In this document: piece after piece, positions 1 to 63,862 of the stretch | Layout of the letters: each line of letters opens with the position of its first letter | Numbering within the stretch: position 1 is the stretch's first letter | DNA from: Myxococcota bacterium | GTDB taxonomy: Bacteria; Myxococcota_A; Polyangia; HGW-17 | Assembly (NCBI GenBank): GCA_018821305.1 | Contig: JAHJMN010000085.1 | Span: 1-63,862, forward strand | Length of the DNA: 63,862 nucleotides | Direction of reading: 5' to 3' | Made by a program: the position numbers and the translations under genes | The notes under the pieces: generated by a model | Told to the model about the DNA's origin: nothing | The model's database searches: none | What the model saw: only the letters and a program-made list of their open reading frames with translations

Positions 1-140
1 AATACCAACTTTTCAAGTTAACGTCTATTTCTATCACAGGACATTAAGAATGAAGACCTTGAAATTATTGTAGTGTTCTGAATAGCATGTTTTCGTAAAC
101 ATGCTCAATTTTGACAAAAATTGAATTTCAGGACACGAAC
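1..140 (+). repeat. S-T composite repeat (partial S right arm plus complete T module), copy 1
   Basis: Positions 52-140 match 63775-63862 with 1 mismatch over 89 nt; hairpin agcatgttt-tcgt-aaacatgct at 84-105; positions 31-51 resemble the S right arm (cacaggacattaa vs caggacagtaa). Confidence 0.85.
84..105 (+). other. conserved 9-bp-stem hairpin of the T module (also at 6044-6065 and 63807-63828); weak terminator-like
   Basis: agcatgttt-tcgt-aaacatgct followed by caattttga; the copy at 6044 keeps pairing through c-to-t and g-to-a compensatory changes. Confidence 0.35.
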
Positions 141-182
141 TCCTTAGTAATACGATAGTGAATCATTTTAAAGAAATACTTC
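141..182 (+). repeat. M-element left-end fragment (solo end)
   Basis: ccttagtaatacgatagtgaatcattttaaagaaatacttc aligns to the left end of M-d (8310-8350) and M-a. Confidence 0.7.
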
Positions 183-254
183 TTTGATGTTGTTCACATT
201 GCGGGTATGTTATAGTATTCTCACTGTTGTTCTCTTAATATTACTGGAGGCGAG

Positions 255-1589
255 ATGAGGCTTTTACATACATCCGACTGGCATCTGGGACGGTCTTTAT
301 ATGATCGCAGACGATATGATGAATTTGAAGCATTCCTTAATTGGCTTCTATCCATAATTATAGAAGAAAACGTGGACACTTTGCTGGTAGCTGGGGATAT
401 CTTTGATACTCCGTCTCCGGCAAACCGGGCTCAGCAACTGTATTACAGATTTTTATCTCAAATCAACAAAACACAATGTGAACATGTGGTTATAACAGCC
501 GGAAATCATGACTCCCCATCTTTTCTGGATGCTCCGGGGGAACTGCTGAAGGCATTGGATGTTCATGTAGTGGGAAGCGCTTCACCGGGAAATCCATTCA
601 ATGAAATAAAGGTCCTTTTAAACAGTCCCTCCATGAGAGGGCCTGTCCCCGAGGGAGATTCACTGTTACATGAAATTGAATGCGGAAATATTATTGCATC
701 TGATGTGAAAGCTGTTGTTTGTGCGGTTCCTTACCTCCGAGACAGGGATATCCGAACAATGGAACCGGGGGAGACTATTGATGATAAAAACCGGAAAATG
801 GCTCTGGGATTACGAAATCATTACAAGGAAGTAATCCAGGCCGCAGAGACAATTTTAGCGGCACTTTACAAAACCGACCTTGATTCGACCCAGAAAAAGA
901 TACCTCTTATTGCCATGGGACATCTCTTTACGGAAAAAGGCCAGACAGTTCGCGGCGATGGAGTCCGGGACCTGTATGTCGGAGGCCTGGTTGGCGTTGA
1001 TGAAAGTGTATTCCCTGAGGTCATAGATTATCTGGCCCTCGGACATCTTCATATGCCCCAGACCGTCGGAGATGCAGCTCATATGCGCTACAGCGGCTCG
1101 CCGATTCCCATGGGGTTTGGTGAATCTAAACAACAGAAATCCGTAATAATTGTTGATTTTGAAAATGAAAACCCCAAACCTCAAGTCAGACTTCTGCCAG
1201 TACCATGTTTTCAGGAGCTAATTCAAATTCAGGGTGATCTTATTGAGATTCAGCAAAAGATACATGAATTGAAACGAGAAAAATCAAGAGCCTGGCTTGA
1301 GATCGAGTATACGGGAAACGAAATTGTTCCCAACTTGAGGCAGGACATTATTGATGAAGTTTCAGACTCTTTGATGGAAGTGAGACGTATTCAGAACCGC
1401 ATGGTAATTGAACGGGTTATGACAGCTTCATCTTCCGGTCAATCCCTTGATGACCTTGATGAGATTGACGTTTTTAACCGTTTGCTCGATGCAAGCGACT
1501 TTGATAATGATTCAAAAGATGATCTTATTGAAGCATTTAATGAAGTCCTGAAAAATCTCTCTGAGGAAGATAATCATGAAGATACTTGA
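255..1589 (+). CDS. sbcD: DNA repair exonuclease SbcD (Mre11-like calcineurin-fold nuclease)
   Basis: N-terminal HTSDWHLG, later VAGDIFD, GNHD and GHLH phosphoesterase motifs; RBS ggagg precedes the ATG; 14-bp overlap with downstream sbcC. Confidence 0.9.
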   Translation: MRLLHTSDWHLGRSLYDRRRYDEFEAFLNWLLSIIIEENVDTLLVAGDIFDTPSPANRAQQLYYRFLSQINKTQCEHVVITAGNHDSPSFLDAPGELLKALDVHVVGSASPGNPFNEIKVLLNSPSMRGPVPEGDSLLHEIECGNIIASDVKAVVCAVPYLRDRDIRTMEPGETIDDKNRKMALGLRNHYKEVIQAAETILAALYKTDLDSTQKKIPLIAMGHLFTEKGQTVRGDGVRDLYVGGLVGVDESVFPEVIDYLALGHLHMPQTVGDAAHMRYSGSPIPMGFGESKQQKSVIIVDFENENPKPQVRLLPVPCFQELIQIQGDLIEIQQKIHELKREKSRAWLEIEYTGNEIVPNLRQDIIDEVSDSLMEVRRIQNRMVIERVMTASSSGQSLDDLDEIDVFNRLLDASDFDNDSKDDLIEAFNEVLKNLSEEDNHEDT

Positions 1590-4500
1590 ACTTCGTTTTA
1601 AGAACCTTAATTCACTTTATGGCGAGTGGATTATAGATTTTACGGATCCGGCTTATGCAGCGGAAGGAATTTTTACACTTACGGGGCCCACAGGAGCCGG
1701 GAAATCGACGATACTGGACGCCATCTGTCTTGCTTTGTACGGGGCTACGCCTCGACTTAAGAAAATAACTAAGAGTGAAAATGAGATAATGTCTCGACTT
1801 ACGGGGGAATGCTATTCCGAGGTGTTATTTGAAACCCGGGAGGGAAGATTCCGATGTCACTGGGTACAGCGCCGAGCCCGCAAACATCATTCTGGTAACC
1901 TTCAGGATTATGAGCATCAGATTGTCGAAGATGAAACTCAAACAATAATAACGGCTAAAAAGAGCGAGGTTCCTTCCGTTGTGGAAGAAAAAACTGGTAT
2001 GGACTTTACTCGCTTTACGCGGGCCATTTTGCTTGCTCAGGGAAGTTTTGATTCATTTTTGAAAGCAGATGATGAAGGGAAGTCCCTGATTCTGGAACAG
2101 ATTACAGGAACTGATATTTACTCAAAAATTTCAATTGCAGTTTATGAACGTAACAAAAAAGAAAGTGAGAAACTGGATTCACTCAGAGGTGAATTAGCTG
2201 GAATCAATGTCCTTGACATCATACAGGAACAGACACTGCGTCAGGATCTCGAAGCAAAACTGGCAGAGGAAACGGGACTTTCTTCAACTTTGAAAAAATG
2301 CACTGAGGCTCTTTCCTGGCTTTCAGGTATGGATTCTTTAACTAAAGAAATTGTTGAAATAGATGCTCTGAAAGCAAAAAAACTGCAGGAAATCGAAGCT
2401 TTCGCCCCACAACGACTGAAACTCGAAAATGCCCGGAGAGCTGCAAATATTGAGGCAGTATATTCTCCAGTCACCGTAAGAAGAAAACAGCTGGCCGAAG
2501 ATGAGGTTAAGCTGGGAATTCAGGAAAAAGCCCTCCCTTTACTTGTTAAATCTGCCGATGATCTGTCTGCTGCTCTCCTGACGGCGGAAAAATACACTAC
2601 TCAGACCAGAGATAATATAACCATCGAAGCTCCGATCTGGAGTAAAATCAAGCTTCTGGATCAACAGATAGTACAAATGTCAACTGTAGTTACAGAACTT
2701 ACCCAGAGCTGTCTGAAAGAAACCAGTGCAATTGAAGAAAAGCAAAAGGAGCGCTCTTCAGAAGTGAAAAAGCGCGATAATGAGGTTATTAAACTTGAGA
2801 AGGCAACTGCATACATTGCAAAGCACGCTTCGGATGAAATGCTTATTTCCGAACTTGGAGCGATTTCAGAGCAATGCCGCAATATCATTGATTTGCAAAC
2901 TGAAATTTCCGCGAAAGCTTCTGAAATTTTAAAAACTGAAAAGGCAGTGTCTGACGGGACGAGGAAACTTGAAACTATCCTGGGGCAGCGCAAACTCAGG
3001 GAAAAAGAAATCGAAGAAACCATTAATAAAAAGCAAATTATTAAGGATGAACTGAAAAAACTCCTCGGGGAAAAGCTCCTCCGTGAATATCGCGCAGAGA
3101 AAGATTCTCTCCAAAAAGAGTTTACACTGCGCATGACCATTGCTTCACTGGAAGAACACCGTTCAAAGCTGGAAGACGGCATTGCGTGTCCCCTGTGCGG
3201 ATCTTTGGAACATCCCTTTGCCAGCGGAAACGTGCCCGAGTCTGATGATGTAAAAAATCGAATCGAGAAACTCCAGGATTTAATCCGGCAATCTGAAGAA
3301 CTCGAAGAAGTCATCCGACTTACGGAAATCACGGAAACTGAAAATCGCAATTTACTTTCAACTGTGATGAAACTGGAAACAGAGGTTGAAATTGATAAAA
3401 AATCAGCACTGCAGACCCTTGAGAATCTGAAAAACGATTTGGAAAAACTGAATGCCAGAGAAGAAATGCTTTTATCTGAGCTTTCTACGAAACTTGGGCC
3501 CCTTGGTATTACGGAGTTTAAAGTACAGACACTTCCATCTATCCTCAAAGAACGAAAAACTGCATATGAAAATCAGATAACCCTTAAAAACGACTGTCAA
3601 AAACAAATTGATTATATTTCCGGGGAAATCAAACGATTTGAAGCTGTTATCGAGAACCTTGAGAGTACCAGAATCGAAAAAAATGAGCACCTCAGACTTC
3701 GTAAAGAAGAACACATCAAACTTGAAACTGAACGAAAACGGTTGTACGGCGATAAAAATCCCGTTGAAGAGGAAGCTCGTTTTAATAAACTACTTGAACA
3801 GGCCATGGAAACGGAAAAAAAGAGCAGAAATCAGCTGGATTTGAAAAAACAGGAACTGACGGGAGCGAAAACCCAGATTGATAGTTTAAAAGGGAGTATT
3901 TCAGGAGGTACAGAAGAACTGAAAAAGTGCGAGGTTGAGTTTGCTGAAGCATTAAAAGCTGCCGGATTTCATGATGAAAGTGAATTCCTGGGGGCAATGC
4001 TTCCATCAATTGAGCGAACTGAACTGGTGAAAAAGGATGATGCTCTGAAATCTGTTTTATTTGAACTCAATACGAAAATGGAGGACCGTAAAACGAGGCT
4101 CGATGTTGAAAAAGAGCGAAAACTTACGGAAAAGAATGCATCAGAACTCAGGACACTCATGGAAACGCTGGAGAAAGATCTTACTTCTTTACGCAATGAT
4201 ATTACGGAATTAAAATTCAAACTTCGGGGAAATGAAGAAGCAAAAAGCAAGATGAGTTCCAGTATTGCCGCTTTAAAAGCTCAGGAAAATGAGGCTGCCA
4301 GATGGAACAAACTGAATACACTTATAGGGTCTAGTAATGGTAAAAAGTTCCGGCATTTCGCCCAGGGATTGACATTTGAAATTCTTGCAGGTCATGCAAA
4401 TGAACAACTTAAAAATATGACGGATCGGTACCTTTTGATTCGTGATGAAAACAAGCCACTTGAGCTTAATGTTATTGATAATTATCAGGCTGGAGAAAGA

Positions 4501-4833
4501 AGATCCATTAAGAATCTCTCCGGAGGGGAGAGTTTTATTGTCAGTCTGGCACTTGCTCTGGGGCTTTCACAGATGTCCAGTGGTAAAATACTTGTGGAGT
4601 CACTCTTTCTTGATGAAGGATTTGGTACCCTCGACGATGAAGCACTTGAAAGCGCGCTGGAGACTCTCTCTACTCTTCAGCAGTCTGGCAAACTCATCGG
4701 TATCATCTCACATTTGTCAGTTTTGAAAGAAAGGATTTCAACGACAATTATGATAAAACCCATCACAGATGGCCGCAGCACAATATCAGGCCCCGGCTGC
4801 CGAAACATTGATCTTGGCAGTGTCAGCTCCTGA
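1576..4833 (+). CDS. sbcC: DNA repair ATPase SbcC (Rad50-like SMC)
   Basis: Walker A GPTGAGKST at N-terminus, long coiled coil, zinc-hook CPLCG in the middle, LSGGE signature and Walker B LFLDEGFGTLD at C-terminus; 1085 aa. Confidence 0.9.
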   Translation: MKILELRFKNLNSLYGEWIIDFTDPAYAAEGIFTLTGPTGAGKSTILDAICLALYGATPRLKKITKSENEIMSRLTGECYSEVLFETREGRFRCHWVQRRARKHHSGNLQDYEHQIVEDETQTIITAKKSEVPSVVEEKTGMDFTRFTRAILLAQGSFDSFLKADDEGKSLILEQITGTDIYSKISIAVYERNKKESEKLDSLRGELAGINVLDIIQEQTLRQDLEAKLAEETGLSSTLKKCTEALSWLSGMDSLTKEIVEIDALKAKKLQEIEAFAPQRLKLENARRAANIEAVYSPVTVRRKQLAEDEVKLGIQEKALPLLVKSADDLSAALLTAEKYTTQTRDNITIEAPIWSKIKLLDQQIVQMSTVVTELTQSCLKETSAIEEKQKERSSEVKKRDNEVIKLEKATAYIAKHASDEMLISELGAISEQCRNIIDLQTEISAKASEILKTEKAVSDGTRKLETILGQRKLREKEIEETINKKQIIKDELKKLLGEKLLREYRAEKDSLQKEFTLRMTIASLEEHRSKLEDGIACPLCGSLEHPFASGNVPESDDVKNRIEKLQDLIRQSEELEEVIRLTEITETENRNLLSTVMKLETEVEIDKKSALQTLENLKNDLEKLNAREEMLLSELSTKLGPLGITEFKVQTLPSILKERKTAYENQITLKNDCQKQIDYISGEIKRFEAVIENLESTRIEKNEHLRLRKEEHIKLETERKRLYGDKNPVEEEARFNKLLEQAMETEKKSRNQLDLKKQELTGAKTQIDSLKGSISGGTEELKKCEVEFAEALKAAGFHDESEFLGAMLPSIERTELVKKDDALKSVLFELNTKMEDRKTRLDVEKERKLTEKNASELRTLMETLEKDLTSLRNDITELKFKLRGNEEAKSKMSSSIAALKAQENEAARWNKLNTLIGSSNGKKFRHFAQGLTFEILAGHANEQLKNMTDRYLLIRDENKPLELNVIDNYQAGERRSIKNLSGGESFIVSLALALGLSQMSSGKILVESLFLDEGFGTLDDEALESALETLSTLQQSGKLIGIISHLSVLKERISTTIMIKPITDGRSTISGPGCRNIDLGSVSS

Positions 4834-4920
4834 TTGATATTGTGTCGCTTTTTTTATGTAGTTCATGTACTGTAATTCTCATCGCAAAGAAATTTATTAG
4901 AATTTCATTAGGGAGAAATT

Positions 4921-5949
4921 ATGGCAGTAAATAATAAAATTACATCATTGATTACATTGTCATTTCTTTGGTACTTGTCTGCCTGCTCCACTCCAAAGCG
5001 GCCAGAGGGCAATTCTCAAAAAAAAATAGTCATTGAAAAGGTTTTCGCAGAGCCGAAAGTAAAACAAGTTGAAAAGTTAAAACAAAAGCCATCAATTCAG
5101 CTTACGCAGACGCAACCAGTTCCTGAAATGAAATCACCTCTGGTTGTATTCAGTTACAAGTTGGGTTGCCAGGAGGCAGCAGCATATATATACCCCGTGA
5201 CATGTTATGATCCGGCAGTAGGACTATGGATTACCGGCCCAAGGTGCCTGCGTTCTTTTGTCGGGACACGTTACCATCTTTTGTCTGATGGAGATGAAAA
5301 AGAAATTAAAGCATCGGCTGCCCTTGATTACAAAATTCCTGGTGTATTTACCTTCCTGCCATACAACAGTGAGCTTTTCGCATTCACAATAATTAAGGAT
5401 ATGACACATATAAAACTGGAAGCGGACAAAAGTCCAAAACTGAGTTGGAGCGAGAAGAAATTTATCAACGCTTTTACACGTCGAACAGCACCTGCATTGG
5501 CAAGAGACAGCGTCGTAAAAAAACCAGTCTTCTGGAAAGAACCGGAAATTGACAATATAAAAATTTTTGAGAGAACCATTGCTGATATTGACGAAGATGG
5601 TAAAAAGGACAGTGTTTATGCTGTGGAAATAACTTTCTCAGGAACAATTTCTCTCACTGCGACCATGCTTGTGTTTGCTCCCAGTGGTGATTTAAAAAAG
5701 CTTTCCTTTTTATTGGACAGCAAGGGAGCTCTAAGCACGCCTCGCTTTGTAGTCAATATTGGCAAAAAGCGATTTGTCCTCTTTCAGGATGATTCATTTT
5801 TATCTGGAGCCCGGGATGGGATAAGACTCATGCTTTGGGAAAATGGACGCCTTACTCCCGCTTTTCATATCTGCTGCATTTACGACAAAAAAATACAGAA
5901 AAACACTCCTGTCATATGTCCGGAAAAGAAAACAAAATCAGTGAAATAG
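4921..5949 (+). CDS. hypothetical lipoprotein (LSAC lipobox)
   Basis: Signal peptide with LWYLSAC lipobox; no recognisable catalytic motifs; ORF of 342 aa with upstream gggag RBS. Confidence 0.6.
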   Translation: MAVNNKITSLITLSFLWYLSACSTPKRPEGNSQKKIVIEKVFAEPKVKQVEKLKQKPSIQLTQTQPVPEMKSPLVVFSYKLGCQEAAAYIYPVTCYDPAVGLWITGPRCLRSFVGTRYHLLSDGDEKEIKASAALDYKIPGVFTFLPYNSELFAFTIIKDMTHIKLEADKSPKLSWSEKKFINAFTRRTAPALARDSVVKKPVFWKEPEIDNIKIFERTIADIDEDGKKDSVYAVEITFSGTISLTATMLVFAPSGDLKKLSFLLDSKGALSTPRFVVNIGKKRFVLFQDDSFLSGARDGIRLMLWENGRLTPAFHICCIYDKKIQKNTPVICPEKKTKSVK

Positions 5950-6077
5950 TTATTGTCCTGTAATACGTTCGTTTCAAGTTTACAGCAATTTTTACACATG
6001 ACATAAAAAATGGAAACCTTGAAATTATTGCAGTGTTCTGAAAAGTATGTTTTCCTAAACATACTCATTTTTGCAAG
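5950..6077 (+). repeat. S-T composite repeat, degenerate copy 2
   Basis: ttattgtcctgtaatacg directly after a TAG stop; T module 6012-6077 shares about 85% identity with copy 1, with the hairpin retained through compensatory changes (agtatgttt / aaacatact). Confidence 0.8.
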
Positions 6078-6122
6078 ATAGTAGATCCTGAGGATTTCCG
6101 GAACAGTATTGTAATTGAATTT

Positions 6123-6190
6123 TACCGCTTCCTTAAATGGTTATGACCTGATCCTGCCCCTGTTTCCTGACTGCCTGTCTACCTGAGATA
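6123..6190 (-). repeat. M-element internal-deletion fragment (right-type end plus CCTG arm)
   Basis: taccgcttccttaaatgg then ttatgacctgatcctgcccctgtttcctgactgcctg resembles the reverse complement of the M right end and CAGG arm. Confidence 0.55.
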
Positions 6191-6241
6191 TACGATATAC
6201 TATATTGCAATACTCTGGCTCAACTTACGTGGGCATCGCTG

Positions 6242-6294
6242 TAATGTCCTGTAATACAGTTTTTCAAATTTTTCGCCGATTTTTCGCTCAGGAC
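6242..6294 (+). repeat. S-like module (degenerate)
   Basis: taatgtcctgtaatacagtttttcaaatttttcgccgatttttcgctcaggact compared with 63712-63768. Confidence 0.6.
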
Positions 6295-6354
6295 TCTCAC
6301 TGTTTTCTGCGAAAACAGTTGTCGATTTTGACGATTTCATGCGGAAATACGAAC

Positions 6355-6566
6355 TAGACCGCTTGCGGAATAAAAGGATTGAAAAGTGAAAAGTGTAAGT
6401 TTTCATCAACCATTTGTAATTATGCTTTGATGTTGTAAGTTTATGACCTGATTCTGATCCTGTTTGCCTGACTACCTGAGTTTCTGTTTAAAATTTCAGG
6501 GAAACAGGAAATCAGTAGCAGGAGCAGGACAATCAGGGTCTCTTTCCTGAAGCATTTCTTTAATAA
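6355..6566 (-). mobile_element. M element, reverse orientation, lacking its left-type terminus (copy M-f)
   Basis: tagaccgcttgcggaataaaaggattgaaa (right-type end) ... cctg arm ... cagg arm ... tctttcctgaagcatttctttaataa; aligns with M-g along its length. Confidence 0.8.
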
Positions 6567-6723
6567 TAATAACCATATGGTTTTCATCCATAAATTTACC
6601 CAGAACTTTGTCCTTTATTGAAGTAATCTTTTTCTCAAGGAAATGGATGGTTAATCCGCATATGGCTACAGTTGCATAATATACTTTAGAGTGTTGCGGA
6701 AGTCAAGGGCGTTTATTATATTT

Positions 6724-6817
6724 AGTTCGTGTCCTGTAATTCGCTTCGCTAAGGATTTTATTAAAAATCCTAACTAGACCGCTTGCGGAGTAATACGATT
6801 GTGACTCGGTTTAAACA
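6724..6817 (+). repeat. composite: caggacacgaac module (reverse complement), 8-bp hairpin, then solo M left end
   Basis: agttcgtgtcctg; aggatttt-atta-aaaatcct hairpin; ctagaccgcttgcggagtaatacgattgtgactcggtttaaaca is identical to the M-a left end over about 40 nt; ends 35 bp before the 6851 start codon. Confidence 0.8.
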
Positions 6818-6850
6818 TATGTAGTTCAACGAAAAAACTGGAGGAATATT

Positions 6851-8236
6851 ATGATACTGGATGAGAACACGTTAACTTCATCTAAAATCGGACTATTTAT
6901 TGTTATCTTTTTTCTATCCGCCTGCGCCGGTAGTGGGAAAAAGACTTCAGGATCCGGAGCGCCTACAGACCTGTCGGTCACTCCTGACTCCACAACGGAG
7001 CTTTTTCTTACATGGAAAGACAATACCGATACCGAGACCGGTTTCGTTATTGAACGCAGCGTAGATGGTCTCCATTTTGCAAATATCCATGAGACATTAC
7101 CTGACGAGACATCATGGACTGACACCGGTCTTAACCACTCAACAATGTACTACTATCGGGTTCAAGCAAAATTTGGCGATGCATTTTCCGGGTATTCCAA
7201 CGTGGCCTCCACATCCACACTTTGTGATGGGAACACTTCCCTTCGCTGTGGAGATCTATGCGTTAATCCCAACTATGACAAACTCAACTGTGGAACGTGC
7301 GGTAATGACTGCGATGACGGTCAGGTCTGCATCGAGGGAAGTTGTACGGAATCTCCTTGCGATCCTCCATGTCAAAACGGCGGAACATGCAGCGGACTCA
7401 ACCAATGCGAGTGCCTGAATGGATGGTCTGGGGAAACCTGTGAGGAATCGCTTTGCGATCCACCTTGCCAAAACGGTGGAACTTGTATCGGCGTAAATCA
7501 GTGCGAGTGCCTGAGCGGATGGTCAGGAGTAACCTGTGAGGAATCGCTATGCGATCCACCTTGCCAAAACGGTGGAACCTGCAGTGGCCCTGATCAGTGT
7601 TCATGTCCAGCTGGATGGTCGGGAGACATCTGTAATGTACCAAACTGCAATCCATCCTGCCAGAATGGTGGAACCTGCATAGCTCCGAATCAGTGTACAT
7701 GTCCTAATGGGTGGACAGGACAAACTTGTGAAACAGTAACTGATGCAATTCCCATCGACAAAATAGATATGGCTGCTCGGGGTGTTGGTAGTGAGCAGGT
7801 TTTAACCTGGCCACAAACAGCTCAATTGAACAGTATGAATATCCACTGGGGCAGTTGGTACGGAGCACCAACATGGTATGTCGATATTGACGCTGTGGGT
7901 CACCTTTCCTGGACTGAATATCGACCTTATGGAGGCCCTAACGATGTGTTGATTACCGGGAACATTTGGATCCTCGTTCCCCAGTCCGGTTCAGATCGTT
8001 GGTGGGCCGCTCCTTTCGAGGGACTGGTTAAATTTACTACCATTCATTGCGCGGGGAATCTTAATTTTGAACGTACCAACATCCTCGAAAACTCGCCTCT
8101 GGCTTCCCCCTGGCAGCCACAAGCAGGTGTGACTTACGGATGGATGATATCCACTAATGTATCCACATTCTTTCCTAGCTCTAACGATGATCAGCGCAGT
8201 AACATTATCCTCGAGACATGGCCTCCGAATCCATAA
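6851..8236 (+). CDS. secreted lipoprotein with fibronectin-III domain followed by five tandem EGF-like repeats
   Basis: Lipobox FFLSAC; FN3-like segment (LTWKDNT...YYYRVQA); five repeats of CDPPCQNGGTCxGxNQCxCxxGWSGxTCEES with classic EGF cysteine spacing; ggagg RBS at 6839. Confidence 0.65.
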   Translation: MILDENTLTSSKIGLFIVIFFLSACAGSGKKTSGSGAPTDLSVTPDSTTELFLTWKDNTDTETGFVIERSVDGLHFANIHETLPDETSWTDTGLNHSTMYYYRVQAKFGDAFSGYSNVASTSTLCDGNTSLRCGDLCVNPNYDKLNCGTCGNDCDDGQVCIEGSCTESPCDPPCQNGGTCSGLNQCECLNGWSGETCEESLCDPPCQNGGTCIGVNQCECLSGWSGVTCEESLCDPPCQNGGTCSGPDQCSCPAGWSGDICNVPNCNPSCQNGGTCIAPNQCTCPNGWTGQTCETVTDAIPIDKIDMAARGVGSEQVLTWPQTAQLNSMNIHWGSWYGAPTWYVDIDAVGHLSWTEYRPYGGPNDVLITGNIWILVPQSGSDRWWAAPFEGLVKFTTIHCAGNLNFERTNILENSPLASPWQPQAGVTYGWMISTNVSTFFPSSNDDQRSNIILETWPPNP

Positions 8237-8298
8237 ATTGCTCTTTGGAGCACTGATTCACATTCAAATAAAGACATCTTCATAACCAATTGCAATCA

Positions 8299-8576
8299 CT
8301 AAACCGCTTCTTGAGTAATACGATAGTAACTTAATTTAAAGAAATACTTCAGGAAAACGACGCTCAATAGCATTCCCCTGCGCGAAATTGCCTACCTGAT
8401 TGTCCTGATTCTGCTACTGGTTGCCTGTGTACCTGAAATTTTTACAGGTAAGTAGGTAAGCAGGAAACAGGAGCAGCAGCAGGTCGTAAACATTCAGCAT
8501 AAAGGCATAATTACAAAAGAAGACAATAATCCACTCAGTTTGAGATTTCGATCTTTTTACTCAAGAAGCGGTTTAG
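8299..8576 (+). mobile_element. M element, complete copy M-d (MITE, IS630/Tc1-like: TA-flanked, 21-bp perfect TIRs)
   Basis: TA at 8299-8300 and at 8574-8575; left aaccgcttcttgagtaa is the exact reverse complement of right ttactcaagaagcggtt; central cctg-arm / cagg-arm hairpin 8389-8487; conserved core cattcccctgcgcgaaattgcctacctg. Confidence 0.9.
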
Positions 8577-9667
8577 TAATCAAATAACTTCAGTTGTACG
8601 GGTTTTGAGTTTGCAGTGGGTTTCGGTTTGACATCTCCGAGGTTGGAAACGGATATTCCCAGAAGTCTTACTTTGACATCTCCTACAATGGCAATTTTTA
8701 AAAGGTCCCGGGCGGTCTTTATAATAAGTTCAAGATCATCAATGGGATGTGGAAACGATCGATTTCGAGTGATTTGCCGGAAATCACTGAATTTAATCTT
8801 TAAAGTAACCGTTCGGCCCTTTGTTTTATGTTTTAACATCCTTTTATGAACGATGTTCGCGATACGATCCAGTTCATAAGCCATCTCTTCAAACGTAGTT
8901 AGATCCTTCGCAAAAGTATCCTCAGCTCCCACGGATTTTGTTTCTCGATGAGGTTCTACTCTGCGCTCATCAATACCTCTTACAATTTTGTAATAAAACC
9001 GTCCAACCTTACCGAAATGCATCACAATATCTGCTTCAGAGAGTTTTTTAAGGTCAGACCCCGTGTGAAGGCCCATTTTCTTCATTTTCTCCGCAGTAAC
9101 TTTTCCCACTCCGAAAAACTTTTCCACAGGTAAGCTTTCAATAAAGCTTTCAACTTTCGAAGGACCGATAAAAGTGAGTCCGTCGGGTTTGTTCATATCT
9201 GACGCTACCTTGGCGACAAACTTGTTTACAGAAACCCCGGCGGAAGCAGTGAGATTGAGTTCTGTTTTAATTGCTGTGCGTATCTGCTCTGCAATTTCAA
9301 GAGCGGATCCGATGCCCTGTTTGTCCTGCGTAACATCAAGATAAGCTTCATCCAGAGAAAGTGGTTCAATTAAATCAGTGTAACGGGAAAAAATTTCCCT
9401 AATCTGTTCGGAAACGCGCTTGTAAACTTCGAATCGGGGATAAACAAAAATCAAATGAGGACAAAGCTTTTGTGCTCGCTTTGATGGCATGGCAGAATGG
9501 ATCCCATACTTTCGTGCTTCATAACTGCAGGTTGCTACAACACCGCCGCGCCCATCGGGGGATCCACCAACAGCAATGGGTTTTCCACGATAATCCGCAT
9601 TGTCCCGCTGCTCAACGGAAGCATAAAACGCATCCATATCAATATGAATTATTTTCCTGTCAAACAA
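8573..9667 (-). CDS. dinB: DNA polymerase IV (Y-family, error-prone)
   Basis: N-terminus KIIHIDMDAFYASVEQRDN and SYEARKYGI are canonical DinB/UmuC motifs; 364 aa; stop codon overlaps the terminus of repeat element M-d. Confidence 0.9.
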   Translation of the reverse strand: MFDRKIIHIDMDAFYASVEQRDNADYRGKPIAVGGSPDGRGGVVATCSYEARKYGIHSAMPSKRAQKLCPHLIFVYPRFEVYKRVSEQIREIFSRYTDLIEPLSLDEAYLDVTQDKQGIGSALEIAEQIRTAIKTELNLTASAGVSVNKFVAKVASDMNKPDGLTFIGPSKVESFIESLPVEKFFGVGKVTAEKMKKMGLHTGSDLKKLSEADIVMHFGKVGRFYYKIVRGIDERRVEPHRETKSVGAEDTFAKDLTTFEEMAYELDRIANIVHKRMLKHKTKGRTVTLKIKFSDFRQITRNRSFPHPIDDLELIIKTARDLLKIAIVGDVKVRLLGISVSNLGDVKPKPTANSKPVQLKLFDY

Positions 9668-9714
9668 GCAAAACCGCTTTCGTCCATATGATATTTCCCG
9701 GGAAATACTGCAAA

Positions 9715-10668
9715 TTAAAGGGGAAGAGGAACGTTTTCGATTATTGAATTGAGGATTTCCTCTGTGTCCGTGTATTCGAGACCCATGAGTTCCTGACGAG
9801 CGACCATGCGGTGTGCAAGAGCACAGGGAGCAAGTTCGTGAAGATCCTCAGGTACTACGTATTTGCGACCGTCGACCAGGGCAAGGGCTTTAGCTGTGCG
9901 AATCCATGAAATGAGGGCACGGGGACTGATGCCCAGAGCGAGCATTTCGTTTTTCCTGCTGTAAAGGCCGATTTTAAGTATGTATTCCACAAGCGAATCC
10001 GCGAGTTTTACGGTATCCACCATCTCCATTATGCCGGAAATCTCATCGGGCTCCAGCATTGTGCGAGCCTTTACGGTATTGCCGCGACCAGCACGTTTGA
10101 GGAGAAACATCTCTGACTCAGGTTGCGGGTAGCCGAGACGGAGCCGGATATCGAAACGATCAAGTTGGCTTTCGGGAAGAGGGTAAGTGCCAGCAATTTC
10201 AACGGGATTTTGTGTTGCAATTACGAAAAACGGGCGAAGCAGAGGATATGTTTCACCCTCAACCGTAACCTGATTTTCTTCCATAGCTTCTAAAAACGCA
10301 CTCTGAGTTCTCGGAGCAGCACGGTTAATTTCGTCAACAACAATTATATGGCTGAAGATGGGACCTTTACGGAAAGAAAGTTCACCATTCATTCCCCGGG
10401 GAATACTGTAGCCTACAACATCCGAAGGCAGAAGATCCGGTGTACACTGAATACGCTGAACACTGACACCAAGAACTTCACCCAGAGTGCGAGCAAGAGT
10501 AGTTTTACCAACTCCCGGTACATCTTCTAAAAGCAAATGCCCACCGGCAAAAAAGGCAGCAGAAGCAAACCGCACAATACGGCGGGGCCCAAGATAGTGG
10601 CGGCCGACTTCTTCAACAAGGTTTCGCAGGAGATTCTGGGAAGTTTCGTGATCCATTATAGTGACCAA
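9715..10668 (-). CDS. MoxR-family AAA+ ATPase (orphan, no adjacent VWA/DUF58 partner)
   Basis: Walker A GVGKTTLAR, Walker B IIVVDEINRA, 317 aa typical MoxR size; no partner gene on either side (MITE copies instead). Confidence 0.85.
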   Translation of the reverse strand: MVTIMDHETSQNLLRNLVEEVGRHYLGPRRIVRFASAAFFAGGHLLLEDVPGVGKTTLARTLGEVLGVSVQRIQCTPDLLPSDVVGYSIPRGMNGELSFRKGPIFSHIIVVDEINRAAPRTQSAFLEAMEENQVTVEGETYPLLRPFFVIATQNPVEIAGTYPLPESQLDRFDIRLRLGYPQPESEMFLLKRAGRGNTVKARTMLEPDEISGIMEMVDTVKLADSLVEYILKIGLYSRKNEMLALGISPRALISWIRTAKALALVDGRKYVVPEDLHELAPCALAHRMVARQELMGLEYTDTEEILNSIIENVPLPL

Positions 10669-10697
10669 GTCCAGTGCAACTTTTTGTGTTTTGTAAT

Positions 10698-10901
10698 GAG
10701 TTCGTGTCCTATTGCATTCCGCTGCGTGAAATTGCCTGCCTGAATTCCCTTTTACTGCTACTGCTTACCTGATTTTTTTAACAGACAATCAGGAATTCAG
10801 AAAATCAGGTTCAGGATCTGTGTAACCATTCAGAATTAAAACGAACGTAATTTTTAATTCAATTTCCCGGTTTCGATCCTTTTATTCCGCAAGCGGTCTA
10901 G
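10698..10901 (+). mobile_element. M element copy M-b, left end replaced by caggacacgaac module (reverse complement)
   Basis: gagttcgtgtcct then conserved core attgcattccgctgcgtgaaattgcctgcctg, hairpin arms, right end tttcgatccttttattccgcaagcggtc followed by TA (10899-10900). Confidence 0.85.
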
Positions 10902-12145
10902 AAAACATAACCCTTTGGTATAACGACGATATCTTCATCTGTGACGAAGAATCGCTGACGATCCCGGTATACGTCGTATCCGATTTCCTCGTTGGCTGGA
11001 ATCTGTATGTTTTTGTCAACTATACATCGTCTCAACCTTGCATTGCGTCCTACCTCGACGTTTTCGAAAAGAATTGAATCCTCAATTTGAGAATAGGAGT
11101 TAATGCGTACACAGGTACCGAGGATGGAGCGATCAATGCGACCACCGGAAATAATACACCCTTCAGAAACCAGTGAGTTCGTGGCGACACCCACGCGGGG
11201 ACCGTCGGCAAATACGAATTTGGCCGGAGGAAGTGGTTGATTATATGTATGAATAGGCCAATGCCGATTATAGAGATTGAACGTAGGGCTTACGCTTATC
11301 AGTTCCATATTGGCATCGAAGTAACTCTGAAGATTACCGACATCTCGCCAGTAGCCCTTCTCTCGTTCGGTTTCGCCGGGAACTATATTGCTTGAAAAAT
11401 CATAAACAAAAACCCTGTAGGACTCAACCATCTTGGGGATAACGTCCTTGCCGAAATCGTGACTTGAAGTTGGGTTTTCCGCATCCCGGGAAAGCTCGCT
11501 GACCAGCGGTAGGGGATCAAAAACATAGTTACCCATGGAAGCCAGTGCCCAACCGGGACGACCGGGAATTTCTTTGGGTTCTTTTGGTTTTTCCTGGAAT
11601 CCGAGAACCCGCCAGTTGGTGTCGACTTCAATGACGCCAAAAGAGCGTGCTTCTTCCACGGGGACTGGAATCGCAGCAATTGTGAGATCCGCACCAGCCA
11701 TGAGATGAAAATCGATCATCTGACGGATGTCCATAGTGTAAATGTGGTCGCCACCGAAAATACACATGATATCAGGACGTTCGTCAACGATTATGTTCAT
11801 GCTCTGGTAAATGGCATCAGCACTTCCTTTGAACCAGCTTTTATCCACTCGCTGCTGTGCAGGAACTGCTTCAATGTATTGACCAATGGTGAACGGAAAA
11901 TGCCAGCCTCGACTCAGGTGCTTGTTGAGACTGTCGGATTTGTATTGAGTCAGTACTTTAATCTTGTAAAGACCGCTATTTACGAAGTTTGACAGAACAA
12001 CGTCAATGAGACGGTACCGGCCACCGATGGGAACGGCGGGTTTTGCCCGGTCTGCGGTTAGAGGAAACAGGCGGCTTCCCACTCCGCCTGCCAGAACTAC
12101 GCTGAGTATTTTCGCAGTGGTTCTCTTTATGAGTAAATCGCGCAT
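10898..12145 (-). CDS. glgC: glucose-1-phosphate adenylyltransferase
   Basis: VLAGGVGSRLFPLT nucleotide-binding loop, PAVPIGGRYRLIDVVLSN motif, left-handed beta-helix C-terminus; stop codon overlaps terminus of repeat element M-b. Confidence 0.9.
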   Translation of the reverse strand: MRDLLIKRTTAKILSVVLAGGVGSRLFPLTADRAKPAVPIGGRYRLIDVVLSNFVNSGLYKIKVLTQYKSDSLNKHLSRGWHFPFTIGQYIEAVPAQQRVDKSWFKGSADAIYQSMNIIVDERPDIMCIFGGDHIYTMDIRQMIDFHLMAGADLTIAAIPVPVEEARSFGVIEVDTNWRVLGFQEKPKEPKEIPGRPGWALASMGNYVFDPLPLVSELSRDAENPTSSHDFGKDVIPKMVESYRVFVYDFSSNIVPGETEREKGYWRDVGNLQSYFDANMELISVSPTFNLYNRHWPIHTYNQPLPPAKFVFADGPRVGVATNSLVSEGCIISGGRIDRSILGTCVRINSYSQIEDSILFENVEVGRNARLRRCIVDKNIQIPANEEIGYDVYRDRQRFFVTDEDIVVIPKGYVF

Positions 12146-12274
12146 TCATTACCTCCGCATAAAAGCCGTGGTGTATCAGTTTCAAGTAAATCTAATAGAT
12201 TTTTCCCCTTTTGTACAGATAAGCTGAAAAAATCTTTCCAGCATTGCTGCATTCAGGGAATCAGTTAGAGTGGA

Positions 12275-13918
12275 CTACTCTACGAGGGAGAAAGACAGGA
12301 TCATTTTCCAGTGGTCTTCGTGGGTCTCGACATTATCGAGTTCCGTCATTACTTCCGGGCCCGGATCCCCGTTTAAAGTTGTGAGAAGCGATGAAGACAT
12401 TTTAATAATGGGAAAAGTGGAAAACATATCGCTTACTACACCGGGGACAGCAGTATTCAGCAATTTAACGACTTTATCCGTATCAACAAGTTCGTTCATG
12501 CGATCAAAACCCGTATCGTAAAAGACGATTGTGCGACTGGTATCGCGCATCAGTCGGAGAGAATTGCCTTCCTGAACAAAATAAACAGGGACTTTTCCCG
12601 CTGTGTGAGCTGTGGTGTCTGCGGCGCCTTCAACGGCCATGGTAATCTGAATTCCGCCCATCACAAGCCACGGTCCATCTGATTCCCACTCAAGAATTGG
12701 CGGTAAAAGCAGGTTAATTTCCGAAGAAGAAATACGATCGTAGTAGCCCCCGAGTTTTTCCATTCCGAGGTTATAAAGCTGCTCTTTGGTGTAGACTATA
12801 TTATTAGTATTACCGGCATCCCAGATGGCAAAAGCTATCTGATTTACAAGAGAACTACCGAAAGTAATGGTCATACCCTGCTCAAAATTGCCATCAGGGT
12901 GCGTGCGTTTGAGCACTCCATGGTCGGGTTTTGCATAAATCGGTGTTTCAGCTTTAATTTCCGTTCTATACGTGAGACTAACATTTCCAGCACCACTCAC
13001 CAGACTTTCCACTTGAGTCACCTGGGTAATGGGATACTCAAAATCCAGTTGCACCTGAGGAACCAGAGTCGTCATGAGTGTGTTAAATACAACCCGGGAA
13101 GAATTACGAGTGGTTTCCATAATTGCCTTACGAACTTCCTCGTCCAGGGCGTCAATTACAAAACCGAAAGCTTCCTCAGGAATACCGCCATCATCAGTTA
13201 CGTGCGGGTCAGAAGCAATGGCGGACATATTGATGAGATCACTGTCTGTTGTGCTCAGAATTACTTCTCCGGATACTTCCATCCACTCGTATAAAGCCTG
13301 TCCTGATGAATTGATGCCAGCGGTTTTAGCGTTGTAGACGATGTTCACGTTAGACAGAAGCGAATGAAAATAAAGTGTATCGCCATCATAATACATTGAA
13401 ACATCAATTCCTTCGGCGATGACGGATGTGGAAGTAACTTCAATTGTAACGGGAATAAATGCGATAGTTGTTTCAACGGTAATGGGGTTTGGCATGTACT
13501 CAACGAGTTCCTGCCCTTCCATCATATCGCTGCATAAAGAAGCAAATGAAACTCCCTGAGCCTTGTCTATTATGTCAGGGCCGAGTCTGGTTTTTACTGT
13601 TCCGCTATGAAAACCTGCAGGTTCAAGGAATTCACCCTGATGATAGGACCGTACAGTCAATAACCGGGAGCCTAGTTGGCCCGCTACAATAAAACCCAGT
13701 CCGTCAACGGGATCCAGTGATACTGACGCAGATTTACCTGAATAAATCTGACCATTTATATGAATAGGACCTGATTTGCCAGAAACAAAAACCTCAGCTT
13801 GCTGCCTCGGTGCGAGCATGGAGCCCGGGGGAGGATTATCAATTACGACATTATTAACTTCTTCACAGGAAACGGCTGTCAGAGCAAGAATAAGTGTGAT
13901 AATCGAAATAATTTTCAT
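12275..13918 (-). CDS. hypothetical lipoprotein (547 aa)
   Basis: Signal peptide with LTAVSC lipobox; long ORF with even codon usage; no recognisable motif. Confidence 0.6.
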   Translation of the reverse strand: MKIISIITLILALTAVSCEEVNNVVIDNPPPGSMLAPRQQAEVFVSGKSGPIHINGQIYSGKSASVSLDPVDGLGFIVAGQLGSRLLTVRSYHQGEFLEPAGFHSGTVKTRLGPDIIDKAQGVSFASLCSDMMEGQELVEYMPNPITVETTIAFIPVTIEVTSTSVIAEGIDVSMYYDGDTLYFHSLLSNVNIVYNAKTAGINSSGQALYEWMEVSGEVILSTTDSDLINMSAIASDPHVTDDGGIPEEAFGFVIDALDEEVRKAIMETTRNSSRVVFNTLMTTLVPQVQLDFEYPITQVTQVESLVSGAGNVSLTYRTEIKAETPIYAKPDHGVLKRTHPDGNFEQGMTITFGSSLVNQIAFAIWDAGNTNNIVYTKEQLYNLGMEKLGGYYDRISSSEINLLLPPILEWESDGPWLVMGGIQITMAVEGAADTTAHTAGKVPVYFVQEGNSLRLMRDTSRTIVFYDTGFDRMNELVDTDKVVKLLNTAVPGVVSDMFSTFPIIKMSSSLLTTLNGDPGPEVMTELDNVETHEDHWKMILSFSLVE

Positions 13919-14060
13919 AGGAAATCCTGAGCCAGTATGAGAAGACTGACAGGATGTAATCTAGAGGGCCAGGATTGCATTGTCAATAAAAACTTCAAAA
14001 TTTAGATAATATATTCATACACTTATGACGCAGCGTGTCAAAATAAAATCAGGACATTGG

Positions 14061-15524
14061 CTAAAACCGTTGGAGTGTTTTTCCTGAGATAATCCGGAAA
14101 GAATGAGGGGCTAAAAGCATGTCGTGCAAGTCACCCCCAGCGGGATAGATCAAACGAGAGGGTTGAAATTCGTCCGGATATTTGAAAGCGGTACCAAAAC
14201 GGGATTTATTGAAAATGCAAAGAAAACAGGTCTCTGAATCCTGTCGATAAAAACTGAAAATGTCACCCTTTGCTATGGCGCGACGATATTTTCCGTCCCG
14301 GAGGACCGAATGCTCCTTTCTGAGGGAAGCAAGATCTGAGAGTCCCTTATAAATAGAATTCTCAAACGCATTATTAAAAATTTCTGAAGGAATTGTCTTT
14401 CTACAATGAGGGTCTTTTCCACCTGTGAGGCCAATTTCATCCCCGTAGTACACACAGGGAAGTCCCGGAAGCAGATATATAAGGGCGTGGGCAAACAAGT
14501 GCTTGCGAGGATTTTGACGCAATATTGTAAAAGTGCGCGGAGTATCGTGGCTACCGAGCAGATTCAGTTGTCGTAAAAGCGATTCAGAATCGAATAATTT
14601 AAAATAAGAGTCAATCCAGTCTGCTACTGATTCGGCGTCAAGGGGCTGAATATCCCTGTAATTTGAATTCTGCACAACAGATTTTGCCGGAGATTCATCC
14701 ACGGTAAAACCGATGATTTTCTTTGCAAGTTCATAATTCATTATTGAATCAAAGAGGTTTTCAGTAACCCAGCTGGATCCGTTTTCCCAGATTTCCCCCG
14801 TGAGATAGCACGACGGATTAACTTCGCGAACCTGAGCGCAGAACAAAGGCCAGAAATCAGGGTTTTCAATTTCTTCAGGAACATCAAATCTCCAACCGTC
14901 AATCCCCCTCTCCGTCCAGAATCGAGCTACTTTGAGAGCAAATTCTATAACTTCCGGATTGTAAGTATTAAATTTTGGCAAGGCAGGAAGTCCCCACCAG
15001 CAACGGTAACCGAACTTCTGTATATCACTGTTTCCGCGCATACGACCGTAGGGCACAATACCGCCACCATCCTTTAGAGCGGACTGATCAAAATGAAACC
15101 AGTCGATATAGGGTGATGCACTGCCGTTTTCCGCAGTGTGGGCAAACTGCAGGAATGAGCGGGAGGCATGATTAAAAACCCCATCAATAATAATGCGCAT
15201 ATCACGTTCATGGGCACTCTTGATAAGAGCATCAAAAGCGGGCATTCCCCCAAGGATGGGATCCACGTTGAAGTAATCCGTTGTGTGATAACGATGATTT
15301 GCCGTAGAAGTAAAAACCGGTGTCAGATAGATTGCATTGATGCCTAGATCTCTTAGATAATCCAGATGCTCAACTACCCCGTATAGGTCACCACCTTTGA
15401 ACCCGTAAACTGATGGTGGAGAATCCCATTCTTCAAAAACACCAACCTTTTCTACACGCTCACTCCTGGCAAACCGGTCAGGAAAGATTTCATAAAAAAC
15501 AGCTCTTTTCCAGTCATACGTCAT
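14061..15524 (-). CDS. GH13 alpha-amylase family glycosidase (cyclomaltodextrinase/neopullulanase-like)
   Basis: GH13 conserved regions: DGVFNH, GWRFDV (nucleophile Asp), GEIW (acid/base Glu), LLGSHDTPR. Confidence 0.85.
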   Translation of the reverse strand: MTYDWKRAVFYEIFPDRFARSERVEKVGVFEEWDSPPSVYGFKGGDLYGVVEHLDYLRDLGINAIYLTPVFTSTANHRYHTTDYFNVDPILGGMPAFDALIKSAHERDMRIIIDGVFNHASRSFLQFAHTAENGSASPYIDWFHFDQSALKDGGGIVPYGRMRGNSDIQKFGYRCWWGLPALPKFNTYNPEVIEFALKVARFWTERGIDGWRFDVPEEIENPDFWPLFCAQVREVNPSCYLTGEIWENGSSWVTENLFDSIMNYELAKKIIGFTVDESPAKSVVQNSNYRDIQPLDAESVADWIDSYFKLFDSESLLRQLNLLGSHDTPRTFTILRQNPRKHLFAHALIYLLPGLPCVYYGDEIGLTGGKDPHCRKTIPSEIFNNAFENSIYKGLSDLASLRKEHSVLRDGKYRRAIAKGDIFSFYRQDSETCFLCIFNKSRFGTAFKYPDEFQPSRLIYPAGGDLHDMLLAPHSFRIISGKTLQRF

Positions 15525-15548
15525 ATAAAATAACCTTATTGCTTAAAA

Positions 15549-16331
15549 TCAGTGGAGTTCAATGAGGCGGAGGGTTTCTGATATGTGTTCATCCATGGGT
15601 TTATCCCACTCTCTGGAATAGCCGCAGGCCACACTTTCCCAATTGACTCCGTTACCCACATCTGCATGAAAAAAGCACCGGTGGAGATGACCGCTGAAAA
15701 TATGACGAACACGTTTTTCCGAGAGTATGGTTTCTCCAAGACGATCTGAGCCCTGATAAGAAAGAATATCATCTGGTACCATATCTTTTACAAGGGAAAG
15801 AAATGGCACTGTGTGGCACACAACTACAATTCGTTCAATAGTTTCAGGAACTTCTTTAAACTGTTTTTTAAGGAGTTCACACTGCCAGGACACAACATCA
15901 ATGGGAGTATCTAAACCCGGGAAAATGCAAAGCTTTTCATCCGGGGAATGTTTATCACCGGAAGGAAAAGCATCATACCATCCCGTTATTCCCACAAATG
16001 CAGTATTCCCAATAATTACCGGCATATTTCCCAAGTAATCAACGCCGCTACGCAGAGCAATACCTCTCAGAACTTCTGTGTAGAGGACTGAGGAATTAAG
16101 GGTCCCGGCGGTTTCCGTGAGCCACAGGTCGTGATTCCCCGGCACAAACAGTAAACGCGGGACAATATCTTTGATTCGTTTCAGAATTGCACCAAGGCGG
16201 GAAGACCCGTTAAAGAGATCTCCCCCTAAAACAAGAACATCGGGCCTCAGTTTTTTTACCCGATCTTCCAAAACCGGGAGTAATCCAATATTATGGTCAA
16301 AGTGAAGATCGCTGATACAAGCCAGTCTCAA
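15549..16331 (-). CDS. metallophosphoesterase (calcineurin-like)
   Basis: DLHFD, GGDLFNG and GNHD motifs. Confidence 0.8.
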   Translation of the reverse strand: MRLACISDLHFDHNIGLLPVLEDRVKKLRPDVLVLGGDLFNGSSRLGAILKRIKDIVPRLLFVPGNHDLWLTETAGTLNSSVLYTEVLRGIALRSGVDYLGNMPVIIGNTAFVGITGWYDAFPSGDKHSPDEKLCIFPGLDTPIDVVSWQCELLKKQFKEVPETIERIVVVCHTVPFLSLVKDMVPDDILSYQGSDRLGETILSEKRVRHIFSGHLHRCFFHADVGNGVNWESVACGYSREWDKPMDEHISETLRLIELH

Positions 16332-16589
16332 TTGAATAACGTCCTCTCAACCTGTTGCATTTCACAAGGCGAAATTGCTTGCCTGTAATCCATTACGGAA
16401 CACAAAAGATATTTTATGTCCTGAATTCCGAAACGAAACAACATAAATTGACTATTTTATATGCCCATAGTTGCGAATTTAATTTATTAAAAGTGTGTTT
16501 TGAAGAAAAAATTACAAAAAAATCAACACTCCACTTTGCACAGAACAGACAAAGGTGTATACTGTCATACCATTTCAGGAGGAGTACCC

Positions 16590-18077
16590 ATGAAAAAACT
16601 TACAATCTCTATAATTTTAGGTCTTGCGATGATTGCAGCTCCGGGTTGCGACGATGATTCTTCAAATCCGGCTCAGGAGATCTGTGATAACGGTAAGGAC
16701 GATGATGGCGATGGATTTATTGACTGTCTTGACCAGAACTGCTTTGGTGATCCCGCCTGCAACAGCACTCAGGAAATCTGCGACAACGATCAGGATGATG
16801 ATGGTGACGGATTTGTGGATTGCGATGATGCCGATTGCGTAAACGAATGCGAATACACAGAAATCTGCAACAATGAAATCGACGACGATGACGATGGTTA
16901 TGTAGACTGCGATGATCAGGATTGCTCCGGCAGCCAATTCTGCAATGCAACAGAGGAAATCTGCAACAATAACCTTGATGATGATCTCGATGGTGCCATT
17001 GACTGCGATGACTCCGATTGTTCCGAACATCCATCCTGCATCACAAATGATGAAATCTGTGACAATGGCGTTGATGACGATGGGGACGGGTTTGTGGATT
17101 GCAATGACGCCGATTGCGAAGACGAATGCGAATTAACAGAAGTCTGCAACAATGAGCAGGACGATGATGAAGACGGTTTTGTAGATTGTGAAGATCAGGA
17201 TTGCTGGAATCACCAGTACTGCAACCTTCCTGTGGAAAACTGCACAAACGGCATTGACGACGATATGGACGGCGATGTTGACTGTGAAGACGGCGACTGT
17301 CGTGAACACCCTGACTGCTGGATCACTCAGGAAGATTGTGAAAACGGCATTGACGATGACAACGACGGCTTCGTTGACTGCAACGATTCCGACTGTGCGG
17401 ATCAGTGTGTCTTCCTTGAAAATTGTAATAATCAGATTGATGATGATGGCGATGGATATGTTGACTGTGAAGATCAGGATTGCTGGAACAATCAGGTTTG
17501 TCAGGCTCAGACGGAAATCTGCTATAACGGCCTTGATGATGACGGTGATGGCGACATCGATTGCGATGACTGGGACTGCTATAATTCACCCTATTGCCCG
17601 GGCTCTGAAGAAATCTGCAATAACATGTGGGATGATGATGGCGATGGCGACATCGATTGCGCCGATGCAGACTGCGCAATGGATCCATGGTGTCAGACTC
17701 CTAGAGAACAGGATTGCTCAAACTGGCAGGACGATGATGGCGACGGATATCGTGATTGCCGTGATTCCGACTGCATAGGAGATGCAGCATGCGGTGAATG
17801 TAACGCAGTGGATGGCTCCGGATGCGGAAATGGGACTTATTGCTACTTTGATCGTCAGGATAATTATCAGGGCAACTGCACAACGGAGCATGGTACAGGA
17901 AGTGTTGGAGATCCCTGCCAGACGGAAACGGAATGTTCCGTAGGTCTTTTCTGCAATCAACAAACAGATGTTTGTGACGAACTTTGCCTCCTTGGCACTG
18001 TATGTTCATCCTCAGGCGGCACTGCAACCATGTGTACTGAAGCATGGAACGGAAGCCCCTACGGCTACTGTCCGTAA
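16590..18077 (+). CDS. secreted lipoprotein made of ~11 Cys/Asp-rich putative metal/Ca-binding repeats (ICDNGxDDDGDGFVDCxDxDC)
   Basis: RBS aggagga then ATG at 16590; lipobox LAMIAAPGC; tandem ~37-aa repeats with higher-order ~330-nt nucleotide periodicity; the ORF-track start at 16500 is upstream of the RBS and judged too early. Confidence 0.7.
   Translation: MKKLTISIILGLAMIAAPGCDDDSSNPAQEICDNGKDDDGDGFIDCLDQNCFGDPACNSTQEICDNDQDDDGDGFVDCDDADCVNECEYTEICNNEIDDDDDGYVDCDDQDCSGSQFCNATEEICNNNLDDDLDGAIDCDDSDCSEHPSCITNDEICDNGVDDDGDGFVDCNDADCEDECELTEVCNNEQDDDEDGFVDCEDQDCWNHQYCNLPVENCTNGIDDDMDGDVDCEDGDCREHPDCWITQEDCENGIDDDNDGFVDCNDSDCADQCVFLENCNNQIDDDGDGYVDCEDQDCWNNQVCQAQTEICYNGLDDDGDGDIDCDDWDCYNSPYCPGSEEICNNMWDDDGDGDIDCADADCAMDPWCQTPREQDCSNWQDDDGDGYRDCRDSDCIGDAACGECNAVDGSGCGNGTYCYFDRQDNYQGNCTTEHGTGSVGDPCQTETECSVGLFCNQQTDVCDELCLLGTVCSSSGGTATMCTEAWNGSPYGYCP
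16650..17700 (+). repeat. intragenic tandem DNA repeats (about 111 nt units in about 330-nt higher-order blocks) encoding the Cys/Asp-rich repeats
   Basis: Recurring gaaatctgcgacaa ... gatgatgatggcgatgg ... gattgcgatgat strings at about 111-nt spacing across 16650-17700. Confidence 0.7.
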
Positions 18078-18232
18078 TTCCTCTCTTTCGTTTAAAACTT
18101 CAGTTTTACCCTTTAAAAATCAAAATAACATTGATCTTGTCAAACTCATGCATTATATTGTCGTCCCTTATGGTTTTTGTACGTGTCCGGTCATCTCAGA
18201 ATATACCTGCTTTGCCGAAGACATGAACATCT

Positions 18233-18505
18233 TTGAAGGAGAAATCCATGGCCAGAGTTACCGTTGAAGATTGCCTTGAAAAAGTACCAAATCGTTTTGC
18301 CCTCGTTAGACTTGCATCTGAACGAGTTCGTGAGTTAGCGCGTCCGGGAATGACACCCCTGGTAAAATGTAAAAATAAACATGCTGTTACAGCCCTTCGT
18401 GAAATTGCTATAGGCGTAGTACGGTATGAAGAAGATGTCAACGAAGTTGTAAGAGCATACTCTGAAGAAATGAAGTATTCTCTGCCCCAACATTTCACTT
18501 TCTAA
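18233..18505 (+). CDS. rpoZ: DNA-directed RNA polymerase subunit omega
   Basis: [30 protein letters not shown] is the canonical RpoZ N-terminus; 90 aa. Confidence 0.85.
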
Positions 18506-18520
18506 TTTCATGGTGTAAAT

Positions 18521-19150
18521 ATGCCACTCATCGTCGACTGGGAAGAACTGGAACTGGCCTGTGAACGAAATGCACCAAACGTGTATTCGTATCTTGACCT
18601 TGTAACCGGCGCTGTACTGGTATTCTACGGTGAAAGTGAAGACGAGGAAGAGCGCAGACGCGAAGTTGAAGCTAACACTGAACGCTATCTCCGGGTTGAG
18701 CCGGCATCATCAAGGGAACAGTACCGCTGGATGGAAAAATTCGTCTCAACGGTCACAGAAGACAAAATTAAAGAAAAACTACTTGTCTCCATTGACGGAA
18801 AAGGTGCTTTCAGGCGTTTCAAAGATCTTCTCGTCCATTTTCCTGGTATTCGTGAACGATGGTACAGTTATCGCGCAATTCACCTTCATGACCACATTAA
18901 CACCTGGCTTTCCGCATTAAATCTCCCCGTTGAAATTGCCCCTCCCTGGGGTGATAATGTAGAAGTACCCGAAGATGAGCCCGTTAACGTTACCGCTGCC
19001 GTTTCCATTCTTTCCCCCGCCGAAACTCTCAGAAAACAAGCCCGGGAACTGATAGATATGATTCCAGCTGTTGACCTTAACGCAGCTATTGCGTTCCTTG
19101 AATTTCTGAAAGAACGTGCTGCAAACAACAGCGACGATCCTGAATACTGA
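18521..19150 (+). CDS. hypothetical cytoplasmic protein (209 aa), possibly co-transcribed with rpoZ
   Basis: ORF starts 15 bp after rpoZ; no signal peptide; acidic; no recognisable motif. Confidence 0.5.
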   Translation: MPLIVDWEELELACERNAPNVYSYLDLVTGAVLVFYGESEDEEERRREVEANTERYLRVEPASSREQYRWMEKFVSTVTEDKIKEKLLVSIDGKGAFRRFKDLLVHFPGIRERWYSYRAIHLHDHINTWLSALNLPVEIAPPWGDNVEVPEDEPVNVTAAVSILSPAETLRKQARELIDMIPAVDLNAAIAFLEFLKERAANNSDDPEY

Positions 19151-19159
19151 AATATAAAT

Positions 19160-19310
19160 CCCTGTTTTCAATCCTGATCCCTGCCCCTGTTTTGCTGATT
19201 CCCTCGCTACCTGATTTCCTGAATGTTCTTGATTTTATCAATGCTTATTCTTTTTTTTAACAATAACAGTTAATACGCCTTAACCAAATAGCATTGGGTA
19301 TAGAAACCTT
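19160..19310 (-). repeat. partial M-k-like unit (CCTG arm) fused to a Q-like module
   Basis: ccctgttttcaatcctgatccctgcccctgttttgctgattccctcgctacctgatttcctgaat then ttaatacgccttaaccaaatagcattggg; compare 60390-60528. Confidence 0.6.
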
Positions 19311-19449
19311 TCGTAACAGACTTTGGTGCGCATGTTGGTTTATATCAATCGCTCAAAATTTTTACATGTTTTATTGGCATATGTTATTTACATTTATCAA
19401 TAAACGCGTTATCAGAATCCAGGACCGCAATGGGTCCAGGAGGTGATTT

Positions 19450-21141
19450 ATGTCAGAAAAAGTAATCATTATTGGTGGTTCCGCTGCCGGACCAAAAACC
19501 GCTGCTAAAGTGCGCAGACTCAGTGAAGATGCGGACATTACTATCATTGAAAAAGGTAAATTCCTTTCCATGGCAAGCTGCGGTTATCCCTATTTTGTAG
19601 GAGGAGTGTTCGATAACCGAAACATGCTGCTTTGCACCCCCACAGGCGTTTTGCGTGACCCAACTTTCTACATGAATGCAAAAGCAATAAAAGCTGAAAC
19701 TGAAACTGAAGTTGTTGCAATTAACCGTGCAGAAAAGACCGTTAGTTGCAAACGCACAAATGGTGAAGAGTTCGTCCTTTCTTATGATAAATTGATGATT
19801 TCTACCGGTTCCATCCCTCGAATGCCTTTTAAAGAAGGCCTTGAACTTGATGGAGTAACAACACTTCAATCCATTTCTGATGCGGAATATTTAAGAAAAA
19901 TTCGTGATGAAAAAAAGATTCGCAAGGCTGTCATCATCGGTGGTGGTCTCATAGGTATCGAGACCGCTGAAGCCCTTCGTCTTGCTGGAATCGAAATCAC
20001 AATTGTTGAAATGGCGGATCAGGTCCTGCCTTATCTTGACTGGGAACTTGCCGCTCATGTTGAAAAACACCTTAAAACAAAGGGAGTAAATGTTTTCACC
20101 GGGATGAAAGTTGAAAAACTTATAGGCGAAAACGGAGTAATAACGGCAGTCAAACTTGGAAACGGAACAGAAATCCCATGTGAACTAGCCGTAGTCGCCA
20201 TCGGTGTTTTACCAAACAGGGAGCTAGCTGAAAAAGCAGGCCTTGAAATCGGTGCTGCCGGTGGAATTAAGGTCAACAGTTTTCTCCAGACCAGTGATCC
20301 GGACATATACGCCGCGGGTGATTGTATTGAAATAAATCATATAATTACACAAAAGCAAACATACAGTCCTATGGGCGATCTGGCAAATCTTCAAGGCCGT
20401 ATTGCAGCAGAGAACATGATAAACGGCCCAGAGGTAAAGTTCTCCGGAACTATACAAACAGCCATCTGTCGCATTTTCGAGTACAGTGCTGGCGCTACGG
20501 GCTGCAATGAAAAAGCCGCAAGAGCCGCTGGCTACGATGTCGAAACTGTCATTATAACAGGACCAGACAAACCTGGCTTTATGAATGGTTTGCTCCTGAT
20601 TTCCAAAATGGTTGTGGATCGCAAAACAGGTAGACTAATCGGTTTCCAATGTACAGGCCCCGGGGATGTATCTAAACAGGTAGCTCAGGCAGCTTTAGCA
20701 ATCAAAGGCGGTCTAACGATCAATGATCTCAGGGATCTCGACCTGCCCTATGCACCTCCATTTTCTCTGGCTGTGGACAATTTCATTGCTTGTGCCCACG
20801 CTATGGAGAACAAACTTCTTGGACGAATGAAGGGCATCAGCGCGAGGGAAGTCCGTAAAATGAAGTGTGACAACACATCAAAACCCTTCATTCTGGATGT
20901 CCGTGGTCCTGACGAATTTGAAGCTATGCGCCTTGGAATAGGAGAAGTCCTGATTCCCCTTGGAGCCCTGAGAAAACGAATCAATGAACTTCCCGCCGAT
21001 AAAAATCACGAAATCATTACTTTTTGTAAGATTTCCCTCCGAGGATATGAGGCGGCCCTGATTCTGGTGTCAGCTGGCTACACAAATGTGAAAGTCCTCG
21101 AAGGTGGCATTATGGCATGGCCCTTTGATAGGGAAAAATAG
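19450..21141 (+). CDS. CoA-disulfide reductase/NADH oxidase-like flavoprotein with C-terminal rhodanese domain
   Basis: FAD motif IIGGSAAGPKTA, redox-active Cys in SCGYPYFVGG, second Rossmann GGGLIGIE, C-terminal rhodanese with Cys in FCKISLRG. Confidence 0.85.
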   Translation: MSEKVIIIGGSAAGPKTAAKVRRLSEDADITIIEKGKFLSMASCGYPYFVGGVFDNRNMLLCTPTGVLRDPTFYMNAKAIKAETETEVVAINRAEKTVSCKRTNGEEFVLSYDKLMISTGSIPRMPFKEGLELDGVTTLQSISDAEYLRKIRDEKKIRKAVIIGGGLIGIETAEALRLAGIEITIVEMADQVLPYLDWELAAHVEKHLKTKGVNVFTGMKVEKLIGENGVITAVKLGNGTEIPCELAVVAIGVLPNRELAEKAGLEIGAAGGIKVNSFLQTSDPDIYAAGDCIEINHIITQKQTYSPMGDLANLQGRIAAENMINGPEVKFSGTIQTAICRIFEYSAGATGCNEKAARAAGYDVETVIITGPDKPGFMNGLLLISKMVVDRKTGRLIGFQCTGPGDVSKQVAQAALAIKGGLTINDLRDLDLPYAPPFSLAVDNFIACAHAMENKLLGRMKGISAREVRKMKCDNTSKPFILDVRGPDEFEAMRLGIGEVLIPLGALRKRINELPADKNHEIITFCKISLRGYEAALILVSAGYTNVKVLEGGIMAWPFDREK

Positions 21142-21165
21142 CCTTCACATTTACAGCGATGCCCA

Positions 21166-21447
21166 CGTTACCGTTTTCGGAGTAATACTATAGTGAACAA
21201 TTTTCAGTAAATGCTACAGGAATGAGCCCCTCTAAAGCATTCCGCTGCGCGTTATTGCCTACCTGATTACCTTGTTCATGCTAATGATTTCCTGTTTGCC
21301 TGATTTTTTTTAACAGGAACTCAGGCAGTCAGGCAAACAGGCTCAGGATCAGGTCATAAACATTCAATATCAATGTAAAATTAAAAAGACTGAAAGAAAA
21401 TACTCACTGTTCTATTCTCGATCCTTTTACTCGAAAGCAGTCTAATC
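21166..21447 (+). mobile_element. M element, complete divergent copy M-c
   Basis: TA-ccgttttcggagtaatactatagtgaac ... conserved core aaagcattccgctgcgcgttattgcctacctg ... hairpin ... ctcgatccttttactcgaaagcagtc-TA. Confidence 0.85.
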
Positions 21448-21534
21448 CCCCTTTGCCACCAGACAATATATATTTTTCTCTGAAAATATAACGCAATCAG
21501 TCGATATAGTTGAATATAGACCGTGAGGATTTAA

Positions 21535-22614
21535 ATGACTGATCCGAAAAAGGAACATGCTGACAAACTCCTTTCCCGCTGGAAAGTAAAGAACCCTGAA
21601 ACAGGAAAACCTGAATGGCAGGAAACTTATGATTTCCTTAAATCGTCCTGCAATTATGGCAATTCCCAGCGACCGGCTGCAATGGATCTTCGCCAGATCC
21701 CACTCGTAAATCTCGATTTAAGCGAGCTTGATCTTTCAAATTACGATCTTACCGGAGCTAACCTGAATCGTTCGGACCTTTCCGGATCCAATCTGAGTTA
21801 TACACGCCTGAATCACGCCCATCTGGAAATGGCAACGCTGAATCGTACGGAGTTTTTAGGGGCTACGGCCCGTCATGCCATATTTAATGAATGCAGTGGC
21901 ACTAACGCCGGATTCGCGGGAGCTGATTTCAGCCATTCCAGTTTCATCGGTGCCAAACTTGTTAATTCATCCTTCAGTTCTTCGATCCTCCACAAAAGCG
22001 ATCTCCGGGCTTTGCATGCAAAAGAGTGCCGTTTTGCTCAGACAGATCTTTCCGGAGCCCTCCTGACGCGGGCTAACGTTGCCGGATCCGATTTCAAGTT
22101 AGCTGATGTTAAGAATACAAGTTTCGAGATGGCGGATATGCAGCGTTGCCGACTGATTACTCTGAAAAACTATCGACAGGCTAACTGGATTGGAGCGGAT
22201 ATCAGGGATATGGATCTACGGGGGGCATTTCTGATCCGCCGGTTTATTGCTGACGAAAACTACCTTTATGAGTTCCGGACAAAATCATCCTGGCACGAAT
22301 TCATTTATAAAGTCTGGAAAATTTCATCAGACTGCGGGAGAAGCCTTATAAGATGGTTCACATGGATGCTTGTAATTACCGTTATCTTTGCTCTTGTTTA
22401 CACCATTGTTGATATCGACTTTGGGATCTATGAAACACCAATTTCGCCGCTATATTTCAGCGTTGTAACAGTTACAACTCTGGGTTATGGTGATGCTGTT
22501 CCTATGTCACAGGCAGCCCAGATTTGGGTCGTCATTCAGGCAATTACCGGATACATGGGTTTGGGCGGCCTTTTGAGTATCCTTGGGAATAAAATGTCCC
22601 GTCGAGCTGAATAG
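21535..22614 (+). CDS. pentapeptide-repeat domain fused to a 2-TM K+ channel pore
   Basis: About 200 aa of A(D/N)LxG pentapeptide repeats, then TM helix, pore helix and the K+ selectivity filter TVTTLGYGD, then a second TM. Confidence 0.75.
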   Translation: MTDPKKEHADKLLSRWKVKNPETGKPEWQETYDFLKSSCNYGNSQRPAAMDLRQIPLVNLDLSELDLSNYDLTGANLNRSDLSGSNLSYTRLNHAHLEMATLNRTEFLGATARHAIFNECSGTNAGFAGADFSHSSFIGAKLVNSSFSSSILHKSDLRALHAKECRFAQTDLSGALLTRANVAGSDFKLADVKNTSFEMADMQRCRLITLKNYRQANWIGADIRDMDLRGAFLIRRFIADENYLYEFRTKSSWHEFIYKVWKISSDCGRSLIRWFTWMLVITVIFALVYTIVDIDFGIYETPISPLYFSVVTVTTLGYGDAVPMSQAAQIWVVIQAITGYMGLGGLLSILGNKMSRRAE

Positions 22615-22644
22615 AAAATAACCACTTGGAACCACAGGAGATTC

Positions 22645-23496
22645 ATGTTTTCCTTTTTTTCTAAAGCATTTGATCCTGCGAGCAATTTGAAAAAGGTCCT
22701 CAAGGGATACGAGTTGCCATCTTTTCCAGCAGTAGTGATGGAAATTCTTCGTAAATTAAGAGATCCAAACTCAAGTTATTCTCAGATTGCTGCCTCTTTC
22801 TCTCTTGACCCGGGATTGTCAGTGAAACTTCTGCGCATGGCCAACTCTCCGGCGTTCTGTCCTGTTAAACGCATTGACAACATCACGCAAGCCATTGCAC
22901 TTGTTGGTCTTTCTCAACTTGAATCACTGGTAATCAGTGTGGGAATTGCCCGAAACATCCCAAGAAAAAGATGTAATTCCCTTAATCCATCCGATTTCTG
23001 GCTTGTATCGGCCCAGAGGGCAATGATAGCTGATGAAGTAGCAAAACGAATTTGCCCCGCCCGGGAATCCGAATGCTTTACAGGTGCCTTCCTTCAAGAT
23101 ATGGCACTTCCATTTCTCGCATGCCAGAGAGTAGAAGACTATGAACCTATTTTAAGCCGCTGGGCGAAAGATGGCGGAAATCTCGCAGACATTGAACGTC
23201 AGTCACTGAAGTGGGATCACGCAGAAGTGGCTTCATGGATTTGTGATTTGTGGCAACTTCCTGAAAATATTGCCGCTGGAATCCGTGGTCATCACGGGTC
23301 TGAAGTAAACGGGCATGAAATTTTACCTCCCGTGCGTATTGCAGCTCTGCTTAGAACACCTGATAAAGATGGTGGAATTACGGACATTTTCGATGCCTGC
23401 TTATTGCTTGGTATAAACGAAACCGAAGTGAATGCAATATTTGAATCTGCTCTCAAGCGTGCGTCTTCCCTTGCAGGTCTTATAGCTTCAGTTTAG
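22645..23496 (+). CDS. HDOD-domain signalling protein
   Basis: LPSFPAVVMEILRKLRDPNSSYSQIAASFSLDPGLSVKLLRMANSPAF matches the HDOD signature. Confidence 0.8.
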   Translation: MFSFFSKAFDPASNLKKVLKGYELPSFPAVVMEILRKLRDPNSSYSQIAASFSLDPGLSVKLLRMANSPAFCPVKRIDNITQAIALVGLSQLESLVISVGIARNIPRKRCNSLNPSDFWLVSAQRAMIADEVAKRICPARESECFTGAFLQDMALPFLACQRVEDYEPILSRWAKDGGNLADIERQSLKWDHAEVASWICDLWQLPENIAAGIRGHHGSEVNGHEILPPVRIAALLRTPDKDGGITDIFDACLLLGINETEVNAIFESALKRASSLAGLIASV

Positions 23497-23642
23497 ACAA
23501 CTGTTCACCTTTCATTGTGACATATGAAAAATTGTGTTATTGATCCAGTGGGTTTGTGCATTTTACGCACCCTGGTTTCACCCGCCACATGGTAAAAAAA
23601 TGCACGGTGCATGGCAAAACATGCACTGTATTGGAGGTTTTA

Positions 23643-24671
23643 ATGGGTTCCAGAGCACTGCAATTCAAAGTCGGACTTCTGATCATCATCTCCCTGGTGG
23701 TTTTAGGTGGGTTCATTTTTATTCTTGGCAACTACAGTCTGGGCAAGGGTTATTATATATACGTTGATTTTGATTTTGCAGGCAACTTGAGTCCCGGAGC
23801 CCCGGTTAAGATCTCCGGCATTAAAATGGGACGGGTGGAAAGTATCCGCTTCATGGGTGGAGAATTTGATACCAAAGTAAATCGCCGCGTTTTTGTGCGA
23901 ATCAAGCTGTGGATCAACGAAAAGGCCCGGAATGCCGTTCGTTCAGACAGCCGTGTTTTTATTAACACTCAGGGTATTTTGGGAGAACAATATGTAGAAA
24001 TTGAGCCAGGTAATATGGACAGCCCCCAGAGTTCAGTTCTATCTGGGGAAAGCCTTGCCATAAAAGGTGAAAGTCCTCCCCGAACTGACCTTGTCATTGG
24101 AAAACTCTATACTTTTCTGGATCAGGTAACAAATATACTTTCGTCTGAACAACAGAACATACGCCTTGCAATCCAGCGTACCACTAAAACACTTGGAAAT
24201 GTCAATGATATTCTTGAAAAGAATAAAACAGAGATCAACTCAATGGTCGCGAAAAGTTCCAATGTTCTAACTGAAGTAGAAAAGAGTCTTTCAACTGTTA
24301 ATTCGAGTATCGGAGATGGAAAAAAGATCGTCCACATCATTCGTTCCACTGATTATATGCTTAACGTTCTGTCAAGCCGCCTTCCGAGCGTAATGACAAA
24401 AATTGACACGACTTTGACGGATGTCAGCACCATGACAAAAATCATTAACGTCAATGATAAGGAAAAGATTTTCCAGTCTTTAGACCGTATAAACAACCTC
24501 AGTTCCGAAGCTATAACTCTTACCCGAGAGGGGACAAAACTGGCTCGCTCTGTCAGTTCGGGTAACGGAACCGTGGGCGCACTGATGACAAAGCGTGAAG
24601 TCTATGAAGACCTCAAAGAACTTGTACGGGATCTCAGAGAAAATCCCTGGAAACTGTTCTGGAAAGACTGA
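23643..24671 (+). CDS. MCE/MlaD-family protein (N-terminal TM anchor plus coiled coil)
   Basis: Start chosen at ATG 23643 behind a ggagg RBS (ORF-track start 23556 judged too early); TM helix then MCE beta-barrel signature (KISGIKMGRVESI). Confidence 0.75.
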   Translation: MGSRALQFKVGLLIIISLVVLGGFIFILGNYSLGKGYYIYVDFDFAGNLSPGAPVKISGIKMGRVESIRFMGGEFDTKVNRRVFVRIKLWINEKARNAVRSDSRVFINTQGILGEQYVEIEPGNMDSPQSSVLSGESLAIKGESPPRTDLVIGKLYTFLDQVTNILSSEQQNIRLAIQRTTKTLGNVNDILEKNKTEINSMVAKSSNVLTEVEKSLSTVNSSIGDGKKIVHIIRSTDYMLNVLSSRLPSVMTKIDTTLTDVSTMTKIINVNDKEKIFQSLDRINNLSSEAITLTREGTKLARSVSSGNGTVGALMTKREVYEDLKELVRDLRENPWKLFWKD

Positions 24672-25666
24672 TGGAATCACCCAAATATCAGAGTTTACTG
24701 GGTTTTGTTGGAATACTGGCTTTTGCAGCAATGCTGAGTTGGGTTTTCCTGTTTGGAAAAGGTTTCCTTGAAAATGGTTATTATATAAATGTTGACTTCG
24801 AACGAATCGGAACCATTGAAAACGGAAGTGATGTCAAAATAGGAAATATAAAAGTTGGTCATGTCCAGGGGTTTTACCTTTTAAAAAAAGATAATATGCA
24901 TATGACCCGCCTGAAACTATGGATAAATAACCGTTATCGTAACTATATCCGTAAAAACAGTCGTGTCTACTTTGAATCCGTAAGCATTATAGGTTTGCGG
25001 CACATTAATATAGTTATGCCCGAAGATAACACGGACCCTGGCCCCCCCGTGAAACCGGGAGAAACCCTTCGTGGAGTAGATCCAAGTCAGATAGACAGAC
25101 TGCTCGAACAGTTATACAACACTGTTGAACGTTCAATGAAAATCATTGATAATCTAGCCCCCGATGGTGTCAAGCTAGGGATAGCTGCTTCAAAATTTCG
25201 TGGTCACATGGCCTCAGTTTCTGGAGATACAAAACTGACACGGCAAATCATTAATCGAATTCGTAATCTTACGGGATTTGAAGGGGTGCAGCACATCGGC
25301 AAGAATGCCCCACAAGTCAGCCTTATTGCGAGAATCTGGGCCCTTGATAAATACATTCGCCATGCGAGTAATGAACTGGAAAAGAAATCATTAGCGATTG
25401 AGGCGTACATTAAAAATCTTCAACTTCCGGAAATAAAGAAAAAGCTGGAAATAACCAAGTCGAATATTGCAGTTTTACGCAAAGAACTTAACTTTGCAAA
25501 GGTGGAAACGGAGAAGACCCTGAAGATACTCAAGGGCCGAAACGGGGCTATTTTCAAAATTATCGAAGATCCGGAACTCTTTGACGATCTGAAAGTAATG
25601 GCAAAACGCCTTAAGAATGCGGTATTCGATATTGTTTTTAAAAAGAAGGAAAAAACCCTTCACTGA
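24671..25666 (+). CDS. second MCE/MlaD-family protein
   Basis: Start overlaps the upstream stop (TGATGG); TM helix then MCE core (KIGNIKVGHVQG); no MlaE/MlaF genes nearby. Confidence 0.75.
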   Translation: MESPKYQSLLGFVGILAFAAMLSWVFLFGKGFLENGYYINVDFERIGTIENGSDVKIGNIKVGHVQGFYLLKKDNMHMTRLKLWINNRYRNYIRKNSRVYFESVSIIGLRHINIVMPEDNTDPGPPVKPGETLRGVDPSQIDRLLEQLYNTVERSMKIIDNLAPDGVKLGIAASKFRGHMASVSGDTKLTRQIINRIRNLTGFEGVQHIGKNAPQVSLIARIWALDKYIRHASNELEKKSLAIEAYIKNLQLPEIKKKLEITKSNIAVLRKELNFAKVETEKTLKILKGRNGAIFKIIEDPELFDDLKVMAKRLKNAVFDIVFKKKEKTLH

Positions 25667-25678
25667 AAGGACTTCCAG

Positions 25679-26059
25679 ATGGCTATCGGACACATTGACG
25701 AATTAAAATCCATTGAACTGTCAGGAGAAGGAATCAAAGGCGCTTCAAAAAAGGTACTTATCCATCCGGAAAACGGCTGGGACAACCATGTAATGCGTTT
25801 ATTCACTCTGGAAAACGAAGGGTTCACTCCGCGTCATTCTCACCCATGGCCCCATATTAACTACATAACATCCGGGCAAGGCACTTTGTTTCTTGAGGGA
25901 GAACTTCATGAAATAAAAGCTGGCTCATATGCTTATGTACCTGGCAATTCCCTGCATCAATTCATGGCGGATCGAAACTCCGATTTGAGTTTCATCTGCA
26001 TTGTCCCTCTTGAAGGAGATCCAAACTTCCTGCAGGGCACCTCAGGCTATGCGCGGTGA
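25679..26059 (+). CDS. cupin-domain protein
   Basis: Two His-containing cupin motifs (HSHPWPHINYITSG ... AYVPGNSLHQF); overlaps the downstream kinase. Confidence 0.7.
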   Translation: MAIGHIDELKSIELSGEGIKGASKKVLIHPENGWDNHVMRLFTLENEGFTPRHSHPWPHINYITSGQGTLFLEGELHEIKAGSYAYVPGNSLHQFMADRNSDLSFICIVPLEGDPNFLQGTSGYAR

Positions 26060-27573
26060 TACTACTCTCGCTTCCCACTCGATTATTTTCTGGATTCGCC
26101 GTATTGGTCCTCGTTTTTTCCGGGGTTCAGTTGTACGGATTGAGAAGTCTCAACCGCACAAGCGAGGAATTTCAAATTCTTAAAGACTTTCATCTGAATT
26201 TTATATTTCAGATTCAGAGTCTTGAGACAAGTCAGTCATCACTCATTCTGCTTTTAAAGAGCTTGACTGAAAGCACTGGAAAGAGCCCCCGCAAGACGGA
26301 ACTTCTAAAGCGATGGATAGTTCTAACCAGAGATAAGCGGGACCGTAGCTTTCGTAAACTCGAGAAAATGATTCTCTACCGTGTCACATCCGTTCCAGGC
26401 CGTGAAAAAGAATTCGTTAAAGAAAAAATCACTCCACTGATTGAAGCAATAAGTAAAGATATTAAAGACTTGACGACTCGTTTTAATGAACTTCTTACGA
26501 CAGATACAGATTCTCCTCAGGCAAGACTAAAATATATCAGCCGACGGGAACAGGTCATCATGTCGAAAATTAAAAAAATGGTTACAGTTTCCAGAAGTCG
26601 GATTATGACTGTAGCGAGCGTCATGGAAAAGTCCGAAAAAACAACCATGGACAGTCAGATTTTTCTTCTCATTATTTCATTGTTCATCAGTCTTCTTGTT
26701 ATCTACTTGAGTTCAATTCCCCTTAAATATCTTAAGAATCTTGCAGCGGCAGTTGGCCGAATCGGCAAAGGAGACCTCAGCGTTCAGGTCAAAGTTAATT
26801 CGGATGATGAAATTGGTACTCTCGCACGTGAATTTAACCGCATGGCAAAGGCAATTGAAGAAAGAGAAAACCGCCTTATCCAAACGGAACGTCTTGCCAC
26901 AGCAGGAAAACTGGCTTCCCAGATTGCTCATGAAATTCGGAATCCCCTTGCGGCAGTAAGCTTTCAGGTAGATTTACTCACGGAACTGGTGGAGGATTTA
27001 TCAGAGGAATCGCAAGGTAACATTGAAATAATAGAAACACTTCAGGCTCTTGGTAAAGAAGTCGACAGACTTTCAACAATTACCGATGGTTATTTACAAT
27101 TTGCCCGGGCGCCAAAGATGACTCTGACAAAAGTCAACATAATTGATTTGCTTAATGATTTCCTTGATTTCATTGAAGGAGATTTGGCACTAAGCAACAT
27201 TGTTATTGTTAGAGACTTGAATGTTGAGGACATCTTTACTCCTGCAGATGAAAACCTTTTACGTCAAGTATTAATGAATCTTATCCGGAATGCAGGTAAT
27301 GCTATGGAAAATGGCGGAGAAATAGTTGTTTCCTGCCGAGCAGATAAACAACATATAAAAATGCAGGTAAAGGATACAGGGGAAGGAATACCGGAGAAAA
27401 TTCAAGGGAAAATTTTTGATGCCTTTTTCACAACGAGGCGATCGGGAACCGGCCTGGGACTCGCTCTGAGCAAACAGATTATTGAGGACCATCGAGGAAC
27501 AATCACTGTAGCAAGCTCCGCTTCCGAAGGCACTGTTTTCACAATACTTCTTCCGGTATATGACGAAATATGA
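26056..27573 (+). CDS. sensor histidine kinase (2 TM, HAMP, HisKA, HATPase_c)
   Basis: GTG start overlapping the cupin stop; HAMP region, H-box ASQIAHEIRNPL, N-box LMNLIRNAGNA, G1 DTGEGIP, G2 GTGLGLALS. Confidence 0.9.
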   Translation: MILLSLPTRLFSGFAVLVLVFSGVQLYGLRSLNRTSEEFQILKDFHLNFIFQIQSLETSQSSLILLLKSLTESTGKSPRKTELLKRWIVLTRDKRDRSFRKLEKMILYRVTSVPGREKEFVKEKITPLIEAISKDIKDLTTRFNELLTTDTDSPQARLKYISRREQVIMSKIKKMVTVSRSRIMTVASVMEKSEKTTMDSQIFLLIISLFISLLVIYLSSIPLKYLKNLAAAVGRIGKGDLSVQVKVNSDDEIGTLAREFNRMAKAIEERENRLIQTERLATAGKLASQIAHEIRNPLAAVSFQVDLLTELVEDLSEESQGNIEIIETLQALGKEVDRLSTITDGYLQFARAPKMTLTKVNIIDLLNDFLDFIEGDLALSNIVIVRDLNVEDIFTPADENLLRQVLMNLIRNAGNAMENGGEIVVSCRADKQHIKMQVKDTGEGIPEKIQGKIFDAFFTTRRSGTGLGLALSKQIIEDHRGTITVASSASEGTVFTILLPVYDEI

Positions 27574-28649
27574 AGATTGCAGTTTTTACCGACTTTTATG
27601 ATCGAAAAACATTTTTTTTGCCGGATGGTTTTTTGTCAACTTGCCAAAATCTGGGAATGGAGTTCGAAATTTTCTGCCGCAAGAATAACGTCTTGAAAGC
27701 ATTGAATATTCATGAATACGACAATGGCATTTTCGGAATAATTGCCCCATCAAGACTCGCCACTCTTCCCACAAACTGGAAGTCAATCATTGAGGAAGGA
27801 CATTTTGATCTGGCATTGGGATTTGATGAAGCAGGTCTTGTTATGGCTGCGCAAACAAGCCTGCCACTGGTCGCTGTTTTCTCAAGGCTCCCACAGAGTT
27901 GGAGAGCTGTACGGTCTTTCATTAAAGCCGGTCCGGCCGCCGATGAAATCAAATCTGCATTAAACAAAGCTTGCGCATTTTTAACCCGTTGTACGGAAGT
28001 GACTGAAATCCTTGTATCACACGGAGTCACACGGGATAAAATAATGGTTCTACCTATGCCACCTGAATTTAATGAGTACATTCATCAGGACGTCCGGTGG
28101 GGAATTGGAACATTTGCGTCCGACCCAACATCCCTCAATTATGCTGTAATCTGTGCATCTTTAATAAATGATCTGGGATTTAACACTCCCCTGCGTATTT
28201 TCTGCGAAAAAGATCACTTTGATTTTTCGAACTGTCTCAAGGATTCAAGAACCAGTGTTGAAATTATTACAATTGAAAACTATAAAGATTTTTTCCAGAA
28301 AGTTCCTCAGTGCCAGCTATTTTTAAGTCCCGATGTGACCAGGATTGATGGTGAAAGGGATTTCAGCGGAATTTACTCAATACTTTCATCCCTTGCTCAG
28401 GTGCCTCAGGTAGCTTCCTGTCACGGAATTTTTCCGGATATTATTGAAGAAGGAGTCACGGGGTTTTTAGTACCTGAAAGGAATGCAGAAATAATGCAGG
28501 ATCGTTGTCTGGAGATTCTCGAAGACACTAATAAAGGATCCGAAATGGGTCAAAGCGCCCGGGCAAAAATTGAATTTCAGTTTGAATACAAAAATCTTGC
28601 GGCAAAACTTGAAGGATTTTTAAACCACACATTGCGCCGGAGAAATTAA
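27570..28649 (+). CDS. glycosyltransferase-like protein (GT-B fold, GT4-like C-terminus)
   Basis: ATG overlaps the kinase stop (ATATGA); C-terminal EGVTGFLVPERN resembles the GT1/GT4 E-x7-E region; N-terminal half diverged. Confidence 0.55.
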   Translation: MKIAVFTDFYDRKTFFLPDGFLSTCQNLGMEFEIFCRKNNVLKALNIHEYDNGIFGIIAPSRLATLPTNWKSIIEEGHFDLALGFDEAGLVMAAQTSLPLVAVFSRLPQSWRAVRSFIKAGPAADEIKSALNKACAFLTRCTEVTEILVSHGVTRDKIMVLPMPPEFNEYIHQDVRWGIGTFASDPTSLNYAVICASLINDLGFNTPLRIFCEKDHFDFSNCLKDSRTSVEIITIENYKDFFQKVPQCQLFLSPDVTRIDGERDFSGIYSILSSLAQVPQVASCHGIFPDIIEEGVTGFLVPERNAEIMQDRCLEILEDTNKGSEMGQSARAKIEFQFEYKNLAAKLEGFLNHTLRRRN

Positions 28650-28657
28650 TTGTTAGG

Positions 28658-28712
28658 TTACTGTCCGAAATACTGGTTTCGACTTTTTAGACTGAATTTT
28701 AATTCAGGACAG
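28658..28712 (+). repeat. S-like hairpin module between the glycosyltransferase-like gene and hslV
   Basis: ttactgtcc (28658-28666) ... caggacag (28705-28712), 9 nt after the TAA stop. Confidence 0.55.
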
Positions 28713-28735
28713 AGGGACAAAATGGAGTTTGCTTT

Positions 28736-29272
28736 ATGAAAACTAGATCAACGACAATCATTGCAGTTCGAAAAAACGGCGTTATAGCCATAGCCGGGGA
28801 TGGACAAGTCACCCTCGGAAGTCAGGTTATGAAATCTGGAGCGAAGAAAGTACGTCTCCTTTCGGGGGGAAAAGTTATGGCAGGCTTTGCTGGAAGTGCC
28901 GCTGACGGAATTGCACTTTTTGAACGCCTTGAATCAAAAATGGAAAGTGTCGGTGGAAATCTTACTCGTGCCGCTGTTGAACTTGCAAAAGATTGGCGAA
29001 TGGATAAATTCCTGAGGCATCTGGAAGCCGTGCTAATAGTAAGTGATGGGAAAAACATGTATCTCATCAGTGGAAACGGAGACATCATTGAACCTGACGA
29101 CGATATTCTCACCATTGGAAGTGGCGGTGGATACGCCCTTGCAGCAGCAAAAATGCTTATAAAACACACGAAAATGACGGCCCTTGAAATAGCTAAAGAG
29201 GCGCTTCAAACCGCATCAGAGATTTGCATTTATACAAACAATTCTATTACGGCTCTTGAACTTGGCCAATGA
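28736..29272 (+). CDS. hslV: ATP-dependent protease subunit HslV
   Basis: [23 protein letters not shown] with N-terminal Thr nucleophile; 178 aa. Confidence 0.95.
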
Positions 29273-29290
29273 TTTGCCCGGAGATAATCC

Positions 29291-30670
29291 ATGGAAATAA
29301 ATAACGGAGAACAATTTAACTTAACCCCCAGAAGTATTGTAGACGAACTTGACCGCTACATTATCGGTCAGAAAAAGGCTAAAAGAGCTTGTGCTATAGC
29401 CCTGCGAAACCGTTGGAGGAGACAACAGGTCGAACCGGAACTCAGGGATGAAATACTTCCTAAAAATATAATTATGATCGGCCCTACTGGTGTCGGAAAA
29501 ACTGAAATTGCCCGACGTCTTTCACGCCTCGCAGGCGCTCCATTTATAAAAGTCGAAGCAAGTAAATTTACAGAAGTCGGCTATGTTGGCCGCGATGTAG
29601 ATTCCATGATACGCGATCTTGTGGAAATGGGTATTGGAATTGTTAAAGAAGAGGAATCCACGAGGGTTCAGGAAAAGGCTCGCATCAGCGCCGAGGAAAA
29701 ACTTCTTGATATCCTCTTCCCGACACCGGTTCCAGCCCCGGCAACTCCTGGCACACTCCCTGATGCATCTAATGATCCTGATGCTCTTGAAAGACGCAAA
29801 ACCACCAGAGAAAAGCTTCGCAAGATGTTAAAAAGCGGGGCTCTTGATGATCGCACTGTTGAAATTGAAACTTCAGACAATAACCAGCCTTTTGTAGAAA
29901 TTTTTTCGCCTCAGGGCATGGAAGAAATGGGTATTAATCTCAAAGATATGTTTGGTGGCATGTCAAAAACTAAAAAACGGAAAGTCACGGTTCCGGAAGC
30001 TCTTGAAATTTTAACATCTCAGGAAGCTGGCAAACTTATCGATATGGATCGAGTAACAAAGGATGCCATTAATCGTGTTGAAAACCATGGAATTGTTTTC
30101 CTTGACGAAATAGATAAAATTGCCGGTCGCGAAAGTGCGCGAGGACCTGACGTTTCACGTGAGGGAGTACAGCGGGATCTCCTTCCGATAATTGAGGGTT
30201 CAACAGTAATGACAAAGCATGGTTCGGTACGAACAGATCACATCCTCTTTATTGCCGCTGGTGCTTTTCATGTGGCAAAGCCATCGGATTTGATCCCTGA
30301 GATTCAGGGTCGTTTCCCAATCAGGGTTGAACTGGACAATCTGGGTGAAAATGAGTTTTACAGGATTCTCACAGAACCTCAAAATGCCCTTTTAAGACAA
30401 TACAGTGCCCTTCTTTCCACGGAAGGTGTCATCCTTGAATTCGATGACTCTGCTGTACGAAAAATCGCTTCAATTGCAGCAGATCTTAACCGAACCCATG
30501 AAAACATTGGAGCCAGACGACTTCATACTGTAATGGAAGCTCTTTTGGATGAGCTCAGTTTCACTGCGCCGGAGCGTTCAGGGGAACGGTTCATCATCGA
30601 TGAAGCCCACGTTGTAAATACTCTGAAGCCAATTCTCGAAAAAGAAGATCTCAGCCGCTACATTCTTTAA
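29291..30670 (+). CDS. hslU: ATP-dependent protease ATPase subunit HslU
   Basis: [17 protein letters not shown], Walker [16 protein letters not shown], Walker [10 protein letters not shown]-domain insertion; 459 aa. Confidence 0.95.
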
Positions 30671-30989
30671 TTTTTCCGTCTGAATTCTCTAACCTGTTAT
30701 AAACGCAATGATTCAAATGTTTTAATTTTTTAAAATAACAGGAAAATTTATCTTCACCATCAATTTAGCCCAATAATATTTGTAAAACCATTTGACTTGA
30801 AGCATTTGGTGACTAAAATCTGCACCGGAACCGATGAAGACGGATATCGTGATTTTAAACACCATTGAAGTTTTCATGCCTGACAAGCCGTAATCAACTC
30901 GTTCTTAATATTGTATTATCGGCATGTTATGGCACTTTCACCAATGGATGAATTCTCTGGAAATTATCCATCGGAATGAGGATTTTAAA

Positions 30990-31394
30990 ATGGGTTTCAG
31001 GCGTATGTTCAAATCCAAGATCCATCGAGCCACCGTGACTCAGGCGGATCTAGAATATGAAGGCTCGCTTACCATCGATACGGACCTTCTTGAAAAAGCA
31101 GATATACTTCCATGGGAGGAAGTGCACATCTGGAACGTCACTAACGGCTCAAGGCTAACGACCTATGCCATTGAAGGACCTCGCGGCAGCGGTACAATCT
31201 GCATCAATGGAGCAGCTGCACATCTGGTAAACCCGGGAGATGTTGTTATTATTGCTACTTTTACAGATATTGAAGAATCTGCTGCCCGAAATTATCAACC
31301 CACCGTTGTGTTGGTCGACTCCTCTAATAAAATATTAGATCCTGCCTATACCGAAACCCCGGGACCGAATCTTCCCCTTCGTAAATTCAGCTAA
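30990..31394 (+). CDS. panD: aspartate 1-decarboxylase
   Basis: [25 protein letters not shown] with the Gly-Ser self-processing site; start placed at ATG 30990 behind a gagga RBS (ORF-track start 30924 judged too early). Confidence 0.85.
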
Positions 31395-31395
31395 A

Positions 31396-31450
31396 TAGTT
31401 ACTGTCCTGAAATTCAATTTTTCAAAGGGTTCTTTGCCTGAAGTTTTTCT
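31396..31450 (+). repeat. S-prime module (tagttactgtcctga ... ttcaaagggttctttgcctgaagtttttct), truncated by the M-g insertion
   Basis: Matches 31719-31795 (about 80% identity); begins 2 nt after the panD TAA stop. Confidence 0.7.
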
Positions 31451-31451
31451 T

Positions 31452-31697
31452 TTGACCGCTTCATGAGTAAAAGGATCGAAATCTAAAAAGTGAATATTGT
31501 CATCCTACCCTTTGTAATTATGCTTTGATTTTAAATGTTTATGACCTGAACCTGATCCTGATTGCCTGACTACCTGTGTCCCTTTTTAAAATTTCAGGGA
31601 AACAGGAACTCAGTAGCAGGAACAGGAAAACAGGGGGCTCATTCCTGAAGCATTTCTTTAAAACAAGTCACACTCGTATTACTCCGCAAGCGATCTA
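31452..31697 (-). mobile_element. M element, complete copy in reverse orientation (M-g)
   Basis: ttgaccgcttcatgagtaaaaggatcgaaat (reverse complement of right-type end) ... cctg/cagg hairpin ... cattcctgaagcatttctttaaaacaagtcacactcgtattactccgcaagcgatc-TA. Confidence 0.85.
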
Positions 31698-31718
31698 CTT
31701 ATATTTTCAACACCTTGC

Positions 31719-31836
31719 GGTTACTGTCCTGAGCAATAATTGGGCGAAAAATTTGATTTTCGGTATTTCAAAGGGGTCTTTGCCTGAAGTTTTTCTCTAA
31801 AATTCAACACAATCGTATTACTTCACAAGCGGTCAA
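31719..31836 (+). repeat. second S-prime module plus a left-type M terminus in reverse orientation
   Basis: ggttactgtcctgagc ... ttcaaaggggtctttgcctgaagtttttctc then caatcgtattacttcacaagcggtc. Confidence 0.7.
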
Positions 31837-31877
31837 TTTTCGTTTCGTTTGCACATAGATCGGTTTTAAAGAAAGAG

Positions 31878-31896
31878 TTCACATTTTGTTTGTGAA
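31878..31896. promoter_or_regulatory. palindromic candidate operator TTCACA-N7-TGTGAA upstream of the lipoprotein-rex operon
   Basis: Perfect 6-bp inverted half-sites at 31878-31883 and 31891-31896, about 105 bp upstream of the 32002 start codon; half-site order is everted relative to the canonical Rex box TGTGAA-N6-TTCACA. Confidence 0.3.
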
Positions 31897-32001
31897 TTTT
31901 TTCCTGATCAGGTATAAAAGTATCTTCAGATTTTTTAGACGCTTTTATCCGCATGAGTTCCTTTCTGGAACATTTAAGCGGAAACTTTATTATGGTGACC
32001 T

Positions 32002-32814
32002 GTGAAAACTTTTTTTCTGATTTTTCTATCTTTGTTTCTAGTAAACTGCAAATCCAGTAAGGACGACAAACCACTGCTGGTGGAAAATACAAAAGACACA
32101 CCTGAGACACAGAAGAGCGATCTGAAAACTCCCGATAAAATCAAGAAACCTGCTCCAGAACCGGTTCTAACGGATGAGTTCAAACTTCCGGAAGGTAGCG
32201 CCGGGTATATCTGGATCTCGGACAAAAATCTGACCACAACAGGAAAGATTTTAAAAACTTCAGGTTCCGTGAGCAGTCTTTATTTCATTAAACTCAATAA
32301 TGAAGGCAAATTTGAAATCCTTTCTGCAGCTCCGGATCCAAAGGGTCCCATCGGGATAAACAAAAAATATTTTAATTACCCCAAGGGGCTTTCAGCGGGT
32401 TTGAGTTCCGTCAAAATAAACCATGAAGTTTCGTCAATGGCTGTATATCTTAGTCAATTCAAGAAATCCACCCTTGAAAAAGTTTTCAAAAAACTTCCTG
32501 GGTTCAAACTTAAGACAATACAAGTTGTTGAAAAGCAGGGTTTATTTGCCATTAGTTTAATTTCGACCGTTAATTATTCCAATGATCTGTTTAATGCCCT
32601 GACCTATTGGAAACAACTGGCCTTAAACAGCCGTATCCATATTGAAAAATTAGCACCGGGGGCATCTAAAACTGGTATTGCTTTGAATAATATCAAAATT
32701 ACAGGAAAAAAGAGAACCATTACCGTGGAGATTCCCTTCGCATATGATGACATTCTCTGGTCAGTAAATGAACTGAACCGTCTTTACATTTTTGTTAAAA
32801 GAGGTGGACAATGA
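32002..32814 (+). CDS. hypothetical lipoprotein (LVNC lipobox), upstream of and overlapping rex
   Basis: Signal peptide and lipobox; lysine-rich; ATGA overlap with rex start. Confidence 0.55.
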   Translation: MKTFFLIFLSLFLVNCKSSKDDKPLLVENTKDTPETQKSDLKTPDKIKKPAPEPVLTDEFKLPEGSAGYIWISDKNLTTTGKILKTSGSVSSLYFIKLNNEGKFEILSAAPDPKGPIGINKKYFNYPKGLSAGLSSVKINHEVSSMAVYLSQFKKSTLEKVFKKLPGFKLKTIQVVEKQGLFAISLISTVNYSNDLFNALTYWKQLALNSRIHIEKLAPGASKTGIALNNIKITGKKRTITVEIPFAYDDILWSVNELNRLYIFVKRGGQ

Positions 32815-33482
32815 ACGGAGATAGCACCATTTCATCGAAAGGAAATCCCATTCCTCATGCTACGATGGAGCGTTTGCCCAGATATCTGATGCAACTCTAT
32901 CGCTTCCGGGTTATTGGTGATGCCAATGTATCATCTCAGGCTCTGGGTGAAAGCCTGGGACTCAAAGACACTCAAATCCGAAAGGATCTCTCGTACTTTG
33001 GTGTCTTTGGGAAAGCTCGTTATGGATACAATATTGACTTTCTCATCGATGCTCTGGAGAAAATTCTCGGACTGACTCGAGTTTATAATCTAGCCATCGT
33101 TGGAGCTGGAAACATCGGCCGAGCCCTGGCAACGTACCGAGGTTTCGAGAGTAGAGAATTTAGAGTAAAACTGATTTTCGACAATAATAAAGGTCTCATC
33201 GGTCAGGATATTGGAGGCATTGTTGTTCAGGACTTTCGACTGCTTGAAGAAAAGATAAAAGAAATTCCCGTCGATATAGCGATAATTGCGGTTCCTGAAA
33301 AAGCCGCTTATGAAGTAGCTGAAACCCTTGTAAAAGCAGGCATTAAAGCAATTTATAACTTTACACCTGCGGAACTTCACCACCACGAAGGTGTTTTCAT
33401 TGAGCATGCAAGTATATCCTTCGGGATTTACAAACTTGCTCACCACCTTTCCGGCCACTGGCCCCGGAAATCCCAGCGCTAG
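32811..33482 (+). CDS. rex: redox-sensing transcriptional repressor Rex
   Basis: N-terminal winged helix IPHATMERLPRYLMQL and Rossmann IVGAGNIGRALA NADH-binding motif. Confidence 0.85.
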   Translation: MNGDSTISSKGNPIPHATMERLPRYLMQLYRFRVIGDANVSSQALGESLGLKDTQIRKDLSYFGVFGKARYGYNIDFLIDALEKILGLTRVYNLAIVGAGNIGRALATYRGFESREFRVKLIFDNNKGLIGQDIGGIVVQDFRLLEEKIKEIPVDIAIIAVPEKAAYEVAETLVKAGIKAIYNFTPAELHHHEGVFIEHASISFGIYKLAHHLSGHWPRKSQR

Positions 33483-33561
33483 TCCGTTTCCTGAGAAAAA
33501 GGATCGAGATTAGAAGAGTGAATATTGGCTTCCCGCTTTTGTAATTTTACATTGATATTGG
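33483..33561 (-). repeat. M-element fragment (right-type end and first about 60 nt), truncated
   Basis: gtccgtttcctgagaaaaaggatcgagattagaagagtgaatattggc ... ttttgtaattttacattgatattg aligns with 31452-31530. Confidence 0.6.
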
Positions 33562-33565
33562 ATGC

Positions 33566-34012
33566 TTATGAAACTCTTATCTGCTGTCCAGGCATTCTCA
33601 TTACTGGACAACCATTTCTTCGTTTATCATTATTTTTCTCGCCCTTTGTATTTGGGCAGGCATCATCAGTATCTGGAATTCCGTCACCATCATTATCCAA
33701 ATCAGGACATCCATCTGAGTCATCAAACCCATCACGATCCTCGGGCTTATCTGGACAAGCGTCTCGAACATCGGGGATTCCATCTCCGTCAGTATCAACT
33801 TTCGATGCCGGATCCGGGATATTGGAATCTTTGGATGTATCGGTTTTATTACTGCTTCCTTTCCGATCTTCAGGAGTTACTATTGTGGATTCAGTTGACG
33901 CACTTCCACAACTGGAAACAGTCAGAACAAAGGACAAGCCCGCTATTATTGAAGACACTGATTTCCCTGATGGATATTTGACTTCATTTGTTTGGATCTT
34001 TTGCAGTTTCAT
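33566..34012 (-). CDS. small lipoprotein with thrombospondin type-3-like Ca-binding repeats
   Basis: Lipobox LTVSSCGS; repeats [16 protein letters not shown] / [17 protein letters not shown]. Confidence 0.6.
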
Positions 34013-34160
34013 GAATGGAGCATAATCAATTTTTCAGATTCTTCAACGCCTTTTTTAATTCGCCATAATAGAATCCTGATTCCTGAATATTTCATTGACA
34101 AATAAACTTTTGCTTTTAAAATCAGTCTAGATTAAAACCCGCAAAGGAAAGGAGAATCTC

Positions 34161-34622
34161 ATGAAATCATTAAAAAACAGAATTTTAGTTGTGGCATTCG
34201 TAGGTCTTTTTACTATTTCTGCCGGATGTGCATATATCCTTCATCCGGATCGTAGAGGTGGCGGAGCAAAAGGTGGACAAATGGATACCGCAGCCCTTGT
34301 CATGGATATTCTATGGCTGATTCCAGGTCTTATTCCCGGAATCATAGCACTTGCCGTCGATTTTTCCACAGGAGCAATCTATGGAAGTTCAAGCCTCGGT
34401 GAAAATAATTCAGATACTAAACCAATCAATATGGTTGCTGGAAAAACTATAAAATTTAATTCTAAAACACCTCTGAATTTCACTTTAAGAATTGATAAAA
34501 ATATTATCGCTCAGGGTGCTGGCATGCTGGATATACCAGCAAAGGCCCCAAAAGGATTTGCTTCTCTTGATGCCGTTGATAAACACGGTAAGAAAATGAC
34601 CTGGAAGGCCGTAATCCAGTAG
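34161..34622 (+). CDS. hypothetical lipoprotein (153 aa)
   Basis: RBS aaggagaa; lipobox TISAGC; internal hydrophobic segment. Confidence 0.55.
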   Translation: MKSLKNRILVVAFVGLFTISAGCAYILHPDRRGGGAKGGQMDTAALVMDILWLIPGLIPGIIALAVDFSTGAIYGSSSLGENNSDTKPINMVAGKTIKFNSKTPLNFTLRIDKNIIAQGAGMLDIPAKAPKGFASLDAVDKHGKKMTWKAVIQ

Positions 34623-34655
34623 TTTTTCTCTTTTACACCTATGTTTTTACAAAAT

Positions 34656-35000
34656 CTAATTTCTAAATATAAAATATACAGCGCCCAGAATACATAAACC
34701 AGCCCATAGAAAATCCAGACGGAATTTCTGGCCCATATAAAGAACCGAAAACGGAACAAAAACAATCAATGTTATTACTTCCTGCATTATCTTCAATTGT
34801 GCCAGATCCAGATGTCTGAACCCTATCCTGTTCGCTGGAACTTGAATGAGATACTCAAAAAATGCAATCCCCCAGGAGATAAGGATGGCTATAAACAGCG
34901 GCTTTTCCCTGAGTCCTTTGAGGTGACCATACCAGGCAAACGTCATGAAAATGTTACTTGCTAAAAGCATTGTGGAAAATAATAGAAAGGATCTGGCCAT
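34656..35000 (-). CDS. small DMT-superfamily membrane protein (DUF486-like, 4 TM)
   Basis: 114 aa, four hydrophobic helices, MTFAWYGHLK motif typical of the small EamA-like family. Confidence 0.65.
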   Translation of the reverse strand: MARSFLLFSTMLLASNIFMTFAWYGHLKGLREKPLFIAILISWGIAFFEYLIQVPANRIGFRHLDLAQLKIMQEVITLIVFVPFSVLYMGQKFRLDFLWAGLCILGAVYFIFRN

Positions 35001-35010
35001 AGCATCTCCG

Positions 35011-35118
35011 ATTAGACCGCATTCGGAATAAAAGTATCGAAACCATATTATTGTGAGTGTAAAATTGAATGATATTTTAAAAATTCAATTCAATCGTATT
35101 ACTCTGAAAGCGGTCTGG
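35011..35118 (-). mobile_element. mini-M element (internal-deletion derivative, about 104 bp between the flanks)
   Basis: TA-gaccgcattcggaataaaagtatcgaaacc ... caatcgtattactctgaaagcggtc-TG; both termini present, central hairpin absent; internal 8-bp hairpin aattgaat / attcaatt. Confidence 0.8.
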
Positions 35119-35278
35119 AAGGTCAAATAAGTTAATATCCTGACATACAGTCTTTACAGAACCACAGGGCGATTTTACTTTGACGTTATTAAAAATCAGC
35201 TTTATTTTTCTTCTTCAGGAGCTATTCTTAGAGATTAAGACTCGTCTAAATGGCATATGCTCACAACAGGACACACAT

Positions 35279-36022
35279 ATGACTGATCAAATTAATGAAA
35301 ACCAACTTACCAGTGCTCTCGAAGATTACCTTGAAACTATTTATCTTTTCACACAGAAACAAGGGTTTGTCAGGGTGCGTGATATTTCAAAAGCCAGAAA
35401 TGTAAAAGCTGGCAGTGTAAGCCCCGCTATGAAACGACTTTCAGACCTTGGTCTAATTGACTACGCTCAAAGGGAATATATTAAACTTACAGATGAAGGC
35501 ACTGCTCTTGCTCGAAAAATTCTCAGCAGACATCATGTTCTCACAAGATTTTTCACTGAAGTCTTAAAAATGGAATCACAGCAAGCTGAAGATGACGCAT
35601 GTGCAATGGAGCACTCCCTTTCCTCCATAGCAATGGACAGTCTTGTGAAGCTTCTTGAATTTCTTACAATATGTCCTCACAGTCCACTAAAATACTGGGA
35701 AAAGTTTGTTGAGAACATTGATTCAGATAATCACACCCTGATATGCCGGGGTTGTGAGGAAGAATGCATCTATTCCAGTGAGAGGACAGGCCTCAGACAC
35801 CCACGTACAATAAAGGATCTGGCTCAGGGGGAAAGCTCAACTATCATTGCAATAGAAGGTAACGAGGAAACAAGGCATAGACTGCTGGATTTTGGTCTCC
35901 TACCTGAAGTAACTGTTTTTGTTGATCATTTTGTAAACAGCAAAAATGAAATCCACTTGAGAGTAAATGACTACACACTTGTTTTAAACACCGATGATGC
36001 ATCGAGAGTTATTATCCGCTGA
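35279..36022 (+). CDS. DtxR/MntR-family metal-dependent repressor with C-terminal FeoA-like SH3 domain
   Basis: LTSALEDYLETIYLF start typical of DtxR family; metal-site His/Glu/Cys residues; C-terminal FeoA-like domain (LAQGESSTIIAIEG ... HLRVNDYTLVL); start moved from ORF-track 35180 to ATG 35279. Confidence 0.8.
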   Translation: MTDQINENQLTSALEDYLETIYLFTQKQGFVRVRDISKARNVKAGSVSPAMKRLSDLGLIDYAQREYIKLTDEGTALARKILSRHHVLTRFFTEVLKMESQQAEDDACAMEHSLSSIAMDSLVKLLEFLTICPHSPLKYWEKFVENIDSDNHTLICRGCEEECIYSSERTGLRHPRTIKDLAQGESSTIIAIEGNEETRHRLLDFGLLPEVTVFVDHFVNSKNEIHLRVNDYTLVLNTDDASRVIIR

Positions 36023-36211
36023 GTCTCCCACTTCGCACCTGATTTGTCGCAATCCAGTTTACTCGCTCAAAGTACAGCAACCTAAAATCAGTTTGAAAAA
36101 TCTATTTTTGATTTACCGGAAAGAGACTTTTCTGCTTGACCTTTTCTTTACAAATGAATAACGTTTGCTCCGTAGGTTTTTAACATTGAGACACTAACAA
36201 GGAAGGTCGTT

Positions 36212-37132
36212 ATGCCAGATTTCAGAAGTATGGGAATTACTGATTTACTTCTTGCTCATCCGTCTTTACAGACAATGTTCATTTTTTTACTCCCAACGTT
36301 TGCAATATTTCTATTTATTGTCCAGTGGGCTGAAAGTAAAAAAGAAGACGCACTCAAAGATAATTTAGCAATGTTAAAAACAGGACTATACATTGTTGAG
36401 ATTATGGCAGTATTTTATGCAGTTGGTGGTGTTTTCCTTCTTATCGATTTCATATTCAGCAAAATGACTTCAGAACCACTCAACACATCTGCACTGAAAG
36501 CCGGTCTTGGATACATCATTGGTGGTGCTGCCGTTACGATTGCCATGGAGCTTGCAATTGTTTTCCTTGGTACTCCTGAAAAAAATCGCCTGCCTCGAAA
36601 ACTTGCTTTCACAAGCATGCTTCTTATTTTCGCCATCGTTGCAGCTGAAAGTATGCTCAGACTCCTTGCATCCATCACCATGTTCCCCAAAGGAGCTGCA
36701 TTCCATGTTCCGCTGTCCGGATTCCTGGTATACGTTCCCGCTACTTTCTTCGCTATGCTTTACTACAAAGCAATCTTCAGTAGCGACAACGGGCCAGTGA
36801 CTTTCCTTCCGGGAAGTTTTGTTAACAAAGCCAATCAAATGGTAGAAAAATCCGGCGTTGGATCCTTCGGCGCTGCTGCAGTCGGTGGTGCCGCTGCTGC
36901 TGGAATGGGCGGAGCTCCCGCTGCATCTCAACCCCAGCAGTATTCTCAACCCGTTGCTCAGGCTCAGCCTCAGCAGTTTTCTCAACCTGTTGCTCAGGCT
37001 CAGCCCCAGCAGTTTTCTCAACCCGTTGCTCAGGCTCCTGCAGCAAATGCATGTCCCACCTGCGGTGCTGCCGGTCGTCATATTCCCCAGTACAGCCGCT
37101 ACTGGTGCGATACCTGCCAGAAATATCTCTAA
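36212..37132 (+). CDS. polytopic membrane protein with triplicated QPQQFSQPVAQA repeat and C-terminal zinc ribbon
   Basis: About 6 TM helices; three near-perfect 12-aa repeats (nucleotide-level identical); C-terminal CPTCG...CDTC. Confidence 0.6.
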   Translation: MPDFRSMGITDLLLAHPSLQTMFIFLLPTFAIFLFIVQWAESKKEDALKDNLAMLKTGLYIVEIMAVFYAVGGVFLLIDFIFSKMTSEPLNTSALKAGLGYIIGGAAVTIAMELAIVFLGTPEKNRLPRKLAFTSMLLIFAIVAAESMLRLLASITMFPKGAAFHVPLSGFLVYVPATFFAMLYYKAIFSSDNGPVTFLPGSFVNKANQMVEKSGVGSFGAAAVGGAAAAGMGGAPAASQPQQYSQPVAQAQPQQFSQPVAQAQPQQFSQPVAQAPAANACPTCGAAGRHIPQYSRYWCDTCQKYL

Positions 37133-37327
37133 TTTCTAATTTCTCCACTTGTCACACAATCTGTTTTCAATCCTATATTCAAACTAATGTACCAGGAATA
37201 AAAAAGCAGTGGATCCATTTCTCTGCTGGTTAATTTTTTAGTGTTTTTAAAACAAAGTTTGTCAAAATCGGATTTAACAATATAATATATGCGGCATCTG
37301 AATATCCATAACCAATGTGAGGTTATT

Positions 37328-39283
37328 ATGAAACTTTCCAACGCTCTTAAACTTGTATTTTTCGGCATTTTTTTCATTTTTGCCGCTTGTGACGATAAAT
37401 CTTATAATCCGCCACCACCTATTGATGGTGGTACTGACGGTGATGTAGTTGAGGACCACGTTACCCCACCTGACAACATTGATGCAAACCCCGAAGGTCC
37501 TGATATCATTATCACTAATCCGCTTTCTGGAGCTACTGTTGCGTCGGAATTCCTTCAGGTACGTGCCGTTATCACCAGCACTTCATCCACCATTGATTTC
37601 AATTCCTGTCAGGTGTACATTGAGGGAAATTACTACAGTATGACCGTAGACACAGGTATCGAGGATGGATTTAAATCCACGGTGGATCTAAGCGAGATTC
37701 CAGCGGGTGAAATTCTGGTCCGGGTAATTGCTTCTGATACAGAAGGCCGTACCAATTATGCCGATACTACATTCAATCTGGATAAGGGGCCTGCATTTTC
37801 CATACTTTCCCCCATCGATGGTGAACGTTACACCGGTGCAGCCAACCTGGCCTTTATTGTGACGGACAATGACGGCGTCGTCGAAACTACTGTAACAGCA
37901 AAAATTGGTGATATTTTATTACCGCTTTCAGTTACTGATACTTCAACGGAAACTGCCAACGGAAATCCTGTTTCAATTTCTTTCGAATCAGACGTTGTCT
38001 TTAACAGTTCAATGTTTTCCCCTCCTCTATCCGGAGAGCAGAGGATAGCCCTCTATGCAGAGAACGCCCTTGGAAATGATGGCAGTGCTTCCGTTGATTT
38101 TATGATCGACAATGAGGGGCCACTTATCAACATTACATCTCACGAACCCGGTCAAATCATCGGATCAATCATCACAATTATTGCGGAGATCACCGATCCC
38201 GCCGGCGTTTTATCATCATCCGTAGTAGCTGTCATAGGTAACAACGACACCCACTATGACATCCCGCTTGCAAAAATTACTGGAACCAATAACTATGAGG
38301 GCTCTTTCGACACAAGTGTTCTTCCTTCTTCGTTTATCTGGCCGGCACTTCAAGTCTTTGCCACGGATATGCTGGGGAATGAAAGTTCCGTTGCCTTCGA
38401 GCTTGCCCTTGACAATAATCCACCTATTTCCAGTCTTGATCCTCCTGAGAATTTTCGACTGGCCAAAAGAAACAGCGATGGTGACTTCCAGTGTACAAGG
38501 CCCTTTGACCCCGTAGGTTTCATGGCTGCAAACGATCAGGCCATTGTAAATCAAGTTTTCTGGCTCCGGGCAAGAGTTGAAGATACTGGAAACTCCGCTC
38601 CGGGAATGGCATTTGCCCCAATGGCACTTGTCAATCAGTCCACAGTTGAAATTTATATACTGGATGATGTTTCCAATTCACTGACGGTGGATACCAACAG
38701 TGACGGAATTTGCGATGATATCAACCCTCTTCTTGTTCCCACAATCCAACTCACAGGATCCGGGATGGAAGCACTGAAACTTAATATGCTTGCAATTCCA
38801 CCTACAGGTGCCGGAGACTATCAACCGGACCTTGGCATCTTACCAGCGGCCTGTGACCTTCCCGGGGACAGCCTTACGCCTCCGGATGCCCTTTGTCCGG
38901 TTACTGAAGCTGATATGACTATTGCCATCTGGTACACTTTTGAGAAAGATGAACCTGCCATTTATACACTTCCGCCCGTTGATAGCGGCAGTTCACTCAT
39001 GTGCAGTGGAATCCAGTTTGACGCATGGGCCAATAACATCCAGGAAGGGTGGGCATGTATTGCAGTAAAAGCCATTGATAATGCTGGTAATGTCGGGGTC
39101 AGTGCCCCAATGAGAGTCTGCATTGATTATGATCCGGATGACGGTGCTTTACCTGCAGATTGTCAGAATCTTGCTTCTGCGCCGAACTGCACAGGTACCT
39201 GGAATGCAGTGACAGGAACAGTGTCCGCAACGCCATGTGTATCTCTCACATTCTCGGAAAATCAGGTAAGGCGCGAACTATAA
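37328..39283 (+). CDS. large secreted lipoprotein with tandem Ig-like/beta-sandwich domains
   Basis: ATG 37328 after a gaggt RBS; lipobox IFAACD; repeated about 100-aa segments with conserved ITSxxxGxxV / DxxGN features. Confidence 0.65.
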   Translation: MKLSNALKLVFFGIFFIFAACDDKSYNPPPPIDGGTDGDVVEDHVTPPDNIDANPEGPDIIITNPLSGATVASEFLQVRAVITSTSSTIDFNSCQVYIEGNYYSMTVDTGIEDGFKSTVDLSEIPAGEILVRVIASDTEGRTNYADTTFNLDKGPAFSILSPIDGERYTGAANLAFIVTDNDGVVETTVTAKIGDILLPLSVTDTSTETANGNPVSISFESDVVFNSSMFSPPLSGEQRIALYAENALGNDGSASVDFMIDNEGPLINITSHEPGQIIGSIITIIAEITDPAGVLSSSVVAVIGNNDTHYDIPLAKITGTNNYEGSFDTSVLPSSFIWPALQVFATDMLGNESSVAFELALDNNPPISSLDPPENFRLAKRNSDGDFQCTRPFDPVGFMAANDQAIVNQVFWLRARVEDTGNSAPGMAFAPMALVNQSTVEIYILDDVSNSLTVDTNSDGICDDINPLLVPTIQLTGSGMEALKLNMLAIPPTGAGDYQPDLGILPAACDLPGDSLTPPDALCPVTEADMTIAIWYTFEKDEPAIYTLPPVDSGSSLMCSGIQFDAWANNIQEGWACIAVKAIDNAGNVGVSAPMRVCIDYDPDDGALPADCQNLASAPNCTGTWNAVTGTVSATPCVSLTFSENQVRREL

Positions 39284-39299
39284 TCCCCAGAGTTCCTAA

Positions 39300-40166
39300 A
39301 TGAAATTCACTACTGTATTACTTCTGATTCCACTTATTTTGAGTTGTACTCCAAAGAAAAAGCGAAAGAAAAACGAATTCTGGGGTGAATGCACTGTAAA
39401 TATTCACTGTGGAACGGGAAAAATCTGCCGTGATAACAAGTGCGTTGATATGAAAAAGACTGGTTTAGAAAAATCAGTAAAAAGCCCACCGGGAATGGTT
39501 TTTATTCCTGCTGGGGAGTTTATAATGGGAGCAAATGTCGGTCATCCCAATGAAAAACCACAGATTGCGCAAAAAACTGATAGTTTTTATATTGATATCC
39601 ATGAAGTAACCTGGTCTGATTACTCTGAATGTTTAAAAAAAGGTCACTGCACTCCCGCATCCTGTTCCGGAAGTGGCAAGTTTCCAGTTTCGTGCGTTTC
39701 ATGGCATCAGGCCCAATCTTATTGTAATGCTGTTGGAAAGCGCCTTCCGACAGAGGAAGAATGGGAAAAAGCTGCGCGTTCAACGGATGCAAGAAAATAT
39801 CCATGGGGGGATTCTTCTCCTGATTGTAAAAAAGCCGCCTACAACAGATGTAACCTCAATGGCCCCGTTGCAGTTGATACCCTGACTGATGGCAAATCAA
39901 TTTATGGAACCGTTGGCCAGGCAGGAAATGTTTGGGAATGGACATCCACAACCCTTTGGCCATGGGATCAGAGATCAGATCCCGAAATGCTGACCGCCGG
40001 CTATAAACCTTCCAGGAAAATCGATAAAAGTAAGACAAGTCACTTCAGAGTCATTCGTGGGGGAAGCTGGAAAGAAGGCCCCGAGGGAATCCGGATAACA
40101 ATCAAACATCTTCTTAAAATGGATTTCTCAAGCCCCCTGATCGGTTTCCGGTGTGCAAAAGACTGA
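39300..40166 (+). CDS. formylglycine-generating-enzyme (SUMF1/FGE-sulfatase) family lipoprotein
   Basis: Lipobox ILSCT; FGE-domain hallmarks MVFIPAGEFIMG, VSWHQAQSYCNAVGKRLPTEEEWEKAAR, RVIRGGSW. Confidence 0.8.
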   Translation: MKFTTVLLLIPLILSCTPKKKRKKNEFWGECTVNIHCGTGKICRDNKCVDMKKTGLEKSVKSPPGMVFIPAGEFIMGANVGHPNEKPQIAQKTDSFYIDIHEVTWSDYSECLKKGHCTPASCSGSGKFPVSCVSWHQAQSYCNAVGKRLPTEEEWEKAARSTDARKYPWGDSSPDCKKAAYNRCNLNGPVAVDTLTDGKSIYGTVGQAGNVWEWTSTTLWPWDQRSDPEMLTAGYKPSRKIDKSKTSHFRVIRGGSWKEGPEGIRITIKHLLKMDFSSPLIGFRCAKD

Positions 40167-40179
40167 CTCAGGCCCAGCA

Positions 40180-41082
40180 TTATCTTCCTGCGAGATAGCA
40201 TCGCACCATTCTGCCATCAATATCTTTAAGCTCCGGAATTCCTTCCTTATCGCAAGTATCCATTCTCTGACGACAACGGTTAATCCATGGACATTTTCCA
40301 GGAGGAACAGTTTTATCAGGAGAAAGTCCCTTTTTTTTATGAACAAATGCATCGAAAAGATCTTTTGTATAAGGATGAAGTGGATTTGTAATCAAATCTT
40401 TGGTGTGGCAGTACTCCATAATATAACCTTGAAAAATCACAGCTGAATAGGTACTCACATGAGATATCAGTGCGAGATCATGAGTTATGAACATCATTGT
40501 AATTCTGTCTCGCAGACTGTCGAGTAACTGAATAATATGCCCCTGTAAACTAACATCAAGAGCACTGGTGGGTTCATCGGCAATTATGAACTCTGGATTT
40601 GTAATCAAAGCTCGCGCAATAGATGCCCGCTGCCTTTGGCCCCCGCTCAACTGAGAAGGATATTTGTTTAAAATCTCCTTACTCAGTTTCACAGTTTCAA
40701 GAACAGAGTCGAGGGTTTCTTCATGATTTACTTGAATTTTATGAATCAAAAGCGGTTCGGTCAGGGAGTATTTCATCTTAATTGATGGGTCAAAACTGGC
40801 AAGAGGATCTTGAAAGATCATCTGAAAACGGCTTTTAAGTTTAATTACCTCTTTTTGATTTACTTCATAAATCGGAGTTCCAAGAACTTTTATGTTTCCA
40901 CAAACGGGTTTAAGCATCCCACAGATTACCTGAGCAAGTGTGGTTTTTCCACTTCCAGATTCACCTATAATGCTCAGATCACTATGTTTTTCGCAAGTCA
41001 GATTCATACTTCGAATAACTGGATTTGCTCTGTCCCAAGCTACTGTAATATTCTCAATTTCAAAACAATTATTCATTTTCAC
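40180..41082 (-). CDS. ABC transporter ATP-binding protein (oligopeptide/dipeptide OppD/F-like), orphan
   Basis: Walker A GESGSGKTT, signature LSGGQRQR, Walker B IIADEPTSALD, H-loop ITHDL, C-terminal Cys-containing oligopeptide-type extension; no permease or SBP gene nearby. Confidence 0.9.
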   Translation of the reverse strand: MKMNNCFEIENITVAWDRANPVIRSMNLTCEKHSDLSIIGESGSGKTTLAQVICGMLKPVCGNIKVLGTPIYEVNQKEVIKLKSRFQMIFQDPLASFDPSIKMKYSLTEPLLIHKIQVNHEETLDSVLETVKLSKEILNKYPSQLSGGQRQRASIARALITNPEFIIADEPTSALDVSLQGHIIQLLDSLRDRITMMFITHDLALISHVSTYSAVIFQGYIMEYCHTKDLITNPLHPYTKDLFDAFVHKKKGLSPDKTVPPGKCPWINRCRQRMDTCDKEGIPELKDIDGRMVRCYLAGR

Positions 41083-42325
41083 CTGTAATTATTGTTAAAT
41101 CAACAGTTTCCTTTGGAGCAACGGAAATACAATACATGTTTTTCAGAACGCTGTCCCAGGCCATTTGTACTCTTTTGGCTGACCAGGAATCAGCAATTGC
41201 AAGGATGCCAGTTAGAGTCCTTTTATTGCCCTCAAGAAAAATTAGCCGGTCAAGCAGTTTTCGGAAATCAATTTTGTTTCTCCTGACCATAAACTGGATT
41301 TTCCACAATTGTCGATATTTTTCAACTTCTGCCTCGTGAAACTTCAATTTGTCAATATTTTGTTTAAATATCCTGAGAACTTTTCCCGATTCACCAACCT
41401 GAGTTTTAATATAAAAGAACACAACAGGGGTTCCCCTTAAAAGACTACCAAACTGGATTTCCACATTTTCCGACTTTATCTTCCCGGAAATAAATCCACT
41501 GTACATATCCCAGATTACCCACTGCCTGAAAGGGACATTAACGGAACATTTAATATATGCACTGTTTCCTGAGTGAGGGATATTAAATGACTTGAGAGAT
41601 GGTTTAAATACTACCCTGGGTTGATAAAATGGGTACGCATTCATTGCGGTTTTAAATTTTATATTTTTAAGAAATTCCTGATCTGTTTTTTTATTGAACG
41701 GACCATATATTTGAATCAATTTCTGAGATTTTAGAAACATTTCATCGAGTTTTTTATTTACAATTATAAGATCAATGTCCATCAAGTCATGAAGCGTCCC
41801 CCGCTGTGGATTGCCTGACAAAAAACGATCTGTATATTCTTCAAGAAGAAGCTCTGGATTTTTCTCTATTTTTTCGGCAGATTGCTTGAGTTTTTTCCGA
41901 ACTTTTTCCCAAACTTCATCGTCTCGCCTACCTTCAAGGATTTGCCTGAAAAATGCCCGCAGTCCATCAAATGCATATTCTCGTTTCCAGATTCCGTTAA
42001 TCTGATTGATGCCTCCCATTCTTCCCGCCCAGATCCTGAGGCCATATCGTTCCTTTAGATTATTCCATTCTTTCTCTGACATGGTTTTAGGGTGACCGGA
42101 AACCGCAAATATAAGAGATGCATTTGTCAGAGAAGAATTTTCTTCAGATTTGTCGGGAAAGACAATCTGGATAGTACAAAACTGCCATCCCGGATCAGAA
42201 ACCTGATAAAAAATCTGAAAATTGTCTCCGTAAAGAGTTCCTGTAGATGTTTCCGGGGGAAGTTTTACATACCGGATACAAGAGGCCATGTTTAAAATAG
42301 TTACCAATGCTAAAAAAAGTCTCAT
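41069..42325 (-). CDS. hypothetical lipoprotein (418 aa), translationally coupled to the ABC ATPase
   Basis: Lipobox NMASC; 14-bp overlap with the downstream ABC ATPase gene; no recognisable motif. Confidence 0.55.
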   Translation of the reverse strand: MRLFLALVTILNMASCIRYVKLPPETSTGTLYGDNFQIFYQVSDPGWQFCTIQIVFPDKSEENSSLTNASLIFAVSGHPKTMSEKEWNNLKERYGLRIWAGRMGGINQINGIWKREYAFDGLRAFFRQILEGRRDDEVWEKVRKKLKQSAEKIEKNPELLLEEYTDRFLSGNPQRGTLHDLMDIDLIIVNKKLDEMFLKSQKLIQIYGPFNKKTDQEFLKNIKFKTAMNAYPFYQPRVVFKPSLKSFNIPHSGNSAYIKCSVNVPFRQWVIWDMYSGFISGKIKSENVEIQFGSLLRGTPVVFFYIKTQVGESGKVLRIFKQNIDKLKFHEAEVEKYRQLWKIQFMVRRNKIDFRKLLDRLIFLEGNKRTLTGILAIADSWSAKRVQMAWDSVLKNMYCISVAPKETVDLTIITGENE

Positions 42326-42614
42326 ATAATTCTCCGAAGAAAGAGAGATCTCTTCTAAATCAGTTTGCTGTCACTGTCCTGAACCTAAAATTGTTGAAAA
42401 AACTGAAAAGAACGTATTTCAGGAAAGTGACTAATTATGTGCATAATTAAATTTACCACAACAATCTAAATATCCGCCCATTTCCGGATATCAGCAATTA
42501 TTACTTTATATCGGACAGAATGTATGCTAAGCAAAATATTAATTTCATATTGTACTTTCTCTGGAAAGTTATAGATTTAGGGTTCACAATTGCCTGTAAT
42601 GTTTACAGGGTCAG

Positions 42615-44813
42615 ATGCTGGAGGACTGGATGTCAAAACTGACAGTTTTTCTTATTGTAATTTCAATATCTTTTACTAACTTTGCATATGCTCAAAAAAC
42701 TGCAAAAAATCCTGCAACAGGCCCAGCAGGACCAGTTGGTTCCTTCGGCGATGCAGCGAAAGCGGAACCAACGCCACCAGCACCGGCTCCAGTAAATGCA
42801 GAAAAGCCTGATGTTTCCCCTGCTGCTCCGGTAATTCCTGAGTCAAAAACCTCAGTGCCAACTCCGGAAAAATCGCTGTATCCTATCCCAGGGGTAAATG
42901 CTGGACTTTATTACGGTTCTGGTTTGTTCTACACCATGGACGCCATCCCCCGCACACCGTGGACTTTCCTTCTTTCTCTTCACACAGAGTTTTTCCGATA
43001 CAGTGACTTTATTGTGGCAAATCGAGGTGAAGTTAATACAAGATTTGCCGGCGCCATTTCTGCCAGCCTCTTTCTCCCGAAAGGCTTTGAAATTTTTGCT
43101 AATCTTTATTCAACCTCCAACCTTAATGAGAGAGATCCTGAAACCGTATCTGCTGAACCTAAAATGCAAATGGCTCTAGGCGATCTTACACTTGGGGGGA
43201 AATACTCCAGAGAAATTCTTCCATATCTGAATGCTGGTGGAGCTATTTTTGCTAAGTTTTACAGCGGTGTAGGTGAAGTCAGTCCGGACCTGGGAGCAAC
43301 TGCTGCAGGCTTTTTCCTGACTTCTACATTTAAAGCAGCAGCTCTGAGACCATCCAATCCATTGCCCTTCATGGTTCATGTAAATATCGGTTATATTTAC
43401 GATAATAGCAAATCGCTAATGGAGAATGTTCCTCTTTCTTCAGAAAACACTTCTCTTCAACCGTTTTACCAGTACCTTATCCGGTCATTTGCGCTTGGAG
43501 TTTCTTCAAGCAGAGTTGCCGGTTCTATTGGTTTCGAATACCCCTTCAAAGCTGGCAAAATGGTTGTAACACCAATGTTGGAATGGGCATTCCGCTACTA
43601 CACTGATTCCGCAGACAAAGATATACTTGATTGGCAATCCCGCGTCAGTACATCCGGAGATGCTTCCCCTGATAGCGCATTCTCTCATAACCTCATGATC
43701 GGAGCAAAAGTTGATTTGAATAACAACTTTTCCCTTGCTGCAGGTGTAGATATTACGCTTTCATACCCTGGCTTTGCCATATCCCCTACCCTTCCAGTGT
43801 ACAATATTTTCACTCAGGTTTCCTATCGCAGCACGACATGTGCTGACAGCATAAAAATTGTAGAAAAAACAAAAGAAATTGTTAAATATATCGATAAACC
43901 AGTGGAAAAGAAACTTGGGTCAATAGCAGGAAAAATTGTCGATGCTAAAGGCATGCCTGTACCAGGAGCAATTATCAGCTATGTTGGGACAACAAACAGC
44001 GATCAAGCCGCGGATGAAACCGGTTCGTTCAAGAGTTATCCAATGGCTCAGGGGACTCATACCATCGGAATTTCAAGACGTGGTTATATTGCAAAAGAGG
44101 AAAAAGTTGTAATCAAAGATCAGAGTGTCCATAACGTTACATTCCGAATCGAAAAGAAAGTCGACCCTGTTTGCAGTGTTCGATTTAATATCAAGGACTC
44201 AAAAGGTAAAATTCTTGAGTCGGAAATCAAGATCGAAGGCAAAACTCTCGAAAATAAACCTGTTCTCATTGATCAGATGTCTGAAAAGGCAGGTGCCACC
44301 ACCGTCAAATTCCGTCCAGGAGCGTATTCAGTTACTGTTATCAAAAAGGGTTATCTATCAAAAGTTCATTCTATGGTAATGACCAAATGCGAAGAAAATG
44401 TCATTGAAATTGAACTGAAAAATAAGCCAAGAACCAGTTCTGTAAAAATAAATAAAAAAAGTAAAATAATTACTATTTCAAAACGCATTCATTTTGAGTA
44501 TAATAGCGCAAGGCTGAAGGCTAATGCTTCAGTCATATTAGATGAGGTGGCATCAGTACTCATCGAAAATCCAGATATACTGCTTGTGAGAATTGAGGGG
44601 CATACGGACAATAAGGGGAATGCGGCTTATAACCTCAAGCTTTCACAAGACAGGGCCGACGCAGTGAGATCTTACCTGGTCAAACAGGGAGTAAAGGCTG
44701 ACAGGCTCGAAGCAAAAGGTTATGGGAGAACTAAACCCCGTTATGCAAATATTTCGGAACGTCTCAGACAAAGAAATAGAAGGGTTGAGTTCAAAATACT
44801 TAAACATAAATGA
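42615..44813 (+). CDS. OmpA-family outer-membrane protein with beta-barrel, carboxypeptidase-regulatory-like beta-sandwich domains and C-terminal OmpA peptidoglycan-binding domain
   Basis: Signal peptide ending AYAQ; C-terminal FEYNSARL ... RIEGHTDNKGNAAYNLKLSQDRADAV OmpA_C signature; strong T-rich region follows the stop. Confidence 0.8.
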   Translation: MLEDWMSKLTVFLIVISISFTNFAYAQKTAKNPATGPAGPVGSFGDAAKAEPTPPAPAPVNAEKPDVSPAAPVIPESKTSVPTPEKSLYPIPGVNAGLYYGSGLFYTMDAIPRTPWTFLLSLHTEFFRYSDFIVANRGEVNTRFAGAISASLFLPKGFEIFANLYSTSNLNERDPETVSAEPKMQMALGDLTLGGKYSREILPYLNAGGAIFAKFYSGVGEVSPDLGATAAGFFLTSTFKAAALRPSNPLPFMVHVNIGYIYDNSKSLMENVPLSSENTSLQPFYQYLIRSFALGVSSSRVAGSIGFEYPFKAGKMVVTPMLEWAFRYYTDSADKDILDWQSRVSTSGDASPDSAFSHNLMIGAKVDLNNNFSLAAGVDITLSYPGFAISPTLPVYNIFTQVSYRSTTCADSIKIVEKTKEIVKYIDKPVEKKLGSIAGKIVDAKGMPVPGAIISYVGTTNSDQAADETGSFKSYPMAQGTHTIGISRRGYIAKEEKVVIKDQSVHNVTFRIEKKVDPVCSVRFNIKDSKGKILESEIKIEGKTLENKPVLIDQMSEKAGATTVKFRPGAYSVTVIKKGYLSKVHSMVMTKCEENVIEIELKNKPRTSSVKINKKSKIITISKRIHFEYNSARLKANASVILDEVASVLIENPDILLVRIEGHTDNKGNAAYNLKLSQDRADAVRSYLVKQGVKADRLEAKGYGRTKPRYANISERLRQRNRRVEFKILKHK

Positions 44814-44863
44814 CCCAATGTTTGGTTTTTATTAAATTTTTTCCTGTTTGAAAGGAGTAATAT

Positions 44864-45208
44864 ATGGCTAAAGAACAGAGTAACGCAGTTAAAATGATTC
44901 CCTGGGTTGCAACGCTCATCACTGCAGCAGTTGTACTCATAACTTCCATCACATTCGATGGTCCAGGGTTTGGTAAAACCTGGCCGTTGATACCCACGGT
45001 CCTGTTTGCATCTCTCGCTCTAACATTTTTTATGGCGGACGCCGGAGCTGCCTGGCCTGGAATGATTTTTGTCAGTTCCTTTTTCCTTTTCTGGCTTTTA
45101 GGGAATACAAAAGTGGCACCTTTCAGCAAAACGTGGCCGTTTTTAATAGTAGTCGCAGTTGTCCTCATCTTCCTTACGGTGGCGATGGCAAAAAAGAAGA
45201 AAAAATAA
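44864..45208 (+). CDS. small membrane protein (4 TM, 114 aa)
   Basis: RBS aggagtaa; four hydrophobic helices; KKKKK C-terminus. Confidence 0.5.
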   Translation: MAKEQSNAVKMIPWVATLITAAVVLITSITFDGPGFGKTWPLIPTVLFASLALTFFMADAGAAWPGMIFVSSFFLFWLLGNTKVAPFSKTWPFLIVVAVVLIFLTVAMAKKKKK

Positions 45209-45228
45209 TCATATAAAGGAGACCCATA

Positions 45229-45714
45229 ATGGCAGTACTCGATTATATCATTCCCGGTTATAAAGGTTATCGTGAACGCACAGAAGGCAGAGCAACTGAC
45301 AGAGCTTTCCGTGACTATATGGCATCTAAACTCAAGGAAGTCCACGACCGACTTGAAAGAGTAAAGTTCAGTATTACGAGTGATTTCAGCAAAATCGCCC
45401 TTCTGAATGATGCCGAGCAAGCAACCTTGCTGCTTACAAAAGTTCGAGATCGCATGCGATGGTCAAATCAGGGGTTTGCAGGTACTTTAACGGGGTCCGT
45501 TGCTGAGACAGAGGCAATTAAAGCGATTGAGCAGTTCGATCAATCCCTTGAACAACACCGTAATACCGTTGAAACAGCTATAAATAATATTGAAAATCAG
45601 TTTGCCGGTGGTGGGGATATGAAACCAGCATTTTTCCACCTTACAAGTGCACTGAGGCAGATGGACTCTCACATGAACGAACGAGAAGCACTTCTGCGTA
45701 AAACAATTGGCTAG
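45229..45714 (+). CDS. hypothetical cytoplasmic protein (161 aa, helical)
   Basis: RBS aaggagac; 20 bp after the upstream gene; no motif recognised. Confidence 0.5.
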   Translation: MAVLDYIIPGYKGYRERTEGRATDRAFRDYMASKLKEVHDRLERVKFSITSDFSKIALLNDAEQATLLLTKVRDRMRWSNQGFAGTLTGSVAETEAIKAIEQFDQSLEQHRNTVETAINNIENQFAGGGDMKPAFFHLTSALRQMDSHMNEREALLRKTIG

Positions 45715-45785
45715 ATTTTGTTGCCCTGTCGGATTAACTCAGGTAATATTACCGGCAGGTTTGACGCACTGATACAGGAGTAAAA

Positions 45786-47114
45786 ATGGCACTTATTGAT
45801 ATTCTTGAATTTCAAGACCAGAGCAGAGAAGTGATGGCCAAAAGACTGCCTGACGATCTTCAGGCAGACATTAAAATGGGCGCGCAGCTCATCGTCAGAG
45901 AAGCCCAGGTTGCTATTTTCTACCGCGGCGGACAAGCTCTTGATACCTTCGGCCCCGGAAGACACACTCTCACAACGGGAAATCTTCCCATACTTGCAAA
46001 ACTCGTTAACCTGCCTTTTGGTGGAAATACTCCATTTAAAGCTGAGGTCGTATTTGTCGATACTGGTCTCATTGACGATCAAAAATGGGGCACCAAAGAA
46101 CCAATTTCCTTCAGAGATACCGTGCTGAAGGTAGTTCGTTTACGCAGTTTCGGAACAATGACTTACAAAGTCACGGATCCCGTTCTGTTTGTAAACAAAC
46201 GCATGAAAAGCTCATCAAAATATACAGCTTCTGATTTTGCAAACTGGGCAAGGGATTCCGTCGTTCAGCGTATGACCGACGTTCTCGGCGAAGTTATGAA
46301 ATCAATTTTCGATCTTCCCGCAGTATACGATGAAATTTGCATCGCCTGCAAAGCTCGTTTAGCGGAAGATTTTGCAAAAAATGGTATCGAGCTTGAAGAT
46401 CTACGCATCAGCGCCATAAGCCCACCAAAAGAAGTTCAGGAAAAAATCGACGAAAGATCCGGAATGGGTCTCTTCGAGGATTCTATGCCTGCCTTCCAGC
46501 AATATCAGATGGGTTACGCTATGCGTGATGCCGCCAAAAACGAAGGTGGCGTTGCGGGTCAAGGCATGGGCATGGGTATGGGACTTGGAATGGGTTTCAT
46601 GATGCCTGGAATGATGGCTCAGGGCATGGCTCCCGGCATGCAAGGACAGCATGGACAGATGCCTCCTCCCGGTTATCCACCACCTCAAGGTTATGCTCAG
46701 GGTTATCCACCACCTCAGGGTTATGGTCAGGGTTATCCACCACCGGGAATGCCACCTCAAGGTTATCCACCGCCAGGAATGCCACCTCAAGGTTATCCAC
46801 CACCAGGAATGCCAGTTGGCAATGCAGCACCGCCGAGTGCTCCACCTGCTGCCACTTCCGCTTGCATTTCTTGCGGTTATGGTCTCGGGGCTGGCCAGAA
46901 ATTCTGTCCCAATTGCGGAAAGCCTCAAGCAGAGCCCGATCAGGTTCCATGCATCAAGTGCCAGGCAATGCTTCCTGCGGGAAGTAAGTTCTGTCCCAAT
47001 TGTGGTTCTTCGCAGGTACAAGATACCCCCAGGACTGCCTGTGTAAAATGCCAACAGGAACTTGCACCTGGTGCCAGATTCTGCCCGTACTGCGGTTCAC
47101 CTCAACCAGTCTGA
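45786..47114 (+). CDS. SPFH/band-7 domain protein with Pro/Gly-rich linker and three C-terminal zinc ribbons
   Basis: SPFH core (QLIVREAQVAIFYRGG ... VVFVDTG); (GYPPPQ/GMPPQ) repeats; three CxxC-x10-13-CPxCG ribbons. Confidence 0.8.
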   Translation: MALIDILEFQDQSREVMAKRLPDDLQADIKMGAQLIVREAQVAIFYRGGQALDTFGPGRHTLTTGNLPILAKLVNLPFGGNTPFKAEVVFVDTGLIDDQKWGTKEPISFRDTVLKVVRLRSFGTMTYKVTDPVLFVNKRMKSSSKYTASDFANWARDSVVQRMTDVLGEVMKSIFDLPAVYDEICIACKARLAEDFAKNGIELEDLRISAISPPKEVQEKIDERSGMGLFEDSMPAFQQYQMGYAMRDAAKNEGGVAGQGMGMGMGLGMGFMMPGMMAQGMAPGMQGQHGQMPPPGYPPPQGYAQGYPPPQGYGQGYPPPGMPPQGYPPPGMPPQGYPPPGMPVGNAAPPSAPPAATSACISCGYGLGAGQKFCPNCGKPQAEPDQVPCIKCQAMLPAGSKFCPNCGSSQVQDTPRTACVKCQQELAPGARFCPYCGSPQPV

Positions 47115-47134
47115 CATTTCAAAAGGAGATAAGT

Positions 47135-47938
47135 ATGCCCAGTAATGCACTGAAAGCAAATATTTATTATGGTGACATCCTTCTTGGTTCCGAATTGGAA
47201 GTAAAGGATTTTTCTCTGGATAAATTCATTGTTTTTTACAATGAACCCATGCCCGTGGCCACGGATCTTATAGTAGAAATAAACTCCGATGAATCACCGG
47301 TAAAGGGCAGTGCAGTTGTAATTAAGGCAGTTGAGGGCGAAAAAGATAATACTCCCTTTATGGAAATAAGGTGGGTTGAAATTGCTGATGAAAACATCAA
47401 GGTTTTAAATTCCGTAGCTGAAAAAGCCAGTGCTCCTGAGCCGCAAGCCGTGGAAACTGAGATTATTCCGGAAATTACGGAACCCGAAACCCAACCGTCC
47501 GAAGATATATCGGAATCCAATGAAGAAACTCCGGATCCTGTGGAATCAGTCCCTGATGTCGAGGACATTGATACTACAATGAAAATTGACTTAAATCAGG
47601 AATCTGAAAGTGAGTCAAATGAGGAATCAGTTGACAATGAAGCTTCCACTGAATCAGAAAACTCAGTAACGGGAGAAGAATCTTCTGATGAACCGGAACC
47701 AACTCCCGAACCTGATTCACCAGTATCAGACTCCCCAGATGAAATTGATGCAGAAAAAAAGGAAGATGACTCCCAAGCTCCAGAAATAAACAGCGAAGGT
47801 AGTGAAGAAGGCGTTTTGCCTGATTCTGATGGCAATGGGGAAGAGAAGCCCGACGATTCCAAAGTCACCGGTGATGGAGCTTCTGAAGACGACAAACCCG
47901 TCAAGAAAAAAGTTCGTCGCCGCACAAAAAAATCATAA
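47135..47938 (+). CDS. acidic protein with N-terminal PilZ-like beta-barrel and long Glu/Asp/Ser-rich tail
   Basis: Start at ATG 47135 after aaaggaga RBS (ORF-track start 47000 would overlap SPFH gene and lies upstream of the RBS); C-terminal 170 aa low-complexity acidic; KKKVRRRTKKS tail. Confidence 0.55.
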   Translation: MPSNALKANIYYGDILLGSELEVKDFSLDKFIVFYNEPMPVATDLIVEINSDESPVKGSAVVIKAVEGEKDNTPFMEIRWVEIADENIKVLNSVAEKASAPEPQAVETEIIPEITEPETQPSEDISESNEETPDPVESVPDVEDIDTTMKIDLNQESESESNEESVDNEASTESENSVTGEESSDEPEPTPEPDSPVSDSPDEIDAEKKEDDSQAPEINSEGSEEGVLPDSDGNGEEKPDDSKVTGDGASEDDKPVKKKVRRRTKKS

Positions 47939-47955
47939 ACAACTGAGTCCCCTCC

Positions 47956-48831
47956 ATGAATAGAAAGACCCGTGCTGGAATTGTTTTTCCAGGGAGTTCT
48001 GTAGATATTGAATCTATTAATAAGAGTTTATCGGAACTCGCTGACATAGCAGATTTTACAGTTTTTCCTGCAGATAATAAACATCAGAATCCTTATTTCT
48101 CAGGTACAGATTATTCTCGTACGGCTTCCCTTACTCAGGCAATTTCAGATCACACAGATATTCTTGTTCCTGTACGTGGCGGGTATGGGTCCATAAGACT
48201 CAATCACCCTGAATTACTTGCCCAACTTGAAAAATATCCTGTTCCTATCAGTGGTTTTTCAGATTTGACAATTCTTCTAGAGTTATGGTCGAAGAACGGA
48301 TTCAAGGCGTATCATGCTCCTGTGATGAATCAATATCCGTTTCTTAATACATATTCCCAAACCGCTTACAGGCACTTTCTGGCTCAAACAAAATTACCAT
48401 CCCTTGAATTAGTTCAGTTGGGTTCCGCACCTGAAGCAAGACTTTATCCTGTAAAAGGTGGTAATTTAACAGTTTTTGCATCTATGGTCGGCACAAGCGT
48501 GTCGCCTTCTTTCAAAGATCACTTTGTACTCATTGAAGATATTAACGAGCCTGCATACAAAGTTGACCGATGCCTTCAGCAATTAATTCAAGGAACTGAC
48601 CTGAAAAAAGCATCAGGAATCATCATCGGGGATTTTACAAATTGCTCAGGAATTATTGAAAACACAATTATTGATATACTTTATTCAAACTCTTTTAAAA
48701 TCCCGGTTTTTAAATGCCATGATGTGGGCCACGGCTCTTCCAATTTTCCTTTTGAATATGGGGGTATGTATAAATTTACAGGAATTTCTGAAAACCGTTT
48801 TATAATGTCTCCGGAGGCTTCTCAGAAATGA
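47956..48831 (+). CDS. LD-carboxypeptidase (peptidase S66, LdcA/MccF-like)
   Basis: Ser-containing motif ISGFSDLTILLEL equivalent to LdcA GYSDxTAL; C-terminal His/Glu region; 4-bp overlap with downstream CHAT gene. Confidence 0.75.
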   Translation: MNRKTRAGIVFPGSSVDIESINKSLSELADIADFTVFPADNKHQNPYFSGTDYSRTASLTQAISDHTDILVPVRGGYGSIRLNHPELLAQLEKYPVPISGFSDLTILLELWSKNGFKAYHAPVMNQYPFLNTYSQTAYRHFLAQTKLPSLELVQLGSAPEARLYPVKGGNLTVFASMVGTSVSPSFKDHFVLIEDINEPAYKVDRCLQQLIQGTDLKKASGIIIGDFTNCSGIIENTIIDILYSNSFKIPVFKCHDVGHGSSNFPFEYGGMYKFTGISENRFIMSPEASQK

Positions 48832-50414
48832 ATCTCAAAATCCTGATTGTTGAAGATAAAGTTATCTATACATTCACATCAGGACGAAATCTTTTAAAGT
48901 ATACTAATACTTACAATCCGGAATCTATTAATAAAATACTTAATAGATTCAGATATTTATTTTATAACGCTATTGAGGGGAATGTTGAAAACCTTTCCCT
49001 TGAATTAAAAAGTGCTGCTTCCGAACTTACTGCTACACTGATCCCCCGCGACCTTGCTCACGAACTTGAACAGGCTGGAGGAACTCTGATCCTTGAAATG
49101 GAAGAGCCCCTTTTTTCAATTCCCTGGGAACTGTTGATAACAGGAAACAGACACCTTTTTGATCAGTTTGACATATCAAGGGTCCTGATCTCGACAGAAA
49201 AAGTCACTGAGTCACTTATTTCAACACCGGCCAATCTGGATATTGCAACCATAATTGTCAGCGATCCATCGGAGAACCTTCCTTCTTCAATTGAGGAAGG
49301 AACTCGTGTACTCTCTTTACTTGAAAAAATTCCTGACATTTCATGCAGATTGATTGTAAATCCTTCAAAGGACAAAGCTTCTGAGCTAATTCGTCAGAGT
49401 CGGATATTTCATTATATCGGCCATGGAGATTTTGTAGATGACCCGGGTTGGCGTTTCAGCGATGGGGTCTTTACGGATGCTGATATTAAAAATCTCGCTA
49501 TCCACAGTAAACTTCCTTCATTTGTTTTTTCTAATTCATGTCCCCCAAGGAAATCGGAGAACTACTCGAAATTGTACAGCATTCCGCTTTCTTTTATAAA
49601 AGGAGGATGCGGAGTTTTCATTGGTTCTCACTGGGATTTAAAAGACGCGGAAGCTACGGAATTCAGTTATTCCTTCTATACTGAACTTGCTCGCGGAAAG
49701 TCCGTCGCATCTGCCTTCCAGTCAGCAAAGAATCAACTTCGCATCACAAGCCGCAGTGACAGCATTGCATGGGCAACATATTTCATAACCGGTGATGCAG
49801 AGTTATGTCTTGTGCAAAACACCTACGATTCCAATGATTTCATCAGCCATCGTGGAGATCTCCCTGCTAAAAAGGGATATGATAATATTCAGAATAAGTT
49901 ACGATATTATGACCAACTTTGGGTAGAAGAATCTAAAAGCAATAAATTTCTCAGGAAGTATTCAGGATATGCTCTACTTTTATTTATACTTGTTGGTAGT
50001 TTTGTAATATTTATGCATTTTTATTCCAGAAATTTGCCACTGAGGGTAGTTGTTGACAAACCACAGAATATTCTTGAACAGAATAGGAAAATTGACTTTA
50101 TAGGCCTGCACCCGAAGCATCAATTGCACGAAGTAATGCTCGAAAAAACGGAGTTATGCTTCATTCGCCACCTTACATCCCTTCACAAAGGTAAACTTTT
50201 CGATCGCCGTGAGGCAAACGAACCTGAAAGTGACAGTTATTTCCGTGTCTCCGGCAAATTGGTCACTGAAGGAGATCAATCACGAATTTTAATTATTGTA
50301 CATCGCACAAAGGATAGAGCTGTTCTTTATGCTGATGATTTTGTTCTGAATCCATCTGATGAATTTCCCTGCCTGAAACTCGCTGACTGGTTTAAGAAAA
50401 ATTATGGTTTCTGA
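48828..50414 (+). CDS. CHAT-domain (caspase-like) protease with one TM helix and C-terminal extracytoplasmic(?) domain
   Basis: Catalytic dyad context FHYIGHG (His) and FVFSNSC (Cys) typical of CHAT/caspase fold; TM helix YALLLFILVGSFVIFMHF; about 150-aa C-terminal domain. Confidence 0.75.
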   Translation: MNLKILIVEDKVIYTFTSGRNLLKYTNTYNPESINKILNRFRYLFYNAIEGNVENLSLELKSAASELTATLIPRDLAHELEQAGGTLILEMEEPLFSIPWELLITGNRHLFDQFDISRVLISTEKVTESLISTPANLDIATIIVSDPSENLPSSIEEGTRVLSLLEKIPDISCRLIVNPSKDKASELIRQSRIFHYIGHGDFVDDPGWRFSDGVFTDADIKNLAIHSKLPSFVFSNSCPPRKSENYSKLYSIPLSFIKGGCGVFIGSHWDLKDAEATEFSYSFYTELARGKSVASAFQSAKNQLRITSRSDSIAWATYFITGDAELCLVQNTYDSNDFISHRGDLPAKKGYDNIQNKLRYYDQLWVEESKSNKFLRKYSGYALLLFILVGSFVIFMHFYSRNLPLRVVVDKPQNILEQNRKIDFIGLHPKHQLHEVMLEKTELCFIRHLTSLHKGKLFDRREANEPESDSYFRVSGKLVTEGDQSRILIIVHRTKDRAVLYADDFVLNPSDEFPCLKLADWFKKNYGF

Positions 50415-50494
50415 GATTTTCACTCCACTGTAATTTTCCACAATTTCAATATTTTCTGTTGATCTTTTCTCGCTAATAATCTAGTTTTTCAGCT

Positions 50495-51232
50495 GTGGAA
50501 ACGGATATGTCTGGCTTATCTATACTGCACCTGGAACACCTTGATTCTACTAATACTTTCTTAAAAAATCGTATTAAATGTGGTGATATTTCCATAAAAG
50601 CCGCCACGGCGGACATCCAAACAAGTGGTCGTGGAAGAGGTTTCAATCAATGGGTTTCATTGAGAGGGAACCTGCATCTTAGTGTCGCGGTTGAATACAC
50701 CTCAGATCCAATTCCTGTTGGCCCGTGGTGTACGAAGATTGCTCATGCAGTTATTTCAGAAAAGTTCGGAATCAAACCGCAAATAAAGTGGCCCAATGAT
50801 CTTTTATATGACAATACGAAAATTGCTGGTTTTCTTCTCGAAATGGTCAGTTCCCCCTGTGGACGCAAATTCGTCATTTGTGGTTTTGGTTTGAATTTAA
50901 CCAAAGTTCCTACGCCCGATTCATCGTTCCATTACAAACCTGGATGCATTGCGGATTTTTCCGATGTAAAAATATCACCCAGAATCATTGGCGAAGAATT
51001 AGCTGCCGGGTTTTTAAATTACAATGATTATATAAATAAAAATGACCTCCGATTATGGATAAGCGAAAACAGTGCCACAATTGGCACAAAAGTTCAGGTA
51101 ATTCTTCCGGGGAATCGAGTTATTACGGGAACAGCAACATCCCTTGGAGATGATTTCGCTCTTGAAGTTCAGACATTGGACTCAACTATTAAAATTACAG
51201 GTGGAGATCTTGTTCACCTCATGGAGAATTAA
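50495..51232 (+). CDS. birA: biotin--[acetyl-CoA-carboxylase] ligase, class I (no HTH)
   Basis: GRGRRG-type motif QTSGRGRGFNQW, KWPNDL motif, 245 aa; sits immediately upstream of biotin-dependent oad operon. Confidence 0.8.
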   Translation: METDMSGLSILHLEHLDSTNTFLKNRIKCGDISIKAATADIQTSGRGRGFNQWVSLRGNLHLSVAVEYTSDPIPVGPWCTKIAHAVISEKFGIKPQIKWPNDLLYDNTKIAGFLLEMVSSPCGRKFVICGFGLNLTKVPTPDSSFHYKPGCIADFSDVKISPRIIGEELAAGFLNYNDYINKNDLRLWISENSATIGTKVQVILPGNRVITGTATSLGDDFALEVQTLDSTIKITGGDLVHLMEN

Positions 51233-51234
51233 AA

Positions 51235-51501
51235 ATGCAGGAAGGTTTAACTATTACACTTTTCGGAATGGGCGTCGTATTTACAGTTCTGGCAATTATC
51301 TGGCTCTTTACACTTTTGCTGAGTAAGTTGGATCTTAAATTTGCTCCCGCTGTTGCAACCTCATCGACTGCTCCCGTCGCTAGTTCATCACCAGTTTTTT
51401 CAAAATCTGGACCCACCGATGAAGAATTGGCTGCGGCAAAAGCTGCTATTGCAGCTCAAACGGGAACATCCCCGGATCAATTTGATTTAATAGTAAAATA
51501 A
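51235..51501 (+). CDS. oadG: oxaloacetate decarboxylase gamma subunit
   Basis: 88 aa, N-terminal TM LTITLFGMGVVFTVLAIIW, Ala/Pro-rich linker, position in oadGAB operon. Confidence 0.7.
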   Translation: MQEGLTITLFGMGVVFTVLAIIWLFTLLLSKLDLKFAPAVATSSTAPVASSSPVFSKSGPTDEELAAAKAAIAAQTGTSPDQFDLIVK

Positions 51502-51523
51502 ATATCTTTAAGGAGTATATAAA

Positions 51524-53284
51524 ATGGTTAAAATTACAGAAACAATTCTACGGGATGCGCATCAGTCACTTATTGCAACAAGAATGAGAACTGAAGATAT
51601 GATTGGTGCCCTTGAACACCTTGATGCTGTTGGATATCACAGTCTGGAAGTTTGGGGGGGAGCTACTTTCGACAGTTGCCTTCGCTTTCTAAACGAAGAT
51701 CCGTGGGAGAGACTTCGGACAATTCGTAAGCACGTAAAAAAGACAAAACTTCAAATGCTGCTTCGTGGGCAGAATCTCGTTGGTTACAGGCATTATGCAG
51801 ACGATGTTGTAGAACGTTTTGTAAGTCTTGCAGCACAAAACGGAATAGATATTTTCCGCATTTTTGATGCCCTCAATGACATGAGAAATGTCGAGAAGGC
51901 TATTAAAGAAGTAAAAAAAGCAGGAAAACACGTTCAGGGCTGTATATCCTACACACTCAGTCCCGTTCATACTGAAGAAAAATTCATTCAATTTGCCATT
52001 GAATTAAAAAATGCCGGTTGTGATTCAATTGCTATTAAGGACATGGCGGGACTTATGGACCCTGCTGGGGCAACAAGCCTCGTAAGTGGACTCAAGAAAC
52101 AAGTGGGACTCCCTGTTCAGGTACATACTCACTGCACAAGCGGGCTTGCCATGCTGACTTACTTTGCTGCCGCACAAGCTGGCGCAGATGTCATGGACTG
52201 TGCACTTTCACCATTCAGCTGGGGAACGTCTCAACCCCCCACCGAAAGCATGGTTTTCGCCCTCAAAGGAACTGAATGGGATACAGGGATTGATACTGAC
52301 AAACTGTCCCCCGTCACAGCTCATTTTAAAGCAGTAAGGGAAAAATACAGCGCTCTAATCAACCCAATAAGTGAAAGACTCGATGTGGACGTACTTACTT
52401 ATCAGATTCCCGGCGGTATGCTTTCAAACCTTGTTAGCCAACTTGAGAAACAGAAAAAGCTTGATAAGTATGATGAAGTTCTTAAAGAACTTCCCCTTTG
52501 CCGAAAAGAATTAGGATATCCGCCCCTGGTTACGCCAACAAGTCAGATCGTCGGTACTCAGGCCGTTATGAATGTCATAGCTGGGGAACGTTATAAAATG
52601 ATTCCCAAGGAGACAAAAGAACTTGTCCGAGGAATGTACGGAAGAACTCCCGCCCCTATTTCAGATGAAATACGTAAAAAAATCATTGGAGATGAGCCCG
52701 TTATCACCGGAAGACCCGCAGACACTATTGAACCGGAACTTGCCAGTGTTGAAAAGCAATATGCTTCCATAATAAAAAAGCCGGAAGACGTTATTTCCCT
52801 TGCTCTTTATGGTGAAGTCGCCGCTAAATTCCTCCGTGGAGAAACTACAGCGGAACCAATTCCATCAAAAACAACTCCTGCAGCAAGTTCTGCACCTGCT
52901 ACGACACAGGCAGCAGCGCCTGTTGCAAACGCCGCCGCTAAAGGCTCCTGGGATGTGACAGTAAATGGAAAACAATTCAGAGTTGATGTTGTTCCGGCAG
53001 GTTCCGGGCCCGTTTCCGTTTCAAATCAGGGTTCTCAAGTAACACCGGCAGCTTCTGCACCGACAGGTACAGGAAAACCACTTCCCAGCCCCCTTCAAGG
53101 GACAATATTTAAACTGATTAAAAAACCTGGTGACACCGTTAAAGTCGGCGAAACTATTTTAATTCTGGAAGCCATGAAAATGGAGAATGAGATTTCCTCA
53201 CCATTTGACGGCGTAATTGAAGCCATCTTAGTCAAAGAAGGTCAGGCTGTCGAGGCAGACACTCATCTGGCTATTATTATTTGA
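51524..53284 (+). CDS. oadA: oxaloacetate decarboxylase alpha subunit / pyruvate carboxylase subunit B (carboxyltransferase plus biotinyl domain)
   Basis: TIM-barrel carboxyltransferase motifs (ITETILRDAHQSL, VHTHCTSG), Ala/Pro linker, C-terminal biotin attachment EAMKMEN. Confidence 0.9.
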   Translation: MVKITETILRDAHQSLIATRMRTEDMIGALEHLDAVGYHSLEVWGGATFDSCLRFLNEDPWERLRTIRKHVKKTKLQMLLRGQNLVGYRHYADDVVERFVSLAAQNGIDIFRIFDALNDMRNVEKAIKEVKKAGKHVQGCISYTLSPVHTEEKFIQFAIELKNAGCDSIAIKDMAGLMDPAGATSLVSGLKKQVGLPVQVHTHCTSGLAMLTYFAAAQAGADVMDCALSPFSWGTSQPPTESMVFALKGTEWDTGIDTDKLSPVTAHFKAVREKYSALINPISERLDVDVLTYQIPGGMLSNLVSQLEKQKKLDKYDEVLKELPLCRKELGYPPLVTPTSQIVGTQAVMNVIAGERYKMIPKETKELVRGMYGRTPAPISDEIRKKIIGDEPVITGRPADTIEPELASVEKQYASIIKKPEDVISLALYGEVAAKFLRGETTAEPIPSKTTPAASSAPATTQAAAPVANAAAKGSWDVTVNGKQFRVDVVPAGSGPVSVSNQGSQVTPAASAPTGTGKPLPSPLQGTIFKLIKKPGDTVKVGETILILEAMKMENEISSPFDGVIEAILVKEGQAVEADTHLAIII

Positions 53285-53299
53285 CAGAAAGGTCAACAC

Positions 53300-54466
53300 A
53301 TGAAGGGCTTCGAACAAATCATAAGTACACTCGGTGTTACAAATATAACCGCAGGTCAGATTCTGATGCTGATTGTCGGCGTGACGTTGCTTTACCTGGG
53401 CATCAAGCGAGGATTTGAACCGCTTTTACTCATCCCAATTGCAATGGGTGTTATTCTGGCTAATGCTCCATTAGCAGATGTAATGGCTCACCCCGATCTC
53501 AACAATCCTCTTATTCCGAGCAAAATATCTGACTGGGGAGTTGTTTATGTTGTGTATTTCTGGGGGATAAAATCCGGACTCTTTCCCCTGCTGATCTTCA
53601 TGGGCGTTGGAGCGCTCACGGATTTCGGCCCTCTAATCGCCAACCCCAAAACATTATTTCTCGGGGCCGCGGCGCAATTTGGAATTTTTGCTACCCTTTT
53701 AGGTGCTTTAGCACTCGGGTTTACCCTTCCTGAAGCCGCCAGTATCGGCATTATTGGAGGAGCGGATGGTCCAACTGCAATTTTCACCACGACGAAACTT
53801 GCTCCTCATCTTTTAGGGCCCATTGCCGTTGCCGCATACAGTTATATGGCGCTTGTTCCACTTATCCAGCCACCAATTATGCGGTTTCTGACAACGGAAA
53901 AAGAACGTCGCGTTCGAATGGAACAACTTCAGCCCGTTTCTAAAAGAGCAAAAATCATTTTCCCTATTCTTGTTACAATGATAACAATTTTCCTGATCCC
54001 CAGTGCAGTTCCTCTCATCGGGATGCTTATGTTTGGAAATCTGCTTAAAGAATGTGGCGTTGTTGAAAGACTTTCAAAAACTGCTGCCAATGAACTGATT
54101 AATATCGTTACTATATTGCTCGGCATTTGTGTCGGTGCGACAATGGATGCTGCCACATTCCTTAAAGTCTCTACAATTAAAATTGTTCTGCTGGGACTTG
54201 CGGCATTTTCCGTAGCTACGGCAGCGGGTATATTTTTTGGAAAAATCATGTACGTACTTTCCGGTGGAAAAATCAATCCACTCATTGGAAGTGCCGGAGT
54301 AAGTGCCGTCCCCATGGCCGCCCGAGTTTCACAGAGAGTTGGACGTGAATCTGATCCCAATAACTACCTTCTCATGCACGCCATGGGTCCCAACGTTTCC
54401 GGTGTAATTGGAAGTGCAATTGCTGCCGGCGTTTTAATTGCAATGGTAGCAAAAGTAGCGGTCTAG
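53300..54466 (+). CDS. oadB: oxaloacetate decarboxylase beta subunit (Na+ pump)
   Basis: About 9 TM helices, conserved [13 protein letters not shown] and Asp/Ser Na+-site motifs of OadB/GcdB/MmdB family. Confidence 0.85.
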
Positions 54467-54500
54467 TTAGTTACTGTCCTCTAATACATTCCACTTGGCG
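54457..54500 (+). repeat. TIR-like agcggtctag overlapping the oadB stop, followed by S-module left arm ttagttactgtcctctaatac
   Basis: 10-nt match to the M right terminus ending in the TAG stop of oadB; ttactgtcct at 54471-54480. Confidence 0.45.
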
Positions 54501-54511
54501 GAATTGCGTAA

Positions 54512-55084
54512 ATGAAAAAACTAATACTTGCATCATCCAGTCGGTACAAGAGAATGCTCCTTGAGTCCCTGAGCATTGAGTTCAGCGTCTTTTCCCCTGA
54601 TGTAGATGAATCATTGCTTTCGGGCGAAGCACCACTGGAATACGTAAAAAGACTGTCTGAATCGAAAGCTCGCAAAGTGCTGGAGGCCTTTCCTGAAGCA
54701 ATCTGCATCGGTGCGGACCAATGCGTAGCTCTCGAAGGACTAATTCTTGGGAAAGCTCCGGATTTTACTTCCTGTCATGCTCAACTTATGAATATGCAGG
54801 GAAAAACTCATGAGCTTCTTACAGGAATATGTGTTACTTCTCAGGACTTTCTTAAAACAGATGTTGAAATCCATCAGATGAGAATGCGTAAATTGAATTC
54901 TGAGGCCATAAAACGCTATATTGAACGAGAAAATCCATTTGATTGCGCCGGAAGTTATAAAATTGAAGGCCTTGGCATTTCACTTTTTGAGAAAATTGAC
55001 GGTAACGACCCCCGGGCGATTATCGGCCTCCCACTCATTAAACTGGTTTCAATCCTGTCAGAAATCGGAATTGATATTCCCTGA
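54512..55084 (+). CDS. maf: Maf-like nucleoside triphosphate pyrophosphatase
   Basis: LILASSSRYKRMLL, SPDVDE, GADQ motifs of the Maf/Ham1 family; 190 aa. Confidence 0.85.
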   Translation: MKKLILASSSRYKRMLLESLSIEFSVFSPDVDESLLSGEAPLEYVKRLSESKARKVLEAFPEAICIGADQCVALEGLILGKAPDFTSCHAQLMNMQGKTHELLTGICVTSQDFLKTDVEIHQMRMRKLNSEAIKRYIERENPFDCAGSYKIEGLGISLFEKIDGNDPRAIIGLPLIKLVSILSEIGIDIP

Positions 55085-55088
55085 AGTT

Positions 55089-56513
55089 TTAAAACTGGAA
55101 ATAAATAAAGGGGACAACCTGTGAAGATGTCATTTTCTGCAGTAAGATTGCAAAGCCAAACAACGCAATGGTCTGAACAGCAATGGACGACTTCATGTAT
55201 AAATTCTCCAGAATTACTAAAATACGTAAGGGCAGGAAATTAACAGCGTAAGCACCGAAAATAAGAGTCAGAACTGTCCATGGAAGATTTGCATGAGAAA
55301 AGGTCAGATCCCCCAGCCTTGCGAAAAGTGATAGTGCCTGGGTGAAACTCGATGCTCTGAAAAACACAAATGCTGCAACAACAAACTGAAGTGTAAACAC
55401 AACCCCACCAATTTTAATCAACATATTCGTGGATTTAGCTTGATTATCACGTATTCCCATTGCCCGGGTCAGTGCAAGTCCAAATCCATGCAGACCTCCC
55501 CATACCACAAATTTCCAGGCACTGCCATGCCATAGTCCGCCTAAAAGCATCGTGATCATTAAATTGAGATAAGTAAGAGCCGGAAGCCTGGTTTTCGAAC
55601 CGCCAAGGGGAATATACAAGTAGTCTCTGAGCCATGTACTCAAACTTATGTGCCATCGGTGCCAGAATTCACTCAGGTTTGAAGCTCTGAATGGTTGATT
55701 AAAGTTTTCAGTAAGATTGAAACCAAGTAAAAGTGCTGCACCGATAGCAACATCACTGTAACCGGAGAAATCACAGTATATCTGTGCAGTGTAACCGTAA
55801 AGGCCAACTAAAATCTCCAGAGATGACATCATTTCGGAAGCATTGAAAACCCTGTCCACAAGATTTATTGCAATAAAATCAGCCGTGACTTTCTTAAAAA
55901 GGCCAATCATAATAAGAATAACGCCTCTAGCATATAGTGCATCAGAGAGCAGAGGGCGTTGATTTATCTGAGGTAAAAAATCCGAAGCACGTACAATTGG
56001 CCCCGCCACGAGCTGCGGAAAAAAACTTACATAAAAAGTATAATTTAGAAGACTGCGCTCCGGAGCAATTTTGCCACGAAAGACATCTATTGTGTAACTC
56101 ATGGTCTGAAAAGTATAAAAAGAGATACCCACCGGGAGTGTTATTTTACTTAAAAAAGCTATTTCGGGAGAAAAATGTACTCCAAAAACAGAAAAAACGG
56201 TTTCAATGCTCGACTTAGCGAATAAGGCATACTTGAATATAACTAAAACGCTGAGGGATGTAATTACACTTACGCCAAGCCAGAACTTCCTACGGGAAAG
56301 AGTTGTTTTTCGATGAAGTCGGTTGGCACTTTCCCAGGACACCCAGGTGGTTAAAAGAATCAAAGGCAAATACCATGGATTCCACATTCCGTAGAAAAAC
56401 AATGAACTGATTGTTAGAAAAAAAGTCCTGAATCGAAGGGCGTTTACTGCCATCCATGCGACGGAAAAAACAATAAAGAAAAAGATGGCAAAGGAGATAC
56501 TGTTAAAAAACAT
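55089..56513 (-). CDS. MBOAT-family membrane O-acyltransferase (AlgI/DltB-like)
   Basis: Multi-TM; conserved His in WHRWHISLSTWLRDYLYIPLGG; 474 aa. Confidence 0.85.
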   Translation of the reverse strand: MFFNSISFAIFFFIVFSVAWMAVNALRFRTFFLTISSLFFYGMWNPWYLPLILLTTWVSWESANRLHRKTTLSRRKFWLGVSVITSLSVLVIFKYALFAKSSIETVFSVFGVHFSPEIAFLSKITLPVGISFYTFQTMSYTIDVFRGKIAPERSLLNYTFYVSFFPQLVAGPIVRASDFLPQINQRPLLSDALYARGVILIMIGLFKKVTADFIAINLVDRVFNASEMMSSLEILVGLYGYTAQIYCDFSGYSDVAIGAALLLGFNLTENFNQPFRASNLSEFWHRWHISLSTWLRDYLYIPLGGSKTRLPALTYLNLMITMLLGGLWHGSAWKFVVWGGLHGFGLALTRAMGIRDNQAKSTNMLIKIGGVVFTLQFVVAAFVFFRASSFTQALSLFARLGDLTFSHANLPWTVLTLIFGAYAVNFLPLRILVILENLYMKSSIAVQTIALFGFAILLQKMTSSQVVPFIYFQF

Positions 56514-57982
56514 CAGTGACTCCCCTGACCTTTCAAGTATCTTCTATATGCTTTGATAACTTCCAGATAGATAATACTTCCTAAAAGTGCGCCCCCGTCA
56601 TCAGTAAAATGTGTCAGATCGCCTACGGCAAGCCGTGGTTTTCGTTCATACCATTTAACAATTGATGCATTTCCCCCCATCGCCTTCCAAGCATTGAAGT
56701 AAGCACAACCATAGTTCGTGGCAATTTCTCGTTGAAATTCAATAATATGATGTATTACAGGTTTTGTCTGATACTCGCCACGGTACTTTCTAACAACATC
56801 CGTTGGCCCAATTATTAGACAGCTCATTTTTTCAAACCTGGAAGAAATACTTGCCATGAGTTTTCGCACGGTATTTTTATAATTATCGTCAATACCGCCG
56901 TCACTTTCATTCAGCCCAAACTGCATTACCATCAGTCTGGTTCCTCGCTTATCAAGGTTCCCAAGCATACTTTCAGTCTTCATGGTGGCGAGATTACTCA
57001 TTCTCGCCCCCGTAAGAGATATCGTATCAACCGAAACCCCGGGGGAATTATTTGAAAGTACGGCGCCCCCGGCCTGAACAAATCCACCCAACGTTTCCAC
57101 TGTGATTATATCCGTTTCAAATCCATCAACTCTAACATAATCTTCCTTTGAGGATTTTCCTGCGGTGGAAATTGTCTTAAGTACGCGGTCTCGAATCCGA
57201 ATAGAAACATCCCCTCCTTCTGGGTGCCTGATAAAATGAAAAACGATGGAATTAAAGGGTTTTTTATAATTTTCGCGTAATTTCCATGTTGTCATCCCAC
57301 CCATTCCGGTCTTTTCCACAAGTATGCCACCCAAGCCAAACATTCGATGGTTTACAGGATTTTTAAGAATATTGTATGTAACATTCCAATAATTATAAGA
57401 TAAATATAACTGGCTATGAGTCTGCCAATGCCAGATATTTTTAATAAAAACGAAACCGGGGCCAGAATCACCAAACTTTTTCTGGATTCTATCTCTGAAT
57501 GTAGAAATGACTTTATCACCAGAAGTAATGGAGTCGCCATACCAGGTTACAACCGACTGTTTCCCTGACTTTATTTTGTCAAGACTTTCAAAAAACGAGT
57601 CCAGAGCCCATTTCTTACATCCCGGACCTTCTTTAACGCATGGAATTTCGAAGATCCTGCTAATTTCCGGCTTCATCAACTGACCTTTTTCAATATAGGG
57701 CAGGTTTCTTTTCATTGTTTTTACAGGAGATACCGCTTTTTCCACGGAAGTATCATTCTCGAGACTTTTCTCTACATCTTCAATCTCGCTCGTCACTTTC
57801 TCGGGCTCCGGAGGCATTTCTGAATAAACCTTCATGTTCCTGTCGCGAGTGACTCTCTTGTAGAAAATTTTGACGGAAGGAAAAAGAGACCATTTAACTG
57901 GAAGAAAACCCAAAACAACGACACTGATAATCAATATAGAGAAGACAATAAATGGTTTTGCAGGAAAAGATTGAAAAGACAT
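56513..57982 (-). CDS. membrane-anchored SGNH-fold partner of the MBOAT (AlgJ/AlgX/DltD-like)
   Basis: N-terminal TM; SGNH block I WYGDSITSG; 1-bp start/stop overlap with the MBOAT gene. Confidence 0.6.
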   Translation of the reverse strand: MSFQSFPAKPFIVFSILIISVVVLGFLPVKWSLFPSVKIFYKRVTRDRNMKVYSEMPPEPEKVTSEIEDVEKSLENDTSVEKAVSPVKTMKRNLPYIEKGQLMKPEISRIFEIPCVKEGPGCKKWALDSFFESLDKIKSGKQSVVTWYGDSITSGDKVISTFRDRIQKKFGDSGPGFVFIKNIWHWQTHSQLYLSYNYWNVTYNILKNPVNHRMFGLGGILVEKTGMGGMTTWKLRENYKKPFNSIVFHFIRHPEGGDVSIRIRDRVLKTISTAGKSSKEDYVRVDGFETDIITVETLGGFVQAGGAVLSNNSPGVSVDTISLTGARMSNLATMKTESMLGNLDKRGTRLMVMQFGLNESDGGIDDNYKNTVRKLMASISSRFEKMSCLIIGPTDVVRKYRGEYQTKPVIHHIIEFQREIATNYGCAYFNAWKAMGGNASIVKWYERKPRLAVGDLTHFTDDGGALLGSIIYLEVIKAYRRYLKGQGSH

Positions 57983-58417
57983 GTTCAGATATAGTAAACC
58001 AACGGTTAAAGTCGCTCAGAGACTAAATCATTTAAATGCCATGGTAAAGAAATAAAAATCAAGCAATCATTTTTATTTATCCCTTTTACATTCATTGTGT
58101 TAATCGCCTTTTGGGGAAAAATATTCCCCCATAAAAAAGAACTGACTAGTAAATTGTTGGAAAAACAATATTAGAACACTAAGAATAATACCCAGTACTT
58201 TTTCCAGAGAAATTCTCTTGAATTCCTTTGGATACCGCTGATTCGGTGGATAACCATGTCAATTTTATATTAAATATACGTCGCAAAAACAAGAAAATGC
58301 TTGATAACAACAAGGGGCCTGATTAAAATGATTTGGAGCTGAGATTTCTTTTGAGAAAATTTTTGAATCAATTTTTAACACCTCCGTCATCTGACATCAG
58401 TTGACAAGGATGGTTTC

Positions 58418-59209
58418 ATGAAAAATATTTTTTTTATCACATCATTTTTCTTATTTTCCACAATGTTTCCCTCTCGCTCGTCTGCGGACAGTGTTGACGT
58501 ACTTATAAACACTTTAAAAACCAGCGACAACTATAAAGTAAGGGTTACGGCAGCTATGCTCTTATCCCGACATAAAGGGATACCCAAAGCATTCAGCGCA
58601 CTTGTATATGCTCTCAATAATGACAAACATCCTACAGTTCAGGGAACAGCAGCTATGTCTCTTGGAAAACTCGGAAACAAATCTGCCATCCCCTTTCTTC
58701 AGACCGCCTCTAAAAAAGGTAACAGTTACGTGCGCAAAATGGCAAAAGATGCCATAAAATTGCTCGAAAACGATTGTCCTCCTGTTGAATTAAAAGGAAA
58801 ACAGATTTACCTCAATATTGGGTCATTCAGTGTGTCCGGGTATAAAAGCTCTCAGGCAAAAATTCTGGAGTCCCTTAGAAGTCAATTTACTTCAGAATTT
58901 GAAAAAGTTTCATATATCAGTCCCCGGTGGCCAAAGTGCAAAAAACCTTCTGACAAAGAGCTAAAAAGCAAAAAAATGAAGGGCTTCATGCTTGATGGCA
59001 CTCTTATTATATCGCATTCAGGAGGTGAACTCAGTTGTCAACTTAAGGTTTTTTTGACAACTTACCCAAGAAAAGCCATAAAAATGATGACAAGTGCAAA
59101 TGCAGCGCTGACAGGAAATCTTGATACGTCAACGATTCAGCAGTGTTTTGAAGCTGCTGTTCCTGCGGTAGTTCCTAACGTTAAACGATTTCTTGCAAAC
59201 CAGTTGTGA
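58418..59209 (+). CDS. HEAT/PBS-lyase repeat lipoprotein
   Basis: Signal peptide; three HEAT-like repeats (YKVRVTAAMLLSRH, HPTVQGTAAMSLGKLG, SYVRKMAKDAIKLL). Confidence 0.6.
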   Translation: MKNIFFITSFFLFSTMFPSRSSADSVDVLINTLKTSDNYKVRVTAAMLLSRHKGIPKAFSALVYALNNDKHPTVQGTAAMSLGKLGNKSAIPFLQTASKKGNSYVRKMAKDAIKLLENDCPPVELKGKQIYLNIGSFSVSGYKSSQAKILESLRSQFTSEFEKVSYISPRWPKCKKPSDKELKSKKMKGFMLDGTLIISHSGGELSCQLKVFLTTYPRKAIKMMTSANAALTGNLDTSTIQQCFEAAVPAVVPNVKRFLANQL

Positions 59210-59222
59210 TATTGAGGTTAAA

Positions 59223-60149
59223 ATGAACGCTCCAGCAAAACCAAAGCGACATCTAAAAAATTATCTTCTCGATAAAGAATTCCAGTTGACCTATGCTCTC
59301 ATCATGGCGTTTATTGCCATTATTCTTTCGGGTCTCATGGGATACCTGATGTTCAAACAGGTACGTGATTCCTCAATGATGCAGGAACGTCAAGCCAATG
59401 AAAACATTGGCATTTTCCAATCGCAATCCAATGATACTATCAAAGTTTTCAAAGAAGCATCAAACAAGACGGAGTCGGTTTTTTCAAGTCAATCTGAGGA
59501 AACTAAAAAAGTTTTTGAAAACAAAACCAAAGTTGCCACAGAAATTCTGAAACTAATGATGACTGTGGAAGATCTCAAAATAATGGCTGAGGACAATCTG
59601 AAGAGAATAAAAGAAGATGATAAAAAAGCCATTGCAGAAATGGCTAAGCGAATAGATAAAGACAAGGGAATTCTGAAGTCTGAAATCGCCAACGGTATCA
59701 AGCAGAAAGAAAGTCAACTTAAAGTTGCTTTGGAAAAACTTCAGAAAGATAAATCCCGTGCCCTTGAAGTTCGCAGAATCAACAATCGCCGTATTCTCTT
59801 TGGAATAATTATCTTTTCAATAATCTTCATAGTTGTCATCTTCCTTTATACAATTGTGCTTACTCACAAAGTTGCTGGGCCGTTGTTCAAAGTCAGTCTT
59901 TATCTTAAAAAAATGGAAGATGCCAACTTTACTCCGATCTGGCCACTTCGTAAAGGCGACCAACTTCAGGATTTTTATGAAAAATTCTCCACAGCATATA
60001 AAGCTGTTGCCAGTAGAATCACTACTGATGTAAGCGAACTGGATCGAATTATCACAGAATTTGAGACTTCTGGTGCTGATGAAAAAACACTTAACGATCT
60101 CAAAGCCCTTCGCGACCGTAAAAAAGAATCTGTAAAAGAATTCAAATAG
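59223..60149 (+). CDS. membrane protein with long N-terminal coiled coil, one TM and C-terminal domain
   Basis: Start at ATG 59223 behind a gaggt RBS (ORF-track start 59193 lacks one); Lys/Glu-rich coiled coil; TM ILFGIIIFSIIFIVVIFLYTIVL. Confidence 0.55.
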   Translation: MNAPAKPKRHLKNYLLDKEFQLTYALIMAFIAIILSGLMGYLMFKQVRDSSMMQERQANENIGIFQSQSNDTIKVFKEASNKTESVFSSQSEETKKVFENKTKVATEILKLMMTVEDLKIMAEDNLKRIKEDDKKAIAEMAKRIDKDKGILKSEIANGIKQKESQLKVALEKLQKDKSRALEVRRINNRRILFGIIIFSIIFIVVIFLYTIVLTHKVAGPLFKVSLYLKKMEDANFTPIWPLRKGDQLQDFYEKFSTAYKAVASRITTDVSELDRIITEFETSGADEKTLNDLKALRDRKKESVKEFK

Positions 60150-60161
60150 TTCGTCAGTTTA

Positions 60162-60528
60162 ACTTAACCCCAACAGTATTGTGTCTAATGGCAATGCTGA
60201 TCGGTTAGCGAACTTCCGAGTGAATTAATTAATAAATACAATCTTGTATAATAATTTCAGGCAGGCAGGAATTCAGGAAAACAGGGATCAGGAACAGGGC
60301 GTTTACTTTGAAGGTGTGCGTTTTTGTGGCATAAAGACCGCTTTCGTAAGCGGTCAAGATCGATTTCAATTCAGTATTTGCATATACACCTTCAGGAACA
60401 AGACCCTGTATCCTGATTCTGCTCCTGTTTCTGACTCCCTGAATATTTTTACTATTACTTATTATTATTATTTTTGTTAACAATATCAACTAATACGCCT
60501 TAACCGATCAGCATTGTGTCTAATGGCA
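60162..60528. repeat. composite locus: Q module (A-B), inverted CAGG/CCTG hairpin unit M-k with palindromic core agaccgctttcgtaagcggtc, then Q module (B-prime-A)
   Basis: 60174-60207 cagtattgtgtctaatggcaatgctgatcggtta and 60490-60528 aatacgccttaaccgatcagcattgtgtctaatggca share attgtgtctaatggca directly and gctgatcggtta inverted; cagg arm 60258-60296; cctg arm 60392-60440. Confidence 0.7.
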
Positions 60529-61248
60529 GATACAGTCTTCAGTCCACCCCATATGGGGACACATGCTCCAGCCGTAGTAATCTCCCTCAAAGTCAAGAAC
60601 CACCATTTCCGTTCCGTCAACTGTGGAACGATAGAAGCCGGAATCTATTTGTCCCCCACTGCCATTCAGCAGCATCAAACACAAAGGCGCCGAAACACCT
60701 TCATCGAATTCGGTGCACACACCATCAGCATATGAAGCTCTTGGCTCGTCGGGTAAAAAATCAGAACAACCGTATGCAAAACAGTCTTCTTGGTTGGTGA
60801 AAGTATCACATACAGCAGGATCAAAGTCCGGACAGACGCATTGGAGGCGGAGAAGACGGTCATTTTCACCTGACATATCACACATTGTCCATCCTGCAAG
60901 ATCACTCAGATTTGACTCAAGTCTGATTCCCTCTCTTCCGGTGGCCGTATCTCTTACCCAGATGTAACTGGATGGTTTGGTATTGTCATCTTCCATTGAA
61001 GCTACACAGAGGTATGTATACACGGACTCAAAGTTTGTGCAAACCGTTCCATCCAGTGTAGCATTTCCAGCTACCCGAATCCAGGCACCGCATCCGGCAT
61101 CAAGGCAGCTGCTCTCAGTAGTGAATTTTTCACAGTCCTTCGGTGGTCCATCATCATCGCAGGCAACAAAGAGGAAAGTACTCACAAAGATTACACCTGA
61201 AAAGATAATTTTCTTTATCGTCTTACTCCAAGTAAAGGTCAAGTACAA
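60520..61248 (-). CDS. cysteine-rich secreted lipoprotein (242 aa)
   Basis: Lipobox FLFVAC; about 24 Cys; flanked on both sides by repeat elements; stop codon inside repeat module Q. Confidence 0.55.
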   Translation of the reverse strand: MYLTFTWSKTIKKIIFSGVIFVSTFLFVACDDDGPPKDCEKFTTESSCLDAGCGAWIRVAGNATLDGTVCTNFESVYTYLCVASMEDDNTKPSSYIWVRDTATGREGIRLESNLSDLAGWTMCDMSGENDRLLRLQCVCPDFDPAVCDTFTNQEDCFAYGCSDFLPDEPRASYADGVCTEFDEGVSAPLCLMLLNGSGGQIDSGFYRSTVDGTEMVVLDFEGDYYGWSMCPHMGWTEDCICH

Positions 61249-61379
61249 GGAAACAGCTTATAGGCATACTTCAGAGAAACACTTCTGTACCATGATAGAA
61301 ATTCAAGATTCTAACTGAAATATATTTCAATAAAAGCTTATTTACAATAAACATTTAAACTCTAACACTATACTCCAAT

Positions 61380-61660
61380 TCTAGACCGCTTGCGGAGTAA
61401 TACGATTGTGACTCGTTTTAAAGAAATGCTTCAGGAAAGAGCCCCCTCTATGGCATTCCGCTGCGCGAAATTGCCTACCTGTTTTCCTGTTGCTGCTACT
61501 GCTTACCTGGTTACCTGAAATTTTAAACAGGTATACAGGAAGTCAGGAAAACAGGTTCAGGATCAGCGGTTAAACATTCAATATCAATAATAATTAAAAA
61601 GAATGTAATTTTTAATTCATTTTCCCAATTTCGATCCTTTTAATCCGCAAGCGGTCTAAT
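61380..61660 (+). mobile_element. M element, complete reference copy M-a (about 277 bp between TA flanks)
   Basis: TA-gaccgcttgcggagtaatacgattgtgactcg ... core gcattccgctgcgcgaaattgcctacctg ... cctg arm/loop aaattttaaa/cagg arm ... cgatccttttaatccgcaagcggtc-TA; followed at 61689-61702 by ttcaggacacgaac. Confidence 0.9.
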
Positions 61661-61733
61661 TTCCATTTTCGCATTCGCCATTTTAATTTTCAGGACACGA
61701 ACGAATTAAGTGGTGGACTGGATATCGGAAATT

Positions 61734-63149
61734 ATGCACACTGTGGAAAGAATATGGAGGAGACATTCTTTGAAAAATATTACTTATTATCTACTGTTTT
61801 TATTTGTCTTATCATGTATATCCTGTTCAGATGATAAATCTACTAAATCATCTGTCATTTATGAACCAGATGAAGAAGACCTTGATGAAAACGGTTTACC
61901 CAAACCTGGATTCGAAGTTCGAATTCCCGTTATAACTGATATTGATGAATACGTTATTGAACTCGAGAGATGGGAAATTCCTTCCGATGGCACTGATTTC
62001 GCAACGACGACTACCAACTTGCAGGCCGCTATTGATTGGGCACACAATGAAGGCTATTCCCGCGTAGTTTTGCCCCAGGGCCAATACCTGGTAAGTAAAG
62101 ATGTAAACGACAATTATCAAGGTGGAATTGAAATTTATGGAAATACAGAGTTTGTATTCAGTGAAGGTGCCGAAATAATAATGGATACAAACGACAAATG
62201 GAACTATTGCGTGCTGCGCCTGAATGGTGACAACATTATCGTCCGTAATGGCATTATTACCGGAGATCGCGATACCCATGTGTTTACACCGAGATCTGAC
62301 GGTGGTACTGCTCATGATGAAGGGCATGGAATTTGTGTGTGGGAAAACAACAACGTGCTCATTGACAATATGGAAGTCCGGGATTTGACCGGGGACGGTT
62401 CCCTCGTGCTTGATTCAACGGACATTACTATTGTTTCCTGTGATATTTACAATAATCGAAGGCAGGGAATTTCTATTGTGGGTGGCGTGAGGATTGCGGT
62501 AACTGATAATACTATTCACCACATTAATGGTACAGCACCACAGTTCGGTATAGATATCGAGGGTCCCGGTCGCCTGGATAAAGATATTCTGATACAAAAT
62601 AACAGTTTTCATCACAATACAGGTGGGGATATTGTTAATGCCACTGGCGAAAACGTTTATATTCTCGATAATGTAATGGAGCAGGGTGAAGGCAGCACTT
62701 ATGTCGATGGTCCTTTGGTAACCTGGCATAAAACCCACAGCATAATTGCAAGAAATACAATCTCAATGATTTCAGGTTCGGTAAACGGTCGTCTGGGTTT
62801 TATACAGTACTCCGGCGGTGGTGACAAAGGGCACAATCGGGCAACCTACGTTCACGATAATATCTGTAATAATTGTGGAATGTACATGTATAAAAGCTCC
62901 CAGGCGGATGTACGTCGGAATCAATTCCTCGGGTACTTTATGGCGTTCAGCAAATTCGTGAACGTCATACTGATTGATAATCTTGTGACATTTTCCGATG
63001 AATACCCTGACCTCAGGTATTGCTGGTCATACCGTTTTGATGATGTTACAGGTTTCGCAAGTGGAAACCGTTTAGGAGACGCCATCGAAGAAATTCCCCT
63101 TTCTGAAACCGAGCCCTACACACTCCAGTGTGTCCTTTACGGCTGGTGA
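61734..63149 (+). CDS. right-handed parallel beta-helix (pectate-lyase-fold) secreted protein
   Basis: Repeated NxxxxGI/V beta-helix coils (GDRDTHVF, NRRQGISIVGG, NTGGDIV); lipobox-like LSCISC; alternative TTG start at 61770 has the better RBS (ggagg at 61756) and gives a clean lipoprotein signal. Confidence 0.6.
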   Translation: MHTVERIWRRHSLKNITYYLLFLFVLSCISCSDDKSTKSSVIYEPDEEDLDENGLPKPGFEVRIPVITDIDEYVIELERWEIPSDGTDFATTTTNLQAAIDWAHNEGYSRVVLPQGQYLVSKDVNDNYQGGIEIYGNTEFVFSEGAEIIMDTNDKWNYCVLRLNGDNIIVRNGIITGDRDTHVFTPRSDGGTAHDEGHGICVWENNNVLIDNMEVRDLTGDGSLVLDSTDITIVSCDIYNNRRQGISIVGGVRIAVTDNTIHHINGTAPQFGIDIEGPGRLDKDILIQNNSFHHNTGGDIVNATGENVYILDNVMEQGEGSTYVDGPLVTWHKTHSIIARNTISMISGSVNGRLGFIQYSGGGDKGHNRATYVHDNICNNCGMYMYKSSQADVRRNQFLGYFMAFSKFVNVILIDNLVTFSDEYPDLRYCWSYRFDDVTGFASGNRLGDAIEEIPLSETEPYTLQCVLYGW

Positions 63150-63172
63150 ACTATACAAAAACTGTTCATGAC

Positions 63173-63285
63173 TATACCGCTTCCTGAGTAATACGATTGT
63201 GACTCGTTTTAAAGAAATGCTTCAGGAAAGAGCCCCCTGTTTTCCTGTTGCTGCTACTGCTTACCTGGTTATCTGAAATTTTGAG
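63173..63285 (+). mobile_element. M element 5-prime portion (copy M-j), with a 32-bp internal deletion removing the conserved core, truncated within the hairpin
   Basis: Near-identical to M-a positions 61383-61447 and 61480-61521 (one mismatch, tt vs ta, at 63270-63271); breaks off after ctgaaatttt. Confidence 0.85.
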
Positions 63286-63416
63286 AAAACATCTTCTCCA
63301 AAAAAAGGTTTACACCTTATATATGTTAGGTTATAAATCATTTAAGCCCGAAGTTTTCGGGTTTAAATGCAAACAGATCATGAGCACCAGTTTGCTCAAA
63401 CAATGGAGGCAATAAT

Positions 63417-63707
63417 ATGGAATTATCGGTATGCGGAGTTGATTGCAGTGAATGTGAATTTTTCAAAAACCAAACCTGTGCAGGTTGTAATGCCATAAAG
63501 GGAAAGGTTTTCTGGACCACCCATCTGAATACAGATGTATGTCCAATTTACAGTTGTGTTTCAACTGTCAAAAACGTAGATGATTGTGGAAAGTGTGGCG
63601 ATGTTCCCTGTAAAATATGGAAAGACTTACGCGATCCCGCCTGGGATGACCAGCAGCACGCCGAAAGCATCCGCAAACGCCTCGATAACCTGAAAACCCT
63701 CAAATAA
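63417..63707 (+). CDS. small cysteine-rich protein (DUF3795-like)
   Basis: 96 aa, about 14 Cys in CxxC-like pairs (CGVDCSEC ... CAGC ... CGKCGDVPC); RBS tggaggc. Confidence 0.6.
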   Translation: MELSVCGVDCSECEFFKNQTCAGCNAIKGKVFWTTHLNTDVCPIYSCVSTVKNVDDCGKCGDVPCKIWKDLRDPAWDDQQHAESIRKRLDNLKTLK

Positions 63708-63709
63708 TT

Positions 63710-63862
63710 AATTACTGTCCTGTAATACAATAAATCAAATTTTTCGCCGATTTTTTGCTCAGGACAGTAACAACGAAGACCTTGAAATTATTGTAGTGTT
63801 CTGAATAGCATGTTTTCGTAAACATGCTCAATTTTGATAAAAATTGAATTTCAGGACACGAA
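63710..63862 (+). repeat. S-T composite repeat, copy 3 (complete S hairpin plus T module, running to the window edge)
   Basis: TA-ctgtcctg (63712-63722) ... caggacag-TA (63760-63770); T module 63775-63862 nearly identical to 52-140; hairpin 63807-63828. Confidence 0.85.

Follow-up and report, generated by a model that had tools for sequence, protein, structure and literature searches.

The window analysed here, a stretch of 63,862 nucleotides from an uncultured Myxococcota bacterium, contains at 5950-6850 the longest intergenic spacer of its contig (901 bp), hereafter the island, which separates a 342-aa gene from a 461-aa gene with Pfam fn3 and EGF matches. A preliminary description had called this interval gene-free, and our analysis agrees: ORFs within it reach at most 69 aa, its four longest ORFs gave no Pfam match, and its 48-aa and 69-aa ORFs, when looked up across assemblies, were absent from all records. 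The 69-aa ORF (6200-6409, minus strand) had been regarded as an artefact of the repeats and indeed proved to be pieced together from S, M-end and U sequences (see below), the frames of which carry stops in other copies. Rfam models gave no match at gathering threshold in the whole window, the sole island match at E <= 1 being a plant miRNA model (E = 0.22), and the tRNA and tmRNA search found none. Promoter-like and terminator-like matches in the scanned region were as numerous as expected from shuffled sequences; one promoter-like match lies on the minus strand at 6706-6678, and no sigma-70 promoter was found on the plus strand upstream of 6851 within the island.

The sequence supports a view of 5950-6850 as a patchwork of fragments from dispersed non-coding repeat families (Table 1). 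Two or more repeat groups with TIRs and no coding capacity, M and S/T/V, supply the modules, together with W, U and H as smaller pieces. Every module of the preliminary list is present and exceeds chance. When 5900-6900 was compared with the whole window by self-BLAST, the S-T composite, the M arm fragment, the S element, the reverse-orientation M, the V module and the solo M end matched other positions (E 5e-9 to 8e-58), as had been proposed. Recurrence within the window covers 66% of island bases, and 77% when matches to two related genomes are added; the majority of the island thus recurs, although the claim that it is built almost entirely from repeats was overstated. The segments 6295-6338, 6577-6709 and 6822-6850 matched nothing else in the window or the fetched loci.

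Table 1. Features of the island and its borders, with positions in the window
Feature	Position	Strand	Description
Degenerate S-T composite	5947-6073	+	S-type terminus GTTATTGTCCTG from 5949; T part retains a 9-bp hairpin (6044-6065)
Module W	6074-6121	+	44/48 nt identical to L028 4785-4832; sole copy in window
Module H, solo M hairpin arm	6115-6190	-	CAGG array with GGTCATAAC flank; without TIRs
Arm-to-U unit	6175-6244	+	Ends in U, ACGTGGGCATCGCTGTAA (6227-6244)
Solo S element	6242-6294	+	Right terminus truncated; 89% identity to 63713-63765 (E 8e-13)
Perfect hairpin	6299-6319	+	Terminator-like: 9-bp stem, then a T-rich run; sole copy detected
M-e, reverse-orientation M	6355-6566	-	TA at 6355-6356, right-type TIR GACCGCTTGCGGAATAAAAGGAT, central hairpin; standard left terminus missing
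Stretch without detectable copy	6577-6709		133 nt; no matches in window or fetched loci
Module V	6710-6772	+	T/V-type terminus GTTCGTGTCCTG at 6725-6736, preceded by TA; 8-bp hairpin AGGATTTT/AAAATCCT at 6752-6771
TA and solo M left end	6775-6821	+	GACCGCTTGCGGAGTAATACGATTGTGACTCG...; ~45 nt
Right border	6842-6853	+	GGAGG ribosome-binding site (6842-6846), then the start codon (ATG) of the 461-aa gene with fn3/EGF repeats

The M element is ~277 bp long (246-280 bp), begins with a TIR of the form GACCGCTTGCGGAGTAA... and carries a CCTG/CAGG hairpin in its centre; short forms were found at 35013-35117 (~100 bp) and in a relative (115 bp). Its TIRs of 25-30 nt (CTAGACCGCTTGCGGAGTAATACGAT versus the reverse complement of ATCCTTTTATTCCGCAAGCGGTCTAG) are of the kind that characterizes MITEs, as is the missing coding capacity: the repeats share no conserved ORF, and reading frames are broken between copies. 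The 64-kb window contains ~10 M copies or fragments with 15 termini, all of them intergenic. Within the CCTG/CAGG arms a constant 8-6-6-8-8 spacing is kept while the spacer sequences vary, and compensatory change was seen in only 2/36 pairs of the hairpin; a conserved RNA is therefore not claimed for M. This fixed spacing with nearly no compensatory changes is left unexplained by a neutral-MITE model.

M-derived pieces are also present in the island. M-e, first described as a reverse-orientation M lacking its left terminus, fits that description, with 84% identity between 6357-6563 and 31454-31661 (E 8e-58), 73-78% identity to three other M copies, and a hairpin fold with z -3.5. The solo arm H is 78% identical over 6115-6185 to 21385-21314 (E 2e-10) and 78-83% identical to the right arms of the M copies at 21314-21385, 31531-31583 and 61528-61581, with a CAG spacing of 8-4-4-7-6-6. 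The solo left end looks like the youngest of the island fragments, 6774-6821 being 94% identical to 61381-61428 (E 3e-13) with a 35-nt exact match at 6774-6808; it is present as originally reported, but it ends ~20 nt before the GGAGG and not 35.

The S/T/V elements share the terminus GTTNNTGTCCTG, which is often TA-flanked according to the terminus scan, and ~10 such termini occur in the 64 kb, again all intergenic. The S element (~58 nt; terminal stem of 10 bp) has the MITE-like TIRs TACTGTCCTG / CAGGACAGTA, and the S-T form reaches ~150 nt. Where intact, the S, T, V and M hairpins greatly exceed shuffled sequences in stability (z -3.5 to -5.5). The composite of the island matches 63706-63836 (76%, E 3e-24) and 1-113 (81%, E 4e-25) over 5944-6073; its S part has z +0.18, its T hairpin has z -3.9, and in the latter a C-G pair of both other copies is replaced by T-A, a compensatory change. 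The solo S element folds with z -1.37 versus -5.5 in an intact copy, so that the S copies of the island fold no better than shuffles. Module V is 79% identical over 6710-6766 to 4846-4902 (E 5e-9), its hairpin, already listed in the preliminary description, is perfect (z -4.65), and its type of terminus is also found upstream of sbcD in the related Logan contig L028. A composite transposon around the 342-aa gene, with ends in the V copy at 4846-4902 and the S-T composite at 5949-6073, was considered and rejected because the two termini have the same orientation.

Among the smaller pieces, W has no significant fold (z -0.02) and in L028 terminates an M-type element directly after the sbcC stop, and it may be an alternative M terminus; W resembles an inverted M left TIR only loosely, and that identity is not claimed. 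U has an exact inverted copy at 21151-21168 abutting the left end of the M copy M-c, where 0.04 chance matches are expected. The inverted copy beside M-c had been reported correctly; however, the 20-nt string lies at 6225-6244 rather than 6221-6240, and its exact part is the 18-mer at 6227-6244. Over 70 nt, the whole arm-to-U unit shares 74% identity with 2940-3006 of locus L019 from the related ZodW MAG. The small hairpin reported at 6299-6317 is indeed perfect, but its stem is 9 bp and its span two bases longer (-8.4 kcal/mol, z -1.9). The 133-nt stretch 6577-6709 could be a piece of the original spacer, or else a repeat that has decayed or is not represented among the sequences sampled. The MITE model leaves this stretch unaccounted for, along with modules W and U. 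The W module, the TA-flanked, TIR-bearing, MITE-like nature of the repeats, the stop codon at the left edge and the assembly breaks did not appear in the preliminary description.

Independent assemblies back part of this arrangement. The NCBI contig L001 is identical to 1-6471 of the window and then diverges, at a point inside M-e, into a 66-nt tail that runs to the contig end and represents a different M-arm variant, 94% identical to H (reverse complement of 6133-6186). Logan contigs cover the locus up to 6076 and again from 6786, where L003 starts inside the solo M left end, and look-ups with the downstream genes in search of support for 6471-6786 returned short Logan contigs only. The path and module order between 6471 and 6786 rest on one assembly. 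The island could be partly an assembly artefact, with the contig joining non-contiguous sequences as it passes the M hairpin (~6471) and M left end (~6786), and with a true spacer that is shorter or otherwise composed; the departure of L001, the gap between the Logan contigs, the short contigs obtained for the downstream genes and the position of the window's own two ends within S-T repeats all point this way. We consider it unlikely, since four other M copies are collinear with M-e past 6471 and as far as 6566, the ending of L001 66 nt past the branch is the behaviour of a dead-end branch, and no exact repeat that the island shares with other parts of the window exceeds 35 nt. Moreover, the independent assembly backs 5950-6471, which comprises six modules and 58% of the island, and Logan backs 6786-6850.

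The junctions of the repeats were examined next. TA lies beside 11 of the 15 M termini (P = 3.6e-10; the other four are without TA), C precedes this TA at 8/11 (P = 3.7e-4), and the first element base at the 11 ends is G in eight, A in two and T in one, giving C-TA-G junctions. The M ends carry the TA/CTAG target pattern reported for IS630/Tc1-mariner elements, although this dinucleotide could belong to the end of the element itself instead of being a duplication. No empty site was found: ZodW synteny (window 23.6-30.3 kb) stops before the ZodW M copy, and the genes flanking the island are without orthologs. At the left border of the island the S-type terminus begins at 5949, and the upstream TAG stop (5947-5949) therefore consists of the flanking TA and the first G of the S-T element. 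Five such stop-codon junctions occur in the window (5947-5949, 8573-8575, 10898-10900, 31392-31394 and 33480-33482), and they are present in the relatives L028 and L013 too.

Combined with the above analysis, the island probably consists of accumulated fragments of non-autonomous, TIR-bearing MITE-like elements of several related families, abundant in this genome and in two relatives and mobilized in trans by a transposase of the IS630/Tc1-mariner DDE type; we give this reading a probability of roughly 0.7. Such a transposase would act on the elements in trans, target TA with a preference for CTAG, and duplicate the TA. Since the elements start with G or A, one that inserts into a TAG or TAA stop at its TA would rebuild the stop and be tolerated, and insertions would therefore gather just 3' of genes and within earlier insertions. 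Resident copies would then decay via truncation and point mutation into isolated ends, isolated hairpin arms and degraded palindromes, and the spacer is proposed to grow because no selection opposes it. The sequences directly show the homology of the modules to dispersed copies, the TIRs, the flank statistics, the stop-codon junctions, the missing coding capacity and the degradation of the island copies, while the transposase family, an actual TA duplication, the order of events and any effect on transcription are inferred. A cognate transposase gene would be expected between GACCGCTTGCGG-type ends, with inverted GACCGCTT[N3]GAGTAA... and TA.

The truncated or degraded state of the island copies supports a graveyard formed by serial insertion. 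Of the original proposal of nested or serial insertion into a preferred site, serial insertion with decay fits the truncated fragments, whereas true nesting, in which both halves of an interrupted element can be recovered, was demonstrated for no island pair. A preferred site or hotspot is not supported by the counts: the island makes up 11% of the intergenic DNA in the window and has 2 of the 15 M termini, a proportional share, and comparable multi-module clusters occur at four other places (31395-32001, 60150-60519, 61249-61709 and 63150-63862).

A structural rather than transpositional origin has to be weighed as well. REPs are palindromes of 20-40 nt with a conserved GT[AG]G head, without long TIRs and without TA flanks. 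The repeats might be REP/BIME-like or host-recruited structural elements (3'-end stabilizers, terminators or protein-binding arrays), and the island a functional untranslated or regulatory region of the flanking genes. The position of S elements 0-8 nt downstream of stop codons in five cases, the strong folds of the intact hairpins, the compensatory change in the island's T hairpin, the fixed spacing of the M arms and the terminator-like hairpin at 6299-6319 would suit this explanation. Nevertheless, it is quite improbable: the S copies of the island have lost their fold, the M hairpin shows hardly any compensatory change, promoter-like and terminator-like matches do not exceed those in shuffles, and both genes flanking the island are lineage-specific. 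In addition, the termini begin with GACCGC... or GTTNNTGTCCTG and lack the REP head, the units measure 58-280 nt, and long TIRs with TA flanks indicate DDE transposition, not RAYT-type REP mobility.

The relatives also bear on whether the island could be the remnant of a deleted or pseudogenized gene or cluster that was later colonized by repeats, with the unique 6577-6709 as a decayed coding remnant. The closest sbcC relative is L028, a 4.8-kb contig with sbcCD at 78% nucleotide identity that ends 185 nt past sbcC; these 185 nt hold an M element and then W and lack the 342-aa gene, pointing to gene-content turnover at the locus. Neither flanking gene has orthologs: the upstream gene had no homolog among 5.8 billion proteins, and the downstream gene gave domain-level matches only. 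This origin nonetheless seems highly improbable to us, as no ORF remnant gave a Pfam match and the unique stretch is merely 133 nt.

The favoured MITE-like reading predicts an autonomous partner, and no transposase was found among the 16 of 53 long window ORFs screened against Pfam (10 mid-sized candidates included); genome, metagenome and viral scans for such a partner returned MITE copies or chance matches only. The repeat families occur in two related genomes and nowhere else in these scans. In the genome-contig scan, genuine copies came solely from the ZodW_Metabat.263 MAG, which is syntenic with the window at 52-88% amino-acid identity. Two metagenome scans for further copies gave 0 matches and, in a coding region, 2 chance matches, and the viral scan gave 2 chance matches only. 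More tentatively, M and S/T/V might be undescribed, lineage-restricted modular MITEs of Bradymonadia-like Myxococcota, with G/A-initial termini that would regenerate stop codons by landing exactly on their TA, CCTG/CAGG arrays of conserved spacing as putative binding sites for a protein (transposase or host factor) and not simply a hairpin, and modules (TIR core, arm array, U and W) that recombine semi-independently.

The repeats matter in several respects. They break short-read assemblies of the lineage: both contig ends lie within them, and breaks of other assemblies fall inside the island. They also give rise to spurious ORFs and provide stop codons or 3' ends for ~9% of window genes. They would offer a clean case of TA/CTAG-targeting MITEs tolerated at stop codons, and of repeat clusters expanding via insertion into DNA that is already dispensable.

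Known systems resemble the island's repeats in part. Bacterial MITEs are typically <200 bp (PMC2229807), a length that M exceeds at ~277 bp. RUP, a 107-bp pneumococcal MITE, is thought to be mobilized by IS630-Spn1, and its TIRs match a known IS (PMC2229807); like M, it is non-coding and TIR-bearing, inserts at TA, has many intergenic copies, and sits beside other small repeats in clusters whose members insert into each other (PMC2229807; PMC10969869). In contrast, M is longer even though its short forms measure 100-115 bp, has a CCTG/CAGG-array hairpin, has no IS partner found, and is unrelated in sequence. Correia/NEMIS elements of Neisseria share with M the TA flanks, TIRs (~26 bp), length variants and gene-adjacent position, and their transcripts form long hairpins (PMC2229807). 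However, they are 100-155 bp, carry an IHF site and promoter elements, and have no sequence similarity to M or S/T/V; stop-codon-regenerating insertion and arrayed CAGG are not among the Correia features described in PMC2229807. TA duplication has been shown for ISY100 (PMC2170065), and a CTAG preference of IS630 is reported in the same source, citing Tenzen & Ohtsubo 1991. The TA target, TIRs and CTAG-like context link M to IS630/ISY100 (PMC2170065), which differ in being autonomous, ~1-1.2 kb and transposase-encoding, whereas M and S/T/V encode nothing. REP/BIME elements (PMC2817692) resemble the island's repeats as short palindromic units just 3' of genes that form mosaics of several module types; the ~58-nt S with its terminal stem and M with its long TIRs set them apart from REPs. 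According to PMC10969869, citing PMC3049150, the BOX, RUP and SPRITE families of Streptococcus pneumoniae are bunched intergenically, insert into each other and in some cases form terminator-like hairpins; the island differs in host phylum, in its families and in its many truncated fragments. M and S/T/V are new repeat families of an already known, MITE-like kind rather than a new class of system.

The stretch at 5950-6850 (the island), at 901 bp the longest spacer in a crude gene map of the window (53 long ORFs, 7.9 kb intergenic), is a real gene-free spacer made of repeats. The window spans an entire 63,862-bp contig from an uncultured organism that appears at NCBI as "Myxococcota bacterium"; at the domain level its best relatives bear the labels Bradymonadia or Bradymonadales. 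Genes typical of a chromosome are present (sbcD, sbcC, dinB and those for a MoxR-type ATPase and a sugar nucleotidyltransferase). A sensitive self-BLAST with 5900-6900 as query and the window as target, together with a repeat finder, recovered every module that the preliminary description had listed (see table), and two small perfect hairpins reported there are real. A 20-nt string noted as recurring inverted does so, although it is actually the exact 18-mer ACGTGGGCATCGCTGTAA (module U, 6227-6244; the earlier coordinates were a few bases off), with its inverted copy at 21151-21168 and 0.04 chance matches expected. One more module, W (6074-6121), had been overlooked. The statement that the island is built almost entirely from repeats was somewhat overstated: 66% of its bases recur elsewhere in the window, versus ~33% of other intergenic DNA, rising to 77% when matches in related genomes are included, and for 6295-6338, 6577-6709 and 6822-6850 no copy was found in the window or the related-genome loci searched. 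Another intergenic repeat family, unrelated to M, S and T, links 19211-19302 with 60431-60522 (76% over 92 nt).

Coordinates of the island modules, neighbouring genes, M copies and stop-codon junctions (window positions unless a relative is named)
Feature	Position	Best match	Identity or remark
342-aa lipoprotein-like ORFan, upstream neighbour	4921-5949		
461-aa fn3/EGF-repeat gene, downstream neighbour	6851-8236		GGAGG at 6842-6846
S-T composite	5944-6073	63706-63836 and 1-113	76-81%, E ~1e-24
M hairpin-arm fragment	6115-6185	M copies	78-83%
S	6242-6294	63713-63765	89%
Reverse M	6357-6563	31454-31661	84%, E 8e-58
V module	6710-6766	4846-4902	79%
Solo M left end	6774-6821	61381-61428	94%
Full M copies	61382-61658; 8300-8575; 21167-21446; 31452-31697		
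M TIR ends with covarying triplet	8302-8320/8555-8573; 61384-61400/61640-61656; 21169-21185/21430-21444		
M-built stop codons	8573-8575; 10898-10900; 33480-33482		dinB at 8573-8575
S-built stop codons	31392-31394; 5947-5949		5947-5949 is the island's left border
Stop-codon junctions in relatives	L028 ~4660-4662; L013 ~7883-7885		after sbcC in L028

The earlier view that no credible ORF lies here was borne out. The longest ORF (69 aa) has a TTG start and lacks a Shine-Dalgarno sequence; its peptide is pieced together from S, M-end and U segments, and stops interrupt those frames in other copies. Pfam matched none of the four longest ORFs, the 48-aa and 69-aa ORFs were absent from any public assembly, and no Rfam family, tRNA or tmRNA was matched.

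Where independent assemblies of this organism overlap the window they match it at 100% identity, yet they break inside the island. Contig JAHJNQ010000032.1 equals window 1-6471, and its last 66 nt (6472-6537) diverge in the middle of the hairpin of M-e, the reverse-orientation M, as an M-arm variant that matches window 6133-6186, reverse-complemented, at 94% identity; the divergence reflects either a branch in the assembly graph or a polymorphism between strains. The Logan contigs span 300-6076 and 6786-8342. The breaks at 6076 and 6471 are not accounted for by long exact repeats inside the window; strain heterogeneity, or copies elsewhere in the genome, probably caused them. Independent assemblies thus back 5950-6471 and 6786-6850, while the path 6471-6786 is carried by the window contig alone; a mis-join somewhere within it is unlikely, and would change the length or order of modules, not the nature of the region.

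The M element is ~277 bp long, with TIRs (terminal inverted repeats) of 25-30 nt, CTAGACCGCTTGCGGAGTAATACGAT... and ...ATCCTTTTATTCCGCAAGCGGTCTAG, around a central hairpin of ~100 nt; at 35013-35117 there is a short, hairpin-less form of ~100 bp, and a relative has a 115-bp form. Fuzzy search recognised 15 M termini, 11 of them flanked by TA (P = 3.6e-10; intergenic TA frequency 0.074), with C before the TA in 8 of these 11 (P = 3.7e-4). The first base of M is usually G, giving C-TA-G junctions, and such flanks match the signature of IS630/Tc1-mariner transposition. In the arms, CTG/CAG recurs with an 8-6-6-8-8 spacing that stays fixed from copy to copy, with spacers that vary and often mispair (61470-61575, 8388-8495, 31530-31640, 6440-6545). 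CCTG/CAGG is eight-fold enriched there (6-9 per 100 nt vs 1.09 in the window), and only 2 of 36 hairpin pairs are compensatory; from their sequence, the arms resemble a conserved array of motifs more than a hairpin with a purely structural role. A variable TIR triplet co-varies between the two ends of any one copy (GCG/GCG, CTT/CTT, TTC/TTC; CAT/CAT in the MAG ZodW), which suggests sub-families or end-to-end homogenisation. At 60336-60355, between two separated CAGG/CCTG arms, two M TIR tips stand head to head as a perfect palindrome, GACCGCTT-TCGT-AAGCGGTC; the adjoining 60252-60345 is 77% identical to 4166-4261 of ZodW locus L016.

S, T and V share the terminus GTT(A/C)(C/G)TGTCCTG, often with TA ahead of it. 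Intact S has a 10-bp terminal stem (z = -5.5 for fold stability against shuffles), and T and V have perfect internal hairpins. The island T hairpin (6044-6065) differs from those at 63809-63830 and 86-107 by a compensatory pair (AGCATG../..CATGCT to AGTATG../..CATACT) that keeps the 9-bp stem. S-T copies at the contig start (1-113) and end (63706-63862) are 96% identical over 103 nt. At both ends the assembly evidently stopped in this family, implying many genomic S-T copies.

In five window genes and two genes of relatives, the stop codon is made up of the TA that flanks an M or S element and that element's first base, G or A. As the elements start with one of these two bases, insertion into a stop-codon TA rebuilds TAG or TAA, and they are therefore found immediately 3' of genes.

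Searches of genomes, JGI metagenomes and IMG/VR placed the M terminus in only two other genomes, the latter two collections giving chance matches only. The first, the MAG "Deltaproteobacteria bacterium ZodW_Metabat.263", has a contig syntenic with window 23.6-30.3 kb (52-88% amino-acid identity); the second is represented by Logan contig L028, with an sbcCD of 78% nucleotide identity. The L028 M element begins at the TA of the sbcC stop, aligns best with M-e, lacks the standard left terminus as M-e does, and ends in a match to W (44/48 identical). The arm-plus-U unit (6175-6244) is likewise conserved beside an M element at ZodW locus L019. This conservation argues that the families are modular and lineage-restricted, and that they either predate the species split or have moved between relatives. 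Upstream of sbcD, a T/V-type terminus (..GGACACGAAC) occupies an equal position in the window (142-190) and L028 (1-60), and an additional 44-nt M-left fragment ahead of the shared GATGTTGTTCACATT is present in the window alone.

The upstream neighbour had zero homologs among 5.8 billion proteins and is missing from the 185 nt available 3' of sbcC (4663-4847) in L028, the closest relative, where M and then W stand; this absence indicates gene-content turnover at the locus. The downstream protein, with an fn3 domain and EGF-like repeats (four in tandem, 96 nt each), gave domain-level matches without a full-length ortholog; many of these are metazoan proteins of the Notch/Delta/VWDE type, and others are FGE-sulfatase fusion proteins from Bradymonadia. 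Elsewhere, gene 16500-18077 contains 12 tandem repeats of ~96/87 nt encoding Cys-/Asp-rich units (E-I-C-x-N-x-x-D-D-D-G-D-G-x-x-D-C-x-D-x-D-C), and ORF 36212-37132, without a Pfam match, contains three tandem 36-nt repeats of ~90-95% identity (36927-37037).

The majority of island copies are damaged: the fold of the S at 5949 is no more stable than that of shuffled sequence (z = +0.18), the right terminus is gone from the S at 6242 (z = -1.37), M-e is missing one terminus, the M hairpin-arm fragment (H) is a lone arm, and 6775-6821 is a lone 45-nt end. The preliminary description had proposed nested or serial insertion into a preferred site, a graveyard of elements. Serial insertion and decay are supported by the damaged copies; a preferred site is not supported, since the island, with 11% of the intergenic DNA, has 2 of the 15 M termini, and comparable clusters lie at 31395-32001, 60150-60519, 61249-61709 and 63150-63862. 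The island is best explained as accumulated, decayed, probably TA-targeting MITE-type elements (small gene-less TIR transposons), new families of a known kind. In pneumococcus, small repeats also cluster by inserting into one another (PMC10969869). For ISY100, TA duplication has been demonstrated in vitro; IS630 is reported to prefer CTAG (PMC2170065). Bacterial MITEs in general have TIRs, terminal TA and an intergenic position (PMC2229807), and M agrees with this description.

Follow-up and report, generated by a model that had tools for sequence, protein, structure and literature searches.

A dispersed TA-flanked repeat contributes the last base of host stop codons in a Myxococcota contig

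In the stretch of DNA analysed here ('the window', positions 1 to 63,862 of contig JAHJMN010000085.1, assembly GCA_018821305.1, Myxococcota bacterium), some genes end exactly where a dispersed repeat begins, so that one base belongs to the stop codon and to the repeat at once. The question raised by these junctions is how an element of ~275 bp, which we call M, could come to lie at zero distance from a coding sequence, and what happened to the protein when it did.

Stop codons shared by genes and repeat termini

A sequence-only reading of this DNA had proposed that the stop codons of dinB and glgC each consist of a TA dinucleotide plus the first nucleotide of an M element, and at both genes this is what we observed. 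The dinB gene (8573..9667, minus strand) encodes a DNA polymerase IV of 364 aa (NF002677, 1.9e-144); its TAA stop (8573-8575, minus strand; 'tta' on the plus strand, context ...aagaagcggtt-ta-g) is composed of TA (8574-8575) and of A at 8573, the first base of the End-B terminus of the copy M-d. The glgC gene (10898..12145, minus strand) encodes a glucose-1-phosphate adenylyltransferase of 415 aa (NF002023, 3.9e-183, with the alignment reaching profile position 407/408); its TAG stop (10898-10900, minus strand; 'cta' on the plus strand, context ...caagcggtc-ta-g) is composed of the flanking TA and of G, the first base of the End-B terminus of the copy M-b. We saw an exact junction of this kind for the third time at rex (32811..33482, plus strand), the gene of a redox-sensing repressor of 223 aa with Pfam domains Put_DNA-bind_N and CoA_binding, where the stop TAG (33480-33482) is TA plus G of the End-B terminus GTCCGTTTCCTGAGAAAAAGGATCGAGA.

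The C-termini at these junctions are the expected ones. DinB ends in VQLKLFDY, two residues past an intact beta-clamp motif (QLKLF), as do its nearest homologs; GlgC ends in ...VIPKGYVF, as in element-free relatives, and 16/16 of the closest GlgC proteins end at the same Phe; Rex reaches position 206/213 of its NCBIfam profile. Thus, with the stop rebuilt by the first base of M, the proteins are unchanged at dinB, glgC and rex. The earlier proposal that a purine-first terminus beside the TA of a stop yields a working stop without changing the protein holds up against the homolog ends of DinB and GlgC, the profile coverage of Rex and the empty glgC sites described below, and we saw no indication that any of the three genes once ran past its current stop.

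These C-termini bear on the possibility that the stop brought in by the element is premature or a substitute, leaving 3' ends truncated or altered. Two other genes speak for it. The end of the TSP3-repeat lipoprotein gene 33566..34012 (minus strand) lies within or beside the truncated M copy at rex, and the OmpA domain found behind the repeats in its homologs is absent; judging from this comparison, the gene appears to have lost the domain, and not every M copy appears to be harmless. The second is oadB, whose product exceeds the solved Salmonella protein by 2 aa, its last two codons matching an M terminus. As a general account, truncation is highly improbable, given that GlgC, DinB and Rex end where their relatives end, and for glgC it is already refuted.

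At oadB the 10-mer AGCGGTCTAG ends exactly on the stop (54457..54466, plus strand), as had been noted; it is not the terminus of a downstream element. The string has the wrong orientation (that of a right junction) and is coding sequence, specifying the last residues (..A V *). It is either a chance match or the remnant of a lost copy.

The M family

There are ~12 copies or fragments of M within the 64-kb window, with copies of 246-285 bp. Full copies carry at both ends terminal inverted repeats (TIRs) of ~17 nt with consensus GACCGCTTGCGGAGTAA. The consensus terminus, with <=4 substitutions allowed, has 14 true matches in the window; the string found at oadB, with <=1 mismatch, likewise has 14, versus 1.4 expected from shuffles. 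The element has a large internal CCTG/CAGG palindrome, and predicted RNA folds pair both TIRs (z=-6.0 for 8302-8573 and about -7 for 61384-61656, versus shuffles). Stop codons interrupt every frame in the six copies examined, and a chimeric 1059-aa query joining all open stretches of these six copies gave no matches in a protein search.

The dinB copy M-d (8302..8573, plus strand, End A left and End B right) is full-length; its two TIRs are identical over 17 nt (AACCGCTTCTTGAGTAA), and TA stands on either side (8300-8301 and 8574-8575). The glgC copy M-b (10709..10898, plus strand, End B right, TA at 10899-10900) is without the End-A arm and is adjoined at 10669-10708 by P-family-like sequence (P being a second repeat family) and unique DNA. 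At rex, only an End-B arm is left (33482..33571, plus strand, TA at 33480-33481), which occupies the spacer separating rex from the convergent lipoprotein gene. The full-length copy nearest to the family consensus (61384..61656, plus strand, TA at 61382-83 and 61657-58) lies between divergent gene starts, with no stop involved.

Two more full-length copies were found: 21169..21442 (plus strand), with decayed termini, GT on the left and TA on the right, 27 nt past the stop of ORF 19450..21141; and 31454..31695 (minus strand), with a short internal deletion and flanks TT and TA, inside a 607-bp repeat-filled spacer. A copy without End A lies at 6357..6563 (minus strand, TA at 6355-6356). End-A fragments of 45 nt (6777..6821, plus strand, TA at 6775-6776, with ORF 6851 starting 30 nt downstream) and 62 nt (31773..31834, minus strand) also belong to the family, as do a 101-bp internally deleted derivative retaining End B and End A (35015..35115, plus strand, TA at 35013-14) and an End-A half starting with T (63175..63282, plus strand, TA at 63173-74), located 24 nt past the TGA stop of ORF 61710..63149. 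The first base of M is nearly always a purine, namely G except in the dinB copy, where it is A; the two copies that start with T (21169 and 63175) are situated 24-27 nt past stops, and neither is inside a stop.

Copies within the genome are 71-78% alike and often truncated; their decay also includes nested insertions of other repeat families and degenerate TIR tips. Both ends of the window are one and the same repeat. Pfam, applied to 47 ORFs of the window, and NCBIfam, applied to 9, revealed neither a transposase nor an autonomous element sharing the TIRs of M, and Rfam gave no match at the gathering score over the whole window. When 8200-11000 was scanned for promoters and terminators, counts were at shuffle level, and on the relevant strand no site fell within a copy of M.

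Within the collections scanned, the family occurs only in this organism and one relative (Logan SRR32001354): scanning the genome contig collection with GACCGCTTGCGGARTAAWA gave only 5 unrelated matches, and scanning the metagenome contig collection with ACCGCTTNNNNRRTAATACGAT gave 52 single matches, none of which was confirmed by whole-element BLAST. Looking up the exact proteins encoded by rex, panD and the DMT_6 gene returned only 100%-identical entries from the same organism (GCA_018820545.1, SRR2544012), with no further empty sites. We observed short non-coding units, TIRs, dispersed copies, and filled and empty sites in related genomes, the features of a miniature inverted-repeat transposable element (MITE); on these features of sequence M is a MITE family, a non-autonomous derivative of a cut-and-paste transposon.

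Target of insertion

The sequence-only reading took the target to be plain TA. The TA is there (it flanks 11/16 M termini, while 5/16 are without it), but the target is more specific: C stands at position -1 in 8/11 of the TA-flanked termini, versus a background of 11% (p=3e-6), which makes the preferred site C-TA(-G/A). The targets reconstructed are C-TA-G for the dinB copy and C-TA-A for the copy at 61382.

We considered whether this C is a base of the element itself (a TIR starting CTAGACC...) and rejected the idea. The C beside the TA at glgC completes a Phe codon, TTC, that is also present in the empty site of a relative (L062), and at dinB another relative (L001) has T at this position; hence the C at -1 is a host base. 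A duplication of 3 or 4 bp (CTA, CTAG) was rejected as well, the flanks of 8302-8573, CTAA and TTAG, sharing only TA. Around both 8302-8573 and 61384-61656 there is TA on both sides and no longer direct repeat.

We infer that the TA is a target duplication made on insertion. The TA may instead belong to the element, with no duplication, and the empty glgC site is compatible with this reading also, since a junction of TAA or TGA fits TA duplication and element-borne TA equally and the filled/empty comparison covers only the one-ended copy M-b. The transposase behind M would be IS630-like. ISY100, a member of the IS630 family, inserts almost only at TA, which gets duplicated (PMC2170065), and IS630, as the title of Tenzen & Ohtsubo (1991; in the references of PMC2170065) states, transposes preferentially to TA in 5'-CTAG-3'. 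A preference for C-TA implies that TAG stops attract such elements.

The glgC junction in relatives

Downstream of glgC is the gene of an AAA_3 (MoxR-like) ATPase (9715..10668, minus strand; ATG probably at 10656). This order is kept in all empty-site relatives, where the two genes are -4 to +8 bp apart; in the window, counting to the ORF start at 10668, the M-b region separates them by 229 bp. The junction is filled in the window and in L061 and empty in L062-L065, L072 and L073. The empty sites represent four relatives with 77-88% aa identity, in all of which GlgC ends ...PK(G/N)(Y/F)VF followed by a stop: ttc TAA, +8 bp and then ATG in L062/L063; ttt TGA and +5 bp in L064/L065; TGA with the next gene overlapping in L072; and a TAATG overlap in L073. 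A BLAST search of ~25 kb of L062-L065 found no M or P sequence. The C-terminus expected of element-free relatives is thus the one seen, with TAA as the stop in L062 and L073 and TGA in L064 and L072.

The orthologous glgC copy in L061 is 89% identical to that in the window (interior 92%); its TIR tip has 6/12 mismatches, yet the G of TAG is kept. For the same pair of lineages the 4-fold sites of eight flanking genes are only 54-67% identical, with GC4 equal. Judged by these synonymous sites, the conservation of the copy fits poorly with a purely neutral fossil. One could suppose that gene-end copies are kept for a function, for example as an RNA structure in the 3' UTR or between cistrons, or, once the glgC-AAA pair had been split, as a promoter or leader for the gene that follows; the overlap would then be a selected, precise fusion to the transcript. 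The folding of the elements far beyond shuffles, the orientation of End B towards the gene in all three exact cases and the clustering of three repeat families 0-5 nt from stops (see below) would agree with such recruitment. However, ordinary intergenic spacers between the same two genomes are equally conserved (78-91%), so such conservation is not peculiar to M. Further against recruitment are the divergence and frequent truncation of copies within the genome, the presence of copies upstream of genes and between divergent starts, the lack of promoter- or terminator-like sites on the relevant strand and of Rfam matches, and the fact that L001 presents End A to dinB. On balance we regard a kept function as unlikely. 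We are equally doubtful of its more elaborate form, in which the insert, having split the translationally coupled glgC-AAA pair, would be a conserved inter-cistronic module (leader, promoter or RNA structure) and purine-first termini an adaptation for using stops as safe harbours in spacerless operons.

A rule that End B is always turned towards the gene does not hold: in L001 dinB meets End A, and the copy at 21169 also faces its stop with End A. The orientation of M at a gene is not fixed: two lineages carry M at the dinB stop, each the other way round. An opposite orientation at dinB can also come from inversion between the identical 17-nt TIRs.

Frequency of M at stops, and other repeats near stops

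It had been predicted that copies of M lie at stops more often than randomly placed TA sites. Tested within the window, stop-codon insertions make up 3/12 versus 8.1% for random TA sites (p=0.068), which does not establish an excess; with a null model aware of the target (C-TA / TA-G half-sites in permissive DNA) 18.8% is expected, and 3/12 is then unremarkable (p=0.4). The family and its junctions are clearly beyond what chance would give; for the number of stops matched in the window this is not so.

These counts also weigh on the idea of active homing, by which the transposase would recognize CTAG or CTAA in a termination context. The strong bias for C at -1, the occupation of the dinB stop in two lineages, the rarity of CTAG in the window (28 copies, 5 of which are M junctions) and the value of p=0.068 under the plain TA null are all in its favour. 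Still, with stops accounting for 19% of permissive targets the observed number is the expected one, 6 intergenic CTAG sites are unoccupied, most copies are away from stops, and the opposite orientations at dinB are explicable by inversion. We consider homing to be improbable.

The second repeat family, P, shows the same geometry at the stop TAG of ORF 4921..5949 (5947..5949, plus strand), which is TA plus G of a P-family terminus (GTTATTGTCCTG...); the gene has no family match. Module Q (60192..60516), a different element, has inverted ends CAATGCTGATCGGTTAG and TTAACCGATCAGCATTG and a 10-16-nt direct repeat at 60178-60193 and 60513-60528. The stop at 60520-60522 of gene 60520..61248 (minus strand) had been placed inside Q; it belongs to the flanking direct repeat and is 3 nt away from the inverted-repeat end of Q, on the outer side. 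Counting three repeat families (Q included), 7 of ~22 events fall within 0-5 nt of stops versus 10.8% expected (p=0.007, the threshold being chosen post hoc), which may point to a cause broader than TA chemistry. The sample on which the analysis is based consists of one 64-kb window and two short contigs of one relative.

Repetitive extragenic palindromes (REP/BIME) are palindromes of 20-40 nt linked to Y1 (RAYT) transposases; they have no TA-flanked TIRs, and in compact genomes their copies build up just behind stop codons. M does not fit this description. The small hairpin units of P are closer than M to the REP-like habit of accumulation after stops.

A probable course of events

The reading that we find probable is that M is a MITE inserting at C-TA targets, that its purine start rebuilds the stop, and that selection together with target preference leaves copies at stops. 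Most likely, M integrates at TA dinucleotides and duplicates the TA, with C preferred before it (CTAG/CTAA-like, compare IS630-family transposases). Insertion into the TA of a TAA or TAG stop would give TA plus a purine in frame and leave the host protein untouched; the TA of a stop codon would thereby be one of the few sites where a 275-bp insertion spares both genes, and purifying selection, acting as a filter, would leave the copies located there standing. Such copies would persist because spacers are tiny (the ancestral glgC-AAA spacer being -4 to +8 bp) and other harmless sites are few. TAG stops would in addition be half-sites of the preferred target. Target preference and selection could together account for 3 of ~12 copies in stops, with no need for dedicated stop-codon homing. 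After insertion, copies would decay while their first base, having become the last position of a stop codon, stayed constrained.

Relation to known elements

Ends in TA are typical of bacterial MITEs, and RUP of Streptococcus pneumoniae has been linked to IS630-Spn1 (Delihas 2008, PMC2229807). Like M, MITEs mobilised by IS630/Tc1-mariner transposases, such as RUP, are short, non-coding and multicopy, have TA-flanked TIRs, are mostly intergenic and show presence/absence differences between relatives; the bias of M for C before TA resembles the CTAG target of IS630. The likeness seen is one of architecture; RUP is 107 bp long, and M has ~275 bp and a large CCTG/CAGG palindrome.

BOX repeats supply the stop codon of 36 pneumococcal genes with no evident truncation versus orthologs (Croucher et al. 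2011, PMC3049150). In this they resemble M, a repeat at the extreme 3' ends of genes supplying the stop. BOX differs in being modular (A-B-C) and in having no TA-flanked TIRs, and its stop is inside the repeat, whereas with M the stop is the host TA plus one base.

The Correia/NEMIS elements of Neisseria are, like M, multicopy TA-flanked inverted-repeat elements (Correia 100-160 bp) and are often located just downstream of genes, co-transcribed and forming long hairpins (PMC2229807). The M TIR is by eye unrelated to the Correia consensus, and the host of M is a Myxococcota metagenome-assembled genome (MAG). Correia elements have an IHF site, RNase III processing and promoters; in the M copies within 8200-11000 no promoter-like site is found on the relevant strand.

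Significance

Repeats supplying stop codons were known before, and the behaviour of M is an expected corollary of the inferred chemistry of TA-flanked insertion; M is a new MITE family with known behaviour and no new mechanism. What the case shows, with empty-site orthologs, is a TA-flanked mobile element at zero distance from a gene whose protein is intact. For annotators it means that stops in repeat-rich MAGs may be chimeric (host TA plus a base of an element) and that contigs break at such repeats. For genome organization it means that an M insertion can separate two genes that in relatives overlap or almost do. The importance of the M case could be raised only by the still puzzling conservation seen in the copy at glgC; if the purine-first terminus were truly an adaptation, it would let elements that target TA or CTAG colonise operons with essentially no spacer DNA.

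Stop codons completed by an inserted element

The sequence-only reading had proposed that the stop codons of glgC (10898..12145, minus strand; NF002023, 3.9e-183) and dinB (8573..9667, minus strand; NF002677, 1.9e-144) each consist of a TA dinucleotide and the outermost base of an M element. M is a short non-coding repeat with two distinguishable arms, End A and End B. Both stops are built as proposed: the TAG of glgC occupies 10898-10900 and the TAA of dinB 8573-8575, with the plus strand reading ...AAGCGGT(T/C)|TA.

The case of glgC could be resolved by comparing filled and empty sites. All 16 GlgC homologs (73-99% identity) end in ...PKG[YF][VI]F or ...PKNFVF, at the same endpoint as the protein from the window, and four relatives have kept the gene order, glgC followed by an AAA_3/MoxR-like ATPase gene, without the element. 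The empty sites read gtt ttc TAA atattaat ATG in contigs L062/L063 (88% amino acid identity), gta ttt TGA gtaat ATG in L064/L065 (80%), gtg ttt TGA, overlapping the next gene, in L072 (80%) and gtt ttt TAATG in L073 (77%). In the window, the sequence of the filled site is gtt ttc TAG|ACCGCTTGCGG..., with the ATPase gene 229 bp off. Since homologs and empty-site relatives end at the same residue, the protein was left unchanged, as had been proposed. M entered a gene pair that overlaps or nearly overlaps in relatives, which leaves the stop codon as practically the sole non-destructive target. In L061, a contig of the closest relative (Logan run SRR32001354), the same insertion is present at glgC; its terminal inverted repeat (TIR) tip has decayed (TAG|ATCACTTTTTGAATAAAAGGATC) and the G completing the stop is kept.

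The C-terminus of DinB likewise agrees with those of its nearest homologs: the protein ends in VQLKLFDY, two residues past the clamp-binding QLxLF, and the homologs P0002 and P0003 end in ..QLKLFDF and ..QLKLFLF, the gene of P0003 having a native TAG stop without the element. The distal flank of the dinB copy is TA then G on the coding strand, which implies an original TAC-TAG, i.e. a CTAG target. On L001, another contig from SRR32001354, an M terminus directly follows the dinB stop (TAA) with End A instead of End B; this means two hits on one TA or an inversion of the element between its identical TIRs. In L062-L064 and L072-L073 the syntenic position, next after the AAA ATPase gene, lacks dinB, whose product in the window is 73-76% identical to Bacteroidota DinB (Chitinophaga, Mucilaginibacter); on this evidence dinB looks horizontally acquired in this lineage.

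A third exact case was found at rex (32811..33482, plus strand; Pfam Put_DNA-bind_N and CoA_binding; NF003995 aligned 12-214 to 4-206 of 213), whose TAG at 33480-33482 combines TA with the G from an End-B terminus. The two M copies with T as first base lie 24-27 nt beyond stops, none within a stop.

The copy at rex consists of a ~90-nt End-B arm alone. Convergent with rex is a lipoprotein gene with thrombospondin type-3 repeats (33566..34012, minus strand), which ends 11 residues past the last repeat, at a TAA stop in M-derived sequence; at that point an OmpA domain follows in three of the four longer homologs scanned with Pfam. The simplest reading is that an M-associated deletion took the End-A half together with the 3′ part of the lipoprotein gene, which is probably 3′-truncated in this way. 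Not every M copy would then be innocuous.

Anatomy and distribution of the M family

The window, a 63,862-bp contig of a metagenome-assembled genome labelled 'Myxococcota bacterium' at NCBI (G+C ~42%), contains four complete copies of M (8302-8573, 21169-21442, 31454-31695 and 61384-61656) and about eight that are truncated, internally deleted or nested. The unit measures ~275 bp and has ~17-nt TIRs with consensus GACCGCTTGCGGAGTAA; inside them the arms read ...GTAATACGATTGTGA at End A and ...ATAAAAGGATCGAAA at End B, and a CCTG/CAGG palindrome marks the centre. Stops interrupt M in all six frames, and M has no match in Rfam. As RNA or DNA, the strand folds with both ends paired (z = -6.0 and -7.1 versus shuffles); such folding is expected of any TIR element. 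Identity among copies is 71-78%, thus the family is old. TA adjoins 11 of the 16 recognisable termini, and no direct repeat longer than TA surrounds the two-ended copies. The TIRs of the dinB copy (8302-8318 and 8557-8573) are identical across 17 nt and share four deviations from the consensus (A1, C10, T11, T12), which suggests either that both ends changed in concert or that this copy represents a separate subfamily.

A transposase domain was detected in none of the 47 window ORFs scanned with Pfam (nine also with NCBIfam). Exact-pattern scans for M in public genome and metagenome collections returned chance-level matches alone; the sole other carrier found was the SRR32001354 relative, whose GlgC and DinB are 99% and 90% identical to those of the window. 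DinB of the window matches protein MBU13816 exactly, and the sibling assemblies GCA_018820545.1 and Logan SRR2544012 are 100% identical to the window across 2.5-6.7 kb.

Target preference and expectation by chance

In outward orientation, C precedes the flanking TA at 8 of 11 M termini, against 11% in the intergenic TA background (p = 3e-6). This C is host sequence: in glgC it forms the third position of a Phe codon, TTC, also present in the empty-site contig L062, and L001 carries T instead at dinB. The window is poor in CTAG, with 28 copies versus 43.5 expected under a second-order Markov model; five of the 28 are M junctions and three are stop codons. An IS630-associated transposon reportedly moves preferentially to the TA in 5′-CTAG-3′, to go by the title of a 1991 paper by Tenzen and Ohtsubo. 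The IS630-family transposase of ISY100 inserts at TA with TA duplication (PMC2170065), and RUP-type MITEs have been attributed to transposases of this family (PMC2229807). The target and flank features of M, which form the whole basis for the assignment, would place it in the IS630-type MITE group.

Under a greedy ORF model the window has 53 genes and its intergenic DNA totals ~7.7-7.9 kb, of which repeats shared between spacers make up ~2.9 kb (~3.3 kb with hand-widened intervals). We compared ~12 independent M insertions with the TA sites in repeat-free intergenic DNA and in TAA/TAG stops. With all TA sites admitted (339 intergenic, 30 in stops), 8.1% of insertions are expected in stops and 3 of 12 were seen (p = 0.068); with sites limited to C before or G after TA (69 intergenic, 16 stops) the expectation rises to 18.8% (p = 0.4). 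Given this sequence preference, the overlap with stops is real but quantitatively unremarkable. When M termini are pooled with those of a second family, P, 7 of ~22 lie within 5 nt of a stop versus 10.8% expected (p = 0.007, with threshold and event count chosen post hoc).

Other repeats at gene ends

Two weaker cases had been proposed alongside glgC and dinB. At oadB, the exact 10-mer AGCGGTCTAG does end on the stop, and four of its five exact matches in the window are M termini; however, the string is oriented like a right junction, which would put the element body inside oadB, and the terminus that follows the stop belongs to P. The 10-mer encodes the final residues ..K V A V *. OadB aligns with the solved Salmonella protein to 3 residues from the end of the latter and continues for 5 further residues, and is thus at most 2 amino acids longer. 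By our own composition arithmetic, the odds of the 7-mer before one of ~12 TAG stops are roughly 4e-4, and a chance origin is unlikely. The string is possibly a remnant, TA-GCGGTC-TA, of a lost copy that once sat in the stop; a heavily deleted M derivative exists at 35015-35115.

The P family has the terminus GTTACTGTCCTG... and comes in two forms, a hairpin unit of ~60 bp and a long form of ~155 bp that ends ...CAGGACACGAAC (5947-6099, 28654-28710, 31396-31450, 31720-31770, 54467-54488, 63708-63862, 1-146, 6718-6743 and 35124-35149). Its termini lie 0-5 nt past stops (exactly at 5947-5949, ~2 nt at panD, oadB and DUF3795, 5 nt at 28647), a REP-like habit. Both contig ends (1-146 and 63711-63862; 90% identity across 125 nt) are the same P repeat, indicating that the assembly broke at repeats.

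The second weaker case placed the stop of a minus-strand gene (60520..61248) inside module Q (60192-60516), which has inverted ends CAATGCTGATCGGTTAG and TTAACCGATCAGCATTG. The stop lies 3 nt outside the inverted-repeat end but within the 10-16-nt direct repeat (60178-60193, 60513-60528) that flanks Q. Module Q is an element other than M, with other junctions. Its interior resembles M in having CCTG/CAGG sequence and, at 60338-60357, an M-like terminus (GACCGCTTTCGTAAGCGGTC); a related copy of Q is at 19211-19299. In L061 (1-90) an End-A terminus of M lies 18 nt 3′ of the stop of a UPF0158 gene, where the window has a Q-type repeat (19151-19300); the same spacer thus holds different repeats in two lineages.

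The window also has two in-frame tandem arrays: twelve 87-99-nt units with Cys/Asp-rich motifs (C.N..DDDGDG..DC.D.DC) at 16677-17774 in ORF 16500..18077, and four 96-nt EGF-like Cys-rich units at 7325-7708 in ORF 6851..8236. The proteins of both ORFs have no Pfam or NCBIfam match.

Conservation of the copy at glgC

Across eight genes compared between the window and the SRR32001354 relative, identity at 4-fold degenerate sites is only 54-67%, with equal GC4. The M copy next to glgC (10709-10898 versus L061 8337-8535) is 89% identical, its interior 92%, while the first 12 nt match at 6 of 12 positions (Fisher p = 5e-4). Repeat-free spacers of the same genome pair are 78-91% identical; M therefore tracks other intergenic DNA, unlike neutral sequence as judged by synonymous sites. 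The non-coding conservation could reflect constraint (e.g. an ATPase leader), recombination or an otherwise inflated synonymous divergence. On the relevant strand of the glgC copy we saw no promoter-like or terminator-like site.

Relation to known elements

Small size, TIRs, multiple copies and both filled and empty sites mark M as a MITE. Bacterial MITEs flanked by TA are well known (PMC2229807), and in 36 pneumococcal genes a BOX element at the extreme 3′ end provides the stop codon with no evident truncation (PMC3049150). M is a new family of MITEs from an uncultured lineage, and its behaviour is a known one; what it offers is one resolved example (glgC), a target motif refined to C-TA and one notable conservation signal.

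Follow-up and report, generated by a model that had tools for sequence, protein, structure and literature searches.

Repeats of a MITE-like family around dinB and moxR in an uncultured Myxococcota genome: probably an in-situ mosaic rather than a mobile unit

Genes and repeats at the locus

The stretch of Myxococcota DNA analysed (63,862 nt, hereafter the window) harbored the genes dinB and moxR at positions 8299 to 10901. Both genes lie on the minus strand, between two copies of a repeat family termed M that share the plus orientation; this layout, already seen in the sequence-only reading, was confirmed by annotation and nhmmer searches. dinB (8573 to 9667, minus strand) was intact and encoded DNA polymerase IV (Pol IV), with 364 aa from a TTG start. 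It displayed the Pfam domains IMS (PF00817, 175 bits) and IMS_C (PF11799, 97 bits) along with HHH, and scored 481 bits against the NCBIfam Pol IV model (PRK02406/NF002677, cutoff 256). The catalytic motifs DMDAFYASVEQ and SLDEAYLD and a C-terminal clamp-binding motif, QLKLF, were present, and Pol IV chains from the PDB matched with up to 304 bits. moxR (9715 to 10656, minus strand) encoded a MoxR ATPase of 313 aa from the ATG at 10656, with an alternative TTG at 10668, and carried the domains AAA_3 (PF07726, 193 bits) and AAA_lid_2 (PF17863, 75 bits). The next gene, glgC (glucose-1-phosphate adenylyltransferase; 10898 to 12145, minus strand, 415 aa), ended in the same C-terminus, IVVIPKGYVF, as in relatives.

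The first repeat, M-d (8299 to 8576, plus strand), was a complete copy of 278 nt (E = 6.7e-83, model positions 2-280). Its ends read TA, AACCGCTTCTTGAGTAATACGAT ... TTTTTACTCAAGAAGCGGTT, TA, with C-TA and TA-G as flanks, and its terminal inverted repeats spanned 35 nt with 86% complementarity. The predicted fold was a rod (-47.3 kcal/mol, z = -6.7) with a central hairpin of CCTG/CAGG periodicity. Since M-d retains both ends and has TA on each side, it represents an independent insertion. The right terminus overlapped the dinB stop codon TAA (8573-8575), which is composed of the host TA and the terminal base of M-d.

The second repeat, M-b (10708 to 10901, plus strand), was truncated on the left, covering model positions 66-280 with no left inverted repeat and with the right one intact. 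It had been placed at 10698-10901; its family membership held (nhmmer E = 2.6e-39, though absent from the seed alignment), but not that extent. A possible degenerate 5' remnant (10657 to 10707, plus strand), made of ATAGTGAC... and the terminus of another repeat family, GAGTTCGTGTCC, may tentatively extend M-b to 10657, where it would abut the moxR ATG directly. Compared by alignment with the relative L083, about 44 nt were gone from 10657 to 10707, including the M left inverted repeat and native spacer. The right terminus of M-b overlapped the glgC stop codon TAG (10898-10900), composed of the host TA and the first G of M-b. Both repeats flank the gene pair as described earlier, but they do not lie strictly outside the genes, since their right termini overlap the dinB and glgC stop codons.

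Immediately before the dinB start, the moxR-dinB spacer (9668 to 9714, 47 nt) contained what appears to be a lone, decayed right terminus of M. This relic is tentative in the window (CAAAACCGCTTTCG, plus strand, about 9669-9682, some 14 nt) and clearer in L083 (TTTTTACTCGAAAGCGGTTTTG, some 22 nt).

L083, with 86% nucleotide identity, displayed the same moxR-dinB layout and M-like termini at the same junctions: a left terminus that precedes the moxR ATG by 21 nt, TAA followed by ACCG at the dinB stop codon, and the relic right end upstream of dinB. The interiors of its elements differed from those of M-b and M-d. It is plausible that the insertions are shared by orthology with L083. As judged from the same junction termini in this 86% relative, the M insertions appear old and stable in a lineage represented by two genomes, the window's and L083. 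Copy number and orientation of the two-gene block had been suggested to vary between strains; L083, the only close relative compared, showed no sign of such variation. A scan of metagenome contigs with the lineage-specific 547-aa neighbour matched a single locus, L087 (58% identity, 67% GC); glgC, moxR and dinB were all lacking near it, which made this locus uninformative for synteny. Exact look-ups of window proteins yielded no more than short Logan contigs from this genome itself (L081, L082), ending inside or at the edge of M; these ends, considered as excision products, were read instead as assembly breaks at repeats.

The M repeat family

M was abundant in the window, where the nhmmer census counted 14 loci in 63.9 kb, four of them full length. 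M sequences accounted for 3.4% of the window and occupied 10 of its 52 intergenic gaps. The full copies, M-d (8299) and those at 21166, 31451 and 61381, each had both ends and measured 247-281 nt. Terminal inverted repeats of 25-35 nt enclosed a long central hairpin. Family termini read GACCGCTTGCGGAGTAATACG and mostly began with TA, which was found on both flanks for M-d and the 61381 copy. Of 15 termini, 10 had a C at -1 (binomial P = 2e-4). The stop codon was regenerated at 3 of the 7 right ends within the window. Assuming duplication of the target TA, and with G or A as the first base of the element, an insertion into a stop codon would regenerate TAG or TAA; such insertions would be tolerated, since the gene is left intact.

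No ORF of at least 60 aa was found inside M-d or M-b, and an Rfam search of M gave sub-threshold chance matches only. A scan of 51 of the 53 window ORFs detected no transposase domain (the two left out, of about 110 aa, lie at 47236-47925), and no autonomous transposase with M-matching termini was found in the window. Across 1.38 Mb of other loci, nhmmer detected no M beyond the own genome and weak matches in L083; a literature search on Myxococcota MITEs found nothing relevant. The family appears confined to one uncultured, low-GC Myxococcota lineage, as an undescribed, lineage-specific MITE. In its structure and flanks it resembles an IS630/Tc1-mariner-type MITE, for which we infer, by analogy, an IS630-like mechanism; IS630 targets CTAG and duplicates the TA. 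A preference of M for C-TA-R stop-codon sites is an unlikely though conceivable extension. If true, this MITE would systematically set hairpins between the genes of an operon while leaving the genes undamaged.

Counts in the promoter and terminator scan were at shuffle level, with no minus-strand signal within M-b or M-d, which left M-b unsupported as a supplier of either element. The bracketing of dinB and moxR by M was not above chance, with about 1.5 bracketed two-gene blocks expected and 2 observed. For a MITE family present in about one fifth of intergenic gaps, flanking copies are to be expected by chance and are no mark of a cassette. M-d and M-b had also been thought able to promote deletion or inversion. 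Their direct orientation permits deletion only, and recombination between them is improbable because they are 63% identical, with a longest common exact run of 10 nt.

Different origins of moxR and dinB

In six relatives without M (L001, L002, L003, L051, L088/89 and L095), moxR directly followed glgC, with either a stop/start overlap (GTGTTTTGA) or an 8-nt spacer at the junction. Identity to the window genes was 78-88% for glgC and 56-72% for moxR. L001-L003 and L051 were the informative ones among the MoxR matches listed, mostly distant MoxR, and closer relatives may be missed. This directly observed synteny indicates that the glgC-moxR adjacency is ancestral. The translational coupling of the two genes spans Myxococcota genomes of 39% to 66% GC.

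The insertion site of M-b could be placed exactly. The window reads GTTTTCTA followed by GACCGC, while L088 displayed the empty site GTTTTCTAAATATTAATATG (junction GTTTTCTAAATATT); by this one cross-species comparison, the C-T-A before M-b is host sequence. Because glgC and moxR adjoin in M-free relatives, M-b is best read from these junctions as an insertion that entered the ancestral pair exactly at the stop-codon TA of glgC. The two-gene block had been proposed as an acquired, MITE-bracketed cassette between conserved neighbours, an FN3/EGF gene and glgC. This proposal failed as far as moxR is concerned, given its ancestral link to glgC, and no relative had the FN3/EGF gene as a conserved neighbour. 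The M-free relatives had glgC and moxR adjacent and no dinB, and neither presence/absence nor relocation of the dinB-moxR unit as a whole was seen in the relatives compared.

The missing VWA or DUF58 partner of moxR, pointed out in the sequence-only reading, was indeed found neither next to the gene nor among the scanned ORFs of the window (51 of 53). The partner was likewise absent beside moxR in L001, L003, L051, L088, L090, L094 and L095, while a DUF58 gene followed moxR at the control loci L007 and L031. Absence of this neighbour therefore characterises the glgC-linked MoxR clade as a whole and does not result from the bracket. The conserved coupling is a hint that this MoxR may work without VWA partners. 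A literature search on a MoxR-glgC link found nothing relevant. That the clade is a dedicated GlgC/glycogen chaperone or regulator is a speculative idea, to which the evidence lends less than even weight. If it is true, the MITE has physically uncoupled glgC from its MoxR in this genome.

dinB displayed another ancestry. It was absent at every glgC-moxR relative locus but L083, as inspected over about 20 kb around moxR, and may lie elsewhere in those genomes. Named homologues within the best 120 matches (70-76% identity) were all Bacteroidota, and the nearest homologues, the unnamed ones included, stood in contexts with SusC/SusD or T9SS sorting domains. Bacteroidota matches reached 565-602 bits, against 296 bits for E. 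coli Pol IV. In a neighbour-joining tree, built with no support values and no other Myxococcota DinB, the window gene nested inside Bacteroidota, with identities to these genes equal to those between Bacteroidota classes. Three contigs were the only records of this dinB, as would fit three assemblies of one genome, and a second copy is not known. dinB alone looks horizontally acquired, and is a clear candidate for transfer from Bacteroidota into Myxococcota; its Bacteroidota ancestry and the direction of transfer are what we infer from these homologues. The idea of acquisition survives for dinB alone, and that of a cassette fails for the dinB-moxR block.

Vertical inheritance would require that dinB was lost or lies elsewhere in the glgC-moxR relatives, and that its likeness to Bacteroidota genes reflects transfer out of Myxococcota or slow evolution. 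The gene gave no foreign-composition signal (GC3 0.373 against a window mean of 0.384, with native-like GC and codon usage), which would suit this explanation, as would the 20-kb range inspected. It is nevertheless improbable in view of the uniformly Bacteroidota named homologues, the SusC/SusD or T9SS contexts and the position of the window gene within, not outside, Bacteroidota diversity. At the same locus, moxR and glgC matched Myxococcota and 'Deltaproteobacteria' instead.

The repeats themselves could have captured dinB, the foreign gene having integrated at or between M copies through a small composite with inverted arms or through illegitimate recombination between hairpins of M. Two M right ends do face dinB, the relic upstream and M-d downstream; they abut its start and stop codons, respectively, both are common to L083, and the Bacteroidota-like segment is nearly exactly ORF-sized. 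This geometry is fitted equally well by insertion at the nearest tolerated TA beside an ORF. Capture by M is improbable on further grounds, as M-d is complete with its own TA flanks and hence an independent insertion, the relic is short in both genomes, and M was not found in the Bacteroidota dinB loci L084-L086 (L092-L093 lay outside the scan). The relic and M-d were also considered as halves of one M copy split by dinB, which was ruled out by the presence of both own termini in M-d.

Proposed history and relation to known systems

Rather than a mobile unit, positions 8299 to 10901 probably represent a mosaic assembled in situ, in a genome rich in MITEs. The competing explanation of a composite MITE transposon takes M-d and M-b as arms of a 2.6-kb unit, in which a transposase acting in trans would move dinB and moxR together after recognising the left repeat of M-d and the right repeat of M-b. 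Its outer termini are intact, correctly inverted and 72% complementary over 32 nt (M-d left repeat 8299-8325, M-b right repeat 10875-10901). C-TA borders the unit at one end and TA-G at the other, and the lost inner left repeat of M-b would, if anything, favour the outer ends. A 2-bp TA flank carries no information, however, and dinB and moxR differ in phylogenetic origin. moxR is joined to glgC in the six M-free relatives, with M-b exactly at the glgC stop codon, so the unit would have been assembled in place, not delivered. The conservation of the arrangement in L083, the three contigs of a single genome with no second copy known, and the lack of a transposase among the 51 ORFs scanned add to making this explanation very improbable.

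For the in-situ mosaic, the order of events would be as follows; it rests, as does the TA duplication, on the one cross-species comparison with L088 and on flank statistics. In the ancestor, glgC and moxR would have formed a closely coupled pair, with unrelated genes after them. A dinB of Bacteroidota descent may then have been acquired in the line leading to this genome and its 86% relative, ending up 47-103 nt downstream of moxR and probably co-transcribed with it. The non-autonomous M family of about 280 nt would next have colonised intergenic TA sites genome-wide, the TA usually preceded by C. Three independent M insertions would have followed at gene boundaries: M-b at the stop-codon TA of glgC, putting about 240 nt between glgC and moxR, M-d at that of dinB, and a third just upstream of dinB, now a relic terminus only. 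The copies would afterwards have decayed, with loss of the M-b left repeat and divergence to 63% identity, into what are now probably inert spacers, no longer substrates for recombination or transposition.

New in these results, as smaller points, are an undescribed, apparently lineage-specific IS630-like MITE family, whose insertions overlap and regenerate stop codons, a clear candidate case of an error-prone polymerase gene passing between phyla, from Bacteroidota to Myxococcota, and the conserved glgC-moxR coupling. The MITE family, the dinB transfer and the glgC-moxR coupling leave the current understanding of such elements and genes unchanged.

Composite transposons, such as Tn5 and Tn10, consist of two IS or MITE copies that mobilise the DNA between them. 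The dinB-moxR segment is like them in that two family members flank genes, with outer inverted termini present. It differs in an interior that was not delivered as a unit, in one truncated arm and only 63% identity between the arms, and in showing no transposase in the window and no evidence of a second location.

Bacterial MITEs derived from IS630/Tc1-mariner elements include the Correia elements of Neisseria and RUP of Streptococcus pneumoniae. M is likewise short (about 280 nt) and non-coding, with terminal inverted repeats of 25-35 nt, TA flanks and C enriched outside, fitting a C-TA-G-type target, and it forms a long hairpin in many dispersed intergenic copies, some truncated or internally deleted. 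Unlike Correia and RUP, M is longer, has the CCTG/CAGG periodicity in its central arm and no demonstrated sequence similarity to described elements; unlike IS630-type MITEs, it had no cognate transposase in the window and appears to occur in one uncultured Myxococcota lineage only.

moxR shares AAA_3 and AAA_lid_2 with the MoxR proteins that have DUF58 and VWA partners. It is 41-50% identical to MoxR of other phyla, L007 and L031 among them, and its clade is coupled to glgC in six relatives instead of to DUF58 or VWA genes. dinB resembles Bacteroidota DinB in its full set of IMS, HHH and IMS_C domains, its Pol IV equivalog score, its QLxLF clamp-binding motif and its 70-76% identity to DinB of Chitinophaga, Mucilaginibacter and Solitalea. 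It departs from them by residing in a Myxococcota genome, downstream of moxR, and by a two-residue C-terminal extension (DY) followed by a stop codon shared with the MITE terminus.

The glgC-moxR pair and the M-b insertion

ORF listing and profile searches placed three consecutive genes on the minus strand: dinB (8573-9667), the MoxR ATPase gene (moxR, 9715-10656, with a possible TTG start at 10668) and glgC (10898-12145). The dinB product matched the profiles IMS, HHH and IMS_C and exceeded the NCBIfam Pol IV cutoff of 256 bits with a score of 481; that of moxR matched AAA_lid_2 and, at 193 bits, AAA_3. The FN3/EGF gene (6851-8236, plus strand) converges on dinB. ORFs, profiles and M profile matches agreed with the sequence-only reading that dinB and moxR lie on the minus strand between two same-orientation copies of the short repeat element M, M-d (8299-8576) and M-b (10708-10901). 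This bracketing was as predicted by M density, since observed counts were close to those expected under random placement, for two-gene blocks (2 observed, about 1.5 expected) as for single genes (three observed, 1.9 expected). Upstream of glgC (12275-15524) were an alpha-amylase-family gene and a 547-aa lineage-specific protein without Pfam match, whose homologue in locus L087 (58% identity) was unlinked to glgC. An ORF at 16500-18077 (plus strand), also without Pfam match, carried twelve tandem units of 87-99 nt (16677-17792) encoding Cys/Asp-rich repeats (CxNxxDDDGDGxxDCxDxDC).

Synteny in relatives refuted an origin of dinB-moxR as a two-gene cassette, and the proposal that MITEs bracket it as a mobilisable or variable unit was not supported. 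In at least 6 distinct M-free relatives (the Haliangium/Kofleriaceae MAGs L001, L002 and L003; L051; L088/L089, from GCA_016937155.1; and L095), glgC was directly followed by moxR (78-88% and 56-72% identity to the window genes, respectively), while dinB was absent downstream of moxR in all of them, its place being taken by unrelated, mostly convergent genes (kinase, DAGK, transglycosylase). No M sequence was detected in these relatives (1.38 Mb of fetched loci scanned). The glgC-linked relatives, Myxococcota or 'Deltaproteobacteria' loci, ranged from 39 to 66% GC, and in each the glgC stop either overlapped the moxR start or lay 8 nt from it; moxR without glgC was present at two related loci, L090/91 and L094. 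Because the pair adjoins in M-free relatives, M-b is an insertion within an ancestral glgC-moxR pair and does not delimit imported DNA.

In L001, L003 and L051, all of high GC, the TGA that ends glgC overlaps the moxR TTG (GTGTTTTGA), and L002 displayed the same junction sequence. The junction reads GTTTTCTAAATATTAATATG in the low-GC relative L088 and GTTTTCTA|GACCGCTTGCGG at the glgC stop and M-b in the window; the insertion point of M-b is therefore the TA within the stop codon of glgC, where the G that opens the element restores TAG and leaves the C-terminus IVVIPKGYVF* unaltered. Three of the seven intact M right termini lay on stop codons (dinB TAA, 8573-8575; glgC TAG, 10898-10900; TAG of a Rex-like gene at 32811-33482, 33480-33482), in each of which the element's first base completes the host TA, and M insertion thereby restores the stop.

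The absence of a VWA or DUF58 partner beside moxR was confirmed: a scan of 51 of the 53 window ORFs (all except two of ~110 aa at 47236-47925) detected neither domain, and every member of this MoxR clade that was inspected likewise lacked such a neighbour; the more distant MoxR loci L007 and L031 encoded DUF58 directly downstream. The conserved partner of the clade was glgC, which suggests a functional link between this VWA-less MoxR clade and glycogen synthesis, a small point worth recording.

Origin of dinB and age of the arrangement

Among the best 120 homologues of dinB (besides itself and that of the relative L083), with 70-76% identity, all named ones were Bacteroidota (Chitinophaga, Mucilaginibacter, Solitalea, Chryseosolibacter), and the nearest unnamed ones adjoined SusC/SusD pairs or T9SS-sorted proteins. 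Window and L083 dinB nested within the Bacteroidota set in a neighbour-joining tree, and identities between window and Bacteroidota (0.69-0.74) overlapped those between Bacteroidota lineages (0.69-0.77). Bacteroidota matches scored 565-602 bits against the window DinB, versus 296 for E. coli Pol IV. The moxR and glgC of the same locus matched Myxococcota and 'Deltaproteobacteria' relatives instead, and dinB alone looks foreign. Its composition and codon usage were native-like, which is uninformative given that the GC of the candidate donors is similar. dinB was intact, including the C-terminal clamp-binding motif QLKLF.

The only close relative available, L083 (a 2.4-kb Logan contig; 86% nucleotide and 87.5% DinB identity), kept the order moxR then dinB. 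An M-type left terminus precedes its moxR ATG by 21 nt, matching M-b in position and orientation, and an M-type terminus begins at its dinB stop (TAA|ACCG). The arrangement with its M copies thus appears old and stable, which gives no support to the suggestion of a strain-variable segment. L083 also carries a solo M right end (TTTTTACTCGAAAGCGGTTTTG) immediately before the dinB start, whose counterpart in the window is a trace of only 14 nt (~9669-9682). Relative to L083, the window may tentatively have lost about 44 nt including the left repeat of M-b.

Recombination between M-d and M-b, also proposed, is improbable: the copies shared 63% identity overall and a longest exact run of 10 nt, far under the roughly 20-30 nt of identity needed for homologous recombination, and their direct orientation would allow deletion only, never inversion. 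Two Logan contigs from the same genome, L082 (2.5-kb) and L081 (3.2-kb), terminated within or at the edge of M copies; these ends are best read as assembly breaks at repeats. A composite element formed by the outer ends of M-d and M-b is structurally conceivable, both outer repeats being present, but showed no sign of past movement. The best account of the locus is an in-situ mosaic of three parts: an ancestral glgC-moxR pair, a dinB that would have been gained from Bacteroidota, and copies of an abundant, putatively IS630-like MITE that inserted independently, and long ago, at a minimum of three TA sites bordering genes, in two cases regenerating the stop codon.

The M repeat family

Using a profile built from four full-length copies, M-b left out, nhmmer detected 14 M loci in 63.9 kb, covering 3.4% of the window and present in 10 of 52 intergenic gaps (simple gene map, 53 ORFs). 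Four loci were full-length (8299, 21166, 31451 and 61381), the others truncated or internally deleted. M-d (plus orientation) displayed 35-nt terminal inverted repeats, 86% complementary, and folded as a rod (-47.3 kcal/mol, z = -6.7 against shuffles). M-b, in the same orientation, was matched at E = 2.6e-39; its membership stood, but not its previously assumed extent and integrity, since it covered only model positions 66-280 and lacked the left inverted repeat. Its truncated edge adjoined a terminus (GAGTTCGTGTCC, 10698-10708) of a second short repeat family, with termini like GTTACTGTCCTG ... CAGGACAGTAAC, often beside or nested with M copies (15-139, 5975-6099, 6242-6294, 31720-31770 and 63713-63862). 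A local pile-up of nested elements occupied the 900-nt intergenic region just upstream of the FN3/EGF gene (5949-6851), with second-family copies and three M fragments (6120-6185, 6354-6576 and 6774-6821).

M copies at 61381-61659 and 63173-63284, bracketing a beta-helix gene (61710-63149), were 96-98% identical across ~110 nt and shared an exact stretch of 53 nt; no other M pair came near this similarity. The two copies represent the window's latest M activity or duplication and are a better recombination candidate than the pair around dinB-moxR.

Fifteen M termini shared the core TA-GACCGCTTGCGGAGTAA; most started with TA, preceded by C in 10 of 15 (P = 2e-4 against base composition), and TA occurred on both flanks of M-d and of the copy at 61381. 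No transposase domain was found in the same 51 scanned ORFs, and M had no Rfam match. IS630 targets CTAG and duplicates the TA. With its inverted repeats, TA flanks and outer C, lack of an ORF and many decayed copies, M resembles IS630/Tc1-mariner-type MITEs.

Follow-up and report, generated by a model that had tools for sequence, protein, structure and literature searches.

Probable colonisation of a structurally variable chromosome stretch by lineage-specific, mosaic, MITE-like repeats in an uncultured Myxococcota bacterium

Introduction

Why does every gene at the 3′ end of this contig lie beside a repeat, and what do these repeats have to do with the genes between them? The window, that is, the whole stretch of 63,862 nucleotides that was analysed, ends in a segment (60150-63862) in which all 4 of the 4 spacers are built of repeat modules. 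An initial annotation read this as the bounding of three small, accessory-type genes by repeats in a recombination-prone arrangement. We compared the segment with a close relative, represented by contigs from SRR32001354 (L018 among them) with 86-90% nucleotide identity to the window; the comparative evidence comprises two sequencing runs, with four short contigs in all. The genes concerned are the following.

60520-61248, minus strand: gene for a Cys-rich putative lipoprotein, with a lipobox and without a Pfam match
61770-63149, plus strand: gene for a right-handed beta-helix (Beta_helix/NosD-like) lipoprotein of 459 aa
63300-63343, plus strand: promoter-like region of the DUF3795 gene, TTTACA-17 nt-TATAAA, 86% identical to L018 1917-1960
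63417-63707, plus strand: DUF3795 gene, the orthologous place being occupied in the relative too

The beta-helix gene most likely starts at TTG 61770 (459 aa, as NCBI has it) and not at 61734. With 69-73% identity to Flavobacteriia proteins it is strongly conserved, and its description as a small accessory-type gene was mistaken. The Cys-rich gene is an orphan, for which the sole homologue found was one protein of 85% identity.

Results

Repeat modules throughout the window

The statement that repeats bound every gene of the segment was accurate, but not as a peculiarity of these genes, as modules occupy 16 of the 32 spacers of the window and about 42% of its intergenic DNA. More than 20 sites in the 66 kb bear modules, and a cluster of 900 bp lies at 5950-6850. 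The window contains 15 CTG/CAG arrays, compared to 0.28 expected in shuffled sequences, and their motifs are spaced in patterns like 8,6,6,8,8. The repeat units measure 110-320 bp, have a GC content of 31-37% and include elements with strong folding z-scores (−6.95, −6.95 and −6.1). The repeats are a genome-wide feature and not a cassette system peculiar to this contig end. Ordinary housekeeping genes, too, are separated by these modules throughout the window.

The repeat family is previously undescribed, while the type of feature itself is familiar in bacterial genomes. Over the window Rfam gave no match at the gathering threshold (the best permissive match reached 21.7 bits, where 50 are required), and the public plasmid and phage records and the genome and metagenome collections searched contained nothing similar. 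Modules were not found in more distant relatives (60-70% amino acid identity). The 66 kb examined (the window and L001) contain no gene for a transposase or a recombinase.

It is extremely improbable that the segment is an assembly artefact in which reads of several loci or strains were wrongly joined at a repeat-rich contig end. In this population and its relatives, contigs do regularly terminate inside modules, for which reason assemblies of the lineage fragment, and the window itself begins and ends within copies of the S-T unit. Nevertheless, the arrangement is the same in three independent assemblies, which are 100% identical over 55231-63862 and one of which continues unbroken for 2.25 kb past the window; moreover, the modules of the segment differ enough from each other for unique assembly.

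Architecture of the elements

The repeats of the segment, with the spacers that they fill, are listed below.

60163-60528: spacer IG1, Q modules and composite
60163-60193, plus strand: left Q module, composed of a degenerate B′ (CTTAACCCCAACAGTAT) and then A (TGTGTCTAATGGCA, at 60180-60193)
60194-60514, no strand: composite M-k, a quasi-palindromic element of 321 bp with perfect 14-bp terminal inverted repeats
60258-60300, plus strand: CAG(G) array of 7 motifs, spacing 4-8 nt
60336-60355, no strand: central hairpin of 20 nt, GACCGCTT-TCGT-AAGCGGTC, its arms being canonical M termini abutted head to head
60404-60445, plus strand: C(C)TG array of 6 motifs, spacing 6-8 nt
60495-60528, plus strand: right Q module, B at 60501-60514 and A at 60515-60528
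61381-61659, plus strand (spacer IG2): M-a, a full M element with L 61382-61445, I 61447-61477, C 61478-61524, G 61525-61566, R1 61571-61600 and R 61629-61658
61688-61702, plus strand: solo S/T-type terminus TTTCAGGACACGAAC
63172-63282, plus strand (spacer IG3): M-j, the left half (L-C) only, lacking the 30-nt I module and truncated at the C/G palindrome centre
63708-63862, plus strand (spacer IG4): S-T unit of about 153-159 bp, extending 1-4 nt beyond the window end

M elements are 249-283 bp long, have the termini TAGACCGCTT...AAGCGGTCTA and contain a CCTG array, an AT loop and a CAGG array. The terminal arms of M-a match at 88% over 25 nt, and those of another copy, M8299, are perfectly complementary over 20 nt. 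The interior holds no conserved ORF, the 42-aa ORF of M-a being interrupted in M8299. M-a and M-j had been called near-identical, and this is borne out by 64 of 67 bases in L and 46 of 47 in C (perfect runs of 53 and 36 nt). They are the closest pair within the family; they become similar exactly at the canonical L terminus, outside which their flanks are unrelated. These alignments are consistent with recent copying or conversion of the element itself.

The composite is built, in order, of a terminal repeat, an AT-rich arm, the CAGG array, the reverse complement of L′, the central hairpin, L′, the CCTG array, an AT-rich arm and a terminal repeat. Its arrays accordingly stand in the inverted order that had been noticed beforehand, with the CAG(G) array (60258-60300) first and the C(C)TG array (60404-60445) second. 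The terminal 14-mers, ATGCTGATCGGTTA (60194-60207) and TAACCGATCAGCAT (60501-60514), pair perfectly, or over 16 nt at 100% when the neighbouring CA/TG is counted. The entire composite is 62.6% self-complementary over 358 aligned positions (E = 8.6e-9), with a folding z-score as DNA of −6.95, and both of its halves are colinear in alignment with the L-C units of M. Judged from this colinearity, the composite is a pair of diverged M L-C half-units joined head to head rather than tail to tail. A direct 14-mer, TGTGTCTAATGGCA, flanks it perfectly at 60180-60193 and 60515-60528, extending to a perfect match of 15 nt; as a target duplication it would be unusually long, and the perfect repeat is read from one occupied site. 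The Cys-rich gene takes its final two codons and its stop from the A of the right Q module, and the homology of this gene to its L008 orthologue stops within that A. The Q module is not unique to the locus, since a third, diverged copy with a 75-nt AT-rich neighbour and a CCTG arm lies near 19279-19302.

Nor is the central palindrome unique, because its arms, GACCGCTT and AAGCGGTC, are the canonical termini of about 10 M copies. It is perfect, central and has a TCGT loop, as described initially, but its stem comprises 8 bp at 60336-60355 instead of 7. The T hairpin (AGCATGTTT-TCGT-AAACATGCT, 63807-63828) was said to have the same loop, which is correct; the likeness is, however, not clearly above chance, with 7 matches to the shared TTTCGTAA in the window compared to 3.3 expected, and with 7 also attained in 5 of 100 shuffles. 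In a third T copy the loop reads TCCT.

Hairpins of this kind raise the possibility of REP/BIME/REPIN-type elements, in which short GC-rich hairpins (the central hairpin, the I module and the termini) would be mobilised single-stranded by a RAYT transposase, the larger units being mosaics like the BIMEs of Escherichia coli. REPs are GC-rich palindromes of 20-40 nt with a GTAG or CGTC tag (PMC3733652). Like the REP/BIME and REPIN-RAYT systems of proteobacteria, the present family consists of mosaic extragenic palindromes, often just after genes, with inverted pairs that form larger hairpins. Its modules occur in many combinations and orientations, hairpins of 20-24 nt are present, and two inverted REP-like termini with a spacer resemble a REPIN. 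M also lacks a clear target duplication, and the triplet that varies between M elements sometimes agrees between the two ends of one element. Against this, the units are long (110-320 bp) and AT-rich, and the bases preceding ACCGC/ATCGC at the termini (CTAG, CTAA, CTAT, CGTT, CCAG, GTAG) form no conserved GTAG/CGTC tag. In addition, no RAYT gene lies within the 66 kb, and the perfect 14-bp direct repeat that flanks the composite is not a REP product. We therefore regard a REP-type origin as unlikely.

The S-T unit has inverted termini, TTAATTACTGTCCTG and the reverse complement TTATTTCGTGTCCTG, of which about 11 of 15 positions match and which follow the general form ...TGTCCTG/CAGGACA.... Its fold, a hairpin plus a three-way junction, has a z-score of −6.1. 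Five S-type left ends in the window start 1-9 nt past the stop codon of a co-oriented gene. Compensatory differences keep the pairing of the S variants (ACTGTCCTG/CAGGACAGT versus CGTGTCCTG/CAGGACACG) and of the T hairpin copies (AGCATG/CATGCT versus AGTATG/CATACT). These observations would suit modules that are functional cis-regulatory or RNA elements, such as transcript-end hairpins, promoters or structured 3′ untranslated regions, spread and kept by selection and recombination and not by transposition. The position of the composite and of M8299, each between two convergent genes, points the same way. As a general account this is nonetheless quite unlikely: no Rfam family matched, the T hairpin alone passes a simple terminator scan, and M copies occur in every orientation and every type of spacer. 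Furthermore, the CCTG/CAGG arrays are no more complementary within one element than between elements, so that their pairing is under no visible selection, and the presence or absence of modules at orthologous sites shows that genes manage without them.

Taken together, the repeats, as read from their sequences, are small, non-coding, bounded by inverted repeats and hairpin-forming, and at least three element types (M, S-T and the Q-type composite) share modules. They agree with MITEs in size (M 249-283, composite 321 and S-T about 155 bp, MITEs being of about 50-500 bp), in being non-coding with terminal inverted repeats, in their many dispersed copies and in their insertion polymorphism (S-T and M21170 missing in L018 and L021, and a module U present only in L018). 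A transposase such as a parent insertion sequence with matching termini would encode is not among the genes of the window or L001.

Comparison with the close relative

L018 aligns to window positions 58281-60149 (89.7%) and then to 63300-63343 and 63371-63708. In place of window 60150-63299 it has 46 unrelated nt (L018 1871-1916). In the relative the 308-aa gene is followed directly by the DUF3795 gene, so that the block below is absent there.

60150-63299, no strand: block of 3150 bp missing from the relative, comprising the composite, the Cys-rich gene, M-a, the beta-helix gene and M-j

Gene content is therefore not invariant: the relative lacks two genes and three repeat units in this block as well as the S-T unit, and the stretch is truly variable. 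Since the DUF3795 gene holds the same place in the relative, only the Cys-rich and beta-helix genes are variable there, and not all three as had been proposed. The promoter-like region of the DUF3795 gene, whose hexamers were read from the sequence, begins exactly at the boundary of the variable block and is kept in the relative. In the relative the beta-helix gene is found at another locus (L009), followed by S modules; the homology spans only 61696-63150 and starts just within the 3′ end of the solo terminus at 61688-61702. The Cys-rich gene has different neighbours in L008.

Scattered through intergenic DNA, the elements differ in presence between this genome and the 86-90% relative at otherwise colinear sites. 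The S-T unit after the DUF3795 gene is missing from such a site; without it, the window and L018 are colinear across the junction with a 3-nt indel only. AAATAA stands at both S-T edges and CAATAA at the empty site, a repeat that may be a target duplication or microhomology. M21170 lies within an insertion of 295 nt (21154-21448) with TA on each side and one TA in the empty site, although the TA flanking M could equally belong to the terminal repeat; the orthologous spacer in L021, of 102 nt, lacks M21170. Conversely, the relative has the U module upstream of the DUF3795 gene, where the window has none. Upstream of the FAD-oxidoreductase gene (19450-21141) the window has a Q-type module and the relative an R terminus.

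Separation of genes by imperfect palindromic repeats, together with a block missing from the relative, a beta-helix gene that moves as a gene-sized unit (only 61696-63150 in L009) and three L-C units in the same orientation (60336, 61381 and 63172), recalls an integron-like or other site-specific cassette system, with the repeats as attC-like recombination sites for the capture and exchange of single genes. Such sites are 57-141 bp long with RYYYAAC...GTTRRRY cores and separate co-oriented promoterless ORFs, and the array lies beside attI and the gene for an IntI integrase. The present repeats (110-320 bp) are 2-3 times longer and lack these cores, to which the composite ends GGTTAGC and CTTAACC do not conform. 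Moreover, the genes lie on both strands, the DUF3795 gene having its own promoter-like site, the modules also separate housekeeping genes, no integrase or recombinase domain was found among the proteins scanned in the 66 kb, and the 3′ end of the nearby tmRNA is not duplicated. A cassette system is thus very improbable.

Discussion

We consider it likely that the segment belongs to a structurally variable chromosome stretch which a lineage-specific, mosaic, MITE-like repeat family has colonised, with insertion polymorphism, and that this family marks a rearranging region. A transposase whose gene lies in another part of the genome would move the elements in trans. The abundance of similar copies, together with palindromes prone to breakage, could offer substrates for recombination and deletion, shuffling the genes between the elements. 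M-j, cut exactly at the palindrome centre, may be a trace of such an event, and at the left block boundary an older Q-type end appears to be reduced to its final 17 nt. Situated between two convergent genes, the composite could conceivably also function at transcript ends. The junction of 46 unrelated nt in the relative contains no residual module; repeat-mediated recombination is consequently not demonstrated, and gain is not polarised against loss. Of the recombination-prone character attributed to the segment, it is the variability between relatives that stands, and not a mediating role of the repeats in the rearrangement. On a bolder reading, which we regard as a long shot, the L-C half-units and their palindromic joins would be more than decaying MITEs and would do the work in a system that shuffles genes without an integrase. 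Here, a protein of the host or of the element would bind the inverted CCTG/CAGG arrays, and breakage at palindrome centres (the genome encodes SbcCD), repaired between dispersed copies, would carry units of gene size, the beta-helix gene for example, to new loci.

On the preferred reading, that of a MITE-like family in a rearranging region, the segment is a hotspot where genes for secreted lipoproteins come and go, and it offers a compact case for studying mosaic MITEs that form palindromic dimers and accompany gene gain and loss. The family, previously undescribed, is very dense (about 42% of the intergenic DNA of the window, in an uncultured, low-GC lineage of the Myxococcota) and differs in its insertions between close relatives. 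No current view is overturned.

Several known systems are comparable. The Correia elements (CREE) of Neisseria are small and non-coding, lie near gene ends or starts and can affect expression (PMC10969869). Like these and other bacterial MITEs, the present elements are small, non-coding, intergenic and TA-flanked, have terminal inverted repeats, form long hairpins, lie near gene ends or starts and vary in insertion from strain to strain. Unlike CREE, M is larger and has central inverted CCTG/CAGG arrays with 6-8-nt spacing, the modules recombine into several architectures, and no cognate transposase is known. The BOX, RUP and SPRITE repeats of Streptococcus pneumoniae include the modular boxA-boxB-boxC, and the types cluster, insert into each other and in some cases carry terminator-like hairpins (PMC10969869). 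Both the 900-bp cluster (5950-6850) and the last 3.7 kb of the window resemble this arrangement, whereas sequence and phylum are unrelated, half-units meet tail to tail in M but head to head in the composite, and a direct repeat of 14 bp flanks one of the types. Finally, BrickBuilt of Porphyromonas gingivalis is a MITE with an internal 23-bp minisatellite (PMC4596501); the present elements likewise carry a short tandem array in their interior, but this is a degenerate CCTG repeat of 6-8 nt that occurs twice, in inverted orientation.

Presence and absence of the terminal block in a close relative

To compare the terminal segment with orthologous DNA, we used contigs of a close relative (run SRR32001354) found by cluster look-ups. 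The contig L018 is 89.7% identical to 58281-60149; after 46 unrelated bases its homology is back at 63300 and then covers 63371-63708 (DUF3795, 79.6%), and past the DUF3795 gene it continues directly into the sequence that L001, a contig of a sister assembly, has beyond the end of the window. Because homology stops at 60149 and resumes at 63300, the relative lacks 60150-63299 as a whole, that is, the composite repeat, the gene for a Cys-rich protein, the full repeat element M-a, the beta-helix gene and the half element M-j. The initial annotation had proposed a check of the three terminal genes for presence or absence between strains; the Cys-rich and beta-helix genes are variable, and the DUF3795 gene is not variable between the window and L018. 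The genes lie where they had first been placed, the start of the beta-helix gene alone being revised (from 61734).

Features of the terminal segment
60163-60193: left Q module
60180-60193 and 60515-60528: perfect direct 14-mer, TGTGTCTAATGGCA
60194-60207 and 60501-60514: perfect inverted 14-mer
60336-60355: central hairpin with an 8-bp stem and a TCGT loop
60520-61248, minus strand: Cys-rich protein gene, lipobox, no Pfam hit
61770-63149: beta-helix/NosD-like gene, likely start at TTG 61770 after a GGAGGAG site (in agreement with the 459-aa NCBI call)
63417-63707: DUF3795 gene

The S-T unit, which follows the DUF3795 gene, is also absent from the relative: minus 63708-63866, the window is colinear with L018 over the junction, with a 3-nt indel. 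The termini of this unit are inverted repeats, and AAATAA stands at both of its edges where the relative has one CAATAA. A second contig, L021, is 86% identical to the window, with a spacer of 102 nt versus 393 nt; the extra 295 nt in the window (21154-21448) hold the M copy M21170, with TA on each side. At two sites the relative has modules that the window lacks there: ahead of the DUF3795 gene, 160 nt including a U module replace the 27-nt hairpin of the window, and ahead of the FAD-oxidoreductase gene (19450-21141) an M-type R terminus takes the place of the Q-type module. The relative does carry a beta-helix gene (87% identity) at a different locus (L009), preceded by a different Cys-rich lipoprotein gene and followed by S modules that begin about 10 nt past its stop; homology to the window is limited to 61696-63150, and its left breakpoint falls within a CAGGACACGAAC motif. 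In L008, from another run, the Cys-rich gene is 80% identical; its neighbour is again a different one, no composite lies downstream, and homology to the window stops within the A repeat (part of Q). Because this neighbour differs, the downstream sequence is unrelated, and in the empty-site comparison of the composite 145 of 2000 shuffles score equally.

The segment had been described as modular and prone to recombination. It differs in at least three ways from a relative about 88% identical to it, which bears out variability, whereas breakage and repair at the repeats is something we infer from a hint, namely that M-j breaks off precisely at the midpoint of the M palindrome and that a 17-nt remnant, the last part of an older Q-type end, is all that is left of it at the left block boundary. 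The block junction in the relative has no leftover module, and the change may have been a gain or a loss. The GC content of the block (41.6%) matches that of the window (42.4%), and a foreign composition was therefore rejected. A tmRNA gene (L001 10169-10518, minus strand; tag AEDNSLALAA) lies about 1.5 kb past the window end, its 3' end facing the variable segment; a classical ssrA-integrated island was rejected because no duplicate of this 3' end was found in the window.

Architecture of the composite repeat

As first proposed, all four spacers of the terminal segment are composed of repeat modules, and the arms of the composite are in inverted order, with the CAGG array first and the CCTG array second. 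Outside the arrays lie AT-rich arms and then the 14-bp terminal repeats, and the right copy of TGTGTCTAATGGCA holds the stop and the last two codons of the Cys-rich gene. The composite as a whole is a quasi-palindrome (62.6% self-complementary, E = 8.6e-9) with a folding z-score of −6.95. Each of its halves is colinear in alignment with the L-C unit of M, the right one as L'-C' and the left one as its reverse complement. The composite consists of two half-units that meet head to head: their termini abut to form the central hairpin, and the arrays lie to either side of it. In M, two half-units meet tail to tail, which puts the arrays in the middle and the GACCGCTT/AAGCGGTC termini at the outer ends.

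The central palindrome has the perfect stem and TCGT loop ascribed to it, although the stem measures 8 bp rather than 7. As a contiguous string of 20 nt it occurs once in the window; it is made of the commonest termini of the family, and the right half of the composite is reproduced at 19162-19302 (a CCTG array, a 75-nt AT-rich stretch with 76% identity and a Q-type end, CTTAACCAAATAGCAT), so that neither Q nor the components of the palindrome are unique to this locus. The TCGT loop that the palindrome shares with the T hairpin had been singled out, and this is where the first description is weak: TTTCGTAA occurs 7 times in the window versus 3.3 expected, 5 of 100 shuffles equal this count, and a third T copy has the loop TCCT. 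We therefore rejected the loop as a signature, its frequency not being above chance.

A role at transcript ends is possible for the composite, which lies between convergent genes, and for S-T; their strong folds and the position of S ends 1-9 nt downstream of stop codons are compatible with it. In a simple terminator scan the T hairpin alone passes.

The repeat family across the window

By module map and alignment, the canonical M element measures 250-283 bp and consists, in order, of L (TAGACCGCTT-NNN-GAGTAATACGAT...), an optional 30-nt hairpin I, a CCTG array, an AT loop, a CAGG array, R1 and R (...AAGCGGTCTA). Candidate element ends are TAGACCGCTT..., ...TGTCCTG and ATGCTGATCGGTTA.

Full or partial copies of M
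131
6339-6599
6775
8299
10709
21166
31451-31836
33480
35011
61381 (M-a)
63172 (M-j)
past the window end

Modules S, T, Q and U and solo arms are present at further sites. Altogether, modules occur in 16 of the 32 spacers and make up 42% of the intergenic bases, or 5.4% of the window. Bounding by repeats, reported for the last three genes, is thus true of them but is the rule across the genome and not peculiar to them. Clusters of CTG/CAG with at least five motifs number 15 versus 0.28 in shuffles, with spacings such as 8,6,6,8,8. The complementarity of CCTG and CAGG arms is no higher within an element than between elements; the conserved feature of the arms is the motif array and not pairing, and hairpin covariation was rejected for lack of a within-element excess. 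We also dropped a role of the CAGG arrays as a CsrA sponge, since their core is CAGG and GGA is found in just 2-4 motifs per array.

The near-identity of M-a and M-j was confirmed (64 of 67 nt in L and 46 of 47 nt in C, including uninterrupted matches of 53 and 36 nt). Both the 30-nt I module and the entire right half are missing from M-j. All three differences between M-a and M-j in L lie within its first 14 nt. The terminal repeat of M contains a hypervariable triplet, GCTT-NNN-GAG (for example 61392-61394, 63183-63185 and 8310-8312), with the variants GCG, CCT, CTT, TCG, CAT, TCA and GTG; in M-a and in M8299 the triplet is identical at both ends of the element. The densest module cluster in the window is the 900-bp spacer 5950-6850, which is almost entirely nested modules (S-T, C, S, U, R, R1, C/G, L, an S-type arm and L). 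R and R1 modules (33480-33571) overlap both the end of gene 32811-33482 and the first part of ORF 33525-34025; this ORF is without a Pfam hit, and its start is probably annotated too early.

Affinities of the family

The family conforms to MITEs in the properties tested: small size, no coding content, inverted repeats at the termini, numerous dispersed copies, and insertions that are polymorphic at orthologous sites. The repeats at the edges of the elements (TA for M, AAATAA or TA for S-T, and the perfect 14-bp repeat of the composite) are suggestive, although not proof, of target-site duplication. By behaviour, the family is closest to Correia elements and to the BOX/RUP/SPRITE repeats of pneumococci, which are clustered and nested in one another (PMC10969869). 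BIME/REPIN systems resemble it less, the units here being long, AT-rich and without the GTAG/CGTC tag of those systems (PMC3733652). An integron-like reading was rejected, as the integrase and core sites are missing and size and gene orientation are also unfit.

Rfam gave no match at the gathering threshold over the window or permissively over 60100-63862. Patterns for the L terminus and S had 0 matches in GTDB species genomes; the L-terminus pattern had one in JGI metagenomes, within a coding region and judged chance. Plasmid and phage collections contained nothing similar to the stretch 60150-61709 (composite, Cys-rich gene and M-a). More distant relatives (60-79% aa identity; L004, L006, L010 and L013-17) keep either the MBOAT-GDSL-HEAT-306aa genes or the beta-helix gene and have no modules, and were thus of no use for empty-site tests; where the HEAT protein is 60-70% identical, the MBOAT-GDSL-HEAT-306aa block is retained, the downstream genes differ and modules are absent. 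Neither Rfam nor the public collections that were searched gave a match; the family is undescribed, although its kind is well known. It is unusual in its inverted CCTG/CAGG arrays, in the joining of half-units both head-to-head and tail-to-tail, and in its density. We regard it as a good local case study and not as a surprise.

The terminal genes

The Cys-rich protein has a single homologue among 5.8 billion proteins. Its longest ORF starts at TTG 61248, and the 221-aa NCBI call would remove the lipoprotein signal peptide; at the start of the gene (61186-61248), the window has ATA versus ATG (ATG AAA AAA...) in the L008 orthologue. Proteins of Flavobacteriia (Aquimarina, Flavivirga, Maribacter) share 69-73% identity with the beta-helix protein, and its gene has different neighbours in each of the five contig sets from related Myxococcota (loci L009, L010, L013-L017), which suggests transfer between phyla and a single gene that moves from place to place. 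Next to the Cys-rich gene (L008 943-1242) and the beta-helix gene (L009 2-382), the relatives have other small Cys-rich lipoproteins without a counterpart in the window, which suggests that the set of secreted Cys-rich proteins varies within the lineage. Upstream of the DUF3795 gene, a sigma-70-like promoter, TTTACA-17-TATAAA (within 63300-63370), is conserved between the window and the relative and begins immediately at the block boundary; in the window, a hairpin with a 12-bp stem (63344-63370) follows it.

The window and its assembly

The source is a metagenome-assembled genome labelled "Myxococcota bacterium" at NCBI. The window sequence is 100% identical in two sister assemblies, of which one contig (L002) ends exactly at the window end and the other (L001) continues for 2.25 kb past it; since three assemblies agree on the arrangement, a mis-join is unlikely. 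Among most predicted window proteins Pfam identified no transposase or recombinase, the genes being ordinary chromosomal ones, and the window contains no tRNAs. The window itself and L001, L002, L008, L009, L012 and L021 all end within repeat modules, and the window both starts (1-139) and ends (63738-63862) in a copy of the S-T unit, the two copies sharing 90% identity over 125 nt. Assemblies of this population and its relatives are fragmented by the family. Genes for SbcD and SbcC, a nuclease of hairpins and palindromes, lie at 255-4833, at the start of a contig rich in quasi-palindromes of 250-320 bp. Coding tandem repeats were seen at 16677-17792 (a 525-aa protein with no Pfam hit, in which a Cys/Asp-rich unit of 87-99 nt occurs 12 times), 7325-7708 (four EGF-like units of 96 nt each) and 36927-37037 (three units of 36 nt each).
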